Of a DNA stretch of 64,000 nucleotides, positions 1 to 64,000 are shown piece after piece. Numbering within the stretch: the stretch's first letter is position 1; every line of letters begins with the position of its first letter. The notes under the pieces are model-generated. The model saw nothing but the letters and a program-made list of their open reading frames with translations. It ran no database searches and was not told the origin of the DNA. The stretch comes from an uncultured Acidobacteriota bacterium (GTDB lineage: Bacteria > Acidobacteriota > Thermoanaerobaculia > UBA5066 > Gp7-AA6), in the NCBI GenBank assembly GCA_963764715.1, contig CAVXTP010000022.1, positions 256,001 to 320,000 on the forward strand, written 5' to 3'. The position numbers were made by a program, and so were the translations under genes.

Positions 1-1812
<1,812 letters not shown>

Positions 1813-1816
<4 letters not shown>

Positions 1817-2334
1817 GGCGGACGGCGGGCGCGGCGTTCCTGGCGGCGATCCTGGTCCTGGCCGCGGGCTGCGGCTACACGCTCGTCGGCAAGGGCTCGT
1901 CGCTGCCCGAGAACATCCGGGTCGTGCAGTTCACGACGCTCGAGAACATGACCCAGCGGGTCGGGCTCGAGCAGCGGCTCTCGGGCGAGATCGCGCGGGA
2001 GCTCGCCTCCCGCGGACGGTTCAAGGTCCAGGCCACCGCCGAGGGCGCGGACGCGGTGCTCTCGGGCGCCGTGGTGGGGTTCAACCTCTTTCCGGTGGCC
2101 TTCGACTCGCAGGGCCGGGCGACCGACTACCAGGTCCAGATCACGACCCGCGCGTCGCTCAAGACGCTCCCGGACGAGAAGGTCCTCTGGGAGAACCCCG
2201 CCTTCACCTTTCGCGACAACTACCAGTTCAACGCGACCGCCGCGACCTACGTCGACCGGGAAAACGACGCCATCGACCGCGTCGCGGACCGGTACGCGCA
2301 GAGCCTCGTGACGAGCATGCTGGAGGGGTTTTAG
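1813..2334 (+). CDS. lptE: LPS-assembly lipoprotein LptE
   Basis: TTG overlapping the leuS stop; lipobox LAAGC then GY; '[15 protein letters not shown]'; canonical position downstream of leuS. Confidence 0.8.
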
Positions 2335-2357
2335 GCCGTCGCCTTCGCTTGCTCCGG

Positions 2358-2495
2358 GGTCTGCGCCTGCGGCGCACCGGCCTGCGGCTCGCGGATGGCG
2401 CTCGACCGCAGACCTGGCCCTTCACTGCGCGCTTCGCTCCCGCGGCGCGGACCTCCTCCCTCCCTTCGGTCGGGAGACTATCCGCGCCGCGAGCG
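2358..2495. repeat. nested palindromic (REP/MITE-like) intergenic element
   Basis: ggtctgcg 2358-2365 pairs with cgcagacc 2407-2414; perfect 11-bp stem cgcggcgcgga 2441-2451 / tccgcgccgcg 2481-2491 encloses ctccc-ttcggtc-gggag. Confidence 0.55.
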
Positions 2496-2537
2496 GATGC
2501 TGCGGTGCCGCGGAAATGAGGCTGGCAGGCTCCGGTC

Positions 2538-2562
2538 GTCGGGGCGGCCCTTGTGGCCGCCC
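2538..2562 (+). repeat. REP-like palindrome (GTCG-headed, GTAG family)
   Basis: GTCG GGGCGGCC CTTGT GGCCGCCC; same CTTGT loop as the minus-strand REP at 35014-35039. Confidence 0.6.
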
Positions 2563-2579
2563 GCAACGAATCGCGAAGG

Positions 2580-2825
2580 TTACTTGGCGGCTTTTTTGGC
2601 GAGGCGGCTCTTGTAGCGGGCGGCGGCGTTGCGGTGAATGACGCCTTTGGACAGCGCCCGGTCGATCGCGGAGTGGGTCGCGGGCAGCGCCTCGGCCTTC
2701 GTCTTCGAGTCGGCGGCGCCGTACTTCTTGACGACGCCGCGCAGGCGCGAGACGCGGGCCTTGTTGCGGGCGCGCTTCTTGGCGTTGGTTCGGATGCGTT
2801 TCTCGGCGGACTTGATGTTGGCCAT
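2580..2825 (-). CDS. rpsT: 30S ribosomal protein S20
   Basis: MANIKSAEKRIR...KGVIHRNAAARYKSRL; TAGGAG Shine-Dalgarno upstream. Confidence 0.97.
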   Translation of the reverse strand: MANIKSAEKRIRTNAKKRARNKARVSRLRGVVKKYGAADSKTKAEALPATHSAIDRALSKGVIHRNAAARYKSRLAKKAAK

Positions 2826-2929
2826 GGTGGCTGCTGTTCGCTCCTAAGCTATTCGTTCCGGTTCCGGCCGCGGGTCGGCGGACCGGGTGGGGGAGAATAT
2901 CGCGTTTCGGCGCCCGTTCAAGCGGGCCG

Positions 2930-3766
2930 TTACTTGGCGTCGACCCCGATGGACTTGAGCCGCGCCCGGGCCAGCCGGGCCTCCTCGGAGGTCGGGAACT
3001 CGTGGATGACGTACTGGAGCTGGACGACGCCCTCGGCCTTCTGGCCCAGCTCGAGCAGGGCGTAGGCTTTCTTGAGGAGCGCGGCGGCGGCCTTGTCGCT
3101 CGCCGGCCACTGCTTCAGGAGCTCCGTGAAGTCGTTGATCGCCTCGGGAAACTTCCGCTGGGCGAAGTGCGACTCGCCGATCCAGTACTGGGCATTGTCG
3201 GAGAGGTCGGTCGACGGATAGCTCGAGAGGTAGTCCTGGAATCCCTGGATCGCCAGGGCATAACGGCCCTTGGAGTAGTCGGCGTAGGCGGTGTCGTAGA
3301 GCTCGGCCGGCGAGGGCCCCGCGGCGCCGGGCCGGGCGGTCGTCGCGGGGGACCCCGGCGCGCCCGCGGGCGGAGCGCCGGGCAACACCGCCCCGCCGCC
3401 GGCGTTGCGCAGCCGGAGCAGCTCGCTCTGCGTCTCGGCGATCTGCTGGGAGAGCTGCGAGAGGCGGCGGTTGGTGTCCTCGAGCTTGGCCTCGAGCTGC
3501 TCCATCTTGGTCGTCAGCTCGGAGAGGCGGATCGCCGTGTCCGCGTTCGACTTCAGGAGCTGCGTGGTCTGGGTCGCGACGTTCTGGTTGAGCTTCTCGA
3601 CTTCTTCCTTGCTCGACGACTTCTTCTCGAGCGTCTGGATCTGTTTCTGGATGTCGCCCATCTGGCGGTGCAGACCCTCGATGTCGTCGGAGGAAACGCA
3701 GGCGGCGCCGGTCAGCGACGCCGCCGCGAGCAGGCCGTACAGGCCGAAGCGCCGGGGACCCGTCAA
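2930..3766 (-). CDS. cpoB: Tol-Pal system TPR lipoprotein CpoB/YbgF
   Basis: lipobox GAAC, coiled coil, TPRs 'YPSTDLSDNAQYWIGE'; follows pal. Confidence 0.9.
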   Translation of the reverse strand: MTGPRRFGLYGLLAAASLTGAACVSSDDIEGLHRQMGDIQKQIQTLEKKSSSKEEVEKLNQNVATQTTQLLKSNADTAIRLSELTTKMEQLEAKLEDTNRRLSQLSQQIAETQSELLRLRNAGGGAVLPGAPPAGAPGSPATTARPGAAGPSPAELYDTAYADYSKGRYALAIQGFQDYLSSYPSTDLSDNAQYWIGESHFAQRKFPEAINDFTELLKQWPASDKAAAALLKKAYALLELGQKAEGVVQLQYVIHEFPTSEEARLARARLKSIGVDAK

Positions 3767-3767
3767 G

Positions 3768-4334
3768 CTACTTGGCCGTGATGACGAGGTGGGCGCGGCG
3801 GTTCTGCTGCCAGCAGCTCTCGTTCGAGTCCGAGCAGAACGGCCGCTCTTCTCCGTACGATACGGTCTTGATTCGGGAGGCGTCGATGCCGAGCGACACC
3901 AGGTATTCCTTGGCGGCGTTGGCGCGGCGGTCGCCGAGGGCGAGGTTGTAGTTGCCGGTGCCGCGCTCGTCGCAGTGGCCCTCGATCAGGATCTGCACCG
4001 AGGGGTACTTCTTGAGCCACTCGGCGTCGGCGGCGAGCGCCGTGCGGGCGTCCTCGCGCAGGTCGGACTGGTCGTAGTCGAAGTACGCGTCGGTCAGGTA
4101 GCCCTTCTTGTTCATCTCCGCGACGTCCTGCTTGAGCACGTCGGACGTCACGTCGCGGCTGGTGGACGGCGCCGCCGGCGGCGGGACCTGCGTGTCCGAG
4201 GGAGTCTTGGCGGTGACCGGAGGGCGGGCATCCTGTGTGCTCGTGGGAGCCTTCTTCTTGCAACCGGAATTCACGACGAGCGCCACCGTGGCGAGGAGAA
4301 CGAGTGTGGTGAGACCCCTGAGATTCTTCGTCAT
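3768..4334 (-). CDS. pal: peptidoglycan-associated lipoprotein Pal
   Basis: lipobox NSGC; YFDYD, IEGHCDERG, YNLALGDRRA, VSYGEERP, NRRA; ATG at 4334 with AAGGGAG SD. Confidence 0.96.
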   Translation of the reverse strand: MTKNLRGLTTLVLLATVALVVNSGCKKKAPTSTQDARPPVTAKTPSDTQVPPPAAPSTSRDVTSDVLKQDVAEMNKKGYLTDAYFDYDQSDLREDARTALAADAEWLKKYPSVQILIEGHCDERGTGNYNLALGDRRANAAKEYLVSLGIDASRIKTVSYGEERPFCSDSNESCWQQNRRAHLVITAK

Positions 4335-4438
4335 TCGGTACTCCCTTAAGTCGGTGGAGCGGGGCTCGCAGCGCGGTGGCACCGCCCGGAAACCCAGTGT
4401 AGCAAAGACCTTCGCCAAACCCCAGTCTGAATCGTTCT

Positions 4439-5761
4439 CTACGGAATCCACCAGGGCGAAGAGTGATTTCCTCCGCGCGTCAGCTGGCGCTTGTTCTGCC
4501 CGTTTGCGTCCATCGTGTAGATCTGAGTCGATCCGTTGCGCCGCGAGGCGTAGACGATCTTCTCGCCGTCGGGCGACCACGAGGGGTGGCCGTTCGAGCC
4601 CTCCGACGTGAGCTGGATCGTCTGGCCGGTCGCGAAGTCCATGACGCAGATGTTGAAGTCGCCCTCGTTGCGGCAGGCGAAGGCGATGCGCGCGCCGTCG
4701 GGGGACCAGGCCGCCTCGTCGTTCCAGTTTCCGGCGAGCGTGACCCGGCGCGACCCCGTGCCCTCGGCGTCCATCACGTAGATCTGGGGCGTCCCCGTCA
4801 GGTCCGAGGTGTAGAGGATCTGGCGGCCGGTGGGCGACCAGGCGGGGGAGGCCTCGAGGGCGCGGCTCGTCGTCAGGCGCCGGGCCGGTCCGCCCGCGAC
4901 CCCAATCGTGTAGATGTCGGCGTTGCCTTTGGCCGAGCCGGCGAACGCGATCTGCGAGGCGTCGGGCGAAAGCGAGGGCGACGCGTTGAGCTCGAGGCCC
5001 GTCGCCATCTCGCGCTTGTCGCCGCCGTCGAGCGACATCGTCCAGATCTGGGGATAGAGGTGGACGTAGGACGTGTAGGCGATGCGTCCATTGGCGCCGT
5101 TGGGGTTGAGCGCGATCGACTTGTGCGAGGTCAGCTGGCGCACGCCCCGGCCGTCGAAGTCCATCGCCGAGATCTCCTTGATGGGCGGCTGGTCGGTGAC
5201 GAAGAGGATCGTCGACAGGAAGAGGCCCGGCTTTCCGGTGAAGTACTTGACGATGTCGTTGGCGATCGTGTGCGCGATGCGCTCGACGTAACTGGCGCCT
5301 CCCGAGTAGCGGCGCCCCATGATGAGCTTGCGGGACTTCAGGTCCCAGACGCGGGCCTCGATGGAGACCTTGTCCCCCGCGATCTCGCCGCGGGTGTCGA
5401 TCAGGGCCTCGGCGCCGGTGCCGAGCCAACGGTCGGCCACCTCCGGGGTCGTCGGGTCGCGGTAGCCCGCGGGATAGAGGGCCGGCTCGGCGACCGCGAA
5501 GGCTCCCGCGTACTCGAGGTCCGAGCGCAGCGTCGCCGTGAAGGGCTCCGCGACCTTGTCCTGGAGCCCGGCCGTCCCGGGCGCGAAGAGGGGCGGGACC
5601 GCGACCGCCAGGCGACGGCCCTCCCCGCCCTTGATCGTGATCTGGATGTCCTCGGCGGGGGCCGGCGTGGGCGCCGGCGCCTGGGCGAGGAGCGGGAGCG
5701 CGGCGGCGCCGAGCGCGGCCGCGAGGACGAAGCGTCGAACCATCGGTGACTCCTGGGTCAT
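4439..5761 (-). CDS. tolB: Tol-Pal beta-propeller protein TolB
   Basis: signal peptide, TolB N-domain, PD40 repeats (SPAWSPTG, AAWSPDG, HPSWSPDG). Confidence 0.92.
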   Translation of the reverse strand: MTQESPMVRRFVLAAALGAAALPLLAQAPAPTPAPAEDIQITIKGGEGRRLAVAVPPLFAPGTAGLQDKVAEPFTATLRSDLEYAGAFAVAEPALYPAGYRDPTTPEVADRWLGTGAEALIDTRGEIAGDKVSIEARVWDLKSRKLIMGRRYSGGASYVERIAHTIANDIVKYFTGKPGLFLSTILFVTDQPPIKEISAMDFDGRGVRQLTSHKSIALNPNGANGRIAYTSYVHLYPQIWTMSLDGGDKREMATGLELNASPSLSPDASQIAFAGSAKGNADIYTIGVAGGPARRLTTSRALEASPAWSPTGRQILYTSDLTGTPQIYVMDAEGTGSRRVTLAGNWNDEAAWSPDGARIAFACRNEGDFNICVMDFATGQTIQLTSEGSNGHPSWSPDGEKIVYASRRNGSTQIYTMDANGQNKRQLTRGGNHSSPWWIP

Positions 5762-6522
5762 TCGAAGACGACCTGTATGCCCAAGTGCGGGCCGGGGTAA
5801 TCGGTCGGAAGCGGCGGGAGGGGCGAGGAGGCGATCACCGCGCGCAGCGCGGCCCGGTCGACGAACGGCAGCCCGCTCGACACGACCAGCCGCGGGTCGG
5901 TGATCGTTCCGTCGCGCTCGATCTGGAAGTGCACGACGGGGTTGGTCTGCACGACCTGCGCGGGCTTGAACCAGTTGAGGCTCATGATGCCGACCATCCG
6001 CTCGATGTAGATCGGGTACTTGAAGTCGGCCTGGTCGATCTTGAAGCCGCCGATGCCGGCCGAGCCGCCGGCCCCCGGCGCGGCGCCCGCGGAGGTCCCG
6101 GGCGTCTCGTCCTCGGACGTCGGCAGGTTCACGGCGGGCGTGGCGGCGCGCCCCGGCCGGCTGACGGGCGGAGGCGTCGGCTTCTTCTTGTCCTCCTTGG
6201 CGGGCAGCAGCACGGCCTTCTTCGAAGGCTTGGGGACCTCCTCGACCGGCTTCTCGATCTTCGGCTTTTCGGCGGCCGGCGGCGCCGCGGGCGCGGGAAC
6301 CGGGGCCGGCGCCGGCTTGACCTGCGGCGCCTGGATCGAGCCCGAGCGGAGGAGCCGGATCGCCACCGCGCGCGGCGGCGTGATCCGCATGGGCTTGGCC
6401 ATGAAGGAGGCGAGCAGGCCGCCGAGGACGGCCCCGTGGAGGATGACCGTGAGCACCGTGGCGGGGGCCCACGGCATTCGTTCCTCCTGCCGCGCGGCGA
6501 GGATGCTGCCGACCGCGTCCAT
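5758..6522 (-). CDS. tolA: TolA/TonB-like energy transducer (TonB C-terminal domain)
   Basis: N-terminal TM with SxxxH-like 'TVILH', Pro/Lys-rich linker, 'FQIERDGTI...SSG...DRAALRAV'; lies between tolR and tolB. Confidence 0.78.
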   Translation of the reverse strand: MDAVGSILAARQEERMPWAPATVLTVILHGAVLGGLLASFMAKPMRITPPRAVAIRLLRSGSIQAPQVKPAPAPVPAPAAPPAAEKPKIEKPVEEVPKPSKKAVLLPAKEDKKKPTPPPVSRPGRAATPAVNLPTSEDETPGTSAGAAPGAGGSAGIGGFKIDQADFKYPIYIERMVGIMSLNWFKPAQVVQTNPVVHFQIERDGTITDPRLVVSSGLPFVDRAALRAVIASSPLPPLPTDYPGPHLGIQVVFE

Positions 6523-6550
6523 CAGCGCCCCGGAGCGGTGTGGCGGGGAG

Positions 6551-6979
6551 TCACTTCTTCGAAGCTCCCGAGGTGTCGGTGACGAGGCCGAGGCTCTCGA
6601 TTCCCATCCGGTTCAGGAGGTCGAGGGTCTCGATCACCGTCCCGTACGAGAGCCCGCGGTCGGCTTTCAGCAGCACGGCCTTCTCGCGTCGGCCGCGGAG
6701 AATCGCCCGCAGCCGGTCGCGGAGCAGGCCGCGGGCCACCGGTGTCTCGTTGATGTAGAAGAGCCCTTCGCGCGAGATGGAGAGGACGATCGGGTCCTCG
6801 GGGTTCGACTGGAGGTTGGTCGTCGCCGTCTTCGGCAGCGCGACCGAGATCCCCTGGTGGAGCATGGGGGCCGTGACCATGAAGATGATCAGCAGCACGA
6901 GCATCACGTCCACCAGCGGCGTGACGTTGATGTCCGCGAGGTGGTCGAATTCGTCGGCGGACTGGCGCTGGAATGCCAT
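6551..6979 (-). CDS. tolR: TolR/ExbD
   Basis: INVTPLVDVMLVLLIIFMVTAP signature; LKADRGLSYG. Confidence 0.92.
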   Translation of the reverse strand: MAFQRQSADEFDHLADINVTPLVDVMLVLLIIFMVTAPMLHQGISVALPKTATTNLQSNPEDPIVLSISREGLFYINETPVARGLLRDRLRAILRGRREKAVLLKADRGLSYGTVIETLDLLNRMGIESLGLVTDTSGASKK

Positions 6980-7000
6980 GCTCTAGGGAGACACCGCGGC

Positions 7001-7746
7001 CTACGTGAAGTTCCTCTCCGCCAGGTTGATGAACTCGAGGGAGAAGTCCTCCATGCCGGCGCGCTGCTGGCGCACCTTGCCCATGAAGTAGTTGTAGAAA
7101 ATCATGGCGGGGATCGCCGCGGCGAGGCCCGCGGCGGTGTTGACGAGGGCCTCGGAGATTCCGGGCGCGACCGCCGCGATCGACGTCGAGCCCGTCATGC
7201 CGATCGCCCGGAAGGACTGCATGATGCCCCACACCGTGCCGAAGAGGCCGATGAACGGGCAGGCCGAGGCCGTCGTGGCGAGGAACGTCATCCACTTCGT
7301 CAGACGCGAGAGCTCGACGCCGATCGCGCGCTCGAGCGCCCGTTCGATCCCGGAGATGTTCTTGATCACGAGCTTGCCCGGACGCGCCGCCGGCCGGTCG
7401 TGGGCGCGTCGTCGGCGCGGTTGGCCTTGACCTGCGCGTCGAGCTCGGCGTAACCGGCTTTGAAGAGGGTCGTCAGGGGCGTGTCCGAGAGCTCGCCGGC
7501 GAAGGTGTTGACCTCGGAGAACCTCTTGGACTTGCGGAAGAAGGCCACGAACTTATCGGACTGGCGGGACACCCGGCGGAGCCGGATGAACTTGGCGAAA
7601 ATGATCGCCCACGACACGAACGAAAAGAGCAGGAGGATGCCCAGGACGACCTTGGCGGTGGTCCCGGTTTCCCAGAAAAACGAGAGGATGGAGGTCTGAC
7701 CCGGCAGATTTTCGGTGGATACGGGCTGAAAAGCGGTCGCCAACAT
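7001..7746 (-). CDS. tolQ: TolQ/ExbB proton channel (apparent indel ~7390)
   Basis: PFIGLFGTVWGIM, VAPGISEALVNTAAGL; N-terminal half in another frame (VLGILLLFSFVSWAII). Confidence 0.92.
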
Positions 7747-7821
7747 CGGTTTCGACCGTAACATAGGGACATGAGAGGGTCAAAGGGAATGGAGCGGCGG
7801 AGTCGGGGCGTTGTGCCGTTC

Positions 7822-9657
7822 GTGAGACTGCTCTCGAGCCGTCGGTTGGGCCTCATGCTGCTCGGAGCGCTGCTCTCGGCGGCCGCGGCGACCGCGACCG
7901 AGATCTTCCCCGTCAAGGACCTCGCTCCCGGCATGCGGGGCTTCACCCTCTCCGATCTCGGCGACGGCAAGGGCGTCCAGCGTTACGACATCGAGATCGT
8001 CGGCGTGCTCCAGAGCTACGCCCCGAAGCAGGACCTGGTGCTGGCGCGCGTCCTGAACGACGCCATCGAGAAGACCGGGATCATCGCGGGCATGAGCGGG
8101 AGCCCGGTCTACGTCGACGGGCGCCTCGTCGGAGCGCTCGCCTACGGATGGCCCTTTTCGCGGGAGCCGATCTGCGGCATCACGCCGATCCAGAGCATGC
8201 TCGACATCCGCAAGGCGCCCGCGGCGCCTCCCGTCCCGATCGGGGGCGCGGCCGCGCCGGCGGCGCAGTTCGTTTCGACCTTCGGCGGGCGCGATTTCGC
8301 CGGAGGGCTGACGGCGCTGCTCTCGCCGCTCAAGGGCGGCGAAGGGGCGAGCGCGGGCCCGGTGCCCCTGCCTCTGCCGGTGTCCTTCACGGGAGCGACG
8401 GCGGGCGGGACCCTCTTCGGGCGCGTCGCGGAGGCGGCCGGCTGGCTCGTCGCGCCGTCGGGCGCCTCGGCCGCGGCGCATGCCGCGGCGGCTCCGGGAG
8501 GCGGCGGGACGGTGCCGGATCCGGCCCATCGTCTGGAGCCGGGCTCGGCCGTCGCCGCCGTGCTTCTTTCGGGCGACATGGTCCTTTCGGCGACCGGGAC
8601 CGTCACGTGGGTCGACGGCAACTCGATCCTGGCGTTCGGCCACCCGTTCCTCTCGATGGGGCCGGTCGACATGCCGATGGCGCAGGCCGAGGTCCTGACC
8701 GTCCTGCCGTCGCTCTACCGCTCCTTCAAGTTCTCGACGACGGGCCCGGTGCTCGGCTCGGTCTCGCAGGACCGCTCGACCGGAATCCTCGGCAGCTTCG
8801 GCAAGCCGCCGACCATGGTGCCGGTGACGATCCGCATGACGTCCGAGGATGTCCCGACCCAGACCTTCAAGTTCGAGGTCGTCCACAACGCGATGCTGAC
8901 GCCGATCCTCGTGGCGCTCGCGACGGACAACGTGCTGACGACCCTGGAGAAGCGGGCCGGGGAACGCACGATCGTCTGGAAATCGGCGATCGCGACCGAC
9001 GACCGCACCGTGCGCTGGGACTCGGTCTTCTCGGGGCTCTCCGCCCGCGAGGAGGCCGTGGGCTCGCTCGCCCTCCTGACGAACTACCTGATGGCCAACG
9101 AATTTCACGACCTCTCGATCCGGGGCGTCGAGATCGAGATCGTGCACTCCGACCGGCTCCAGAGCGCCCGGATCATCCACGTCGAGGCGCAGAAGGAGCG
9201 CGTCCGGCCGGGCGACACGGTGCCGGTGTGGGTCGACCTCGAGGACTTCCGGGGCGGTCCCCGCCGCGTGGTGATGACGGCCCGGGTTCCCGAGGACGCG
9301 CCGCCCGGGCCGCTGACGGTCTTCGTCGGCGACGGAAACGCCGCGACGGCGTACGATCTCGCCCTCTATCCGCCGGACCCGCACTCGCTCGACCAGGTCC
9401 TCGACTTCATCTCGCGCATGCGGCCGGCCAACACGCTGAACCTCCTGACCTACCGGGCCGCTCCCGGAGCGGTCGTCAACGGCGAAGCGCTCGCGGCGCT
9501 GCCGCCGACGCGGGCCGCCCTCCTGAAGGACCGCGGACCGGGGGACGGGACGCCGGACCTCGGCTACCTGCGCCTCCAGGCCGAGTCGATCGAGCAACCC
9601 GTTCCCGTGACCGGTTCGGCGCGGCTGAACCTGGAAGTGTTGCCGAGGGTCTGGTGA
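7822..9657 (+). CDS. secreted SpoIVB peptidase S55-domain protein (start uncertain, 7771-7855)
   Basis: signal peptide; 'GIIAGMSGSPVYVDGRLVGAL' S55 catalytic-Ser motif; 'LAFGHPF'. Confidence 0.85.
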   Translation: MRLLSSRRLGLMLLGALLSAAAATATEIFPVKDLAPGMRGFTLSDLGDGKGVQRYDIEIVGVLQSYAPKQDLVLARVLNDAIEKTGIIAGMSGSPVYVDGRLVGALAYGWPFSREPICGITPIQSMLDIRKAPAAPPVPIGGAAAPAAQFVSTFGGRDFAGGLTALLSPLKGGEGASAGPVPLPLPVSFTGATAGGTLFGRVAEAAGWLVAPSGASAAAHAAAAPGGGGTVPDPAHRLEPGSAVAAVLLSGDMVLSATGTVTWVDGNSILAFGHPFLSMGPVDMPMAQAEVLTVLPSLYRSFKFSTTGPVLGSVSQDRSTGILGSFGKPPTMVPVTIRMTSEDVPTQTFKFEVVHNAMLTPILVALATDNVLTTLEKRAGERTIVWKSAIATDDRTVRWDSVFSGLSAREEAVGSLALLTNYLMANEFHDLSIRGVEIEIVHSDRLQSARIIHVEAQKERVRPGDTVPVWVDLEDFRGGPRRVVMTARVPEDAPPGPLTVFVGDGNAATAYDLALYPPDPHSLDQVLDFISRMRPANTLNLLTYRAAPGAVVNGEALAALPPTRAALLKDRGPGDGTPDLGYLRLQAESIEQPVPVTGSARLNLEVLPRVW

Positions 9658-11836
9658 GGCGGGGCCTCACCCGGGTCGGCGCGCCGGCGCTCGCGGCGGC
9701 GCTCGCGGCGGCGTCGCTTTCGGCATCGACCGTCCGGATCTGGGTCTGCGACACGTCGGCGGACTTCTCGCTCGGCGAGGCGCGAGGCATCTCGGTCACC
9801 GCCGACGGCGCGCTCGTCGCCGGCCGGAGCCTCGCGAAGGTCGACGGGATCTCCGAGGCGGTCCTCTTCGGGGCCGCCGCGGGCAAGGGCGGCGAGCTCT
9901 ACGTGGGGACCGGAGACTCGGGCCGGATCCTGCGCGTCTCCTCGTCGGGGGCCGTCGACATCTGGGCGACCCTGCCCGAGCAGGAGGTCACGGCGCTCGT
10001 GGTCGGACCGGACGGCGCCGTCTACGCCGGCGGCTCGCCGGGCGGCAAGGTCTACCGCGTCGAGAACGGGAAGGCCGCGGTCTACTACGAGACGAAGGCG
10101 CAGTACGTGTGGGCGCTGGCCTTCTCCGGCCCCGTCCTGTACGTCGCGACGGGCCTGCCGGGCGAGATTCACCGCGTCCGCACCTCGGGGCAGGGCGAGC
10201 GCGTCTACGCGACGACGGACGCCCACGTGCGCTCGCTCTATCGCCGACGGCGTCGGCCGTGTCTGGGCCGGCACGTCCGGCTCCGGCCTCGTGCTGCGGA
10301 TCGACAAGACCGGCCGCGTGTCGACGATCTACGACTCCTGCGAAGCCCGAGATCACCGCGATCACGGCGGACGCCAGCGGGAGGATCTGGGCGGCCGCCG
10401 GCGCGGCGGACATGTCCGCCCCGAACGCCGAGCCGATCTCGGTTCCCGTCGTGGCCGCCGCCGCGAAGCCCGCGCGCAGCGGCTCCCCGACGGACGAAGA
10501 GGACCGATCGAAGCCCGAGGTCACCGTGAGCGTCTCGACGCCGCGCCTGGCCCCTTCGCGGGGGTCCGCGCGGGGCGGGTATTCCTCCGAGATCGTCCTG
10601 TTCGAGGAAGGGGAGCCGCCCCGCTCGGTCTGGACCGGGGCGGAGGAGGTGGTCTTCGATCTCGCGCGGGACGACGCCGGCGGCGGGGTCGTGGCGGCCA
10701 CGGGGCCCCGCGGCAAGCTCTACGCGATCGCTCCCGACACGGCCGCCCTCGTGCGGACCTTCGACGAGAAGCAGGTCACGTTCCTCGGCGGGAGGCGACG
10801 TCGGGCTGAACGCGTCGACGGCCCTGTACCGGGGCAAGCCCGGGCGGCTCGGTCGGCGAGTACGTCTCGCCCGTCAAGGACACCGGACGGACCAGCCGGT
10901 TCGGCGCGTTCCGGTGGGAAGGAGACGCGCCCTCGGGCTCTCGGATCCAGTTCGCGTTCCGGTCCGGCGAGTCGTCCACTCCCGACGGCACCTGGAGCGA
11001 GTGGACGGCCTGGGAAGAGGGCGCGCGGACCGTGGCGATCGCGGTCCCGGACGGGCGGTTCCTGCAGTGGAAGGTCCGCATGGAGTCGGACGGGTCGCGG
11101 ACCCCGCGGATCCGGCGCACGGAGGCGGCCTACCGCAACCGCAACTCGGCCCCGGTGATCGAGAGCGTGGTCGCGCTCGAGCCGGCCGAGATCCTGGCGC
11201 GGTCGGGCTCGAGCGGCACGAACGTGTTCGAGTCCTCGGCGCCCGACGAGAAAGGCATCTTCACGAGCCTCGAGGAGCCGAAGTCCGAGGGCTCGCCGCG
11301 CAAGCTCTTCCGCAAGGGCTACCGGACGATCCAGTGGAAGGCGACCGATCCCGACGGGGACCCGATGGCCTACGAGATCGATTTCCGGCCGGCCGGAGGC
11401 TCGAAGTGGATGGTCCTTCGCAAGGACGTCCGCGACTCGTCCTACTCGTTCGACTCGACGTCCCTGCCCGACGGCGAGTACGTCTTCCGCGTGACCGCGT
11501 CGGACGCCGAGGCGAACCCGAGCGACGCGAAGTCGACGTCGCGCGACTCGTCGCCGGTCCGGCTCGACAACGCGCCCCCGGCGATCCGCGAGGTCTCGCG
11601 CTCGGCCGGGCGTGCTCGAGGTCGAGGTCACGGACGCGGGCTCGCCGCTGACGGAGGCCGAGTACAGCGTCGACGCCCGCAAGTGGACCCGCGTCGAGGC
11701 CAAGGACGGGCTCTCCGATTCGCCCCGCGAGAACTACGTGATCCGGCTCCCGGCGGACGCCCGCGGCGGCTACCTGCTCGTGCGCGTCACCGACTCCGCC
11801 CGCAACGTCGCGACCGAGTCCTACACCGCGCCGTAG
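9654..11836 (+). CDS. secreted beta-propeller + C-terminal FN3-like protein (several apparent indels)
   Basis: GTG overlapping the S55 stop; signal peptide; repeats LYVGTG/VYAGGS/LYVATG/VWAGTS; C-terminal 'WKATDPDGDPMAYEI...LPDGEYVFRVTASD'. Confidence 0.7.
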
Positions 11837-11895
11837 CCGGCGAAGCGACCGGCCGCGGGCCCTCCGGCGCGCGAGTCCGTCATAATCTGATCGCG

Positions 11896-13586
11896 ATGCG
11901 GCGGGCTTGGGGGGTGGCGGGGCTCCTGGTCCTGGCGGCGTGCCGCGCCCGCACGGAGGCGCCCGCTCCCGTCGGGCGCTACGCCGGCCGCGACCCCCGC
12001 GGCCGCGCTCGACGAGTCCCGCGACGGCCCGGTCCGCGAGGGCGGCACGCTCCAGCGGCGTCTCGTGGGCGAGCCGACGACCCTGAACGCCGTCCTCCAG
12101 TCGAGCCTGCCCGAGGCCCTGGTTCTCGCGTACGTGCAGCGGAACCTGTTCGACTTCGACGCCCGGCTCGACCTGCGGCCGAGCCTCGCCGAGCGGATGG
12201 ACGTGTCGGCCGACGGCCGCGAGTACGTCGTCACGCTGCGGCCCGAGGCGGTCTGGGAGGACGGCCGGCCGGTGACGGCGGAGGACGCCGTCTTCACCAT
12301 CCGGAAGATCGTCGATCCCGACGTCCCGTCGCCCGTCTTCAAGGCGCTCTTCGAAGACCTCGAAACGGTCGAGGCGCTCGATGCGCGGCGTTTCCGGGTC
12401 CGCTTCCGCGAGCCGTACGCCTTCCGCGCGATGGCCTTCGTGTTCCCGCCGCTTCCCGGCGCACCGGTTCGCCGGGCAGAAGTTCCTCGAGGCGAAGGAC
12501 AACCGGCGCCGCTCTCGAACGGCCCGTACCGGCTGGTGTCCTGGAAGCCCGGGCGAATCGGTCGAGCTCGCGCCGAACCCGAAGGCCTGGGGCCCCGGCG
12601 GCCACTTCGAGCGCGTCGTCTTCCGGATCCTGCCGGACAACACGACGGCCTATCGCGGGCTGACGTCGGACAGCCTCGACGAGGACCAGCTCGACGCGAC
12701 GCTGAAGGAACGCGCCCGAGACCGACCCGGCCTTCGCGTCCTGCTGCCGGCTCGTCGAGTTCTACAACCTCGACTGGAGCTACGTCGCGCTCAACAACCG
12801 CTCGCCCTTCTTCGCCGACGCCCGCGTGCGGCGGGCGCTCACGATGCTGTCCGACCGCGCCTCGATCGCGAAGAACCTCTACCGCGGCTCCGCGAGGGTC
12901 ATCTCGGGGCCGTGGGCGCCGGATTCGCCGGCCTACGATCCGGCCCTCGCCGCCGCTCGCCTTCGACCCCGCGGCCGCGAAGGACGCTGCTCGCCGAGGC
13001 GGGCTGGCGCGACACCAACGGGAACGGCACGCTCGACCGCGAGGGGCGGGAGTTCGAGTTCGAGCTCCTCGTCCCGGCGGGCTCGGAGATCGGCCGGCAG
13101 GTCGACGAGATGCTCGCCGCCGAGCTTTCGCGCGCCGGCGTGACGGCCCGCGTCCGCACGCTCGAGTGGGCGGCCTTCGTCGAGAGGATCGACGCCGGGC
13201 AGCTTCGAGGCGGCCTCGCTCGCCTGGTCCGCGGTCGATCCGAATCCCGGACCCGTACCCGTACTGGCACTCTTCGCAGTGCCCGCCGAACGGGCTCGAA
13301 CAACGGGTGCTACCGGAGCGCCGAGGCCGACCGCCTGATGGTCGAGGCGCGCCGGGAGCTCGACCCGGCGCGGCGCAACGCGATCTTCCACCGGCTCCAC
13401 GCGATCTTCCGCGACGACGCGCCGGCGATTTTCCTCGTCAACTCCACCCAGAAGTTCGGCTTCAACCGCCGCGTCCGCGGGCTGACGACCTCGCCGCTCG
13501 GCCTCTTCGGGATCTGGCCCGGTCCGCTCGGCTGGTGGTCCACGGCGGGGGCCGGGGCGCCGGCCGCGGAAAGGCCCGCGGCGTGA
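11896..13586 (+). CDS. peptide ABC transporter substrate-binding lipoprotein (OppA/DppA family), multiply frameshifted
   Basis: lipobox LAAC; 'EPTTLN', 'LRPEAVWEDGRPVTAEDAVFT', 'NGPYRL', 'LLAEAGWRDTNGNGTLD'. Confidence 0.88.
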
Positions 13587-14558
13587 TCCGTTACGTGCTC
13601 CGGCGGCTCGCCCTGGCGGTCCCGACGCTCTTCGGGATCGCGGTCGTCGTCTTTCTTCTCGTGCACCTGGCGCCGGGAAGTCCCGTCGCCGGCAGCGACT
13701 CCTCGCTCCGCCGCACGACGGGTCGCGCCGCCGAGGAGATGCGCCGCCTCTACGGCCTCGACCGGCCGCTGCCCGAGCGGTTCGGCGCCTGGCTCTCGCG
13801 GGCCGCGCGGTTCGACCTGGGCGAGAGCTTCGTCGACCACCGGCCGGTCTCGCTCCGGATCCGCGAGGCCCTGCCGAACACCCTCCTCCTGAACGGGCTC
13901 GCCCTCGTTCTCGCGCTGGCGATCGCGATACCTCTCGGCGTCGTCGCCGGCGCGCGGCCGGAGGGCGCGTTCGACCGCCTCTCGGGCGCCGTGCTCTTCG
14001 CGCTCTACTCCATGCCGACCTTCTGGGCGGCGCTGCTCCTCCAGACCCTCTTCGCGGTCCGGCTTCGCTGGTTGCCGCTCTACGGCGTGGCTTCGGACGC
14101 GGCGCCCGGCGGGCCTCGCGGGTCTCCCGGACCGCCTGGCGCACGTCGCGCTGCCGGCCACGTGCCTCGCCTACGGAACGCTCGCCTTCGTCGCGCGCCT
14201 GGTGCGCTCGGGAGTCGCCGAGGCCCGCGAGAGCGATTACGTCCTGGCGTCTCGGGCGCGCGGGGCCTCGCCGCGCCGGGCGATCTGGGCCCACGCCTTC
14301 CGCAACGCCGATGCTGCCGCTGATCACGCTCTTCGGCCTCCTGCTGCCGGCCCTGCTCTCGGGCAGCGTGATCGTCGAGAAGATCTTCGCCTGGCCGGGC
14401 CTCGGGCGGCTGTACTTCGACTCCATCCTCTCGCGCGACTACCCGGTGATCCTGGCGCTCTCGCTGCTGTCGGCGGTCGCGACGCTCGCCGCGACGCTCG
14501 CCTCCGACGTCGCGAGCGCGGCGGCCGACCCGCGCGTCCGGGACGGCGCGGCGCCGTG

Positions 14559-14559
<1 letters not shown>
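13583..14559 (+). CDS. peptide ABC transporter permease (OppB/DppB), apparent indels
   Basis: 'YVLRRL..AVPTLFGI', 'YGLDRPL', 'DLGES', 'GSVIVEKIFAWPGLG', 'RDYPV'. Confidence 0.9.
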
Positions 14560-15866
<1,307 letters not shown>

Positions 15867-15889
15867 GCGGCCCCTCCGCCGCCTCGCGG

Positions 15890-16294
15890 ATGGTCGAGAC
15901 GCGCCTCCGGGTGCGTTACTCGGAGACGGACCAGATGGGGATCGTGTACCACGCCCACTACCTCGTGTGGTTCGAGATCGGGCGCACCGAGTGGTGTCGC
16001 GCGGCCGGCATCCCGTACGCCGAGATGGAGCGGTCCGGCCTCTTCATCCCGGTGACGCGGGTCGAGGCGTCGTTCCGCCGGCGGTCGTCGTACGACGACG
16101 TGGTCCGCGTGCAGACGCGCATGGCGGAGCTCTCGGGCCGCGGCTGCGGATTCGGCTACGAGGTGCGCGACGAGGCGGGCGAGCTTCTCGCCGACGGCGC
16201 GACCCGCCACGTGTTCACCGACCCCTCGGGCCGGCCGACGCGATCGCCCCGCGAGATCCTGTCCGTGCTCGAGGGCTTCCGCGGCGCGGCCTGA
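15890..16294 (+). CDS. YbgC/FadM-family acyl-CoA thioesterase
   Basis: [28 protein letters not shown] hotdog signature. Confidence 0.9.
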
Positions 16295-16368
16295 CGTCCG
16301 AAGCCCTTGCCGTCCGTCGTCGGACGAGATATGACATCGGAAAATCCCCGGGTTCGAAAGGAGACGGT

Positions 16369-17064
16369 ATGACGCTCGGCAAGAGGGCCTCGGCGGAGTT
16401 TCTGGGCACTCTCTGGCTCGTTCTCGGGGGCTGCGGCAGCGCGGTGCTCGCTGCGGTTTTCAAGGACGTCGGCATCGGGCTGCTCGGCGTGTCCCTGGCT
16501 TTCGGGTTGACCCTGCTGACGATGGCGTTCGCGATCGGGCCGATCTCGGGATGCCACATCAATCCCGCGGTGACCTTCGGCCTGGTCGCGGCGAAACGTT
16601 TCCCGGCCTCCGAGCTCGTCCCTTACGTCGTCGCCCAGGTCCTCGGCGGGATCGCCGGCGCCGGGATCCTCTACGCCATTGCGACCGGCCGGCCCGAGTT
16701 CCAGGTCTCGGCGGGCTTCGCGGCGAACGGCTACGGCGAGCACTCGCCCGGCGGCTACTCGCTCGGAGCGGCCCTCGTCTGCGAGATCGTGATGACCTTC
16801 TTCTTCCTGTTCGTCATCGTCGGCGCGACCGACAAGCGGGCGCCGGCCGGCTTCGCCGGGATCCCCATCGGGCTCGCCCTGACGCTCATTCACCTCATCA
16901 GCATCCCGGTGACGAACACGTCGGTCAACCCGGCGCGCTCGACCGGTCCGGCGATTCTCGTCGGAGGCTGGGCGCTTTCTCAACTCTGGCTCTTCTGGGT
17001 CGCGCCGATCGTCGGCGCGGTCGTGGCGGGCGTCGTGTATCGAAGCATTTTCGAGGAGAGGTGA
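16369..17064 (+). CDS. aqpZ: aquaporin Z
   Basis: [16 protein letters not shown] and NTSVNPARS (two NPA motifs), [12 protein letters not shown]; AAAGGAG SD. Confidence 0.96.
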
Positions 17065-17065
17065 A

Positions 17066-17668
17066 GTGGTTTTGAAACGGTACGGGATTCTCGGGATCGT
17101 GGCGGGACTGGCGCTCGGGGCGGCGGCACGGGCGCAGGAGCCGGCGCCGACGCCCGGCGAAATGAAGAAGGCGGGAGAAGCCGTCACGGAGTCGACGGCC
17201 AAGGCCGGCGAGGCGGCCAAGGACGCCGGTAAGGCCGTCGGCGAGGAGGCCAGGAAGGTCGGCGACGCGACGGCCAAGGAAGCCAGGAAGGCCGGGGATG
17301 CCACGGTGAAGGGGGCCAAGGACGCGGGCAAGGCGGTCGGGACCGAGGCTACGAAGGTCGATGCGGGGGCCAAGAAGGCCGCCGATGCGACGGGCAGGGA
17401 TGCCAGGGACGCCGGTAAGGCGGTCGGGACCGAAGCCAAGAAGGTCGATGCGGGGGCCAAGAAAGCCGCCGATGCGACGGCCAACGATGGCAGGGTCGCC
17501 GGCAAGGCGGTCGGCGAGGAAGCGAAGAAGGTCGGCGACGCGACCGCGACCGACGCCAAGGACGCGGCCCGGGCGGTCGACAAGGAATCGAGGAAGGTCG
17601 ACGAGGGCATTTCGGAGGAAGTCAAGAAGCTCGAGGGCAAGGACAAGGAGCCCACGCCCAAGCCATAA
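17066..17668 (+). CDS. secreted Ala/Lys/Gly/Asp-rich 11-mer repeat (LEA group 3-like) protein
   Basis: signal peptide ending AARA-Q; repeats AGKAVGEEARK / VGDATAKEARK / AGDATVKGAKD / AGKAVGTEATK; no aromatic residues or Cys in the mature part. Confidence 0.75.
   Translation: MVLKRYGILGIVAGLALGAAARAQEPAPTPGEMKKAGEAVTESTAKAGEAAKDAGKAVGEEARKVGDATAKEARKAGDATVKGAKDAGKAVGTEATKVDAGAKKAADATGRDARDAGKAVGTEAKKVDAGAKKAADATANDGRVAGKAVGEEAKKVGDATATDAKDAARAVDKESRKVDEGISEEVKKLEGKDKEPTPKP
17321..17479 (+). repeat. 87-bp-period intragenic tandem duplication
   Basis: gacgcgggcaaggcggtcgggaccgaggct... at 17321 and gacgccggtaaggcggtcgggaccgaagcc... at 17408. Confidence 0.8.
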
Positions 17669-17694
17669 CCCTCGCGGAACGGCGGTCGCCCGGC

Positions 17695-18606
17695 TCAGGG
17701 AACGGGCCGGGCGATCAGCCGCCCCCGCACGACCGTGATGGCGAGGCCGGCGAAGATCAGCCCCGCCGCGACCGCGGTCTTTCCCGTGAACGCCTCCCCG
17801 AGGATCAGGATGGCGAGCGCCGTCGTGATCACCGGCTGGAGGAAGACGTAGAACGCGACGTGCGACGCGTGCGTGCGCGCGAGCGCCCAGGAATTGAGGA
17901 GGTACGGGATCGCGGTGCAGAACACGATCACCGCCGCCAGGCACGCCCAGGCGAGCGGCGGAACGCGCGCCGGGGCGAAGCGCGCGAGGTCCGGCAGGGC
18001 CGCCAGGACGATGAGGACCGCGCCGTAGCGGAAAACCGCGGCGGTGAAGGTCGCGACGTTGTAGTGGGCGAGGATTGGCCGCGACAGCACGAGGTAGAGC
18101 GAGTACGACGTGCAGTTGAGGAGAAGCAGGAGCACGCCCCGCGAGGAGTCGCTCGACCAGTCGAAGCGGTGGACGTTCAGGAGCGTCAGTGCGCCCGCGC
18201 CCGCGAGCGCGATCCCGAGGGCGCCGCGGGCGCTCATGAGCTCGCGCCGGAGAGCGACCGCGGCCGCCAGCGTGAAGACCGGGATCGTGGCCGTCAGGAT
18301 CGAGGTGTTGATGGCGGTCGTCAGGGACAGGCCCAGGATGAAGAGGATCTGGTTGAACGAGACGCCCAGGAGGGCGTAGGTCAGGATGCGCCGGCGGTCG
18401 CCCGGGCGGATCGGCTCGCGGGTGTGCGAGAGCCGGACCGCGTCGAGGATGACGACGGCGCCGACGACACGGAACGCCGAGAAGACGAACGGCGGGATCG
18501 ACGCGAGGGCGAGCTTGCCGAAGATCGGAAAGAGGGCGAACCCCACCTGCGCGCCGGTCAGGGCGGCGTGGATGCGCCAGGGAGCCACCGCGGAGCGGCG
18601 GCTCAC
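17695..18606 (-). CDS. DMT/EamA family transporter
   Basis: 10-TM pattern; 'GLSLTTAINTSIL..TIPVFT', 'YVFLQPV..LAILILGE'. Confidence 0.88.
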   Translation of the reverse strand: MSRRSAVAPWRIHAALTGAQVGFALFPIFGKLALASIPPFVFSAFRVVGAVVILDAVRLSHTREPIRPGDRRRILTYALLGVSFNQILFILGLSLTTAINTSILTATIPVFTLAAAVALRRELMSARGALGIALAGAGALTLLNVHRFDWSSDSSRGVLLLLLNCTSYSLYLVLSRPILAHYNVATFTAAVFRYGAVLIVLAALPDLARFAPARVPPLAWACLAAVIVFCTAIPYLLNSWALARTHASHVAFYVFLQPVITTALAILILGEAFTGKTAVAAGLIFAGLAITVVRGRLIARPVP

Positions 18607-19523
18607 GCGAAGGGCAACCCGACCACGACCGCGGCCTCGGGACCGGCGGCCGGCAGGCGGGCGCCGTCGGCGACGTCGCGGAAGGCATACCCCAGGCCGA
18701 TCGGGCCGAGTCGCGGGGATACGACGGCGCTCGTGATCCGCGCGAGCTCGAGCGAGGGCCTGTCGGGATCGGTGAACGCCGTGCCGGGCGCGAGGATCCC
18801 GCGCGGAAAGCGGAAGCCCGCGAGCCGACGGTTCGCCCGCCCGTAGGTGCGGATGCGCGCCACGATTTCCTGGCCGACGTAGCAGCCCTTGTTCGCGGCG
18901 ATCGCGTCGGAGAGCCCGGCCTCCTCGGCGAGATGCGTCTGGTCGGCGTCGCGGCCGAGCCGCGGCCGCCCGGCCTCGACGCGGAGCGCCTCGGCCGACT
19001 CCTCGGAAACCGGGGTGGAACCGGACGCCTCGAGCCATCGAAGGAGCTCCGCCCCGGTCGTGGCCGGCGCGAGGACCTCGGCCGCGAGGTCCCACTCCGC
19101 CGGGAGCCGCACCGCGGAAGGCGGCACGGCGAGCGATGCGGCGAGCGGCCCGTAGAGGGCGATCCGGACGACCTCGGCGGTGGCGTCCCGCACCGTCGCC
19201 TTCTGGAAGGCGGCGTACTTCGCGAGGTGCGCGGCGGCGGCGGCGACGGCATCCGACGGAAGAAGGAGCAGGAACCGATCGGCCTCGGCGACGAGCCGGC
19301 CGAAGTAGAGGAGTTTTCCCTTCGGAGTCAGCCCGGCGGCGAGCCGCGACTGTCCGGGAGCGAGACCCCGGACGTCCTGCGTCAACTGTCCCTGGAGGAA
19401 CGATTCGCGGTCGGGACCCTCGACGGCGATCGCGCCGGACCGGACGCGGTGCGCGAGGCCTTCGCGCGCCGCGGCGTATCCGCGCGGCGCCGCGCTATTT
19501 CCGGTCGTGAACGAAGCTGGCAC
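18603..19523 (-). CDS. YgfZ/GcvT-family folate-binding protein
   Basis: GPDRESFLQGQLTQD, LTPKGK, KGCYVGQE signature. Confidence 0.9.
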   Translation of the reverse strand: MPASFTTGNSAAPRGYAAAREGLAHRVRSGAIAVEGPDRESFLQGQLTQDVRGLAPGQSRLAAGLTPKGKLLYFGRLVAEADRFLLLLPSDAVAAAAAHLAKYAAFQKATVRDATAEVVRIALYGPLAASLAVPPSAVRLPAEWDLAAEVLAPATTGAELLRWLEASGSTPVSEESAEALRVEAGRPRLGRDADQTHLAEEAGLSDAIAANKGCYVGQEIVARIRTYGRANRRLAGFRFPRGILAPGTAFTDPDRPSLELARITSAVVSPRLGPIGLGYAFRDVADGARLPAAGPEAAVVVGLPFA

Positions 19524-19947
19524 GCACGCGGACTTTCGGAGAGTCGGCGGCGTCGAGCGTGCGCATCCGCCCGGAGATCCGGTACGACTCGCTCTCGAAC
19601 CCGTCGATGGTGACGCCGCGGTCGCTCGACGTGACGACCTTGCCGGCCTTGTCGAGCACCTCGACGGAGAGCTTGACCTTGAGCTTCTCCGGCCCCCGGT
19701 TGTCGAGCTCGAACTGCCACCAGATCCAGGAGCTGTCCTTCGGGTCGTTGGCGCGCGCCTTCTCGATGTCCTCCTCGTCCGGGTAGTTGCGCACCTCGAG
19801 GGTTTCGATGGTGCACTTCTTGTAGACGAGCCCGACCTTGCTCGGGGCCTCGCCGCGGAAAGGCGATCGTCTTTTCGAGGGGCCCTCTTCGGCGAGCAGG
19901 ACCGAGGCGGCGAGCAGGGCGGCGGCGGCGATCGACCGGCGCAACAT
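19495..19947 (-). CDS. secreted hypothetical protein (small Ig-like/FxLYD-like fold)
   Basis: signal peptide MLRRSIAAAALLAASVLLA; AAGGAGG SD; 'LSVEVLDKAGKVV'; possible local compensating indels ~19870. Confidence 0.6.
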   Translation of the reverse strand: MLRRSIAAAALLAASVLLAEEGPSKRRSPFRGEAPSKVGLVYKKCTIETLEVRNYPDEEDIEKARANDPKDSSWIWWQFELDNRGPEKLKVKLSVEVLDKAGKVVTSSDRGVTIDGFESESYRISGRMRTLDAADSPKVRVRASFVHDRK

Positions 19948-19991
19948 GCGGACCTCCTTGTCGGCGGCGGGAGAGCGTATCATTGCCGGTC

Positions 19992-20267
19992 ATGTCGCTC
20001 GAGGAAGACGCGCCGGACCGGCACGTGATCGACATCTTCATGATGTCGCTGAAGTGCGGAAACTGCGACACGTACCAGACGATCGTGAAGTTCCGGAAGC
20101 TTCCGGACAAGAACGTCTACACGTACGAGTGCGAGAACGAGATCTGCGACCCCAACGTGACCCGCACGATCGTCGAGGTGCCCCGCCATCTGGACAATTC
20201 GACCCGCCGCGCCGAGGAGCTGCCGTACTACGAAAAAGAGGGTTCCCCGGAGGATCCGGCCGGCTGA
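19992..20267 (+). CDS. small Cys-rich (Zn-ribbon-like) hypothetical protein
   Basis: CGNC...CENEIC; typical GC3-biased codons. Confidence 0.7.
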   Translation: MSLEEDAPDRHVIDIFMMSLKCGNCDTYQTIVKFRKLPDKNVYTYECENEICDPNVTRTIVEVPRHLDNSTRRAEELPYYEKEGSPEDPAG

Positions 20268-20307
20268 CCCGGGCCCCCGTCCCGGAATCGCATAGAATAG
20301 GGGCTTC

Positions 20308-20790
20308 GTGAGCCTGCACACGGCCACGCGGGAGCCGGCGGGGATCGCCCCCGACCTCCTGCAGCGCCTGCGGAAACGCCTCGCCGATTCGCCCGCCCTG
20401 GGTTGGCTGTCCCCGAGCCTCGAGGAGCTCGGTCTGGACCGGTGTGTCCTGGCCCTGCCGCTCCACGAGCAGGCGACCAACGGCTCGGGCACGGTGCACG
20501 GCGGGGTCCTGGCGATGCTGGCCGACACGGCCGTGGCGTTCGCCCTCGCGACCAACTTCGACGGCAAGATGGGGTTCGCCACGGCGGACCTGACGATTCA
20601 CTTTCTGCGGCGGGCCCGGGGCGACGTCCGGGCGCGCGCGCGGATCATCAAGAAAGGACAGCGCGTCAACGTGGGGGAGGTGGAGATCGTGGACGGGCAG
20701 GGGCGCGAAGTCGCCCGCGCCCTCGCGACCTTCATCCTGACCACCTCCTCCTTCGACTACGCGCCGGAAAGGAAACAGGAAAAAACATGA
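20308..20790 (+). CDS. PaaI-family thioesterase
   Basis: NGSGTVHGGVLAMLAD, TADLTIHFLR. Confidence 0.9.
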   Translation: MSLHTATREPAGIAPDLLQRLRKRLADSPALGWLSPSLEELGLDRCVLALPLHEQATNGSGTVHGGVLAMLADTAVAFALATNFDGKMGFATADLTIHFLRRARGDVRARARIIKKGQRVNVGEVEIVDGQGREVARALATFILTTSSFDYAPERKQEKT

Positions 20791-21725
20791 TGGACGACAC
20801 CGTTCCGTTCCCCGCGGCCGAGGCCGTGGAGGCGGAGAGAAAACCTTCGCGGCGCCGCCGGGGCGGCGCGCGGCGGCACAAGGCCTTCCCCGCGCCGGCC
20901 GAGGAGCCGGCCGCGGCGGCCCCGCCGGCGCCCGCGCCCTCCGTGCCGGCGTCGATGAACGTGAGCGCGGGCCCTCCCGCCCGGGCGAGCGTCGACCAGC
21001 GCCTCGCGCTCTTCATCGACTTCGAGAACATCGCCCTCGGCGTGCGCGACGCCCAGTACAAGAAGTTCGACATCCACCTCGTGCTCCAGCGGCTGATCGA
21101 GAAGGGCCGCATCGTGTACAAGAAGGCCTACTCGGACTGGACCCGCTACTCGGAGTACAAGCGGGAGTTCCACGAGGCCGCGATCGAGCTGATCGACATT
21201 CCCCAGCGCAACTACTCGGCCAAGAACTCCGCCGACATCCGGATGGTCGTCGACGCGATGGACCTCGTGGCGTCGAAGGGCCACATCACGACGTTCGTGA
21301 TCTGCTCCGGCGACTCCGACTTCTCGCCGCTCGTCTCCAAGCTCAAGGAGAACGACAAGAGCGTCATCGGCGTCGGCGTGAAGAACTCGACGTCGAACCT
21401 TCTGATCTCCAACTGCGACGAGTTCATCTTCTACGAGGACCTCGTCCGGGAGACGCGGGCGCTGCCGTCGATCGACAACCTGCCCAAGAAGAAGCAGGAG
21501 GTCTTCCGGCTCGTCATCGACTCGATCCAGGCGCTCGGGCGCGAGAACTACGACGTCATCTGGGGCTCGATGGTCAAGCAGACGATGCAGCGCAAGCAGC
21601 CGTACTTCAACGAGTCCTACTACGGCTACAAGTCGTTCTCGGAGCTCCTTGAGGACGCCGAGCGCCACGGCATCCTGTCGATGAAGAAGGACGCGAAGAG
21701 CGGCGGCTACGTGGTCTCGGCCTGA
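20787..21725 (+). CDS. NYN (LabA/DUF88 PIN-like) domain protein with C-terminal OST-HTH/LOTUS
   Basis: LFIDFEN, KNSADIRMVVDAM, SGDSDFSPL, CDEFIFY; 'FNESYYGYKSFSELLE'. Confidence 0.9.
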   Translation: MMDDTVPFPAAEAVEAERKPSRRRRGGARRHKAFPAPAEEPAAAAPPAPAPSVPASMNVSAGPPARASVDQRLALFIDFENIALGVRDAQYKKFDIHLVLQRLIEKGRIVYKKAYSDWTRYSEYKREFHEAAIELIDIPQRNYSAKNSADIRMVVDAMDLVASKGHITTFVICSGDSDFSPLVSKLKENDKSVIGVGVKNSTSNLLISNCDEFIFYEDLVRETRALPSIDNLPKKKQEVFRLVIDSIQALGRENYDVIWGSMVKQTMQRKQPYFNESYYGYKSFSELLEDAERHGILSMKKDAKSGGYVVSA

Positions 21726-21743
21726 GGGCGCGCGGCGCCCGGG

Positions 21744-22661
21744 CTACTTGCGGCGGAGAACGACGCGGTCGCTCGCGCCCGCCGGCTGCGAGATCGTGAC
21801 GGCGACGTTCAGCCCGACGAAGTCGGCGGCGCCGGAGAGGTCCCAGACGAGGTTCCGGAACCCGCGCAGCGAGCTGTCGGGCCCGGGGTGGATGACCTTC
21901 GACAGGGCGTCCGACCCCCGCGGGGCGGCGTAGGCCGGCGAGAGGTAGAGGTACGACAGAAAGCCGGTGGCGTTGACGCCGGCCTGGACGAGGTAGTCGG
22001 GCTCCCGGGACTCGAGCAGGAGATAGGTCGTCTCCTCGGGGCTCCGCCGCTGGCCTTCGATGACCTTCCAGGTCCGCTCGCGCCGCGGCATCCACGGCGC
22101 GAACGGGATGAAGTCGATCGCGACGCCGGCGCCGGCCGGGGAGGAAGCCAGCGCGGCGGCGAGCTCACGGACCCGGCGCCCGCCGTCGGGAACCGTCAGG
22201 TACCCGGCGCCCGCTCCGCCGCGACCCGGGTCGGTGAGGGTGACTCCCGCGGAGACCACGTTGCCCGCGCGGTCCGTCTCGACGAAGACCTCGCGGAGGG
22301 CCGGCCGCGGAGGCGTCCCGGCGATCGTCGTGGCGATCTTGCCTTCCCACCGCCCGGTCAGGTCGAGTGCCCAGGGCTCGGGCGAGGTCGAGGGCGGCGG
22401 CGCGCCCACGTCCGCGGTGCCCGCGCTCCGGGATCCCCAGAGGAGGACGCCCGTGATGACGGCGAGCGCGAGGGCCGCGAGGACCAGGAGGTACTGGCGC
22501 GGGATCGCGGCCAGGATGGCCCCCGGCGAGGACGGCGCGGCGGGCGGCGGCGGGGAGACGGGCTCGGAGGGCGTGGGCCGCTCGAGGCTCTTCTTGCACT
22601 TGAGGCATTTCGCCGCGGGGATCTGCGTAAACCCGCAGTGAGGACACGTCACCCAGGCCAT
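21744..22661 (-). CDS. Zn-ribbon + single-TM hypothetical protein
   Basis: N-terminal CPHC..CLKC, Pro-rich linker, TM helix, extracytoplasmic domain. Confidence 0.7.
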   Translation of the reverse strand: MAWVTCPHCGFTQIPAAKCLKCKKSLERPTPSEPVSPPPPAAPSSPGAILAAIPRQYLLVLAALALAVITGVLLWGSRSAGTADVGAPPPSTSPEPWALDLTGRWEGKIATTIAGTPPRPALREVFVETDRAGNVVSAGVTLTDPGRGGAGAGYLTVPDGGRRVRELAAALASSPAGAGVAIDFIPFAPWMPRRERTWKVIEGQRRSPEETTYLLLESREPDYLVQAGVNATGFLSYLYLSPAYAAPRGSDALSKVIHPGPDSSLRGFRNLVWDLSGAADFVGLNVAVTISQPAGASDRVVLRRK

Positions 22662-22698
22662 GGGTGAATGGTAACCGATCGTGCGTAAGTCTTGGTGC

Positions 22699-22771
22699 AG
22701 TCAGTAGTAAGCGGTAAGCCGGGGGATGGCTGTCGCGACGCTTACTGCTTACCGCCTACGGCTTACTGACT
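22699..22771. repeat. inverted array of GCTTAC(N) heptamers
   Basis: agtcagtagtaagcggtaagc (22699-22719) facing gcttact-gcttacc-gcctacg-gcttact-gact (22740-22771). Confidence 0.65.
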
Positions 22772-22772
22772 C

Positions 22773-23834
22773 TCAGATCTCCCGGAAGAAAAACCTGTCC
22801 AACACCGACATCCGCTCCTGGAGCTGCTTCGGATCCGGATCCATGAGCCAGAGCGCGGCGTGGATCGAGGAGGCGAGGGAGTTGCCGTCCTGCGGCGTGA
22901 AGCAGAAACCGACGATCTCGTGGCCGCCGGGGACCGCGATCGTGGGGGAGGCGATGACGGCCTGGGACAGGATGCGGCCGTAGTACCCGTGGTCGCGCCC
23001 GAACGAGAAGATCTGGTTGGCCGAGCGGCGCTCGGTCACCGCGATCCGGCGGTTGGCCTTGAGCTTCGAGAGCACCTGCTCCTTCGACGTCGGTTCGGAC
23101 ACGTCCATGTCGAACCACAGGGCGTGCATGTACTGCGTGTTCATCTTCATCGCGGACGAGAAGATCGGCGGCTCCCATCCGATCGTCGAGAGCAGCGCCG
23201 ACGCGTCGCGGGCGTGGTGCGTGCCGAACTCCGGGTCGTCGTGCTTGCCGACCGACGGCGCGGGCGCGAAGCCCGAGTCCTGCGACACGTCGTTCGCCCG
23301 GCGCATGCAGACGAAGCGGCCGCGCGTCAGGATCTTGCCGCCCGCGTCGTTGGTCCCGAGCGTCTTGATGAGGCAGGAGATGTTGTGGGTGTTGCAGGAG
23401 ACGATCTGGAGAAAGCGGTCCTGCCCGGGGATGAGGGCCTCGTCGTTGATCCCCATGGCGTACATCTTTCCGAACCCGAACTCGCTGCCCTGGGCGAGGA
23501 ACCCCCGTGGGCCTGAGATCTTCTCGTAGACCTTCTTGTTCTCGTTGCCGGCCGGGGTGCAGTCGATTACGACGGTCGCCCGCTCGAGGGCCGGGCCGGC
23601 CTCGTGCGAGACCTTGTGCCCGAGGGCCTCGAAGTCGGCGAGCTTGTCGGAATCGACCGCGAGCTTCGCCCCGCGCGCCATGAGGTGATTGACCTTCGCG
23701 CGCTCGGTGGTCATCGGCGTCCGCTTGTGGAAGGTGACCTCGTCGACGCCGAGGTGCTTGCCGAAGTCGGTGAAGAGACCGATCAGCGGCTCTCCGATCG
23801 TGCCCGTCCCGACGATGTGGACGATCCGTTTCAT
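22773..23834 (-). CDS. class II (archaeal-type) glyceraldehyde-3-phosphate dehydrogenase-like protein
   Basis: VGTGTIG Rossmann loop, VIDCTP, AQGSE, IVSCNT catalytic Cys, RRAND, THHARD, NTQYMH parallel archaeal GAPDH motifs (DCTP, QGGE, VVSCNT, RRAAD, SHHGPD, PTTLMH). Confidence 0.78.
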   Translation of the reverse strand: MKRIVHIVGTGTIGEPLIGLFTDFGKHLGVDEVTFHKRTPMTTERAKVNHLMARGAKLAVDSDKLADFEALGHKVSHEAGPALERATVVIDCTPAGNENKKVYEKISGPRGFLAQGSEFGFGKMYAMGINDEALIPGQDRFLQIVSCNTHNISCLIKTLGTNDAGGKILTRGRFVCMRRANDVSQDSGFAPAPSVGKHDDPEFGTHHARDASALLSTIGWEPPIFSSAMKMNTQYMHALWFDMDVSEPTSKEQVLSKLKANRRIAVTERRSANQIFSFGRDHGYYGRILSQAVIASPTIAVPGGHEIVGFCFTPQDGNSLASSIHAALWLMDPDPKQLQERMSVLDRFFFREI

Positions 23835-23920
23835 CGCGTTCTCCTGTCGATCGAAGGCGTTTGGGACCCGGAACGGCGGGAAGGATACGATGAGACGGGC
23901 GATTCGCCAACCGGAGGGCG

Positions 23921-24574
23921 ATGGTGGCGGGCAGGCTTCGTTCCGTGACGTTTCGCGGTCCCGCCGGGGCCCTCGAGGGCCTCTGGAAGGAGGCGTCGCA
24001 ACCGCGCCGGGGCTCGGCGGTCTTCGCGCACCCCCATCCCATGCACGGCGGCACGCTTCACAACAAGGTCGTCTACCGCGCGGCGCAGGCCCTGGCGCGG
24101 TCCGGGTGGGAGACGCTCCGGTTCAACTTCCGGGGCGTCGGGGTGTCGGAGGGCCGGTACGACGCGGGCCGCGGCGAGGTCGAAGACTTCCGGGCGGCCC
24201 TCGACGAGGCCGAGCGCGCGGCCGGCCGGCCGATCGTCGCGGGAGGCTTCTCGTTCGGCTCGGCCGTCGGCCTGAAAGCGGCGGCGGGGGATCCGCGGGT
24301 CGCGGCGTTCGTCGCGCTCGGCGTGCCGCTCGCGACCGAGTCCGGGCGCATGGTGCCGGTGCCCTCGGTCCCGTCGCTCTTCGTCGTCGGCGAGAACGAC
24401 CGCTTCGGGCCGCCCGAGGACCTCGCCCGGTTCCTGGCCGGGCGTCAACGGATGGTCGTCATCCCCGGAGCCGACCACTTCTTCGAAAGCCAGCTCGAGC
24501 TGCTCGGCGAGACGATCCTGGAGTTTCTCGCGTCGCTTCCGGCGGCGACGCCGGCGGCGGAAGCACCGGCGTGA
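23921..24574 (+). CDS. alpha/beta hydrolase (COG2945-like)
   Basis: HPHPMHGGTLHNKVV, LRFNFRGVG.SEG, GFSFG nucleophile elbow, GADHFF. Confidence 0.9.
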   Translation: MVAGRLRSVTFRGPAGALEGLWKEASQPRRGSAVFAHPHPMHGGTLHNKVVYRAAQALARSGWETLRFNFRGVGVSEGRYDAGRGEVEDFRAALDEAERAAGRPIVAGGFSFGSAVGLKAAAGDPRVAAFVALGVPLATESGRMVPVPSVPSLFVVGENDRFGPPEDLARFLAGRQRMVVIPGADHFFESQLELLGETILEFLASLPAATPAAEAPA

Positions 24575-25131
24575 GCGCGGGAGCCCGGACGCTCTCGGAG
24601 GAGGCACGGCGGGACCTGCTGCGGCTGGCCCGCACGAGCCTCGAGGCGCACTTCCTCGGCGAGCCCTCTCCGCGGCTCGCGTCGGACCGCGCGGAGGCCT
24701 TCGGGGAGCCCCGGGGCCTCTTCGTCACGCTGTGGAAGGACGGGGACCTGCGCGGCTGCATCGGGACGCTCGCTCCGCACGGCGACCTGACGCGGGTCGT
24801 CGCCGAATACGCGCGACGCGCGGCCTTCGAGGATCCGAGGTTTGCGCCCCTCGACGCCGTCGAGCTTCCCGCCTGCCGCCTCGAGATCTCGGTCCTGACG
24901 GCGCCCCAGCCGATCGCGGGCCTCCACGACATCGAGATCGGGCGGGACGGCCTGATCCTCGAGAGCCGCGGGCGGCGCGGGCTGCTCCTGCCCCAGGTCG
25001 CGACGGAGTGGGGCTTCGACCGCGAACGGTTCGTCCAGGAGGTCTCGCGCAAGGCCGGGCTGCCCCCGGATGCGTGGAAGGACCCGGGCTCCCGGGTCTG
25101 GGTCTTTCAGGCGGAGGTGTTCTCGGAATGA
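24571..25131 (+). CDS. AMMECR1-domain protein (AmmeMemoRadiSam protein A type)
   Basis: GLFVTL, LRGCIG signature, AAFEDPRF, EISVL, GLLLPQVA.E. Confidence 0.92.
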   Translation: MSAGARTLSEEARRDLLRLARTSLEAHFLGEPSPRLASDRAEAFGEPRGLFVTLWKDGDLRGCIGTLAPHGDLTRVVAEYARRAAFEDPRFAPLDAVELPACRLEISVLTAPQPIAGLHDIEIGRDGLILESRGRRGLLLPQVATEWGFDRERFVQEVSRKAGLPPDAWKDPGSRVWVFQAEVFSE

Positions 25132-25200
25132 AGGGCATCGGCAACCGGCAGAAAAAGACCGTCCGACCCCGGAAGGCCTGGGTCGCGCCGAAGCCCGCCC

Positions 25201-25959
25201 CTAGAGCCGGCGAAGCGAAGGCGAGTAGAGGAGCAGCGCCGTGGCCACGGCCGCGTTCAAAGAATCGACCGGGGCCCGCATCGGGATCGTGAGCCGGCGG
25301 TCGAGATACCGGTAGGCTCCGGCCGGCAGCCCCGTGCCCTCGGCGCCGACCACGACGACCGAGCGCGGGTCGAGCGGCGCCTCGAACACGTTCTCTCCTC
25401 CGACGGCCGTGGCCCCGCAGACGGGCCGGCCGGCGGCCTTCGCGTCGGCGGCGAAGGGCTCGAACGAGACGCGGCCCGAGACCGGCAGGCGCAGGACGCT
25501 GCCGGCGCTTCCGCGCACGGCGCGAGGATGGAAGAAGTCGGCCGTTCCGGGCGCGGCCACGACCCCGGCGCCCCCGGCGGCCTCGGCCACGCGGACGATG
25601 GCCCCCAGGTTGCCCGGGTCCTGGACGCCGAACGCGAAGACGATGGGCCCTTCCCGCGCCAGGATCTCCGCGACCGGGACGTCCCGTCGCTTCGCGACGG
25701 CGAGCAGGTGCTGCGGCGTGCGGGCGTCGGCGAGACGCTCGAGCACGGCGCGGGAGACGAGGCGCGGGTGCGACGCGGTCAGCGCCGAGAGACGGCCGGG
25801 CCGGATGCTTTCGTCGTGAAGGACGTGCTCGAGCGCGATTCCCGCGGCGACGGCGTCGAGAATCGCCTTTTCGCCCTCGAGCAGGAGATAGGTGCGCTCC
25901 TCGAGGTGGCGCGCGATGTCGCGGATCAGAGGGTTGGACGGAGACTCGATCGCGGGCAC
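25201..25959 (-). CDS. TrmH/SpoU-family RNA methyltransferase
   Basis: QDPGNLGAIVR, VGAEGTG, IPM...DSLNAAVA SPOUT motifs. Confidence 0.92.
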   Translation of the reverse strand: MPAIESPSNPLIRDIARHLEERTYLLLEGEKAILDAVAAGIALEHVLHDESIRPGRLSALTASHPRLVSRAVLERLADARTPQHLLAVAKRRDVPVAEILAREGPIVFAFGVQDPGNLGAIVRVAEAAGGAGVVAAPGTADFFHPRAVRGSAGSVLRLPVSGRVSFEPFAADAKAAGRPVCGATAVGGENVFEAPLDPRSVVVVGAEGTGLPAGAYRYLDRRLTIPMRAPVDSLNAAVATALLLYSPSLRRL

Positions 25960-25967
25960 GACGGCCC

Positions 25968-25977
25968 ATGCTATAAC
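25968..25977. promoter_or_regulatory. overlapping divergent -10 elements (bidirectional, leaderless-like)
   Basis: TG-c-TATAAC (+, 25972-25977) 8 nt before ATG 25986; TAGCAT (-, 25968-25973) 8 nt before GTG 25959; only 26 bp between the two starts. Confidence 0.5.
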
Positions 25978-25985
25978 CGCGCGCC

Positions 25986-27182
25986 ATGAAGTGGCTCCGC
26001 GGCGAAAAGCTCCTCGCGGCCGCGGCGGAGCACGGGCCGCCCGGGTCGGCGCTGTCGGCGCTCTGGACCTTCCCGGCGATGATCGGGGCGGCCTTCGTCG
26101 TGGCCTGGGGAGCGGAGGCCGCCGAGTTCCTCATCTCGCAGGGCCTCGCCCTCGCGATCCTCGCCCTCATCCAGACGATGCCCGAGTTCGCGGTCGAGGC
26201 CGTCATCGCCTGGAAGGCCGGCAAGAACCCGGACATGGTGCACCTGGCGATCGCCAACTTCACCGGCAGCCTGCGCCTCCTGACCGGCTTCGGCTGGCCC
26301 ATGATCTACGCGGTCGCCGCCTACTTCTCGCGCCGCCGCCGCGGCCGCAAGCTGGGCGCCCTCCACCTCCACGACGAGCATGCCGTCGAGGTCATCGGCC
26401 TCCTGCCGCCCCTCGCCTACTTCGTCCTGGTCTGGGCGAAGGGCAACCTCTCCCTCGTCGACGCGGCCGTGCTGACGGTGACCTACGTGGTCTACCTCTT
26501 CGTCCTGCTCCGGATGCCTCCTCGCGAGGACTCGGAGGAGGAGGACGAGGAAGTCCCGCGGGTGTCGCGCTGGGCCCTGTCCTTCTCGGGCTGGAAGCGG
26601 TGGGCCGCGGTGCTCGGGCTGTTCGTCCTCGGGGGCGCCGTGATCTTCGTCGTCGCCGAGCCCTTCCTCAACTCGATGCTCGCCGTCGCGGTCAGCCTCG
26701 GCATCTCGCAGTTCACCTTCATCCAGTGGGTCGCGCCCTTCATCTCGGAGTTCCCGGAGAAGACCTCCGCCTTCGTGTGGGCCCGCCGGATCACCCGGGC
26801 CCCCGTGGCCCTGATGAACATGGTGTCGTCGAACATCAACCAGTGGGGGGTCCTCTCGGGGCTTCTCGCCGTCGTTTACTGCTGGAGCCACGGGAGCACG
26901 GAGCCGCTGCCGTTCGACGATTTCCAGCGGCTCGAGATCCTGCTGACGATCCTCCAGGCCTTCCTGGGGTGGATCTTCCTCGCGTCGATGACCCTCGAGT
27001 GGTACGAGGCGGCCGGGCTCTTCGTGCTCTGGATCGTCCAGTTCTTCTTCCCGTCGCTCCGCCATACGATGATCTGGGTCTACGGAGGCTGGATCGGCGT
27101 GGAGCTCCTCCTCGTGGCGCTGGGCCGAAAACAGTTCCGGGCTTTCGGCGCGTTCGCCCGCTCCTGGAAGGGGAGGCGTTGA
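25986..27182 (+). CDS. Ca2+:cation antiporter (CaCA, Na+/Ca2+ exchanger-like)
   Basis: alpha repeats QTMPEF...ANFTG and SEFPEK...NMVSSNINQ; acidic loop EDSEEEDEE; about 10-11 TMs. Confidence 0.82.
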   Translation: MKWLRGEKLLAAAAEHGPPGSALSALWTFPAMIGAAFVVAWGAEAAEFLISQGLALAILALIQTMPEFAVEAVIAWKAGKNPDMVHLAIANFTGSLRLLTGFGWPMIYAVAAYFSRRRRGRKLGALHLHDEHAVEVIGLLPPLAYFVLVWAKGNLSLVDAAVLTVTYVVYLFVLLRMPPREDSEEEDEEVPRVSRWALSFSGWKRWAAVLGLFVLGGAVIFVVAEPFLNSMLAVAVSLGISQFTFIQWVAPFISEFPEKTSAFVWARRITRAPVALMNMVSSNINQWGVLSGLLAVVYCWSHGSTEPLPFDDFQRLEILLTILQAFLGWIFLASMTLEWYEAAGLFVLWIVQFFFPSLRHTMIWVYGGWIGVELLLVALGRKQFRAFGAFARSWKGRR

Positions 27183-28370
27183 TGGATCTGCGTCTCTCGC
27201 GCCGGATCGCGGCCCTCGCCCCGTCGTCCACGACCTCGGCCGGCCGCAAGGCCAAGGCGCTGGCCGCCTCGGGGGTCGACGTCGTGGACCTCTCGATCGG
27301 CGAGCCCGACTTCGCGACCCCCGCCCACGTCGGCCGCGCCGGAGTCCGAGCGATCGAGAACGGCCGCACGAAGTACACCGACGTCGCGGGGGAGGCGGCC
27401 CTCCGGGACGCGATCGCCGCCAAGTACGCCCGGGAGCAGAACGCGAAGGTCGGCCGCGACAGCATCATCGTGACGGCCGGGGCCAAGCAGGCCGTGTTCA
27501 ACGTCTGCATGGCCCTCTTCGACGAGGGCGACGACGTGGCGCTCTTCTCGCCCTACTGGGTCTCGTTTCCCGAGATGGTCCGGCTGACCGGGGCGCGGCC
27601 CCTGTTCGTCGAAACGTCCCTCGAGGACGGCTGGCACGCGCGGGCGAGGTTGCTCGAGGGGGCCGGCGTGGAGCGGGTGCGGGGAGTCATCCTCAACTCG
27701 CCCAACAACCCGACCGGGGCGGTCGTCGACGCCGCGGAGCTCTCGCGGATCGTCGAGTGGTGCGCCGCCCGCCAGGCGTGGCTCATCTACGACGAGACCT
27801 ACGACCGCTTTCTCTACGACGGCCGGTCGCACGCGTCGGCGGCGGCCCGGCGCCCGGACTACGAGCGGGTCGTCGTGACCGGGGCGGCGTCGAAAACCTT
27901 CGCGATGACGGGCTGGCGCCTCGGGTGGGCCATCGGGCCGCCCGAATTGATCACGGCGCTCGCTTCGTTCCAGAGCCACACGACCTCGAACGCCTCGTCG
28001 ATCTCCCAGGCGGCGGCGCTCGAGGCCCTGACGGATCTCGATGGCTCCGCGGCCTCGGTCGACGACATGCTGTCCCACTACGAGACCCGCCGGACAGGCG
28101 ATGGTCGAGGGCCTCGCGTCGATCCCGAACGTCCAGTGTCCGATGCCCGAGGGCGCGTTTTACGCTTTCGCCGACGTTTCGCGCCTCTACGAGCGCAAGG
28201 GCGTCCGGGGCTCGGCCGACTTCTGCGACCGGCTCCTCCAGGAGGCGCACGTGGCGGCCGTGCCGGGCGACGCCTTCGGCGACGACCGCTGCGTCCGGTT
28301 CTCCTTCGCGACGAAGACGGACCGAATCCGCGAGGGCGTGCGCCGGATCGCGGAGTGGACGGGGCGCTAG
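27182..28370 (+). CDS. PLP-dependent class I/II (aspartate) aminotransferase, apparent indel ~28095
   Basis: GEPDF.TP, GAKQA, PYWVS, NSPNNPTG, DETY, SKTFAMTGWRLG, PEGAFY. Confidence 0.92.
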
Positions 28371-28386
28371 CCTCGACGGCCCGCGC

Positions 28387-29319
28387 TCAGGGAATCGGGG
28401 TGGCCGGGGCGGCGCCGACGGGCGCCCGACGGATCGGAGCCGGGGCGGAGAGGGCGCGCTCCGCCCGCTGGTCCAGGAACTCGAGGTAGGAGCCCCACGC
28501 GGCGACGCGCACCGCCGAGCGCACCCAGAGGACCAAGAACTGGAGGAGGAAGAGCCCCGCGATCGCGATCGGCGACGCGGCCGACACCGACCAGGCCAGG
28601 GCGAAGAGACCGAACCATACGGCACCGCCCGCGACGAGCCAGAAGGCAAAGAGCCCGAGGGCCTCCCCCCGGGAGCCGCGCAGCGCCCGTCCGGCGAACC
28701 TCCAGGCGCGCCAGGCTCCGATCGCGGGCACGTAACGCCGCGCGGCGCGCGCGAAATCGTAGTGGAGCGAGAGGACTCCCCACAGGAACACCGCGAGGAC
28801 GCCGAGCCCCCAGTGCCAGGCCGTGCGGCTCGCGGCGTCGGGCGGAACGTTCTCGAAGATCTTCTTCGCGGCCGCGAACGCCCCGCCGAAGAGCGCGCCG
28901 AAGACCACGACGAGGAAGACCGCGAAGAGAAAGAAGCACTTGACGTTGTGCCAGAAGTTCCGCCGGGCGGGCTCGAAGAACTGCCCGAATGCGAACGGCC
29001 CCCGCCCGAGGACACCGATGATTCCGCCGGCGAAGAACATCTGGAGAACGACCGTGAGCAGGAGGCCGTACCGGGAGCCCGACAGGACGCCGGTCACCGC
29101 TGCCGCCTCGAACCGGAGGAAGTCGAAGAAGTCGGTCGGCGCCGCCGTCGGGTGGTTCCTCAGGAAATGATCGCCCGCGAGCGTTCCGCCCAGCTCCTTC
29201 ACGAATACGCCGTGGAGGGGCGCGGCCGTCCCGGCGGCGACGACCGCCGTCGTCACCGCCAGCAGGAGGATGAGCTTGCCGTGACCGAGCGCGCGGAATC
29301 CGGCCGCGAGACTTCTCAT
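28387..29319 (-). CDS. multi-TM hypothetical membrane protein
   Basis: ATG overlaps the M1 peptidase stop; about 6 hydrophobic segments. Confidence 0.7.
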   Translation of the reverse strand: MRSLAAGFRALGHGKLILLLAVTTAVVAAGTAAPLHGVFVKELGGTLAGDHFLRNHPTAAPTDFFDFLRFEAAAVTGVLSGSRYGLLLTVVLQMFFAGGIIGVLGRGPFAFGQFFEPARRNFWHNVKCFFLFAVFLVVVFGALFGGAFAAAKKIFENVPPDAASRTAWHWGLGVLAVFLWGVLSLHYDFARAARRYVPAIGAWRAWRFAGRALRGSRGEALGLFAFWLVAGGAVWFGLFALAWSVSAASPIAIAGLFLLQFLVLWVRSAVRVAAWGSYLEFLDQRAERALSAPAPIRRAPVGAAPATPIP

Positions 29320-31451
29320 GCCAGGACCCACGCGAGCTGGTCCCAGATCCCGAGGAGGAAGGCCGCCAGGCCCGTGTACCTGGCCGGAGCGTGGGGGGAG
29401 AGAACCGCCGCCGCCCCCCGGCCGCTCGCGAGGACCTTCGAATCGTTGAGTCGGTTCCAGTCCCACGCGTTGCGGCGGTCGGGATCGACGACCGCCCAGG
29501 CCAGTTTCGACTTGTAGCGGATTTCGTAGCGCACCCATTTCGCCGCGGCCGGCAGGTCGCGCTCGAGGATGGTCCCGTCTTCGAAGGCGATGCGGGCGTG
29601 GGCCGCGTGCTCCCAGCCTCCGGTGTTGCCGAAGAGGACGCGGATCGCGTAAACCTTGCGCTTCTTGCCCTTCGCCGGAGGCTGCTTGTCCTTCTCGGGA
29701 AGAACGATGCGGCCGTCGTCGAGCGTCACGCGGCCGGCGGAACGATCGAAGACTCCCTCGTCGGGGTTGGCCTCGCGGCACCGGGCGGTGACGACCTCCC
29801 AGTCGAGGCGCGCCGTGCCCTCGACGAGGTTACGGCGGTAGGTCGAGAGGTCCTTTCCCGAGACGCGCTCGAACGTGCGGAAGAAGTCCGTGGTCGTCGG
29901 ATGGCGGAAGGACCACTCCTGGAAGTACGCCCGCTGCGCGCGCGCGAAGACCGTGGCCCCGAGGTCGTTCTTGAGCTGGGCCATGAAGAGGCCGACCTTC
30001 GGGTAGGAGTTGACGCCGTAGGAGGCGCCCGAGGCGTAGCACCAGGCGCAGCGCCGGATCGGGTCGAGGTTGGGAAGGAAGTTGTATTGGGAATGCGCGA
30101 CCGAGATCGAGTCCGTTCCGATGCCCCCCGGGAGGTTGACCTCGTCGCGCTCCCCGTAGGCGAGCGCCATCGCGCGGTGCTCGGAGTCGTCGTTCAGGCC
30201 CTCGTCGAGCCACGACTCCTCGAACTCGTTGGATCCGACCATGCCGTACCAGTACTGGTGGCCGAATTCGTGGATCGTGACGACCTCGACGATCCGGACG
30301 CGCTGGAACGGCCACCGCATCAGGAAACTCTTGATGACGCCGCCCGTGATGAACGTCGGGTACTCCATTCCGGCCGAGCCCATGCCGTCGTCCGGGGGAT
30401 CGACGACCGTCAGGGTCTCGTACGGGTAGGCGCCGTACCAGAGGCCGTAGAAGGACAGGGCTTCCTTCGTGCAGCGCAGGTAGCGGTCGCGAACCGCCTC
30501 GTGGCCGGGCTGGAGGAGGAGCCGGACCTGCACGGGCTTGAGCGCGATCTCGGCTTCCGTCATGCCGAGCTCCTGCGCCGCCTTGGCGCTCCAGCCCGCG
30601 GGGACGTCGCGGGCCGGGTCGAAGGTGAACTCGGTGACGAGCCAGCGCGGGTCGGCCGTCCAGGCGAAGTCGTGGACGTCGTTCTGCACGTAGCGATACG
30701 TCGTCTTGTCGCCCGACTTCGTCTCCGAGACGCGCTTTCCCGTCGCTCCGACGATGAACTTCGACGGGACCGTCATGGAGACGTCGAAGCGGCCGTAGTC
30801 GGCGTAGAACTCGGAGTTGCCGTGGAACGCGTGGCAGTTCCAGCCGCCGGTCCTGCGCTCCCGCATCCCGGCCGGCTCGTAGACGCCGATCTTCGGAAAC
30901 CACTGGCCGACGAGGAAGTAGTCGCGCACGAAGCCCGTTCGGGCGAAGATGCGCGGAAGCTTGGCGTCGAAGACGACGTCGAGGACGATCTCCCCGCGCG
31001 GGGGAACGGGGGAGGAGAGCGGGACGGCGAGCACCGTCTGGTCGTCCGGGTCGTTGCCGTCGGGCTGGATGAAGCGGGCCCGGGGCCGAAGCTCCTCGCC
31101 GGCGGCCGTCTTCATCGAGGAGACGTCGATCCAGCCCCAGTCGGCTGGCTTGTCGCCCGCCTCGTCGCCCCGCAGCTGTCCCCCGGATTCGCGCATGAAG
31201 GTCGTGCGGTTGTTCTTGAAGCCGTTCAGGTACAGGTGGAACCGCAGCTCGGAGACCGTGTCGGTCGAGGGGTTGCGCCAGGTCAGGCGCTCGCGGCCGT
31301 GGAGCATCTTCGTCGCCGGGTCGAGCGAGACCTCGATCCGGTACTCGACGACCGGCGGGGACGGCGGCGCGGCCGCCGCGGCCGGCCGGGCGGGCGCGGC
31401 GAGGGCCAGGGCCGCGAGCGGCGCTCCAAGGACTTTCCCGGAGATTCGCAT
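29316..31451 (-). CDS. M1-family zinc aminopeptidase, secreted with hydrophobic C-terminal tail
   Basis: signal peptide; GMEYP (GAMEN-like), HEFGHQYW...EESWLDEG (HEXXH-x18-E), WFPK, VHDFAW. Confidence 0.92.
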   Translation of the reverse strand: MRISGKVLGAPLAALALAAPARPAAAAAPPSPPVVEYRIEVSLDPATKMLHGRERLTWRNPSTDTVSELRFHLYLNGFKNNRTTFMRESGGQLRGDEAGDKPADWGWIDVSSMKTAAGEELRPRARFIQPDGNDPDDQTVLAVPLSSPVPPRGEIVLDVVFDAKLPRIFARTGFVRDYFLVGQWFPKIGVYEPAGMRERRTGGWNCHAFHGNSEFYADYGRFDVSMTVPSKFIVGATGKRVSETKSGDKTTYRYVQNDVHDFAWTADPRWLVTEFTFDPARDVPAGWSAKAAQELGMTEAEIALKPVQVRLLLQPGHEAVRDRYLRCTKEALSFYGLWYGAYPYETLTVVDPPDDGMGSAGMEYPTFITGGVIKSFLMRWPFQRVRIVEVVTIHEFGHQYWYGMVGSNEFEESWLDEGLNDDSEHRAMALAYGERDEVNLPGGIGTDSISVAHSQYNFLPNLDPIRRCAWCYASGASYGVNSYPKVGLFMAQLKNDLGATVFARAQRAYFQEWSFRHPTTTDFFRTFERVSGKDLSTYRRNLVEGTARLDWEVVTARCREANPDEGVFDRSAGRVTLDDGRIVLPEKDKQPPAKGKKRKVYAIRVLFGNTGGWEHAAHARIAFEDGTILERDLPAAAKWVRYEIRYKSKLAWAVVDPDRRNAWDWNRLNDSKVLASGRGAAAVLSPHAPARYTGLAAFLLGIWDQLAWVLA

Positions 31452-31492
31452 GAACGGGCCGAATGCTGTCCCGTGCCCCCCCGGGGAGTCAA

Positions 31493-31498
31493 TACAAT
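31493..31498 (+). promoter_or_regulatory. -10 element, leaderless-like start of the sphingolipid operon
   Basis: TACAAT 7 nt before ATG 31506 with no SD. Confidence 0.5.
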
Positions 31499-31505
31499 TC
31501 CCCGG

Positions 31506-32513
31506 ATGCGGACCGCGCTTCTCACGGGAGGAACGGGCTTCGTGGGCAGCCACGTCGCGCGCGCGCTCGTCCGGGAAGGCTGGTCGGTCCGCCTTCTCGC
31601 GCGGGACCCGGGGCGGGTCGATCCCGCCCTCGTCTCGGGTCAGCCGATCGAAGTCCTCGCCGGCAGCCTCGACGATCGTCCGTCCCTCGCGCGGGCCGTC
31701 GCGGGAGTCGGCGCGATCGTCCACGTGGCCGGCCTGACCAAGGCGCGCACGCTCTCGGAATATCGGGACGTCAACGTCGGCGGAACCGAGCGCCTGATCG
31801 AAGCGGCGCGGCAGGCGTCGCCCGAAGCGCACTTCGTCCTGGTGTCGAGCCAGGCGGCGGCCGGCCCCTCGACGGGTGGTCGGCCGATCGGACACGCGGA
31901 CCCGGCACGGCCGATCTCGTGGTACGGGGTCTCCAAGCGGGAGGGCGAGAAGGCGGTGGAGCGTGCCTGGCCGGGGCCGTGGACCGTCCTGCGTCCGGGA
32001 GTGGTTTACGGGCCCGGCGACCGCGGTCTTTTCGTCTATTTCAAGATGGCCTCGACCGGGTGGATCCCGGTCCCCGCCGGCAGGACGCGGATCCAGCTGA
32101 TCGGCGCCGAGCGCGCCGCCGTCGCGATCGCGCGGGCCGCCGCGGCGCCCCAGCTCGCCCGCCAGGTCCGGTTCCTGAGCGACCCCGGCGCCGTTTCGGT
32201 CGGCGCGCTGGCCTCCGCGATCGCGGGGGCCTCGGGCCGCCGGGGACGGATGATTCACGTTCCCGACGTCGTCGTGCGGGCCCTCGGGCGGGCGGAAACC
32301 CTCGTGGAGACCGTCACCCGGCGGTCCCGCCCGTTCAACGCCGACAAGGCCCGGGAGCTCCTGGCGGGCGACTGGATCTGCGACGCCGGCCCGGTCGAGC
32401 GGGAGCTCTCCCTGCCGCCCCCCGTGCCCCTGCCGGAGGGCCTCGCCGCCGCCTGGGCCTGGTACCGGGGGGCCGGCTGGCTCCCGGAAGGCCCCCGGGG
32501 CGCGGCTTTGTAA
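31506..32513 (+). CDS. NAD-dependent epimerase/dehydratase (extended SDR); candidate ceramide reductase (CerR-like)
   Basis: TGGTGFVG, HVAG, VSSQAAAGP, YGVSK (YxxxK), LRPGVVYGPGD; immediately upstream of spt. Confidence 0.8.
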   Translation: MRTALLTGGTGFVGSHVARALVREGWSVRLLARDPGRVDPALVSGQPIEVLAGSLDDRPSLARAVAGVGAIVHVAGLTKARTLSEYRDVNVGGTERLIEAARQASPEAHFVLVSSQAAAGPSTGGRPIGHADPARPISWYGVSKREGEKAVERAWPGPWTVLRPGVVYGPGDRGLFVYFKMASTGWIPVPAGRTRIQLIGAERAAVAIARAAAAPQLARQVRFLSDPGAVSVGALASAIAGASGRRGRMIHVPDVVVRALGRAETLVETVTRRSRPFNADKARELLAGDWICDAGPVERELSLPPPVPLPEGLAAAWAWYRGAGWLPEGPRGAAL

Positions 32514-32570
32514 AATTTGCTAAGATCCGGGGCGCTGATTCGTCAGACGCTCACAAGGCAGGGGGAAGCA

Positions 32571-33812
32571 ATGAGCAAGGTCGCCCGGGCGATCCGACCG
32601 GAGACGGTGGGGACAGCTCCGGTTTTCGAGAAGTGCTACCGGTACGAAGATGCGACGCGGGTCCGTCAGACCGGCTATTACTCCTTCTTCCGCGTGATCG
32701 AGTCCGCCCAGGACCCGGAGGTCGTCCTGGACGGGCGGCGCCTCGTCATGATGGGCTCGAACAACTACCTCGGGCTCACCAACGATCCCCGCGTCAAGGA
32801 AGCCGCGATCGACGCGATCCGGAAGTACGGATCCGGATGCGCGGGAAGCCGTTTCCTGAACGGAACCCTGGATCTGCACGTCCGTCTCGAGGAGCGCCTC
32901 GCCCAGTTCATGCGGCAGGAATCGGCCGTGACGTTCTCGACCGGCTTCCAGGTCAACCTCGGCGCGATCGCGTGCCTCGTCGGCAAAGGAGACACGGTCT
33001 ACCTCGACAAGCAGGACCATGCCTGCATCATCGACGGCGCCCGGCTGTCCTTCGGCGACGTCAAGAAGTTCAAGCACAGCGACCCGGCCGACCTTCGCCG
33101 CCAGATGCGCAACGACGGGGAAGCCAAGGGGCGCCTCGTCGTGGTCGACGGGGTCTTCTCGATGGAGGGCGACATCGCGCCGCTGCCCGAGATCGTGGCC
33201 GTGGCGCGGGAGTTCGCGGCGGGCGTGATGGTCGACGACGCCCACGGCATCGGGGTCCTCGGGCCCACCGGCCGGGGCACGGCCGAACATTTCGGCCTCG
33301 AGCACGAGGTCGACCTCATCATGGGGACCTTCTCGAAGTCGATGGCCTCGGTCGGCGGCTTCATCGCGGGCAACGCGACCGTCATCGACTACGTCAAGCA
33401 CCGCGCCCGGACGCTGATCTTCTCGGCGGCCCCGCCGCCGGCCTCGGCCGCGGCCGCGCTCGCGACGGTCGAGATCATGGAACGGGAGCCCGAGCGGCGC
33501 GAGCGGCTCTGGGAGAACACCCGCTTCTTCGCCGAGGGCCTCCGCTCGCTCGGCTTCGACACCGGCGAGTCCCGGACCCCCGTCGTTCCCATCGTGGTCG
33601 GCGAGGACCTGACGGCGCTCCGGATGGTCCACCGGCTGCAGGAAGAGGGCGTGTTCGTCAACTGCGTCCTCTCGCCCGCGACGCCGCCGGGCCGGGCCCT
33701 GATCCGCACCTCGCTGATGGCGACGCATTCGCGCGCCCAGCTCGTCCGGGCGCTCGAGGCCTTCGAAAAAGTCGGACGCGAGGTCGGCCTCGTTCGGGTC
33801 GCCAGCGTCTGA
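32571..33812 (+). CDS. spt: serine palmitoyltransferase (alpha-oxoamine synthase family)
   Basis: GSNNYLGL, GSGCAGSRFLNGT, FSTGFQVNLG, HACIIDG, DGVFSMEGD, DDAHG, MGTFSKS (PLP Lys); neighbours CerR- and bCerS-like genes. Confidence 0.8.
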   Translation: MSKVARAIRPETVGTAPVFEKCYRYEDATRVRQTGYYSFFRVIESAQDPEVVLDGRRLVMMGSNNYLGLTNDPRVKEAAIDAIRKYGSGCAGSRFLNGTLDLHVRLEERLAQFMRQESAVTFSTGFQVNLGAIACLVGKGDTVYLDKQDHACIIDGARLSFGDVKKFKHSDPADLRRQMRNDGEAKGRLVVVDGVFSMEGDIAPLPEIVAVAREFAAGVMVDDAHGIGVLGPTGRGTAEHFGLEHEVDLIMGTFSKSMASVGGFIAGNATVIDYVKHRARTLIFSAAPPPASAAAALATVEIMEREPERRERLWENTRFFAEGLRSLGFDTGESRTPVVPIVVGEDLTALRMVHRLQEEGVFVNCVLSPATPPGRALIRTSLMATHSRAQLVRALEAFEKVGREVGLVRVASV

Positions 33813-33828
33813 CGGCGCCGCGTCTCCC

Positions 33829-34980
33829 TTGAGCCCGACTTCCTCCACCGACGTCGTCATCCAGCGGATCGGCCGAACGCGGGCCGACTTGGAGCGGTTC
33901 TTCGACGTCGCCGACCGCATCTACGCGGCGGATCCCAATTTCGTGGCGCCGCTGCGCTCGGACGTCGCCAAGGTCTTCCAGGACGAGAACCCGTTCTTCC
34001 GGCACGGCGAGATCCAGCTCTTCGTCGCCCGGCGGGGCGAGAAGGACGTGGGCCGCGTCGCGGCGATCCTCGACCGCAATCACAACTCCTTCCACGGGGA
34101 GAAGGCGGCCTTCTTCGGGTTCTTCGAGACGATCGACGACCCGGAGGTCGCGGGACGGCTCCTCGACGCGGCCGCGCTCTGGGGGCGCGAGCGCAAGATG
34201 ACCGTCTTGCGCGGCCCGACGAACCCCACCTTGAACGACGAGGCGGGACTCCTCGTCGACGGCTTCGATTCGCCTCCCGTGCTGATGATGACCTACAACC
34301 CCCGGTCCTACGCGGCCCTCATCGAGGGCCAGGGGTTCCACAAGGCCAAGGACCTGCTGGCTTACTGGTTCCCCCTCGAGGAGAAGCCGCTCGAGCGGCT
34401 TTCCCGGGTCGCCGACCGGTTCCGGAAGCGGGCGCCGGACATCGTCGTCCGCAACGTGACGAAGTCCGGCCTGGCGCGGGACCTCGCGAAGATCCGGGAG
34501 GTCTACAACGAGGCCTGGGAGAAGAACTGGGGCTTCGTCCCGATGACCCCCGAGGAGATGGACTTCATGGCCGCGCGGTTGAAGCCCCTCCTCGTCGCCG
34601 AGCTGCTCTGGATCGCGGAGGCAAAGAAGCCGGACGGCGGGCTCGAGCCGATCGCCTTCATGCTGATGCTGCCGGATTACAACGTCGCGATCGCCCCGAC
34701 CCGGGGGAGGCTGCTGCCCTTCGGCTGGCTGAAGTTCCTGCTCGCGCAGCGCAAGATCAAGACCGTGCGCGTCCTGATCCTCGGCGTCAAGCGGCCCTGG
34801 CGGATGTCGGGCGTCCAGTCGATCATGATGGCCGACTCGCTGCGCTTCCTGCTCGGGAAGGGCTACACCGGGGCGGAAGTCTCGTGGCTCCTCGAGGACA
34901 ACGAGCTCGTGATCGGGGCCGTCCGCCTCTGGGGCGGCAGGCTCTACAAGACCTACCGGATCTACGAGAAGCCGCTGTAG
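33829..34980 (+). CDS. tandem-GNAT N-acyltransferase; candidate bacterial ceramide synthase (bCerS-like)
   Basis: GRVAA...FGFFE, RGP.NP..NDE.GLLVDGF, MTYNP.SY, YNEAWEKNWGFVP, SWLLEDN, KTYRIY. Confidence 0.8.
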   Translation: MSPTSSTDVVIQRIGRTRADLERFFDVADRIYAADPNFVAPLRSDVAKVFQDENPFFRHGEIQLFVARRGEKDVGRVAAILDRNHNSFHGEKAAFFGFFETIDDPEVAGRLLDAAALWGRERKMTVLRGPTNPTLNDEAGLLVDGFDSPPVLMMTYNPRSYAALIEGQGFHKAKDLLAYWFPLEEKPLERLSRVADRFRKRAPDIVVRNVTKSGLARDLAKIREVYNEAWEKNWGFVPMTPEEMDFMAARLKPLLVAELLWIAEAKKPDGGLEPIAFMLMLPDYNVAIAPTRGRLLPFGWLKFLLAQRKIKTVRVLILGVKRPWRMSGVQSIMMADSLRFLLGKGYTGAEVSWLLEDNELVIGAVRLWGGRLYKTYRIYEKPL

Positions 34981-35039
34981 GGGCGGGGCTCGTCCCCGCC
35001 CTCAGGCGCCGAAGGACAGGCACAAGGCCCGCCCCCTAC
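34977..35039. repeat. inverted pair of GTAG-family REP palindromes (REPIN-like)
   Basis: GTAG GGGCGGGG CTCGT CCCCGCCC (+, 34977-35001) and GTAG GGGGCGGGC CTTGT GCCTGTCC (-, 35014-35039); each GTAG contains the stop codon of a convergent gene. Confidence 0.75.
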
Positions 35040-35929
35040 GCTGTGCTTGGCGCGGAGGCTGAGGCTCGGGCCCGACCGGCCATGATCCGGTCGTAGATCC
35101 AGTCCCCGATGGGCACGCTGACGAACGCCAGCGTCGTCCCCGCGATCAGGTCGATGACGTAGTGGAACCGGCAGAAGACCGTCGAGATGATCAGGCCGGT
35201 CGCGATCGGGAGAAGGATCCAGAACACGTCCCGCGCCCGCTTCCACGCGACGAGCAGCACGGCCACCGAGATCATCGTGTGTCCCGAGGGGAAGACGTCG
35301 AGCTTGGTCTTCTCGAGGTGGTTGATGCTGTCGTTGATGACCCGCGCGACCGGGGACTCGGTCAGCGACTTCGTGTAGAGCGAGGCCTGGGCGAAGCGCG
35401 GCCCGAGCGCCGGGATCGTGAAGTAGCCGGCGTAGGAGACGTAGTAGACGACCATGAGCGTGAACACGTAGCGGCGGGCGGTCGCGCGGTCGCGGGCCCA
35501 GAGGACGAGACCGAGCGACAGGGCGATGAAGTAATAGGTCGCGTAGAATACGTAGAGGACGTCGTTGACCCCGGGCCGCGCGAACCGCTCCAGCCAGACC
35601 GTCACGTCGACGCCGAAGATCGCCCGGTCCGCGGCGATCAGGAGGTCGTCGCGGGCGCCGCCGCGGGTCGCCATGATGAGGGGCGAGAGGGTGTTGAACA
35701 GGATCGGAAGGAAGATGGCGGGGTAGAAGTCGAGGAAAATAGTCACCGGGGCCGGCAGGTCGTCCTCGCGCTTGGCGAGGGGGACGATCACGCCGATGGC
35801 CGCGGCGAGTGCGCCGTAGGCGAGCAGGTTGCCGTTGGGGTTGCCGAGGCGGTCGTAGAAGATGACCGTCAGGACCGCGAGGATGGCGATCGCACCCAGG
35901 TGGATGGCCTCGGTTGGTCGGATGCGCAC
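35036..35929 (-). CDS. PAP2-superfamily integral membrane phosphotransferase, Aur1/inositol-phosphorylceramide-synthase-like
   Basis: 'LIAADRAIFG', 'YATYY', 'GYFTIPALGPR', 'DVFPSGH', 'STVFCRFHYVIDLIAG' (H...H..D triad) typical of the Aur1/IPC-synthase branch. Confidence 0.75.
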   Translation of the reverse strand: MRIRPTEAIHLGAIAILAVLTVIFYDRLGNPNGNLLAYGALAAAIGVIVPLAKREDDLPAPVTIFLDFYPAIFLPILFNTLSPLIMATRGGARDDLLIAADRAIFGVDVTVWLERFARPGVNDVLYVFYATYYFIALSLGLVLWARDRATARRYVFTLMVVYYVSYAGYFTIPALGPRFAQASLYTKSLTESPVARVINDSINHLEKTKLDVFPSGHTMISVAVLLVAWKRARDVFWILLPIATGLIISTVFCRFHYVIDLIAGTTLAFVSVPIGDWIYDRIMAGRARASASAPSTA

Positions 35930-35977
35930 GCGCCTTTATAACCGACCCGGGGCGGGTGCGATAGACTCGAGGCTCCC

Positions 35978-37282
35978 ATGAAAGCGCGCGCGTGGCTCGC
36001 CGCCGCGGCGTTCGCGGCCGCCGCCGCCTCGCCCTCGGCGCCGACCGGCCCCCTGGTGGTGACCGGCCGGATCGACACCATCGTCCATCCCGCCGCCGCC
36101 GACTATCTCCGGAGGCTCCTCGAGGACGCGCAGTCGGACGGCGCGGCGCTCGTCGTGCTGATGCTCTCGACGCCGGGCGGCCTTCTCGCGTCGACGCGCG
36201 ACATGAGCTCGGCGATCCTCGCCTCGAAGGTCCCCGTCGCGACGTTCGTGGCGCCTTCGGGCGCCCAGGCGGCCTCCGCCGGCTTCTTTCTCCTCCTCTC
36301 GGGCGACGTCGCGGCGATGGCGCCGGGAACTAACACCGGCGCGGCGCACCCCGTCGGCGGCGAAGGGCAGGAGCTGCCCAAGACAATGAACGAGAAGGCC
36401 GAGCAGGACGCCCGCGCGTTCGTCCGGACGCTCGCGCGGGAACGGGGCCGCAACGTCGCGAAGGCGGAGGCGGCCGTCGAGAAGAGCGTCTCCTACACGG
36501 ACACGGAAGCGCGGGAGGCGGGCCTCATCGAGGTCATCGCGCGGGACGTCCCCGACCTCGTGGCGCAGCTCGACGGCCGGACCCTCCGGCGGGTCGGCGG
36601 AACGGAGACGAAGCTCGCGCTCGCGGGGGCCCGGATCGAGAGCCGCGACATGGGGCGCCTGGAGAAGCTTCTCGGCGTCGTGTCCCACCCCAACGTCGCC
36701 TACGTCCTCTTCCTCCTGGGCCTCGTGGGCCTCTACTTCGAGCTCTCGACGCCGGGCGCCATCCTGCCGGGGGTCGTCGGCGGGATCTCGCTCCTGCTGG
36801 CGCTCTACGCGTTCTCGGTCCTGCCGGTCAACATCGCGGGCCTCGCCCTGATCCTCTTCGCGATCCTGCTCTTCGTGGCCGAGATCAAGGTCGTCAGCCA
36901 CGGCCTGCTCTCGCTCGGCGGAGCGATCGCCCTGATCGCCGGCTCGCTCCTGCTCTTCACCGGCAAGGGGGACGCCGCCGGCTACCGCGTCGATCTCGGG
37001 ATCATCGTTCCCGGCCTCGTCCTGACGCTCGCGATCGTCGGGCTCCTGACCTGGAAGACCCTCCAGCTGCGGCGGACCGTTCCGCGCACGGGACTGGAGG
37101 CCATGGTCGGCACCGACGGGCGGGTCGTCGACGGCTTCGGCCCGGGCGCCGCGCGGGGGCGCATCCAGGTCGTTGGCGAGTACTGGGAGGCGGCCGGACC
37201 GGAGGGGCTCGTCCCCGGCGACGCGGTCCGCGTCGTGCAGGTCGACGGGAACACGCTGCGCGTGGAACGGAGGAACCCATGA
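35978..37282 (+). CDS. nfeD: NfeD (long form with ClpP-like serine protease domain)
   Basis: [26 protein letters not shown] region, C-terminal OB fold 'GEYWEA'. Confidence 0.92.
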
Positions 37283-38037
37283 GTCTTTTCTCGCTGCCCG
37301 GGCTCGCGGTCGCCGGCTTCGTCGGCCTGCTCTTTCTCTTCAAGTGGATCAACGTCCTGAACGAGTACGAGCGCGCCGTCACGTTCTGGCTGGGTCGCCT
37401 CGGAAAGGTCCCGAAGGGGCCGGGTCTCGTCCTGATCTTCTGGCCGTTCGAGCGGATGGTGCGGATCTCGCTGCGCACCGTCGTCCACGACGTGCCGCCC
37501 CAGGACATCATCACCAAGGACAACGTCTCGGTGAAGGTCAACGCCGTCGTCTATTTCCGCGTCGTCGCCCCCGAGAAGGCGGTCGTCCAGGTGGAGAACT
37601 ACCTCTACGCGACCTCGCAGCTGGCCCAGACGACGCTGCGCAGCGTGCTCGGTCAGGCGCTCCTCGACGAGCTCCTGTCGGAGCGCGAAAAGCTCAACCT
37701 CGACCTCCAGAAGGTCATCGACGAGCACACGCAGCCGTGGGGCATCAAGGTCTCCCTGGTCGAGGTCAAGCAGGTCGACCTGCCGCCGGAGATGCAGCGC
37801 GCGATGGCCAAGCAGGCCGAGGCCGAGCGCGAGAAGCGGGCGAAGATCATCCACGCCCAGGGAGAGCTCGAGGCCGCGACCGCGTTGTCCAAGGCGGCCG
37901 AGATCATCGACCGCCAGCCGGCGACGCTGCAGCTGCGATATCTCCAGACCCTGACCGAGATCGCCAACGAGAAGAATTCGACGATCGTTTTTCCGCTGCC
38001 GATCGACCTGATCTCGATGTTCCTGAAACGGGGCTAG
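37279..38037 (+). CDS. SPFH/stomatin (slipin) family protein
   Basis: [57 protein letters not shown]. Confidence 0.95.
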
Positions 38038-38080
38038 GAGTCTCTTTCCCAAGCCGGCGGCGGCACGCTAAACTGCCTCC

Positions 38081-38770
38081 GTGCCCGAGCCCCGCACGCA
38101 CTATCTGATCTCGCTGACGGCCCGGCAGGCCGTCGGCGCGTTTCTCGGCCTCGTGCTGTCGCTTGCCGTGGCCTTCTTTTTCGGGCTGATGGCGGGCTCC
38201 TCCGGCCGGGGGCGGGACGCTTCCGCGCCCGTCGAGGTCGCCGCCGCGGCGCCGGTCGCGGCCGGAGACGCGGCCGAGGCCATGCCGCCCGTCGAGACCG
38301 CCGTGCCGACGGCCGTCGTTCCGGCCGGGCCGCTCGGCTCGCGGACGGAGCTCGCGGGGGGCATCGTCGCCGCCACTCCACCCGCCGCGGAGCCGACGGT
38401 ACCGGCGACGCTCCACCCGTTCGAGGACGGGACGGCCGAGGAGTCTTCGCCGGTCGCCTCGGCCTCCGGCGGTCGCGGGCCCTCGGCACCGAAACCCGCG
38501 GAGCCAACGTCCGCGAAGGCCTCCGGAAAATTCTGGGTCCAGGTCGCCTCGCTTTCGTCCCACGACGAGGCCGGGGCGCTCTCGAGCCGGCTCGCCAGGC
38601 GAGGATTCAAGTCCCAGATCCTGACGGCCGCCGGCCCGAAGGGAAAAGGCAAGGTCTACCGGGTCCGCGTCGGGCCCTACCGCACCGAGGACGACGCGAA
38701 CCGCGCGGCCGGCAAGCTCACGAAGCAGGAGAACGTCAAGTCTCCCTGGGTCGTGCCGGACGGACAATGA
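38081..38770 (+). CDS. SPOR-domain cell division protein (FtsN/DedD-like)
   Basis: N-terminal TM, Pro/Ala linker, 'FWVQVAS...YRVRVGPY' SPOR domain; TAAACT 6 nt upstream of GTG. Confidence 0.85.
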   Translation: MPEPRTHYLISLTARQAVGAFLGLVLSLAVAFFFGLMAGSSGRGRDASAPVEVAAAAPVAAGDAAEAMPPVETAVPTAVVPAGPLGSRTELAGGIVAATPPAAEPTVPATLHPFEDGTAEESSPVASASGGRGPSAPKPAEPTSAKASGKFWVQVASLSSHDEAGALSSRLARRGFKSQILTAAGPKGKGKVYRVRVGPYRTEDDANRAAGKLTKQENVKSPWVVPDGQ

Positions 38771-39675
38771 AGACCGGGACCGCGCCGTTGCCCGTCCGCG
38801 CCCCCGAGTGGATCCGGGCGCGCAAGCTCAGGCTCTCCGACCTCCACGCGGTCCGCTCCGTCATGCGGGACAACGCGCTCCATACGGTGTGCGAGGAGGC
38901 GCGCTGCCCGAACCGGGGCGAGTGCTTCGCCCAGGGCACCGCGACGTTCCTCCTGCTCGGCGACGTCTGCACCCGGGCCTGCGGTTTCTGCCACATCGCC
39001 AACGGGAGACCCCGGCCGGTCGATCCCCTCGAGCCCGCCCGCGTTCGGGCGGCGGCGGAGCGGATGAAGCTCCGCTTCGTGGTCCTGACGTCGGTCGATC
39101 GCGACGACCTTCCCGACGGCGGGGCCTCGCACTTCGCCGCGGCGATCCGGGCGGTGCGCGCGATCGACCCCGCGCCCGGAGTCGAGGTCCTGACGCCCGA
39201 CTTCCTCGGGCGCCGGGACTCGCTCGCCGCCGTCCTCGCGGAGAAGCCCGACGTCTTCAACCACAACGTCGAGACGGTGCCCCGGCTGTACCGCGACGTC
39301 CGCCGGGGCGCCAGGCTCGAGCGCTCGCTCGGCCTGCTCGCCGCGGCCCGTGAGATGGAGCCGGGTCTGACGACCAAGTCCGGCTTCATGCTGGGGCTCG
39401 GCGAGCGCGAGGACGAGGTCGAGGATCTCCTCGCCCGGATGCGCGACGCCGGTGTCGACATCGTGACGATCGGTCAGTACCTGCAGCCCTCGCGCGAGAA
39501 CCTGCCGGTCGTGGAGTACGTTCGGCCCGAAGTTTTCGATCGCTACCGCGAGAGGGGCGAGGCCCTCGGCTTCCGGCACGTCTTCGCGGGTCCGTTCGTG
39601 CGCTCGTCCTACCACGCCGAGGAGGCGCTCCACGCCGCCGGAACGGCCTCCGGCGACGCGGCCCGCCCCGTCTAG
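38767..39675 (+). CDS. lipA: lipoyl synthase
   Basis: CEEARCPNRGEC, CTRACGFC radical-SAM motif, HNVETV, GQYLQP, RSSY. Confidence 0.97.
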   Translation: MKTGTAPLPVRAPEWIRARKLRLSDLHAVRSVMRDNALHTVCEEARCPNRGECFAQGTATFLLLGDVCTRACGFCHIANGRPRPVDPLEPARVRAAAERMKLRFVVLTSVDRDDLPDGGASHFAAAIRAVRAIDPAPGVEVLTPDFLGRRDSLAAVLAEKPDVFNHNVETVPRLYRDVRRGARLERSLGLLAAAREMEPGLTTKSGFMLGLGEREDEVEDLLARMRDAGVDIVTIGQYLQPSRENLPVVEYVRPEVFDRYRERGEALGFRHVFAGPFVRSSYHAEEALHAAGTASGDAARPV

Positions 39676-39679
39676 CCGC

Positions 39680-41209
39680 GTGGCGGTCGGGACCGGTCGC
39701 TGGCGCACCCTCGGGGCGGGCGCCGTTTCGGGGATCCTCTTCGCCCTGGCCTTTCCGCCGTTCGGCTGGGTCGTCCTCCTCCCGCTCGCCTTGATCCCCT
39801 GGATCGTCGCGCTCTCCGTCGAAGAGAGCCGCACGCGGGCGCTCTTCTCCGGCGTCGTCTTCGCCTTCGCCTACTGGTGCCTCTCGATCCGGTGGATCGC
39901 CTACGTCGTGACCGTGTACGGGGGACAGAGCGGGGTCATGGGGATCGTGAGCCTCGGGCTGACCGCGGCGATCCTGTCGCCGCCCTTCGCGCTGGTGGGC
40001 TGGGGCATGGTCGCCGTCGCCCGTCCGGGGCGGGGCGCGCGTCTCGCGGTCTTCCCGCTGCTGTGGGTCGCGGGAGAGCACCTGCGCACGATCTTCGCCG
40101 CTGGATTTCCGTGGAACCTGACGGCGCACGCGCTCTACCGGCACCCCGTCTGGCTCCAGTCGGCGTCCGTCTGGGGGGTCTACGGCGTCGGGGCCGCCGT
40201 CGCGGCCGTCTCGGCGCTGCTCGCCCGGGCCGCCCGGACGCGCCGGCTTCGGCCCGCCGTCATCGCGGCCGGCCTCGTCCTGGCGTTCGGCGTCTTCGGA
40301 GCGATGCGGCTCGGCCGCCCCGGGGAGGCGGGGCCGGAGCTCCCGGTGGCGCTGCTCCAGCCCAACCTGACGGAGGAGGACCGGTCGACGTCCCGCTCCC
40401 GGGTCGACGGCTACCTCGCCGTCCTCGCCCAGCTCGACGAGGCCGCGCGCCGCGGCGCGGAGCTTCTCGTCGTCCCCGAGTCCACGCTGCCGATCACCTG
40501 GCAGGGAAGCGAACGCCTGCGAAGCGATCTCGGCGCGATCGCCGCGCGCGGCCCGATGATCCTCTTCAACGACTTCGAGGAGGAGAGCGAGGAGCGCTAC
40601 TTCAACGTCGCGCGGCTCCTGGACCGGAACGGCCTCGCCGGGCCGCCGTACCGCAAGGTGCACCTGGTGCCCTTCGGCGAGTACGTGCCGCTGCCGCGGC
40701 TCTTCTTCTTCGTCCGGAGGATCTCGCGGGCCATCGGCGAGTTCACCCCGGCGCCGGGCCCGGTGCTCCTGAGGAGCGGGCCGGTCGCGATCGGCGTCGG
40801 CGTCTGCTACGAGATCATCTATCCGTCGCTCGCGCGCCGCGAGGTCGCCGACGGCGCCAACCTGCTGGCGACGGTCTCGAACGATTCCTGGTACGGGCGG
40901 GGCGGCGCGCAGCAGCAGCACTTCGCCGGCGCCCTCCTGCGCTCGGTCGAGACGGAGCGCTACCTCGTGCGGGCCGCGATCACGGGGATCTCGGGGATCG
41001 TCGATTCCCGGGGCCGGATCCTCGCCGAATCCCGGCCGGACGAGAAGGCCATCGTGTTCGGACGGGTGCGGCTCGAAACGGCGATGACGCCGTGGACGCG
41101 CTGGGGCCATCGGCTTCCGGCCGTCGCCGACGCCGCCGCGCTCGCCGTGCTAATCTTCGGCCTCGCGCGCGCCGGACGCGGCCGCCCGCGACCCATGACC
41201 TCCGCATGA
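39680..41209 (+). CDS. lnt: apolipoprotein N-acyltransferase
   Basis: GFPW, LQPN, VPES, YRKVHLVPFGEY, CYE, SNDSW, RAAITGIS. Confidence 0.95.
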   Translation: MAVGTGRWRTLGAGAVSGILFALAFPPFGWVVLLPLALIPWIVALSVEESRTRALFSGVVFAFAYWCLSIRWIAYVVTVYGGQSGVMGIVSLGLTAAILSPPFALVGWGMVAVARPGRGARLAVFPLLWVAGEHLRTIFAAGFPWNLTAHALYRHPVWLQSASVWGVYGVGAAVAAVSALLARAARTRRLRPAVIAAGLVLAFGVFGAMRLGRPGEAGPELPVALLQPNLTEEDRSTSRSRVDGYLAVLAQLDEAARRGAELLVVPESTLPITWQGSERLRSDLGAIAARGPMILFNDFEEESEERYFNVARLLDRNGLAGPPYRKVHLVPFGEYVPLPRLFFFVRRISRAIGEFTPAPGPVLLRSGPVAIGVGVCYEIIYPSLARREVADGANLLATVSNDSWYGRGGAQQQHFAGALLRSVETERYLVRAAITGISGIVDSRGRILAESRPDEKAIVFGRVRLETAMTPWTRWGHRLPAVADAAALAVLIFGLARAGRGRPRPMTSA

Positions 41210-42328
41210 CCGAACGCGACGATCTCGTCTCCGCTCTCGGGGCCGCCTCGGAGCGCCTGCTGGCGCTTCGCGGCTATCTTTGATCAGGACGCCGCGCGGA
41301 GCGCGCTCGACGCCCTGAGGGAGAAGGCCGCCGCGCCCGACTTCTGGTCGCGGCCGGAGGAGGCCCAGGAGAACCAGCGTCAGACCCGGGGGCTCGAAAA
41401 GAAGATCGAGAGCGTGAAGCGTCTCGACGATCTTCGGAGCGAGCTCGAGGCCTTCGCCGAGCTCCTCGGCGAAGGCGAGCCGGCCGACAAGGAGGCCCGG
41501 GAATCGCTCGCGGCGGCGACGTCGTTCGCCGACGAGCTCGAGCTCGCGGTCAAGATGGGCGCGCCCGAGGACGCGAAGAACGCGTGGATGTCGATCCACG
41601 CCGGCGCCGGCGGGACGGAGTCCCAGGACTGGGCCGAGATGCTCCTCCGGATGTACATGCGCTTCGCCGAGTCGCGCGGCTGGAAGGCCGAGCTCATCGA
41701 CCGGCAGGACGGCGAGGAGGCGGGCATCAAGAGCGCCACGCTCCACATCGTCGGCGACCACGCCTACGGGTACCTCCGGGGCGAGATGGGCGTCCACCGC
41801 CTCGTCCGGATCTCGCCCTTCGACGCGGCGCAGCGCCGGCACACCTCGTTCGCGTCCGTCTACATGGCCCCCGAGATCGACGACGACATCGAGATCGAGG
41901 TCGCCGACAAGGACATCCGCGTGGACACCTATCGCTCGAGCGGCGCCGGCGGACAGCACGTCAACGTCACGGACTCGGCCGTGCGCATCACCCACCTGCC
42001 GACGGGGATCGTCGTGACCTGCCAGAACGAGCGCAGCCAGGGCCGCAACCGCGAGATGGCGATGCGGGTCCTCAAGGCCCGCCTCTACCAGAAGGCCCTC
42101 GACGAGCGCCGCGCCGACGAGGAGAAGCGCGCCGGAGAAAAGAAGGCGATCGAGTGGGGAAGCCAGATCCGTTCGTACGTCCTCCACCCCTACCGCATGG
42201 TCAAGGACCACCGCACGGGCTTCGAGAGCGGCGACACGGACCGCGTGCTCGACGGGGGCCTGACGCCCTTCGTGGAGGCCTACCTGAAGTCGGCGGCGGA
42301 CGGCAGCCGCGCCCGTGCCTCCTCCTGA
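41206..42328 (+). CDS. prfB: peptide chain release factor 2 (programmed +1 frameshift at 41278-41283)
   Basis: ORF1 ends LRGYL-TGA; +1 frame continues D...PDFW, GAGGTESQDW, SPF, GAGGQHVN, WGSQIRSY. Confidence 0.97.
41269..41284 (+). promoter_or_regulatory. prfB autoregulatory +1 frameshift site
   Basis: CGCGGC TAT CTT TGA T; slippery CTT-TGA conserved, internal SD degenerate. Confidence 0.9.
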
Positions 42329-42911
42329 CCTGGGTCCGGGCGAGTCGCCGGGCGTTCCTCCCTGGATGGCCGAGGTCCGGGCGCGCCTGGCGGGACGCGA
42401 GCGCGTCGGCCTCGAGCCGTCCGAGGGCCAGCGCCGGGCGGGCGTGCTCGTGCCCCTCTACGTCCGCGACGGCTCGCTCTGGGTCCTTCTGACCAAGCGC
42501 ACCGAGAGCGTCGAGCGGCACCGCGGCCAGATCGCGTTCCCCGGCGGCGCCGAGGAGGAGGACGACGGGACCCTGTACCGGACGGCCCTGCGCGAGACCG
42601 AGGAAGAGGTCGGCGTCTCTCCGGCCGACGTGAGGTACCTCGGGGCCCTCTCGGCGCTCGCGACCGTCACCGACTACTACGTCGAGCCCTACGTCGCGGC
42701 GATCCCGCACCCCTACCCGTTCCGGCTGCAGGAAACCGAGATCGCCGGGCTCGTCGAGGTCCCGCTGCCGGCCGTGCTCGATCCGAAGGCGCTCGAGACG
42801 CGCCCGTTTCCGGGGCGCGAGGAGCCGGTCCTTTTCTACCACTACGGCGACCACGTGATCTGGGGCGCGACGGCGCGGATGCTGAAGGAGCTGCTCGACG
42901 CGCTGCGCTGA
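42315..42911 (+). CDS. Nudix CoA pyrophosphatase (NudL/PCD1-like)
   Basis: LLTKR..HRGQIAFPGG, ALRETEEEVG Nudix box, IWGATA. Confidence 0.9.
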   Translation: MPPPDLGPGESPGVPPWMAEVRARLAGRERVGLEPSEGQRRAGVLVPLYVRDGSLWVLLTKRTESVERHRGQIAFPGGAEEEDDGTLYRTALRETEEEVGVSPADVRYLGALSALATVTDYYVEPYVAAIPHPYPFRLQETEIAGLVEVPLPAVLDPKALETRPFPGREEPVLFYHYGDHVIWGATARMLKELLDALR

Positions 42912-42920
42912 CGGGACCGG

Positions 42921-43679
42921 TCAGTGCGGCCGGGCGGCGGCTCTCTGGGGAACGAGGGCGATGCAAGCCACGATGAAGGCGAGCAGGGCGGCCGTCGCCG
43001 AATAGCGGCTCAACGCGAGGCCCCCGGCCTCGGCCGGCTTGTCGAGGAAATCGCCGACGACCGCGCCGAGCGGCCGCGTGAGGATGAAGGCCGCCCAGAA
43101 GAGCGCCGTGTGCGAGGCGGAGGTCCACCGGTAGGCGGCGGCGACGAGGGCGAGGGCCGCCCCGAAGAGGACAGCGCTTCCGAGGTATCCGAGCCCGGCG
43201 GAGTCCGCCGTCCAGTCGCCGAGAGCCGTGCCGAGCGTCTGCGAGAACATGATCGTGAGCCAGTAGAAGATCTCGGCCTTCGGAGAGCGCACGGTGTCGA
43301 TCGCCACGGTGCCGAGGGACCGGTGCCAGAGGAAGAGGGTCCCCAGGAGGAGCGCCAGCAGCAGCGACGACCCGCCGGCATACCCGATTCCCAGGGAACG
43401 GTCGGTCCAGTCCGCGAGCGTCGTGCCGAGGGTCGTCGTGGCGACGATCGTCGTCCAGTAGAGCCAGGGGTTGAACCGCCGGGCGGAGATCTGCGCGGCG
43501 ACCGCGACGGCAAAGACGGCCGCGAAGATCGCCGTGCCGACGAGGTAGCCGAGGTCCATCGACATCGACACCGCATCGCCGCCGGTCTCGCCGAGCGTCG
43601 TGGCGGCGATCTTGACGAGCCAGAACGTGAGCGTGACCGCGGGAACCTTGCTCGGGCTCTCCGGACGGGTCGGCGTCAC
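42921..43679 (-). CDS. repeat membrane protein (COG4705/DUF347-like)
   Basis: KVP.VT..FW..KI.ATTLGETGGD, 'YW..I...TLGT..D' repeated, FILTRPLGA..GD. Confidence 0.85.
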   Translation of the reverse strand: MTPTRPESPSKVPAVTLTFWLVKIAATTLGETGGDAVSMSMDLGYLVGTAIFAAVFAVAVAAQISARRFNPWLYWTTIVATTTLGTTLADWTDRSLGIGYAGGSSLLLALLLGTLFLWHRSLGTVAIDTVRSPKAEIFYWLTIMFSQTLGTALGDWTADSAGLGYLGSAVLFGAALALVAAAYRWTSASHTALFWAAFILTRPLGAVVGDFLDKPAEAGGLALSRYSATAALLAFIVACIALVPQRAAARPH

Positions 43680-44572
43680 TTCGCCGGGAGTGAGGTGTGC
43701 GCGTATTCCTTTTCCCCGGCCTCGACCGCGATCGGCAGGCGGTTCTGCGGCGGGGGCAGGGGGCAGGTCGCGTAGTCGGTGAAGACGCAGGGCGGGTTGT
43801 ACGCCTTGTTGAAGTCGATCACGGTCCTTCCGTCGACGGGCGGGGCGACGTACAGGAACCGGCCGGCCCCGTAGGTCGACGTTCCGTTGGTGCGGTCCCC
43901 GAAGATCACAAAGTAGTCCGTCTCGCCGCGTTCGAGGACGGGGTCCAGCCGGTACGTCTTCCCGCGATGCTCGAAGACGATCGCGCCGGGGGATTTCTCG
44001 GCATTGTCCTGGCCGAGGACGTTCGGGACGGAAATCGAGCGCGGCGGGTCGTAGGGCTCGAACCGGGCCTCGATTCGCCAGGACGGGTCGATCGGGAAGT
44101 AGTCGAGGCCGTGGAAGCCGCGGCGGGCCTCGCTCTGGCCGTCCTTGACGCGCACGCCGACCTTGTCGCCGCGCCGGATGAGGTAGAAGAGGAGGCTCCC
44201 GCGGCGGAGCATGGTCGTCTCCTCGTCGGCGTCCGAGGCGAGGACGACGGGCCCGGTGACGGGGCCCCCGTTGGCCGTCAGGTCGGCGCCGGGGGCCGGG
44301 CGGAGCGTCGCGCGGCCCGCCGCGAGGTCGATCGAGCCGAGGCGGGCCGGCGACGCGGGCGCTGGAAGGCGGACCCGGCTGCCGGGCGCGCTGCCGACCG
44401 CATTCTCGCCCTCCTCCAGCCAGAAGAGCCCGACGACCGACAGCCATCCGTCCTCGGCGCGGAGCTTCGCGACCCGCCGGTCGCGCCACGCCTCGATGTC
44501 GGCGCGGTAGGCCGCGCTCGGAGGGTCGACCGTCGGGGCGAGCATCAGCAGGACGAGGGGGAGAATCCCCAC
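43676..44572 (-). CDS. DUF1684-family protein
   Basis: GWLSVVGL, YFPIDPSW, FGDRTNG.STYGAGRFL, DFNKAYNPPCVFT..ATCPLPP. Confidence 0.88.
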   Translation of the reverse strand: MGILPLVLLMLAPTVDPPSAAYRADIEAWRDRRVAKLRAEDGWLSVVGLFWLEEGENAVGSAPGSRVRLPAPASPARLGSIDLAAGRATLRPAPGADLTANGGPVTGPVVLASDADEETTMLRRGSLLFYLIRRGDKVGVRVKDGQSEARRGFHGLDYFPIDPSWRIEARFEPYDPPRSISVPNVLGQDNAEKSPGAIVFEHRGKTYRLDPVLERGETDYFVIFGDRTNGTSTYGAGRFLYVAPPVDGRTVIDFNKAYNPPCVFTDYATCPLPPPQNRLPIAVEAGEKEYAHTSLPAK

Positions 44573-44573
44573 G

Positions 44574-46196
44574 CTAGGAGGCGGCCTTCTCCAGCGCCGC
44601 GAGCTCGTTGGAGCGGGCGAGATTCGTCTTCGCCGCCTCGAAGCTGCCGTCGAGGGAGATCGCCTTCTCGAAGGCCTCCGCGGCCCCGGCGTAGTTGCCC
44701 CGGGAGGCCCGCGCGACCCCGAGGTTGTTCCAGAGCGCCGGGGACTTCGTGTTGCTCTCGATCGCCTTCGCGAGGGCGTCCTCCGCTTCGGCGAGCTTTC
44801 CGGCGGAGGTGAGCACGGCGCCGAGCGACGCGGCGGCCTCCTCGTTGAGCGGCTCGAGGGTGAGGGCGGTGGCGTAGGCGGTGGCCGCGGCGTCGAGGTC
44901 GTTCTGCGCGGCGCGGACCTGCCCGAGCGCCGTCCAGACGCCGGCGTCGTTGGGGGCGAGGCGCGCGGCCTCGGCGAGCTCGCGCTCGGACTCCTTCCAC
45001 ATGCTCTTCTTGCGGTAGGCGCGCCCGAGGTTCTCGTGGTACACGGGGCGCGTTCCGTCGAGGCGGACGGCCTCGATGAGCTCCTCGATCGACCGGTCCA
45101 TCTCGTCGGACCGGAAGAGGAACACGCCGAAGTCGTTCCGGGCCGCGGCCGAGGCGGGATCGATCTCGATCGCGCGGCCGAACGCGATGCGCGCCGCGCT
45201 CTTGTCGCCGAGCTCGCCCATGGCCCGGCCGAGCCCGCGGGCCGCCGCGACGTCCTTCGGATCGAGGTCGAGGGCCCGGCGGTAGAGGCTCGCGGCGGTG
45301 TTCCATTTCTTCTGCTGCTCGGCGAGCGCGGCCAGGCCGAAGACGGCCCGGGCGTTGCCCGGCTCGAGCACGATGGCGGCGGTGAACTCGCGCTCGGCCT
45401 CGGCCGGCTGGCCCCCGAGGAGCGCGGCGTCGCCGAGGAGCCGGTGGGCCTCGGCGTTCTTGGGGTCGGCGTCGGAGGCGAGGCGGGCGAAGGAGGCGGC
45501 CGCCCGGTAGTCACCGGCGGAGAGCGCCTTCTCGGCGCTGTCGATCATGGGCGCGATGGCGGGGACGGGGCCGCCGGGCGCGGCGACGCCGGCGTCGAGG
45601 GGAGCGCCGATCGGCGCCGAGCTGACGAGCGCCTTCTCGAGGTCCGCGGCATGCTGCCGGGCCGCGTCGGCTTCCGTCGTGCGCCCGAGCTTGTCGTTGG
45701 CCTCGGCCTGGATGCGGGCGACCTCCGGGTCCTTGGAGCCCGCGGCGCGCTTGAGGTCGAAGAGCGCCTCCTCGGCCTTGCCGTCGGCGATCTTGGCGCG
45801 GGCGGAGCGCTTGAGCTCCTCGACGTCGATCGCGGGGACGTGTTGGCCCGAAAGCTCGGCGCGCACGGCCGCGGCGAGGTTGGCGAAGTCCGGACTGTAG
45901 AAGTCCGGGATGACCTGGAGGTCGGGGCGGGCCTGGAGCGCGGCCTTGAGCTGCTCGCGCGCGCTCTTCGAGTTGCCCGCGATGTAGTAGGCCCAGCCGC
46001 TCTGGAGCGCGAGCTCCGCCTTGCGCTCGTTGGAGAGCCCGGCCGCCTCCGCGGCGCGCGCGTATTTCTCGGCGGCCTCCTTGAAGCGGCCCGAGTCGAA
46101 CGCCTTCTTGGCGTCGGCTTCGAGCTTCGGATCCTGCGCGAGGGCGGCCCCGGACAGGAGGCCGAGGGCGAGAGCGAGGGCGGCCAATCGTCGCAT
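44574..46196 (-). CDS. secreted multi-TPR protein
   Basis: signal peptide MRRLAALALALG; many TPR units (DPKNAEAH, ARNDFG, YHENLG, LWNNLG). Confidence 0.88.
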   Translation of the reverse strand: MRRLAALALALGLLSGAALAQDPKLEADAKKAFDSGRFKEAAEKYARAAEAAGLSNERKAELALQSGWAYYIAGNSKSAREQLKAALQARPDLQVIPDFYSPDFANLAAAVRAELSGQHVPAIDVEELKRSARAKIADGKAEEALFDLKRAAGSKDPEVARIQAEANDKLGRTTEADAARQHAADLEKALVSSAPIGAPLDAGVAAPGGPVPAIAPMIDSAEKALSAGDYRAAASFARLASDADPKNAEAHRLLGDAALLGGQPAEAEREFTAAIVLEPGNARAVFGLAALAEQQKKWNTAASLYRRALDLDPKDVAAARGLGRAMGELGDKSAARIAFGRAIEIDPASAAARNDFGVFLFRSDEMDRSIEELIEAVRLDGTRPVYHENLGRAYRKKSMWKESERELAEAARLAPNDAGVWTALGQVRAAQNDLDAAATAYATALTLEPLNEEAAASLGAVLTSAGKLAEAEDALAKAIESNTKSPALWNNLGVARASRGNYAGAAEAFEKAISLDGSFEAAKTNLARSNELAALEKAAS

Positions 46197-48037
46197 CAAT
46201 TGCCTCCGGGGGCCGCCGGCGAGGGCGGCGCCGCGTTCCACGTCTTCGGCGAGCCTTCCGGAACGTCGATCTTCTCGGTCAGGGGGTTGGCGCCCTCGCG
46301 CGACAGCGTGACGCTGTAGGAGCCCGGCGGCAGCTTGAGGCGCGCCGCGTCGGGCAGCGTGCCGCGGAACTTGCCGTCGACGAGCACGCGCGCCCCGGCC
46401 CAGCCCGGCGCCTGGATCACGAGCATCGAGATCGGGAACTGGTAGTGCACGCGGTTCTCGGACTTCGGGCCGACGTGGAACTTCTTCTCGTAGGGCGGGA
46501 AGTCCCTGGCCACCAGGCGGACCGTGTGCTCGCCCTCGTCGAGCGTGAGCGTCCGGGCCGGAATGGACGGACCGATCGTCTTCCCGTCGACCGAGAGCGT
46601 CGCGACCGGGATCGAGGAGAACTGGACCTTGAACTGCTGCGGTGCGGCCGGCTTCGCCGTCGGCTGCGCTTCCGGGGCCGCGGTCGCCGCCGGTGCGGCG
46701 GCCGCGGGAGGCGGGACCGGGGCCGGGACGGCGGGCGCCTCGCCGGCGCCGAGCTTCGGCTCCGGGAAATCGAGGGCCGGCGTCGGCGCGGCGGGGGCCG
46801 GCGTGGGGGCCGCGGGCGCCGGGGCGGGCGCGACGCCCGGCCGGGTCACGACGTAGGCGACGGCGACGGCGACGATGATCGCGAACACCGTGCCGCCGAT
46901 CACCATGCGCGTTGTTCCGACGCCCGGCGCGGGCGCGATGGCCGCGTCGATCGCGCGCCGCGAGGTCTCGTCGACGAGCGACTCGGCGGAGGGGTCGCGG
47001 AAGTTGACGAGCTCGAGGTTCGGCCGGGCGCCCGACATCGCCCCGGAGATGGGCGTCCGGTCGGACGGCGACGGCGCCCGCGCGAGGGCGCCGGACGGGG
47101 GAGTGATGTTAACCCGGTTCGCGACGACGCCGCTCGACGGAGTCGCCAGCGTCGTGTCGAGATCTTCGTCCTTCCGGACGGTGCGGACCGTGTCGCCCTG
47201 GACGGCGGGGTACATCCCGGAGCCGCCGACGAGCTCGCGGTGGATGGCGTGGAGGTCTTTCCGGAACGCCTCCATCGTCGGGTACCGCTCCGCCGGGACC
47301 TTGTCCATCGCGCGGCTGACGGCCGCGATCAGGGAGGGCGGCGCGTCCTGCACCAGCGCGTCGATCGGCTCGGGCGTTTCGTTGAGGATCTTGTAGAGCA
47401 CCGTCGAGAGGTGCTCGCCCCGGAACGGCTTGCGGTAGGTCAGCAGCTCGTAGGCGAGGACGCCGAGCGCGAAGATGTCGGTGCGGCCGTCGATCGGCTC
47501 GCCGCGGATCTGCTCGGGGGCGAGGTACGCGGAGGTGCCGAGGGTGATCCCCGTCTGCGTCAGGTTCGACTCGGTCTGCAGCGACTTGGCGATCCCGAAG
47601 TCCATGACCTTGACCGTGCCGTCGTCGAGGACCCGCACGTTGGCGGGTTTGACGTCCCGGTGGACGATCGAGGCGCCGTGGGCGTACCCCAGGCCGTCGG
47701 CGATCGCCATCAGGATCTCGACCTTGCGCGACATGGGGATCGGATCGCCGCGTTTGATCTTCTTGTCGAGGTCCTCGCCGGTCAGGAACTCCTGGACGAT
47801 GTAGGGGATCCCGTTCTCGACGCCGAAGTCGTAGATCGTCGTGATGTGGCGGTGGTGGAGGTTGCCGGCGAGCTCCGCCTCGCGAAAGAACCGGTGCTTG
47901 ATCTCGTCGTCGTTGACCTGGCAGGTCTTGATCGCGACGGTGCGCTTGATGAACGGATCCCGGCCCCGGTAGACGGCGCCGAAGCCGCCGACGCCGATCT
48001 GCTCCGAGACCTCGTATTTTCCGATTTTGTCGAGCAT
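46196..48037 (-). CDS. Hanks-type Ser/Thr kinase with TM and C-terminal PEGA-like domains
   Basis: IGVGGFGAVY, VAIK, HRDVKPAN, DFG, YLAPE, DIFALG; TM; 'ATLSVDG', 'ARVLVDG...LPPGSYSV'. Confidence 0.93.
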   Translation of the reverse strand: MLDKIGKYEVSEQIGVGGFGAVYRGRDPFIKRTVAIKTCQVNDDEIKHRFFREAELAGNLHHRHITTIYDFGVENGIPYIVQEFLTGEDLDKKIKRGDPIPMSRKVEILMAIADGLGYAHGASIVHRDVKPANVRVLDDGTVKVMDFGIAKSLQTESNLTQTGITLGTSAYLAPEQIRGEPIDGRTDIFALGVLAYELLTYRKPFRGEHLSTVLYKILNETPEPIDALVQDAPPSLIAAVSRAMDKVPAERYPTMEAFRKDLHAIHRELVGGSGMYPAVQGDTVRTVRKDEDLDTTLATPSSGVVANRVNITPPSGALARAPSPSDRTPISGAMSGARPNLELVNFRDPSAESLVDETSRRAIDAAIAPAPGVGTTRMVIGGTVFAIIVAVAVAYVVTRPGVAPAPAPAAPTPAPAAPTPALDFPEPKLGAGEAPAVPAPVPPPAAAAPAATAAPEAQPTAKPAAPQQFKVQFSSIPVATLSVDGKTIGPSIPARTLTLDEGEHTVRLVARDFPPYEKKFHVGPKSENRVHYQFPISMLVIQAPGWAGARVLVDGKFRGTLPDAARLKLPPGSYSVTLSREGANPLTEKIDVPEGSPKTWNAAPPSPAAPGGN

Positions 48038-48111
48038 CCGTCCGCCGCGAACCCCGTTAGTGTAAACGAACGCCGAGCGGGCGGAAACCATTCGCGCAAA
48101 AGGGGCTAGCG

Positions 48112-48666
48112 ATGGGTAGACTGGGTCTCGTGCGGCGAGCCTGGTCGGCCATTCCCGCGATCGTCCTGGCGGCGGGCGCAGCCGCGTGCCGGAAGAACGA
48201 GCCCGGGCGACTCGATCCCGTTCAGGCGATCCGCAGCCGCGTCGAGCCGGCTTTCCGTGCGCCGGCGGACGGGCGCCTGACCCAGGCCCAGCTCGACAAG
48301 TACTTCAAGGTCCGACGCGCGGCCCGAGGCGCCACCTCCGACGCCGACGCGGCGCGGGGCGTCGGCGTCGATCCGGCCGAGTTCGACTGGATCCGGGGGC
48401 GGATCATCGAGGCCCTCGCGGTGCTCGACGCGCGGCGGGTCGCCGAAGGGGGCCTCGAGAGCTACGCGCGGGCGATCGCGTCGCTGCGGGCGGCCCGCGA
48501 GTCGGCCGCCGATTCGAAGACGGCGGCCCGCATCGACGCGGAGATCGCGGCGCTCGAGCGCGAGCGCGCGACGCTCCGCCGCCCCGACCTCGCGGCCCCG
48601 GCGGCCGTCGCGAACGCCGCGCGCGTCGAGGCGAGGCGAGCGGAGATCGAGGCGCTGGGTCCGTGA
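48112..48666 (+). CDS. hypothetical helical lipoprotein
   Basis: lipobox AAAC; stop overlaps the next start (GTGA). Confidence 0.65.
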   Translation: MGRLGLVRRAWSAIPAIVLAAGAAACRKNEPGRLDPVQAIRSRVEPAFRAPADGRLTQAQLDKYFKVRRAARGATSDADAARGVGVDPAEFDWIRGRIIEALAVLDARRVAEGGLESYARAIASLRAARESAADSKTAARIDAEIAALERERATLRRPDLAAPAAVANAARVEARRAEIEALGP

Positions 48667-49709
48667 CGCCCGTCGAGCGTTACCTCGCCGTGGAGATCGA
48701 GGCGGGCTCGTTTCCCGGGGCTTGCGCGCTCGTGGGCTCGGGCGAGCGCGTGCTCGCGGAGGCGGCCGCGGGGCGGGCCGCGGTCGAGCCCGAGCCCGTC
48801 GCGGCGACTCCCGCCACGCTCTTCGATCTCGCGAGCCTGACGAAGCCGCTGTGCGCCGCGGCGCTCGCGGCGGCGGCGGGGCGCGCGCTCCCGCTCGACG
48901 CTCCGCCGGGACGGTTCCTCCCGGAGTGGAAGTCCCTGCGGTTCGACGGCATCACGATCGAGCGGCTGCTCACCCACACGTCGGGGTTGGCGGCCTGGCT
49001 CCCGCTCTACGTCTTCGGCGAAGGTGCGGCCGCCTACCGCCGCACGCTCGCCGGCATCGAGCCAGAGGCCGCTCCCGGGGAGCGGGTCATCTACAGCGAC
49101 CTGAACATCCTGCTGCTGACCGAGATCCTCGAGAGGATCTTTGCCGCCCCGATCGACCGGGCCTTCGAGGATCTCGTCGCCCGGCCGGCGGCGTCGGCCG
49201 CCGTCTTCCGCCCTTCGGACCCGGCCGCAACCGCCGCGACGGAACGCGCCGACCAATTCGAGCGGGCGATGGTCGCGTCCCGCGGCCTCGCGTACCCGCG
49301 ATTCCGGGAGGGCGTCGTGCGGGGCGAGGTCCACGACGGCAACGCGTTTCGCCGGGGCGGCGTCTCGGGACACGCCGGGCTCTTCGCGACGGCGCGGGAC
49401 GTCTGGGCGCTCGCCCGTCCGTGGCTCGACCCGGCGCGGCGGGAGCTCACGCGCGACCGGACCCCCGAGCTCGCCGAGGCGAGGGGCCTCGGCTGGCAGG
49501 GGCGGCGGGGAGCGGGCTCGGCGATCCCCGCGATGTCGGAGCAGAGCTTCGGCCACACCGGCTTCACCGGGACGTCGGTCTGGATCGATCCCGAGCGGGA
49601 CCTCGTCGCGGTCCTGCTGACGAACCGGATCCACCCGGAGGTCCGGGAGATCCCGTTCAACGAGGTCCGGCAGCGCTTTCACGAAGCCGTCTGGGAGGCG
49701 TTCGCCTGA
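48663..49709 (+). CDS. serine hydrolase, beta-lactamase/AmpC-like family
   Basis: FDLASLTK (SxxK), LLTHTSG, YSD, GEVHD.NA, GHAGLF, FGHTGFTG. Confidence 0.9.
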   Translation: MTPVERYLAVEIEAGSFPGACALVGSGERVLAEAAAGRAAVEPEPVAATPATLFDLASLTKPLCAAALAAAAGRALPLDAPPGRFLPEWKSLRFDGITIERLLTHTSGLAAWLPLYVFGEGAAAYRRTLAGIEPEAAPGERVIYSDLNILLLTEILERIFAAPIDRAFEDLVARPAASAAVFRPSDPAATAATERADQFERAMVASRGLAYPRFREGVVRGEVHDGNAFRRGGVSGHAGLFATARDVWALARPWLDPARRELTRDRTPELAEARGLGWQGRRGAGSAIPAMSEQSFGHTGFTGTSVWIDPERDLVAVLLTNRIHPEVREIPFNEVRQRFHEAVWEAFA

Positions 49710-49750
49710 GGCCGGGGCCCCGCCGGCGCTGAGGTAAACTCGCCGGCTCT

Positions 49751-50935
49751 ATGGCGCAATCCAACGGCGTTTTCATCCTCGACGGGGCGCGGACCGCGAT
49801 GGCGGAGTACAACGGCGCTTTCGCCGACGTCACGGCGATCGACCTCGGCGTCCACGCCGCCCGGGAGGCCCTGCGCCGCAGCGGCGTCGAGCCCGGGCAG
49901 ATCGACCACGCGATCTTCGGCAACGCCCTGCAGACCTCGGGCGACGCGATCTACGGCGCCCGGCACGTGGCGCTCAAGGCGGGCGTGCCGAAGGAGGTCC
50001 CGGCGCTGACCGTCAACCGCCTGTGCGGGTCCGGCTTCGAATCGATCGTGCAGGGGGCGCACCGCATTCTCCTCGGGGAGGCGAAGACGGTGCTCGCGGG
50101 CGGGATGGAGAACATGTCCCAGGCGCCGCACGTCATCCGGGGCGCCCGCAAGGGCTTTCGGCTCGGCCAGGGGCAGCTCGAGGACTCGCTGATGGTCGCC
50201 CTGCTCGACTCCTACTGCGGCCTCTACATGGCCCAGACGTCCGACCGCGTGGCCGGCAAGTACGGCATCACCCGGGCCGCGCAGGACGCCTATGCGCTTT
50301 CCTCGCAGCAGCGGGCGGCCGCGGCCTGGGACTCCGGGCGCCTCGCCGAGGAGGTCGTCCCCGTCGAGGTCAAGGCCGGGCGCAAGACCGTCCGCGTCGA
50401 GCGGGACGATCACCTGCGTCCGGACTCGACGCTCGAGGGCCTCGCCGGATTGCCCCCGTCGTTCGGGAAGGACGGGTCGGTGACCGCGGGGAACGCCTCG
50501 GGCATCGTGGACGGCGCCGCGGCGGTGGTCGTCGCCTCGGAGGATGCGGCGCGCGGCCGGAAGCCGCTCGGCCGCCTCGTGTCCTGGGCGGTCGTCGGCG
50601 TGGAGCCGGAGCTGATGGGTCTCGGTCCGGCGCCGGCGGCGCGCGCGGCGATCCAGAGAGCGGGGCTGTCCCAGAACGACATCGGCCTCTGGGAGATCAA
50701 CGAGGCCTTCGCCGGCCAGATCCTCGGCGTGGTCAAGGAGCTCGGGCTCGACCTCGAGAAGTTGAACGTCAACGGCGGAGCGATCGCGCTCGGCCATCCC
50801 CTGGCCGCGACGGGCACGCGCTGCACGCTGACCCTGCTGAAGGAGATGCGGCGCCGCGGCGTGCGTTACGGGCTGGCCGGCGCCTGCATCGGCGGCGGGC
50901 AGGGCATCGCCGTCGTCGTGGAGTCGGCCGCGTAG
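49751..50935 (+). CDS. acetyl-CoA C-acyltransferase (thiolase)
   Basis: NRLCGSG, GGMENMS, TAGNAS, EINEAFA, GGAIALGHP, CIGGGQG. Confidence 0.96.
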   Translation: MAQSNGVFILDGARTAMAEYNGAFADVTAIDLGVHAAREALRRSGVEPGQIDHAIFGNALQTSGDAIYGARHVALKAGVPKEVPALTVNRLCGSGFESIVQGAHRILLGEAKTVLAGGMENMSQAPHVIRGARKGFRLGQGQLEDSLMVALLDSYCGLYMAQTSDRVAGKYGITRAAQDAYALSSQQRAAAAWDSGRLAEEVVPVEVKAGRKTVRVERDDHLRPDSTLEGLAGLPPSFGKDGSVTAGNASGIVDGAAAVVVASEDAARGRKPLGRLVSWAVVGVEPELMGLGPAPAARAAIQRAGLSQNDIGLWEINEAFAGQILGVVKELGLDLEKLNVNGGAIALGHPLAATGTRCTLTLLKEMRRRGVRYGLAGACIGGGQGIAVVVESAA

Positions 50936-50956
50936 TCGGCGAGCGGGGATCGGGCG

Positions 50957-51295
50957 ATGAACTGGACCGAGCGGATCCTCGAGTTCCCGGTGCGGGCGGC
51001 GGCGGTCGACGACTTCCTGCGGGACCTGCGGGCCCGGGGAGCCGGGGACCTGAACGCCGTCCTGACGACGTTGAACGAGGGCGGCCTGTGCCGGGAAGTC
51101 GTGCGCCGCTGGACCGAGAGCGGCTGGATTGTCGTCGCGCCGAACACGCCGCTGCTGGCCCTGACCGGCCCGGCCTTCGAGCCGGAGCTGACGCTCTCGG
51201 ACTTCTGCAGCGACATCGAGATCCTGGAGACGCCGGCCCTCGCGGGCCCGGAGGCGTCGACGGGGGAGGGGACGGAGGACCATGGCGATTCGTAA
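50957..51295 (+). CDS. hypothetical protein inside the thiolase-hbd-crt operon
   Basis: 112-aa ORF filling the gap with typical codon use; no recognised motif. Confidence 0.6.
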   Translation: MNWTERILEFPVRAAAVDDFLRDLRARGAGDLNAVLTTLNEGGLCREVVRRWTESGWIVVAPNTPLLALTGPAFEPELTLSDFCSDIEILETPALAGPEASTGEGTEDHGDS

Positions 51296-52136
51296 GGTCG
51301 GTGTTCTCGGCGCGGGCCTCATGGGCTCGGGCATCGCCGAGGTGTGCGTGAAAGCGGGCTACGACACGGTGGTCCGCGAGGTCAGCGACGAGCTCGTCAA
51401 GAAGGGGCTCTCGCGCATCGAGGGCTCGCTCGGAAAAGCCGTCGAGAAGGGCAAGCTTCCGGCGGCCGACCGCGACGCCGCCTGGAAGCGGCTCCACTCG
51501 ACGACGAAGCTCGAGGACCTCGCCGATTGCGACCTCCTGATCGAGGCGATCGTCGAAAACCTCGACGTCAAGAAGGAGACGTACCGCGCGCTCGACGCGG
51601 CGTGCAAGCCGGAGACGATCTTCTGCTCCAACACCTCGTCGCTGACGATCACCGAGATGTCCGCGGCGACCAAGCGACCGGACCGGTTCGCGGGACTCCA
51701 CTTCTTCAACCCGGTCCCCGTGATGAAGCTCGTGGAGGTCGTCCGCACGATCGCGACGTCCGAGGAGACCTTCGCGACGGTCTTCGAGTTCGCGAAGTCG
51801 CTCGGCAAGGAGCCGATCCGTACGCACGACAACTCCGGCTTCATCGTCAACCGTCTCCTCGTCCCGTACCTGCTGGACGCGGTCCGGGCCCTCGAGGAGG
51901 GCGTCGGCTCGCGCGAGGACATCGACAAGGGCATGGAGCTCGGCTGCGGCCACCCGATGGGGCCGCTGAAGCTCCTCGACTTCGTCGGTCTCGACACGAC
52001 CTACGCGATCGCCGAGATCATGTTTGCCGAGTACCGGGAGAAGCGCTTCGCGCCGCCCCCGCTGCTGAAGCGCATGGTCCTCGCCGGGCGCTACGGGAAG
52101 AAATCCGGGCGAGGCTTCTACGAGTACGGAGGGTAA
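51282..52136 (+). CDS. hbd: 3-hydroxybutyryl-CoA dehydrogenase
   Basis: GAGLMGSGIA, EAIVE, SNTSSL, HFFNP, GFIVNR, HPMGP..L.D.VGLD, GKKSGRGFY. Confidence 0.93.
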   Translation: MAIRKVGVLGAGLMGSGIAEVCVKAGYDTVVREVSDELVKKGLSRIEGSLGKAVEKGKLPAADRDAAWKRLHSTTKLEDLADCDLLIEAIVENLDVKKETYRALDAACKPETIFCSNTSSLTITEMSAATKRPDRFAGLHFFNPVPVMKLVEVVRTIATSEETFATVFEFAKSLGKEPIRTHDNSGFIVNRLLVPYLLDAVRALEEGVGSREDIDKGMELGCGHPMGPLKLLDFVGLDTTYAIAEIMFAEYREKRFAPPPLLKRMVLAGRYGKKSGRGFYEYGG

Positions 52137-52137
52137 C

Positions 52138-52917
52138 GTGAGCGACTTCGTTCTCGTCGAGACTTCGGACCGCGTCCGCACGCTGACCATCAACCGGCCG
52201 GACAAACTGAACGCGCTGAACGCGGAGGTCATGGCGGCCCTCGACGGCGCGCTCGACGCGGCCCGGGACGACACCTCGGTCGGCGTGGTGATCATCACGG
52301 GCTCGGGCGAGAAGTCCTTCATCGCGGGCGCCGACATCGGCGAGCTCTCGAAGCTCACGCCCGTGGAGGGCCGGGAGCACGCGCGCCGGGGCCAGGCCGT
52401 CCTCGCGAAAATCGAGGCGCTCGGCAAGCCCGTCATCGCCGCCGTCAACGGCTACGCGCTCGGCGGGGGATGCGAGCTCGCGCTCGCCTGCACGATCCGG
52501 ATCGCCTCCGAGAACGCGCGCTTCGGACAGCCCGAGGTGAAGCTCGGAATCCTGCCGGGCTACGGCGGCTCGCAGCGGCTGGCCCGCATCGTCGGCGAGG
52601 GCCGGGCGATGCAGCTCTGCCTGACGGCCGAGCCGATCGACGCGGCGGAGGCCTGGCGGATCGGGCTCGTCAACAAGGTCGTCCCCCCGGGCGAGGCGGT
52701 CGCGGCCGCCCGCGCCATGGCCGCGCAGATCCTCGCGAACGGCCCGGTCGCCTGCCGGTACGTTCTCGAGGCGGTCCACCGCGGCCTCGACCTGCCCCTT
52801 CCCGACGGCCTCCTGCTCGAGGCCACGCTCTTCGGGCTCTGCGCCGCCACCTCCGACATGAGGGAGGGGATGACCGCGTTCCTCGAGAAGCGGCCGGCGC
52901 GGTTCACGGGGAAGTAG
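52138..52917 (+). CDS. crt: enoyl-CoA hydratase (crotonase)
   Basis: NRPDKLNAL, AGADI, GYALGGGCEL, FGQPEVKLG, EGMTAFLEKR. Confidence 0.9.
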   Translation: MSDFVLVETSDRVRTLTINRPDKLNALNAEVMAALDGALDAARDDTSVGVVIITGSGEKSFIAGADIGELSKLTPVEGREHARRGQAVLAKIEALGKPVIAAVNGYALGGGCELALACTIRIASENARFGQPEVKLGILPGYGGSQRLARIVGEGRAMQLCLTAEPIDAAEAWRIGLVNKVVPPGEAVAAARAMAAQILANGPVACRYVLEAVHRGLDLPLPDGLLLEATLFGLCAATSDMREGMTAFLEKRPARFTGK

Positions 52918-52926
52918 GAGCGCGGC

Positions 52927-54099
52927 ATGGGCATCGAGCTCGTCAGCGCCTGTGTGTTCTGCGCCGGGATGCTCCTCGGGATGGACCTGTCGCCCCGCCC
53001 TGGCCTCGGGGGGGAGCTCGGCTTCTCCTACTCGACGCTCGCCCGGCGCTACGACATCGGAACCACCGTCGACACCTCGGACGTCACGCCGAAATTCGTC
53101 CTCGCCGGCATGGGCTTCGCGCGCTTCGCGCCGGACGGACTCGGCGCCGGGACGCCGGAGTTCGAGTGGAGGGCCCGGGTGGCGTTCGGAACGTCCCACG
53201 ACGAGCAGCAGCGGCTGGAGCAGCCGCAGCTCGGCCTCCCGCAGGTGCTCTCCAACGGGACCGGGCGCGCCGAGAACTTCGCCCTGCTCCTGCGGCTCCC
53301 GGTGACGAAGGCGGACTCGGTGGAGCTCGCCGGCGAGGGCCGGAACAACCGGTCGACCGACGTCATCAACATCGGCGGCGAGAACCAGGAGCTCACCGAG
53401 GCCCGGGACCTCTCGTCCCAGCGGATCGACGTCGCGGCCGGCTGGCGTCATCGCTGGCCGGGCCTCGAGGCCGCGGCGGCCTTCCGCTGGACGAAGCCGT
53501 CGGGCTACAACGCGACGGCCGGATCCTTCCAGGACGCCTCCGGACCGATCTACGGCGGCGAGGGCGAGGTCCGCTGGAAGCCCGGTCCGTGGACCTTCGT
53601 CGCCCACGCGGAGTACATGAGCGGGAACATCGACGTCCACCGGGAGAGCCTGCCCGACTTCCATGACCGCGACTCCGAGCTCAAGGCCGCGCTCCAGGCC
53701 TACCGGCTCTCGGCCGGCTACTCCTGGACGTGCTCGGACCTGATGCTTTCGGCGACGTACGAACGGCAGCAGCTCCCGTACGTCTCGCTCGCCGTTCTCG
53801 GGACGGAGACGGTGGCGTTCGACGGAGGCTACGATCCTTACTCCGACAACGAGGAGGTCTACTGGGACCTCGCCTTCCGGTACGCCTTCAGCCCGGCGAT
53901 CCGGGCGCGCATCGGCGCCCGACTGGCCTGGGGCGACGAGACCGTGACCCTGACCGACTCGGGCGGCGTGCGGCCGACCCGGATCCTCGACGTGGCGCGC
54001 CGCGGCATCTTCGGCGGGAGCCTCTCCGATCCCCTCGGATCGCCCGAGTTCGCCTTCTTCATCGGCGCGGACTTCTCGATCGGCGCGCCGAAGCCGTGA
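52927..54099 (+). CDS. probable outer-membrane beta-barrel hypothetical protein
   Basis: hydrophobic N-terminus; many alternating aromatic strands (GWRHRW, EVRWK, AGYSW, FRYAF); C-terminal 'FFIGADFS'. Confidence 0.55.
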   Translation: MGIELVSACVFCAGMLLGMDLSPRPGLGGELGFSYSTLARRYDIGTTVDTSDVTPKFVLAGMGFARFAPDGLGAGTPEFEWRARVAFGTSHDEQQRLEQPQLGLPQVLSNGTGRAENFALLLRLPVTKADSVELAGEGRNNRSTDVINIGGENQELTEARDLSSQRIDVAAGWRHRWPGLEAAAAFRWTKPSGYNATAGSFQDASGPIYGGEGEVRWKPGPWTFVAHAEYMSGNIDVHRESLPDFHDRDSELKAALQAYRLSAGYSWTCSDLMLSATYERQQLPYVSLAVLGTETVAFDGGYDPYSDNEEVYWDLAFRYAFSPAIRARIGARLAWGDETVTLTDSGGVRPTRILDVARRGIFGGSLSDPLGSPEFAFFIGADFSIGAPKP

Positions 54100-54137
54100 G
54101 CCCTCCCGGTGCTAAACTCGGTGCGGGAGAAGACCTC

Positions 54138-55391
54138 TTGAACCCGCCGGACTCCGACCTCATCTACGACTGGAACCGCGCCGGCGGCGCGGTTTCCCCG
54201 AAGCGCGGCCGGGTCGAGATCGACGACGAGACACTCCGGGACGGCCTCCAGTCCCCCTCGGTCAAGAGCCCCTCGATCGACCAGAAGATCCGGATCCTGC
54301 ACCTGATGGAGTCGCTCGGGATCGACTCCGCGGACATCGGTTTGCCGGGGGCCGGCCCCCACGTCGTCGACACGGTGACGCGCCTCGCCCAGGAGATCGT
54401 CATCGGCAAGATGAAGATCCGGCCCAACTGCGCGGCACGGACCGTGGCGGCGGACATCCTGCCGATCATCGAAATCTCGCAGAAGGTCGGGATCCCGATC
54501 GAGGTCTCGTGCTTCATCGGGTCTTCGCCGATCCGCCAGTACGCCGAGGACTGGGACTTCGAGCGGATGCTCCGCCTGTCCGAGGACGCGGTGGCCCTCG
54601 CCGTGCGGGAGGGCCTACCGGTCATGTACGTCACCGAGGACACGACGCGCGCGCACCCCGACCACGTCCGCGCGATGTACACGACGGCCATGCGGGCCGG
54701 CGCCGGACGGATCTGCGTCTGCGACACCGTCGGGCACGCGACGCCGAACGGGGTCCGCAACCTCGTCGCCTTCGTCTGCCAGCTCGTCGAGGAAGTGAGC
54801 CCGTCCGTCAAGGTCGACTGGCACGGCCACCAGGACCGGGGCCTCGGCGTCACGAACGCCCTCTGGGCCCTGGAGGCCGGAGCGCACCGCGTCCACGCCT
54901 GCGCTCTCGGGATCGGGGAGCGCGTCGGGAACACGCCGATGGACCAGCTGCTCGTCAACCTGCAGCTGCTCGGCTGGATCGACCGCGACCTGACCCGGCT
55001 CAACGACTACTGCGCGGCGGTCTCCGAAGCGACCGGCGTGCCGATCCCCGACAACTACCCGGTCGTCGGCCGGGACGCATTTCGCACCGGGACCGGCGTC
55101 CACGCCGCGGCCATCATCAAGGCCCGCAAGAAGGGCGACGAGTGGCTGGCGGACCGCGTCTACTCGGGCGTCCCCGCCTCGATGGTCGGACGCCACCAGG
55201 TGATCGAGGTCGGGCCCATGAGCGGCCTCTCGAACGTCCAGTGCTGGCTGGAGAGCCGGGGAATCGAGGCCCGGCCGGACCTCGTCGACGCGATCTTCCG
55301 CCTCGCCAAGGAGAGCGACCACATCCTCGGCGACGCCGAGATCCTCGACGTCGTGCAGCGGCTGACTCCGGAAACCGCGCCGCTGCGGTAG
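54138..55391 (+). CDS. LeuA/homocitrate-synthase family (DRE-TIM) synthase lacking the C-terminal regulatory domain
   Basis: DETLRDGLQ, EDTTR, DTVG, HGHQDRG, GIGERVGN, G.DAF...GVHA, GPMSG. Confidence 0.85.
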   Translation: MNPPDSDLIYDWNRAGGAVSPKRGRVEIDDETLRDGLQSPSVKSPSIDQKIRILHLMESLGIDSADIGLPGAGPHVVDTVTRLAQEIVIGKMKIRPNCAARTVAADILPIIEISQKVGIPIEVSCFIGSSPIRQYAEDWDFERMLRLSEDAVALAVREGLPVMYVTEDTTRAHPDHVRAMYTTAMRAGAGRICVCDTVGHATPNGVRNLVAFVCQLVEEVSPSVKVDWHGHQDRGLGVTNALWALEAGAHRVHACALGIGERVGNTPMDQLLVNLQLLGWIDRDLTRLNDYCAAVSEATGVPIPDNYPVVGRDAFRTGTGVHAAAIIKARKKGDEWLADRVYSGVPASMVGRHQVIEVGPMSGLSNVQCWLESRGIEARPDLVDAIFRLAKESDHILGDAEILDVVQRLTPETAPLR

Positions 55392-55400
55392 GGGCGCCGC

Positions 55401-56378
55401 CTGCGCCGCGCGAACCGGAAGGGAAAGTCGGACGAGCCGGCGGCGGCGGCCCGCTCGTCGCGCTTTCTCGAACGCGACCTCCCGACCTACCTCGACCACC
55501 TGTCCGTCGAGAGGGGCCTTTCGCCCGCGAGCGTCGCGGCGTACCGCGGCGACCTGACGGCCTTCGGCGAGTTCCTCGCGGGGCGGCGGGTCGAGGCCGC
55601 GCGGGCTTCGCGCGCCGACCTGGGGCGTTACCTGGCGCACCTGCGGGCCCGCGACCTTTCGTCGCGCTCGACCTCGCGCGCGCTGTCCGCGATCCGCGGC
55701 TTCTTCGCGTTCGCCGCCGCGCACCTCGGCTTTCCGGAGGACCCGACGGCCGACCTCGCCAATCCGCGCATCGGGCGGGCGCTTCCGAAGAGCATCGGGG
55801 AAAGTGAGGTCGAGGCGCTGCTCGCGGCGCCCGACGTGCGGGGCCCCCTCGGCCTGCGCGACCGCGCGATGCTCGAGCTCCTCTACGCCTCGGGGCTCCG
55901 CGTGTCGGAGATCGTGAACCTGCCGCGCGAGGCCATCGACCTCGAGGCCGGGATCCTTCGGGTGACGGGCAAGGGCGGCAAGGAGCGGCTCGTCCCCTTC
56001 GGCCGCTCGGCCGCGCGCTGGCTCGCGCGGTACCTCGAGGCCGCGCGGCCGCCGCTCGACCGGCGCCGCTCCGCGCACCTCTTCCTTTCGTCGCGGGGCG
56101 CGGCGATGACCCGCCAGCGCTTCTGGCAGCTCATCGAGGCCTACGGCCGCAAGGCCGGGATCCGCACGCGCCTGACGCCCCACGTTCTCCGCCATGCCTT
56201 TGCCACGCACCTGCTGGAGCACGGCGCGGACCTCCGCGCCCTCCAGATGATGCTGGGCCACGCCGACATCGCCACGACCCAGATCTACACGAGCGTCTCC
56301 CGCGGCCGGCTCCGCCGGGTTTACGACGAGTTCCACCCCCGGGCGAAGGGCCGGGGTCGTGCGAAGATGGGGCGGTGA
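55401..56378 (+). CDS. xerD: tyrosine recombinase XerD (start codon unclear)
   Basis: YLDHLSVERGLS...Y..DL, LRDRAMLELLYASGLRVSE, GKGGKERLVP, HVLRHAFATH, MLGHADIATTQIYT. Confidence 0.9.
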   Translation: MRRANRKGKSDEPAAAARSSRFLERDLPTYLDHLSVERGLSPASVAAYRGDLTAFGEFLAGRRVEAARASRADLGRYLAHLRARDLSSRSTSRALSAIRGFFAFAAAHLGFPEDPTADLANPRIGRALPKSIGESEVEALLAAPDVRGPLGLRDRAMLELLYASGLRVSEIVNLPREAIDLEAGILRVTGKGGKERLVPFGRSAARWLARYLEAARPPLDRRRSAHLFLSSRGAAMTRQRFWQLIEAYGRKAGIRTRLTPHVLRHAFATHLLEHGADLRALQMMLGHADIATTQIYTSVSRGRLRRVYDEFHPRAKGRGRAKMGR

Positions 56379-56434
56379 CGACCCGGTCCAGAACGGCGGA
56401 ATGTAGCGGCCCGAGGGCCTGTTCTGCGTGGGGC

Positions 56435-57205
56435 ATGCCCTCCCTTCGCCTCCGCTGGGTCGCCGTGTGTCTCGGCGGCCTCCTCGGGGCGGGGTCGGCC
56501 GCACGGGCCGAGCTCATCGTCTTCGAGGACGGGCGGGTCGTGAAGGCCGCGGGTTTCGAGCTCCATTCGGACGAGCTCGAGATCCGGCTCCCCGGCGGCG
56601 GGAGCTACCGCGTCGACCTCGCGCGGGTGGACCGCATCGTCGATGACGAGGTCGTCGTGGATGCGGTCGTGGTCGAGCCGAGCGCCCTCGAGGCCGGCGG
56701 AGCCTTCGACATCTCGTACCGGCCCGAGCGCAAGCCCCTCTTCTCGACGCCCTACGACGCGCTCATCGAGCGGGAGGCGAAGGCCTTCGACATCGACGCG
56801 GCCCTCGTCTCCGCGCTCATCCGGGCCGAGTCCAACTACGAGCCGCGCGCCGTCTCGCGCAAGGGCGCGCGCGGCCTGATGCAGCTGATGCCGGCGACCG
56901 CGCGGAGACTCTCGGTGCAGAAGCCCTTCGACCCCTCCGCGAACGTGAAGGGCGGCGTCCGCTACCTCCGGGAGCTCGTCGACCGTTTCGGTCCGCGTCC
57001 CGACCTGGTGCTGGCGGCGTACAACGCGGGCGAGGGGGCCGTCGTGGCGTATGGCGGCGTGCCGCCGTACCGGGAGACGGTGGCCTACGTCAACCGCATC
57101 CTCCGCTGGGCCCAGCCGGTGCCGAACGCCGGCGCGACGCGCCCCGGGAATTCCCCCGCCGCCCCGGCTTCGAGCGCCGGAACGACCCTCGAGACGCGCA
57201 ACTAG
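56435..57205 (+). CDS. soluble lytic transglycosylase (SLT domain)
   Basis: signal peptide; IRAESNY, SRKGARGLMQLMP, AAYNAG, VPPYRET..YV. Confidence 0.92.
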   Translation: MPSLRLRWVAVCLGGLLGAGSAARAELIVFEDGRVVKAAGFELHSDELEIRLPGGGSYRVDLARVDRIVDDEVVVDAVVVEPSALEAGGAFDISYRPERKPLFSTPYDALIEREAKAFDIDAALVSALIRAESNYEPRAVSRKGARGLMQLMPATARRLSVQKPFDPSANVKGGVRYLRELVDRFGPRPDLVLAAYNAGEGAVVAYGGVPPYRETVAYVNRILRWAQPVPNAGATRPGNSPAAPASSAGTTLETRN

Positions 57206-57214
57206 AGCGGCGGC

Positions 57215-57565
57215 TCAGTCCGCGGGGGCGATCGACTCGACGAAGATCGTGTCGCCCTCGACCCGTCCCTCGATCCGCACGCGCCGGGCGGCGAACTCCG
57301 CGGGCGCGTCCTGATCGTCGAGCTGGTAGAACTTCGTCGTGGCGACGTCGATGAAGCCGTAGGGCGCGCCCTTCGCGACGCACTTGAGCGTGCACTCGCG
57401 GTCGTCCCGCCCCATCCCGCCCCGGGCGATCATCGGAGCGTGGTACGGGCCGCACTCCGCGTCGGTGATCCAGCCGAGGAAGGTCTCGGCGGCGGCCGGC
57501 GCGGCGGTGGCCAGGGCCAGGGCCAGGGCGACGGCGGCGAGGAGGATCGAGCGCTTCATCGACAT
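57215..57565 (-). CDS. small secreted Cys/His protein (OB-like, DUF5818-like)
   Basis: signal peptide; G.ITDAECG.YH...CTLKCVAKG..Y; 'V.IEG.VEGDTI.VESI'. Confidence 0.7.
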   Translation of the reverse strand: MSMKRSILLAAVALALALATAAPAAAETFLGWITDAECGPYHAPMIARGGMGRDDRECTLKCVAKGAPYGFIDVATTKFYQLDDQDAPAEFAARRVRIEGRVEGDTIFVESIAPAD

Positions 57566-57613
57566 TCGTTGGATGCCGCCGGGTGGCGGACGATACATGG
57601 CCGATCGCCGTCG

Positions 57614-59755
57614 TTACGGCCGGACGGTCGGCCGGGGGACCGGCGCCGGCTCGCCGGCCGCGCGTTTGGCGGCCGCGATGGCCGCGCGGAGCTTCTCGGA
57701 GAGACGCTGGATCTGCAGGTCGGCGAATTCTCCCCGGCCGCCGACGAGGGCCTCGCGGATCGCCGGCAGCGTTTCGGCCTCGTACGTCGGCAGCGGGGCA
57801 TAAACCAGGTGGCGGAACCAGGGCCGGCCGGGGATCCCCGGCGGATCGAGGAGCGCCCGTTCGAGCGAGAGGAGCCAGGCGTTGGCGTCGCGCAGCGCCG
57901 TGAATCCCATCCGGTCGGCCCCGACCCGCGCGGCGATCGCCTTCTGCGCGGCGCCGGCGCTCTCGCTCCAGGCCCGGCCGAGGGAGGCGAGCTCCGAGAG
58001 GCCGCGGGCATGGGTGGCGGCGGCGTCGAGGTCCTTGAGCTCTTCGGCGTACCGCGCGATCTCGCGGCCGTAGGCGGCCGCGTCGAAGGGAAGAGTGTCG
58101 GCGTTGGCGAAGCGCAGCGCCAGCATGCCCGCGTACTTCGCCATCGCCGCGTGGTAGACGAAGCCCGGATCGCCCTGGGTCGCCATCCAGCGGTGCGTGT
58201 CGTAGACGGAGTGATAGACGCCGTAGGGGCCGTCGAAGACGAGGTCGGTGGAGGCGATGCCGAGGTGATTGAAGAACACGGTGTAGTCGGAGCCGCTTCC
58301 CAGGACCGCCACGGGCAGCTTCTCGGACGCGTCGGCCGATTCCCGCCGTTCGGTCCAGGCGTCGGCGAGGGTCTTGCCCGGGGTCTCGGGGTCCGGAAAG
58401 TCCCGGGCGAGCTCGCGCAGGGCCGTGAACAGGAGCGGCGAGGCCGAGGCCGCGAAGCGCTTCCCGAGGGCCGAGGCGTCGACGTTGATGCAGACCACCG
58501 CGTTCTGCTTGAGGTCGCGCTCGTACTGCTCGCCCCACTCGGTCGAGCCGGTCAGCGTGTACTCCTCGGCGTCCCATTCCCCGATGACGATCGTCCGCCG
58601 GGGCCGGAAGCCCTCGGCCGCGAGCTTTCCGAGGGCCCGCCCGAGGGCGAGCATGGAGGCCGTTCCCGACGAAGGATCGACGCCCCCGTAGACCCAGGCG
58701 TCGAAATGGTTCGAGAGCAGGACCTTGCGTCCCGGCTCGTCGGTGCCCCGGAGAGTCGCGACGACGTTCCGGATGGTCCTCTTCTCGCGCGTGTTCTCGA
58801 TCTTGAGGGCGACGCGCACCGGGCCGGGGCCGACGTTGTAGGTCCGGGTCACGGCGAGACCCTGCCAGGTCGAGCCCGGGACCGCCGGTCCGCGAAGCCG
58901 CTCGAGGATCTCGGCCGCGTCGCGGGCCGAGAGGGGCATCATGGGGATCTTCGGCAGGATCTCCGACTCGGACGCGGGGATGCGCCGCGCCTCGGGCGTC
59001 GACGCCCAGCCGGGCGTCAGCGGATCGCCGGGCACGATGAAGTCGTAGACGTTGGAGCCGCGCTGGACGTGGGAAAGCGGTCCCCAGGGCCCGTCGGGAT
59101 AGGCGGGGCCCTGGAACCACCCGTCGTCGACTGGGTCCGAGTAGACCAGGATCGCCAGCACGCCGCGCTTCTCGGCCTCGAGCGACTTTCCTCCGCGGTA
59201 GCCCCCGAAATACCGGGCGAGCGCGATCTTTCCGCGCACGTCGATGCCCATCCTGGCGAGCCGGTCGTAGTCTTCGGCGCTTCCGCGGTTGACGTAGACG
59301 ACCTCGCCGACGACCTCGGCCGACGGCGAGTACGCGTTCCACGGAGGGGCGGCCTCGGGCACGTCGGTGTCGGGGTCCTCGGGGATCGGCAGCTCGCCCC
59401 GGGCGAGGGCCACGCCGGGCTCGCCGACGATCTCGAGCCGCGCACTGCGCGGATAGGACAGGAGGACCTCGTAGGACGGCATCTCCACCGACCAGCCGGC
59501 CTTCCGGTACTCGGCAGCCAGGTACTCGGCGACGCGGGCGTTGCCGTCGGTCCCGGCGACGTGCGGCGTCCGGGTCACCTCGCGGTGGATTTCCTCGCAG
59601 TCCTGCGGCCGCGCGAGCTCGAGGAGGCGCCGTTCGTATTCGCGCTGCCAGGCGGAGCGCTTCGGCGCGAACCCGGTCAGCTTCGGCGAAGGCGCCGGCC
59701 CCGCCGACAGCGCCAGGACGGCCGCGAGGGGAAGAAACGCCCGGGCGCGCTTCAC
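57614..59755 (-). CDS. M28 glutamate-carboxypeptidase-II-like peptidase (PA + transferrin-receptor dimerisation domains)
   Basis: signal peptide; PHVAGT, NHFDAW..G.VDPSSGT, WDAEEY..GSTEW, INVD, GSGSDY, VYHS.YDT, RPWFRHL. Confidence 0.92.
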   Translation of the reverse strand: MKRARAFLPLAAVLALSAGPAPSPKLTGFAPKRSAWQREYERRLLELARPQDCEEIHREVTRTPHVAGTDGNARVAEYLAAEYRKAGWSVEMPSYEVLLSYPRSARLEIVGEPGVALARGELPIPEDPDTDVPEAAPPWNAYSPSAEVVGEVVYVNRGSAEDYDRLARMGIDVRGKIALARYFGGYRGGKSLEAEKRGVLAILVYSDPVDDGWFQGPAYPDGPWGPLSHVQRGSNVYDFIVPGDPLTPGWASTPEARRIPASESEILPKIPMMPLSARDAAEILERLRGPAVPGSTWQGLAVTRTYNVGPGPVRVALKIENTREKRTIRNVVATLRGTDEPGRKVLLSNHFDAWVYGGVDPSSGTASMLALGRALGKLAAEGFRPRRTIVIGEWDAEEYTLTGSTEWGEQYERDLKQNAVVCINVDASALGKRFAASASPLLFTALRELARDFPDPETPGKTLADAWTERRESADASEKLPVAVLGSGSDYTVFFNHLGIASTDLVFDGPYGVYHSVYDTHRWMATQGDPGFVYHAAMAKYAGMLALRFANADTLPFDAAAYGREIARYAEELKDLDAAATHARGLSELASLGRAWSESAGAAQKAIAARVGADRMGFTALRDANAWLLSLERALLDPPGIPGRPWFRHLVYAPLPTYEAETLPAIREALVGGRGEFADLQIQRLSEKLRAAIAAAKRAAGEPAPVPRPTVRP

Positions 59756-61125
59756 GCCGTCCTCCGCGGGCCGCGGCGCATCCGGTAGTAGACGGGCAGG
59801 CCGATGAGCAGGATCCCGATGCCCGCGAGTGTCTCCCGCGGCTGCGTGCGCACGGTATTGACCGCGAGCGCCACCGTGCTCGCGACGAAGACGAGCGGAA
59901 CGACGGGATAGCCCCAGCAGCGGTAGGGACGGGAAAGGTCCGGTCGCTTGCGCCGAAGCACGAAGAGGGCGATTCCCGTGGCTGCGTAGGCGAGGATCAC
60001 GAAGAAGGTGGCGTAGGTGTAGAGCTGGTCGTAGCGCCCCGAAAGACAGAGCAGGGACATCCACACGGCCTGGACGACGATCCCGAAGGACGGCGTCTTG
60101 AAGCGGGGATGAATTCGGGCGAACGGCTTCGGAAAGAGCCCATCCTCGGCGAGAGCGTAAACGACGCGTGGCGCCGGAACCAGGCCGGCCGACGTGCATC
60201 CGGCCGCGGCGGCCGTCACGGCCAGGGCGATGACGAAGGCGGCGCCGCCCCCGAAGAGGCGGGTCGCGGCGAGGGCGGCGGGCTCCCCGACGTTCGCCAT
60301 CTCGGCCGGCGGGATCGCCTTGAGGAAGACGGCGTTGGCAGCGACGTAGAGAAGTGTCAGGAGGCCCGTCCCGAGGATGAGGGCGAGCGGGAGGTTCCGG
60401 CGCGGGTTGGCGACTTCGCCCGCGACCGCCACGATCTCGTTCCAGCCGTAGTAGGTCCAGAAGATCGCGACGAGGGCGGTGCCGATGCCCGCGAAGGTCA
60501 GCGCCGCAACCGGCCCCGGGGCCCCCGCGGCCGCCTCCGGCCGGGGCGCGAACGCGCCGCCGACCGCGATCCACAGCAGGGCGAGGAGGATCATCGAGGT
60601 GAAGACGCCCTGGATGCGGGCCCCCTCCTTGACCCCGACGTAATGCGTCGCCGAGAGCACCAGGGTCAGCGCGATCGCGACGAGCTGCGCCGCGTTGATC
60701 GGGACCGGCCCCACCGTGAAGAGCACGTTCGCGCTCGAAAGCGACGGGAAGAAGACCGAGAGGTACTGGGCGAAGCCGATGGCCACGGCCGCGTCGGACC
60801 CGATGATGATCACCCAGAAGGCGACCCAGGCGTAGAGGAACGCCGGGAGCTCGCCGAAGGCCTCCCGGAAGAACACGTACATTCCGCCGGCCTGCGGCAT
60901 CATGGCGCCCATCTCCGCATAGACGAGCCCTCCGGCGATCGCGAGCAGCCCGCCCACGATCCAGAGGCCGAGGATCCAGTGCCCGTCGGGAACGGCCTTC
61001 GCGATCCCCGCGGGCGTCAGGAAGATGCCCCCACCGACCGCGAGCCCGATGACGAGGAGGCTCGTGTCCCAGAGTCCGAGGCCCCGGGCGAGCTTGCCCC
61101 GGCTCTCGCCGGTCGACTCGCTCAC
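59752..61125 (-). CDS. APC-family amino acid permease (LAT/SteT-like)
   Basis: GGGIF.TP, YAEMG.MMP.AGG.Y, YYGWN, EV.NP.RNLP, PRV.YA.A.DG, RPYRCWGYP. Confidence 0.92.
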   Translation of the reverse strand: MSESTGESRGKLARGLGLWDTSLLVIGLAVGGGIFLTPAGIAKAVPDGHWILGLWIVGGLLAIAGGLVYAEMGAMMPQAGGMYVFFREAFGELPAFLYAWVAFWVIIIGSDAAVAIGFAQYLSVFFPSLSSANVLFTVGPVPINAAQLVAIALTLVLSATHYVGVKEGARIQGVFTSMILLALLWIAVGGAFAPRPEAAAGAPGPVAALTFAGIGTALVAIFWTYYGWNEIVAVAGEVANPRRNLPLALILGTGLLTLLYVAANAVFLKAIPPAEMANVGEPAALAATRLFGGGAAFVIALAVTAAAAGCTSAGLVPAPRVVYALAEDGLFPKPFARIHPRFKTPSFGIVVQAVWMSLLCLSGRYDQLYTYATFFVILAYAATGIALFVLRRKRPDLSRPYRCWGYPVVPLVFVASTVALAVNTVRTQPRETLAGIGILLIGLPVYYRMRRGPRRTA

Positions 61126-61946
61126 GCGGCGGCGGGGATGCGCAGGATCTGCCGCGCCTCCTCGACCGAGGCCGGCTCGCGGCCCACCTCCCGGGCGATC
61201 CGGACGATCCGCTCGACGAACCGGGCGTTGGAGTCGGCGAGCTCGCCCTTGCGGTAGTAGATGTTGTCCTCGAACCCGACGCGCACGTGGCCTCCCATCG
61301 CGATCGCCATCGTGGCCATCGCGGTCTGCCGCCGCCCGATTCCGGCGACGGTCCAGGTGCATCCCGCCGGAATCGAGCGGGCGAAGTGCGCCAGGTTCTC
61401 GGCGGTGGCCGCGGCGGCCCCCGGAACGCCGAGGACGAAGTCGAAGTGGGCGGGCGGCTGGAGCTGCCCCTTCGAAAAGAGCATGTCGGCCGTGGCGAGC
61501 ATGCCGACGTCGAAGATCTCGAGCTCGGGCGTGATGCCGAACTTGCGGATGCGGGCGAGGATCGTGCGGATCGTCGGGAGCGAGTTCTCGAAGATCTCGT
61601 CGCCGAAGTTGCAGGTCCCGAGCGTCAGGGTCGCCATCTCGGGCTTGAGCTCGAGCGCCGCGATGCGCTCCTCGACGCCCATCCCGACGGCCCCGCCGGT
61701 CGAGAACTGCTGGAGGATGGGGCAGCGGGCGCGGATCGCGGACGAGTAGGCGCGGAACGTCTCGAGGTCCTGCGTCGGCGTGCCGTCCGGGCGCCGGCCG
61801 TGGACGTGGCCGATCGTCGCCCCCGCGGCGTGGGCCCGGGCGTACTCCTCGCCGACCTCGTCGGGCAGGAGGGGAAGATGCGGCTGCTGCTCCCGCATCA
61901 CTTCGGCGCCGACCCCGGCGACCGTGATCAGGAGGGCGTCGCTCAC
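61122..61946 (-). CDS. kce: 3-keto-5-aminohexanoate cleavage enzyme (DUF849/BKACE)
   Basis: ITVA.VGAE, HVH Zn ligands, STGG, PELEIFD, RVGFEDN; lysine-pathway context. Confidence 0.9.
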
Positions 61947-62326
61947 CGCGGGGCCCGCTGCTTGTCGAGTGGAACGACGCAGGTTCCGGTGGCGCGGGCG
62001 ACGACCAGGGGCGGGTCGAGGACCTGCGCGGCCGATCCCCCGGAGGGCGCGATGACCTTGCGCGCCTCGAACCGAATCTGGCGGGACGTCCGGCCCGCGC
62101 CCGTCAGCTCGGCCTCGATTTCGAGGTAGTCGCCGCCGTGGACGGGAGCCAGGAACTCGACCGACGCATAGGCCCGAAAGAGGCCTTCGTCGCCGTCGCG
62201 CCGCACGAGGAGCTCCGTCGCGGCGTCGCCGAAGAGCTTGAGGACGAAGGCGCCGTCGACGAGGCCGCCGCCGTAGTGCGCCTGCTCGGCCCCGACCCGG
62301 AGGCGGAGCAGCACCCGGTCGCTCAC
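61943..62326 (-). CDS. kal: 3-aminobutyryl-CoA ammonia lyase (hotdog fold)
   Basis: [20 protein letters not shown]...[17 protein letters not shown]. Confidence 0.92.
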
Positions 62327-63081
62327 GCTCCCGCCTCCGCGGGCCTCTGGCGGCGGGTGATCTCTTCGAGGAGGAAGCCGGCGACGCGGGAGGCCGTCGT
62401 GCCCGGGCCGAAGCCGGCGTCGTAGCCGAGCTCCTTGGCGAGCGCGTGGTCGATCCTCGCCCCGCCGGCGACGAGCACGACCCGGTCGCGCAGCCGTTCG
62501 GCCTCGAGCATGTCGACGAGGTCGGTCATGTGGCGGACGTGGATGTCGTTCTGCGTCACGGTCGCGGAGACGAGGACGGCGTCCGCCTTCGTCTCCCGGA
62601 TCTTCCGGGCGAGCTCGGCGACCGGGACCTGCGCCCCGAGGTTGCGAGCGTCGAAGCCGTGGTAACGCTCGAGGCCGTAATCGCCGGCGAAGCCCTTCAT
62701 GTTGAAGATGGCGTCGAGGCCCACGGTGTGGGCGTCGGACTCGAGGGCGCACCCGAGCACGACGAGCCGGCGGCCGAAACGGCGGGCGATCTCGGCGTCG
62801 ATCTCGTCGCGGGTCAGCGCGGCGGCGGGAGCCTCCTCGGCGGTGATCGACGCCACGTCGATGTCCTGCGTCGCGCGCCCGTAGACCACGAAATAGGTGA
62901 AGTCGGGCGCGATCGCCTCGGCGAGCGTGACGTAGGGCTCCCGCAGGCCCATCCGGGCGACGTAGCGCTTGGCGGCCTCGGTCGCGACCGCCGAGCGGGG
63001 GATCGGGAGCGTGAAGGAGACCTGCACGGCGCCGTCGCCCTTCTTGTCGCCGTACGGCCGGACGAGCCGCGGCGGGCTCAC
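62323..63081 (-). CDS. kamE: lysine 5,6-aminomutase beta subunit (B12-binding)
   Basis: RPYGD..GDG.VQ.SFTLP dimerisation domain; DAHTVG (DxHxxG); NMKGFAG PLP lysine; [10 protein letters not shown]. Confidence 0.95.
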
Positions 63082-64000
63082 GCGCGGGCTCCGGCCGGCG
63101 CCGGCGTCCAGGCCTCCATGAAGGGATTGGCGTAGCCGGCGTCCTTGCGCAGCACGCCGTCGTAGCCCCGGCCGCCGTCGCGGCGCCGGCGCGTGTCGGC
63201 GAAGACGCCTTCGGCCAGCGCCCCGAAGAGGCCGCGGCGGGCGACGTCCTGGAGGATCGCCTGCGCCCCGGCGAGGACGGCGCGGGCCCGGGCCACGATC
63301 CGGCCGTCGGGATCGAAGCGCAGCTCGTCGCGCAGGTGCCGGGCGTTCGACCGGATCGTCTTCATCTGGTCGATCGCGAGCCACCGGTCGTGGAGGAAGG
63401 GCGTGTGGAGGGCCTCGGTCAGCATCCCGAGCAGGTGGATCGACTGTCCCGTGGCGACCGACGTCAGCGCGAAGAGCGTGTTCTGCTGGTAACCCCGGAA
63501 AATGTTGCCGGTCATGTGCTTGGTCGGCGGCATGTACTTCAGGGGCGCGTCCGGGAAGATCTCGCGGGCGGCCTCGGCCTGGGCGATCTCGTAGAGCAGC
63601 CCGTCCTCGAGCGCCGGGTCGATCTCGAAGGCGTGGCCGAGGCCGATCTGCCAGTCTTCGAGTCCCGCGTCCTTCGCGAGACGCTCGTTGATGAACTGCG
63701 ACGCGAGGACGGCCGGGGCCTGCTCGACCGCGTCGGCCGTCGTGAGGTAGTTGTCCTCGCCCGTGTTGATCACGACGCCGGCGACCGCGTTGATGCGGCG
63801 CGAGAAGCTCTGGTCGATCAGGGTCCGCAGCGGGTTGATGTCGCGGAAGATGATGCCGTACAGCGCGTCGTTCAGCATCATGTCGAGGCGCTCGAGGGCG
63901 CCCATCGCCGCGATCTCCGGCATGCAGAGGCCCGAGCAGTAGTTGACGAGGCGGACGTACCGGCCGAGCTCGGGCTCGAGTGCGTCGAGGGCGGCGCGCA
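63078..64000 (-). CDS. kamD: lysine 5,6-aminomutase alpha subunit (start lies beyond window)
   Basis: [64 protein letters not shown]. Confidence 0.95.

Follow-up and report, generated by a model that had tools for sequence, protein, structure and literature searches.

Does a group of four adjacent genes in an uncultured acidobacterium encode a route to a complete phosphosphingolipid? The question arises from a stretch of DNA of 64,000 nucleotides (the window), whose source is described as a soil-type acidobacterium and in which a first-pass annotation had proposed ceramide-forming enzymes beside an Aur1-like membrane protein. We judge that the locus is probably, though far from certainly, a compact sphingolipid cluster of a Thermoanaerobaculia-type acidobacterium, comprising a ceramide core and an Aur1-like headgroup transferase. 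The identities of the genes (Table 1) rest on homology, fold, active-site conservation and conserved gene linkage; the activity of each enzyme, whether acylation precedes reduction, how the PAP2 protein is oriented in the membrane and which headgroup is added are predictions.

Table 1. Features of the candidate sphingolipid locus, in window coordinates
Feature	Position	Strand	Length	Remarks
CerR-like extended SDR gene	31506..32513	+	335 aa	Called from third-position GC and ORF lists
Spt-like AOS gene	32571..33812	+	413 aa	Frame open from 32517
Tandem-GNAT gene, bCerS family	33829..34980	+	383 aa	TTG start
PAP2_3/Aur1-like membrane enzyme gene	35036..35929	-	297 aa	GTG start
Divergent intergenic region	31453..31505		53 bp	Between M1-family peptidase and SDR genes
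G+C-rich hairpin	34980..35002			Between convergent GNAT and PAP2 genes; folding compared with shuffles

Third-position GC and the ORF lists indicate four real genes within 31506-35929, and they bear out the arrangement originally described, wherein three contiguous plus-strand genes face the PAP2 gene. All of the motifs quoted at that stage are found in the translations, including GCAGSRFLNGT, STGFQVNLG and GTFSKS of the AOS protein, NWGFVP and WLLEDN of the GNAT protein, and PALGP, FPSGH and HY..D (which reads HYVID) of the PAP2 protein. The AOS gene starts with the ATG at 32571, which is preceded by a GGGGGAAG ribosome-binding site. An M1-family peptidase gene on the minus strand (ATG at 31452) diverges from the SDR gene, and the intergenic region between them is the presumed location of a promoter for the operon formed by the three plus-strand genes; a consensus sigma-70 scan of this region called no promoter. 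The hairpin has a nine-pair stem (-24.9 kcal/mol, z -2.17), and 5 of 200 shuffled sequences fold equally well. It lacks a T run and drew no call from a terminator scan, and it may conceivably act as a two-way terminator. The acidobacterial origin suggested at that stage is supported, in that the closest relatives are named Thermoanaerobaculia or Acidobacteriota.

The AOS enzyme had been assigned as a serine palmitoyltransferase (Spt), and the best matches in both NCBIfam and the PDB agree with this assignment. SerpalmtaseCFB ranks first of 21 NCBIfam families with 548.8 bits, which falls under the NCBI equivalog cut-off of 640, and the next models score 445 (BioF/Kbl-related), 403 (Kbl) and 398 (BioF) bits. 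Among solved structures, the Sphingobacterium-type SPT (8guh/3a2b) leads with 449 bits, compared with 341 bits for a BioF/Kbl enzyme and only 273 bits for the cysteate acyltransferase 28eh. The protein also matches Pfam Aminotran_1_2 (8.1e-57) and is 40% identical to the Spt of Sphingomonas, with GTFSKS aligned to GTFSKS. In the phylogeny that had been suggested as a check, it groups with reference Spt sequences, which nest within the same large group, and a 100/100 branch separates the BioF-like rows. All of the non-proteobacterial AOS proteins that were scanned from genes adjoining a GNAT gene (6 of 55 extracted) likewise score below the cut-off, at 444-609 bits. Sequence comparison thus supports an Spt-like enzyme.

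Although Pfam and NCBIfam scans of the GNAT protein at E 0.01 returned no match, its predicted fold is a tandem GNAT (pLDDT 93.3) whose best Foldseek match is 7q3a (E 8e-16, TM 0.64/0.71). The proposed membership in the bCerS family is upheld by full-length similarity to the N-acetyltransferase of the Sphingomonas spt-acp cluster (34% identity over 380 aa, E 7e-67). Moreover, natural fusions of an AOS domain with this GNAT family are present in three proteins (P0276, P0341 and P0346). The SDR protein matches Pfam Epimerase (2.9e-26), shows an N-terminal Rossmann motif (GGTGFVG) together with a YxxxK motif (YGVSK), and has NDUFA9-type 39-kDa subunits among its PDB relatives. Its assignment as CerR likewise holds, given its full-length similarity to the NAD(P)H-binding protein encoded beside acp and spt in Sphingomonas (31% identity over 327 aa, E 9e-29). 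These similarities support placing the two proteins in the bCerS and CerR families, respectively.

The PAP2 protein had been called Aur1-like, and this claim is sustained by its Pfam family and by profile and fold comparisons in which Aur1 is the closest solved relative. PAP2_3 (77.3 bits, 1.8e-21) exceeds PAP2 (38.8 bits) and PAP2_C (24.4 bits), and it is the best Pfam family for 19 of 19 syntenic homologues scanned out of 26. In a PDB search with a profile of 28 syntenic homologues, Aur1 ranks first (6.4e-9, profile positions 64-280), and the AF2 model (pLDDT 94.3) is closest to Aur1 in Foldseek (9ivc, E 9.3e-6; 9vj4, TM 0.60/0.63), compared with E 4e-3 and TM 0.34 for PgpB. The likeness to Aur1 is nevertheless moderate, with TM 0.50-0.63 and 15-16% identity over 293-295 aligned columns. 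Residues S215, H217, H256, Y257 and D260 are invariant in the family alignment, and the family profile pairs FPSGH with FPSLH (H255), HYVVD with HYFVD (H294 and D298) and STVY with STMY of Aur1, wherein H255, H294 and D298 are each required for activity (PMC13133130). The C3 motif has S-T as in Aur1, as opposed to S-R in phosphatases, and the phosphatase C1 motif KxxxxxxRP was not found in the sequence or the family alignment. Beside the catalytic motifs are two arginines, R178 and R254, that are almost invariant; Aur1 has W and H at the corresponding positions. When the single sequence is used as query, the best PDB match is the phosphatase PgpB (1.7e-8), with Aur1 absent at E values up to 1, and PgpB is also the best NCBIfam model (26.7 bits). 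With the Bacteroides model for PI-dihydroceramide synthase, PhinosDhcerSyn (NF052609), the PAP2 protein scores only 21.5 bits, where the cut-off is 480. Across the 28 family members, however, this model has more matches than any other in NCBIfam (17, best E 5.5e-8), ahead of LpxE (14) and PgpB (13). We propose that the PAP2 gene product is a ceramide phospho-headgroup transferase.

Gene linkage was assessed at loci retrieved with the GNAT alignment. A relative is encoded in 597 of the 599 stretches matched by the pattern; the best 80 were kept, and 53 of these, with at least 3 kb on each side, form a stricter subset. At 54 of the 80 loci (39 of 53 in the subset) there is an AOS gene no more than 3 kb from the GNAT gene; the corresponding figures are 46 of 80 for an SDR homologue, at up to 5 kb, and 26 of 80 (19 of 53) for a PAP2 gene, at up to 3 kb. 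Two further PAP2 neighbours found by blastp (L011 and L038) raise the latter count to at least 28 of the best 80, and 52 of the 80 show no PAP2 neighbour. When all neighbouring ORFs are clustered, wide recurrence is limited to four families: GNAT, AOS, SDR and PAP2. A family at 13 loci comes next; by its coordinates it is read as an ORF on the strand opposite the GNAT gene, and it is followed by a histidine kinase family at 7. Recurrence of the M1 peptidase, NfeD and SPFH neighbours is almost confined to the six Thermoanaerobaculia-type loci, and their near-complete loss outside the class serves as an internal control for the linkage. By record titles, PAP2-linked loci occur in Acidobacteriota, Verrucomicrobiota, Gemmatimonadota, Nitrospirota, Thermodesulfobacteriota, Latescibacterota and Eisenbacteria. 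The linkage is retained through four gene orders, in three of which the PAP2 gene shares the strand of cluster genes (SDR>PAP2>GNAT>AOS; AOS>GNAT>SDR>PAP2; and the Verrucomicrobiota order, where it is co-directional with SDR and AOS). At five loci (L007, L010, L020, L031 and L037) a GNAT-PAP2 pair occurs without an AOS gene in the available stretch, and at L067 the AOS gene is about 5 kb from such a pair. Recurrence in related loci of many phyla argues that the arrangement is not due to chance, and the presence of PAP2_3 beside GNAT at these loci, in four orders, supports a functional link.

In the pathway we propose, the three co-directional genes would yield dihydroceramide via the bacterial route. 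Spt would form 3-ketosphinganine by condensation of serine and an acyl thioester, the tandem GNAT would add the N-acyl chain, and the CerR-like SDR would reduce the 3-keto group of either the sphingoid base or oxidised ceramide. The PAP2_3 enzyme has eight predicted membrane helices, and its His-His-Asp site (H217, H256 and D260) would face the periplasm according to the positive-inside rule. With the mechanism of Aur1 as a model (PMC13133130), D260-activated H256 would attack the phosphodiester of a glycerophospholipid, diacylglycerol would be released, and the phospho-alcohol would be transferred to the C1 hydroxyl of ceramide to give a phosphosphingolipid. No inositol-lipid genes were seen in the window or among the recurrent neighbours of the best 80 loci. 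Given this observation, and that phosphatidylethanolamine and phosphatidylglycerol are common bacterial phospholipids, our guess is that one of these two is the likelier donor and that ceramide phosphoethanolamine or ceramide phosphoglycerol is made.

Characterised bacterial PAP2 enzymes are mostly phosphatases, and the ceramide core could be accompanied by a lipid phosphate phosphatase rather than a headgroup transferase. Its substrate might be ceramide-1-phosphate, a sphingoid-base phosphate, or PGP, undecaprenyl-PP or lipid A 1-phosphate remodelled alongside sphingolipid synthesis. The first rank of PgpB in single-sequence searches and the LpxE and PgpB matches within the family fit this reading, and R178 and R254 could serve phosphate-monoester hydrolysis. 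Nonetheless, we consider it unlikely, if well worth keeping in mind, given that Aur1 aligns over almost the whole length whereas PgpB aligns over the C-terminal ~80 residues, that the C1 and C3 motifs depart from those of phosphatases, that PhinosDhcerSyn is the most-matched family, and that no ceramide kinase-like gene recurs among the neighbours at the 80 loci to supply a phosphorylated substrate. Less probable still is that the PAP2 gene has a housekeeping role unrelated to the operon, is possibly transcribed on its own, and adjoins the operon merely by position. The convergent orientation, the intervening hairpin and the many GNAT loci lacking a PAP2 neighbour would suit such an accident, which we regard as very improbable given the recurrence of this family alone, besides AOS and SDR, across about seven phyla, its co-orientation in three of the four gene orders, and the near-complete loss of the truly incidental neighbours outside the class.

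A different objection concerns the AOS enzyme, which might wholly or partly use another amino acid to make a non-canonical amino-lipid (1-deoxyceramide from alanine, or another base), in which case the target of PAP2_3 would not be a ceramide C1 hydroxyl. The scores of this enzyme and its scanned relatives below the equivalog cut-off leave room for this, and a Black Sea study describes ceramides of the 1-deoxy and lysine types and suggests that Spt-like enzymes are relaxed in the substrates they accept (PMC11334938). However, matches to named SPTs lead any non-Spt model or structure by more than 100 bits, the cysteate acyltransferase is distant, and reference Spt sequences fall in the same tree group. 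An Aur1-like enzyme in the cluster would make sense only if a C1 hydroxyl were available, which argues for a serine-derived base, and we rate the objection as improbable.

The ceramide core as such is known to be widespread, and Spt/bCerS/CerR clusters have already been reported from metagenome-assembled genomes of 38 phyla (PMC11334938). The first-pass annotation knew of no chemical characterisation of such acidobacterial lipids, a premise partly out of date with regard to ceramides, which, by its title, a published paper reports from an acidobacterium. What is new here is therefore the Aur1-like subfamily linked to Spt, whose pairing with the core in several bacterial phyla points to a putative, uncharacterised bacterial phosphosphingolipid synthase.

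The Caulobacter genes are named aasR, cerR, acpR, spt and cerS (PMC11324152), with CerS and CerR corresponding to CC_1154 and CC_1164 (PMC11324152, PMC11087976), and the Sphingomonas spt-acp-lptFG genes are arranged like CC_1164/1163/1162...CC_1154 of Caulobacter. All three enzyme families are represented here: the Spt, N-acetyltransferase and NAD(P)H-binding protein of Sphingomonas parapaucimobilis are 40%, 34% and 31% identical to their counterparts. In contrast to those systems, the three genes are packed closely into a single operon, no dedicated ACP, acyl-ACP/AMP ligase or LptF/LptG paralogue is found near the cluster, and Spt is nearest the CFB-type model rather than the Alpha- or Beta-proteobacterial models. 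E. coli YghO belongs to the same family as the GNAT protein and is homologous to it over the full length (33-34% identity, E 3e-62), and its gene adjoins a RefSeq-named spt in a neighbourhood of proteobacterial architecture, with ACP, SDR, acyl-AMP ligase and LptFG paralogues. The PAP2_3 gene distinguishes the present locus from both the Sphingomonas and E. coli clusters.

For the headgroup step, the Bacteroides thetaiotaomicron protein BT_1522 is a bacterial Aur1 homologue for which genetics show phospho-headgroup addition to dihydroceramide (PMC9246714). The family resembles it through the NF052609 matches, although the low score of the window protein indicates that it is not a BT_1522 orthologue. 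BT_1522 is encoded within a group of inositol-lipid genes that includes MIP synthase and PIP synthase and lies apart from spt (PMC9246714), whereas the PAP2 genes described here lie beside bCerS and Spt. PgpB, LpxE and YodM have the fold of the superfamily in common with the PAP2 protein, as well as the catalytic histidines and aspartate of C2/C3, but their sequence similarity is limited to the C-terminal region. Relative to fungal Aur1 (PDB 9ivc, 9vj3 and 9vj4), no Kei1-like partner is evident here, and arginines occupy the positions of W (in PAAPPW) and H293. Even so, this inositol phosphorylceramide synthase is the best solved match by profile and fold over nearly the full length, and the two proteins have in common a His-His-Asp triad and an S-T-x-Y...H-Y-x-x-D motif.

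The new element of this locus that most deserves pursuit is a conserved subfamily of PAP2_3 proteins that is linked to serine palmitoyltransferase (Spt) genes and resembles Aur1. Judged by sequence comparison and predicted structure, this subfamily is a candidate bacterial phosphosphingolipid synthase. The first-pass annotation had proposed that a short-chain dehydrogenase/reductase (SDR), an alpha-oxoamine synthase (AOS), a tandem GNAT protein and a convergent PAP2 protein together constitute a route to ceramide and a phospho-headgroup sphingolipid. All of the motifs it quoted are present in the translations, and its gene calls and pathway are supported by homology, fold, tree and linkage, with the activities themselves being predicted.

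Because the G+C content of the window is approximately 70%, raw ORF lists are crowded with spurious frames; third-position GC places the four genes within 31506..35929.

Genes of the predicted sphingolipid locus, with the basis for each call
Gene	Coordinates	Strand	Basis	Remark
SDR	31506..32513	+	third-position GC	
AOS	32571..33812	+	third-position GC	ATG preceded by GGGGGAAG ribosome-binding site
GNAT (383-aa protein)	33829..34980	+	third-position GC	start 16 bp past AOS stop
PAP2	35036..35929	-	third-position GC	

The convergent GNAT and PAP2 genes are separated by 55 bp, wherein a G+C-rich hairpin is predicted (-24.9 kcal/mol, z -2.17), and the SDR gene lies 53 bp from a divergent M1-family peptidase gene upstream. 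No Rfam family matched anywhere in the window at the gathering score. A promoter and terminator scan of 31200-36200 returned a single promoter-like site, which falls within the Spt gene; the two terminator-like sites it returned are both intragenic and no more numerous than in shuffled sequences. For the GNAT and PAP2 proteins, the nearest relatives (66-100% identity) come from a 'Thermoanaerobaculia bacterium' in every named case, and the closest loci belong to records with Acidobacteriota or Thermoanaerobaculia in their titles. Given that Tol-Pal, LptE, OmpA-family and Lnt proteins are encoded in the window, the host is, by its gene content, a two-membrane organism.

Several other features of the window were observed. 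The release factor 2 gene (41206..42328, +) exhibits the classical programmed +1 frameshift: the frame opened by an ATG at 41206 reaches CTT TGA T at 41278-41284, and the PCRF/RF-1 frame resumes as an ORF at 41414..42328 that matches Pfam from profile position 44. Two overlapping ORFs in different frames (12065..14323 and 12381..13586, both +) match positions 2-130 and 270-339 of the SBP_bac_5 profile, and this pair could reflect either a gene broken by a frameshift or an error in sequencing. Genes for a thiolase, a 3-hydroxyacyl-CoA dehydrogenase, an enoyl-CoA hydratase and an HMGL-like protein (49751..55391, +), along with genes at the end of the window for a beta-keto acid cleavage enzyme, a thioesterase and lysine 5,6-aminomutase-type beta and alpha subunits (61125..63998, -), suggest that lysine is fermented or broken down to short-chain acyl-CoAs.

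The AOS protein carries the PLP-lysine motif GTFSKS, which aligns with GTFSKS of a Sphingomonas Spt that itself scores above its NCBI equivalog cut-off; identity to the Sphingomonas enzyme is 40%. SerpalmtaseCFB, an NCBIfam Spt model, ranked best of 21 families at 548.8 bits, which is below its cut-off of 640, and the scores for the other Spt models, BetaP (415.9 bits) and AlphaP (330.1 bits), are likewise under their cut-offs of 500 and 670. The non-Spt models reached 445 bits (a BioF/Kbl-related subfamily), 403 bits (Kbl) and 398 bits (BioF), which gives the best Spt model a lead of more than 100 bits over the BioF/Kbl models. Matches to solved structures run from a Sphingobacterium-type SPT (449 bits) through a Thermus BioF/Kbl enzyme (341 bits) and the Sphingomonas SPT (300 bits) to cysteate acyltransferase (273 bits) and Kbl (272 bits).

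A maximum-likelihood tree was built with IQ-TREE from 59 rows, comprising the window AOS, 55 AOS proteins of related loci, the AOS of a Rubrobacter plasmid, and two reference Spt proteins from Sphingomonas and E. coli that both exceed their equivalog cut-offs. Both references nest among the GNAT-adjacent AOS proteins, including that of the window, which falls in a well-supported clade composed mostly of Acidobacteriota, and two BioF-like rows (from loci L057 and L072) are set apart by a branch of length 2.48 with 100/100 support. The expectation that this enzyme would group with Spt and away from BioF and Kbl is thus borne out by the tree for Spt and for BioF-like sequences; the tree contains no Kbl rows, and Kbl is excluded by HMM and PDB scores only. 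These comparisons support an Spt-like enzyme, predicted to join serine and an acyl thioester into 3-ketosphinganine.

Neither Pfam nor NCBIfam yielded a match to the 383-aa GNAT protein at E 0.01, and its assignment comes through fold, profile and synteny. Its structural model (pLDDT 93.3) has a tandem-GNAT fold, with matches to 7q3a (E 8e-16) and 2wpw (E 1e-14), and the C-terminal GNAT domain contains an R-x-x-G stretch, RMSG, which we take to be the acyl-CoA-binding motif of GNAT enzymes. The family is very large (6960 representatives within an E-value limit of 0.001), and its ESM Atlas clusters bear generic names only, from Pseudomonadota and Actinomycetota. Among six unusually long members scanned, three have an N-terminal AOS (Aminotran_1_2) domain (P0276, 780 aa; P0341, 777 aa; P0346, 648 aa), one (P0245, 784 aa) consists of two GNAT-family copies in tandem, and the other two are without an AOS domain.

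A tblastn search of plasmid records located a GNAT homologue on a Sphingomonas parapaucimobilis replicon, and the window protein shares 34% identity over 380 of its 383 aa (E 7e-67) with the N-acetyltransferase of this Sphingomonas spt cluster. The genes there are ordered NAD(P)H-binding protein, acyl carrier protein, Spt, ATP-binding protein, LptF, LptG, desaturase, and then the GNAT homologue. The window SDR contains both a Rossmann motif (GGTGFVG) and a YxxxK motif (YGVSK), and it matches the NAD(P)H-binding protein beside acp and spt at 31% identity over 327 aa (E 9e-29); the libraries searched hold no curated CerR (ceramide reductase) model. In Caulobacter, according to the accessible portion of the source, CC_1164, CC_1163, CC_1162 and CC_1154 are cerR, acpR, spt and cerS, and CC_1156/1155 encode LptF2/LptG2 (PMC11324152). 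The position of the Sphingomonas N-acetyltransferase after lptF-lptG matches that of CC_1154 after CC_1156/1155. Given this shared layout, so far as that portion describes it, and homology to the Sphingomonas proteins, we assign the window GNAT protein to the bacterial ceramide synthase (bCerS) family, as a putative N-acyltransferase of the sphingoid base, and the SDR to the CerR family.

Other clusters containing members of this GNAT family were noted on plasmids and in E. coli. The E. coli protein YghO is of the same tandem-GNAT family (33-34% identity; locus L083, in the PN43 record NZ_MG591698.1, 358-8137), and its neighbours are a fatty acyl-AMP ligase, an SDR, an acyl carrier protein, an spt gene and LptF/LptG paralogues, with glcC adjoining. 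The product of this spt gene scores 599.9 bits against SerpalmtaseBetaP, above the cut-off of 500. Of 5426 complete E. coli genomes, 4068 contain at least 80% of the 5.6-kb yghO-spt stretch, and researchers should be aware that E. coli expression hosts may carry their own spt-yghO cluster. On a Rubrobacter radiotolerans plasmid (L082, NZ_CP007515.1, 4731-10323), the genes for an AOS, a GNAT homologue and an NAD(P)-dependent oxidoreductase precede that for a member of the LTA synthase family, which may be a different headgroup enzyme on the same three-gene core. Roseomonas megaplasmids (hits H3, H5-H14, H16 and H17) carry GNAT homologues with 37-39% identity, where the features annotated at the matching positions include NTP transferases or nucleotidyltransferases and some labelled 'dATP pyrophosphohydrolase'.

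To assess linkage, a scan with the GNAT alignment at one genome per species gave 597 relatives, and the analysis used the best 80 loci. Neighbours were counted from tblastn coordinates, since greedy ORF calling lost the GNAT ORF in 18 of these 80 high-GC loci, the longer displacing ORF being on the opposite strand in the case checked. Of these best 80 loci, 54 have an AOS gene no more than 3 kb away from the GNAT gene, 46 have an SDR homologue no more than 5 kb away, and 26 have a PAP2 homologue no more than 3 kb away; in the 53 loci where the sequence extends 3 kb or further in both directions, the AOS and PAP2 counts are 39 and 19. Two further PAP2 neighbours (L011 and L038) are evident by blastp. 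When neighbouring ORFs of the 80 loci were clustered, the only widely recurrent families were GNAT, AOS, SDR and PAP2; the next family, at 13 loci, is an ORF opposite the GNAT gene as judged from coordinates, and a histidine kinase follows at seven. The arrangement of the four genes varies among lineages: SDR>AOS>GNAT><PAP2 in Thermoanaerobaculia, a Nitrospiraceae MAG and a 'delta proteobacterium' MAG; SDR>PAP2>GNAT>AOS in Bryobacterales and Solibacteraceae (L040, L051, L053); AOS>GNAT>SDR>PAP2 in Gemmatimonadota and Eisenbacteria; and GNAT><PAP2<SDR<AOS in Verrucomicrobiota.

Some observations run counter to this linkage. No PAP2 neighbour is present at 52 of the 80 loci, and five loci (L007, L010, L020, L031 and L037, of which L007, L010 and L031 are Verrucomicrobia-like) exhibit a GNAT-PAP2_3 pair with no AOS in the sequence stretch examined; at L067 the AOS gene is approximately 5 kb upstream. 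Because the neighbours of L010 (titled 'Akkermansia muciniphila') include DUF1559 and N_methyl proteins, we regard its title and that of L007 ('Bifidobacterium sp.') as doubtful, and nothing is drawn from Akkermansia as a bearer of the pair.

The surroundings of the cluster follow a pattern expected from shared ancestry alone, in that M1 peptidase, NfeD and SPFH neighbours recur almost solely in six Thermoanaerobaculia-type loci. Loci L001-L004, L033 and L067 retain the series M1 peptidase, sphingolipid cluster, NfeD, SPFH/stomatin-like protein, which persists in Thermoanaerobaculia-type loci even at 44-46% GNAT identity; beyond these there is one distant SPFH match, at L018. The corresponding neighbours in the window lie at 29316..31452 (-) and 35978..38037 (+), and the NfeD/SPFH pair is of the membrane-microdomain type.

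For the PAP2 protein, the main question is whether it is an Aur1-like transferase or a lipid phosphatase. When it was searched alone against PDB sequences, E. coli PgpB was the best match (1.7e-8) and Aur1 was missing from the results. With a profile of 28 family members, Aur1 became the best match (6.4e-9, profile positions 64-280), and PgpB matched the final ~80 profile positions only. The profile alignment pairs FPSGH with FPSLH, HYVVD with HYFVD and STVY with STMY of Aur1. [quoted passage not shown] An AF2 model of the window protein (pLDDT 94.3, pTM 0.91) has two Aur1 chains as its top Foldseek matches (E 9.3e-6 and 2.1e-5, TM 0.50-0.63, 293-295 aligned columns), a moderate likeness; PgpB follows (E 4e-3, TM 0.34), and SMSr is far lower (E 0.42). 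The catalytic loops are probably periplasm-facing, as we infer from predicted helices and clusters of positive residues.

Canonical PAP2 phosphatases have three motifs, C1 KxxxxxxRP, C2 PSGH and C3 SRxxxxxHxxxD. The window protein has the C2 motif, as FPSGH. Its C3 reads S-T-V-F-C-R-F-H-Y-V-I-D, with T replacing the R of the phosphatase S-R, and C1 was neither found in its sequence nor conserved in the family alignment. By its primary sequence, then, it appears to fall outside the canonical PAP2 lipid phosphate phosphatases as defined by the three motifs. Nevertheless, arginines R178 and R254 are nearly invariant and have no counterpart in Aur1, and for this reason a phosphatase function is still a live alternative to the Aur1-like transferase that we favour.

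Among the 26 syntenic PAP2 proteins, 19 were scanned, and PAP2_3 is the best Pfam family in all 19. NF052609, the model for the Bacteroides phosphatidylinositol (PI)-dihydroceramide synthase, is the NCBIfam model matched by most family members (17 of 28; best E 5.5e-8). BT_1522 of Bacteroides is a validated enzyme according to the accessible part of PMC9246714, and the window protein is only a distant relative of it, at 21.5 bits versus the NF052609 cut-off of 480. ESM Atlas clusters of the PAP2 family have generic names only, from Acidobacteriota and Myxococcota.

With regard to the headgroup, no inositol-lipid synthesis genes were found among 58 hand-picked candidate genes, which leave some stretches of the 64-kb window uncovered, or among the recurrent neighbours of related loci; genes for inositol-phosphate synthase and for PI, phosphatidylethanolamine or phosphatidylglycerol synthesis were likewise absent from these 58. 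Our preferred guess for the donor, made from general knowledge alone, is phosphatidylethanolamine or phosphatidylglycerol.

Bacterial ceramide synthesis has been worked out only recently. In the available portions of the sources, the Spt/bCerS/CerR trio is established (PMC11087976, PMC11324152), Spt-like genes, frequently flanked by those for bCerS and CerR, occur in MAGs of 38 phyla (PMC11334938), and ceramides in a soil study correlate with a Vicinamibacteraceae ASV (PMC9969633). The term PAP2 is absent from the available text of PMC11334938 and PMC11324152. In the literature searched for bacterial sphingolipid synthases of the PAP2 or CPE type, we located only the Bacteroides inositol work and papers on the eukaryotic SMS, SMSr and Aur1 enzymes. 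A search for Thermoanaerobaculia or Acidobacteria together with sphingolipids gave nothing more specific, and no description of enzymes adding phosphoethanolamine or phosphoglycerol to bacterial ceramides was found in the literature searched, which is not proof.

PAP2_3 genes adjacent to bCerS or Spt genes are found in Acidobacteriota, Verrucomicrobiota, Gemmatimonadota, Nitrospirota and other phyla abundant in soil and sediment, approximately seven in total, and they offer a concrete, clonable candidate. Such an enzyme would tie genes to the phosphosphingolipids and ceramides of soil and sediment, as reported in the accessible parts of PMC12619533 and PMC9969633, and to a phylum that dominates many soils. 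The ceramide core of the locus is itself ordinary and belongs to a known system. For the PAP2_3 subfamily, we tentatively entertain, at somewhat less than an even chance, that it is a missing bacterial synthase of ceramide phosphoethanolamine or ceramide phosphoglycerol; if so, phosphosphingolipids would be a widespread and hitherto unassigned class of membrane lipid in those soil and sediment lineages, and the enzyme would be distinct from both the PI-ceramide synthase of Bacteroides and the pathway of Caulobacter.
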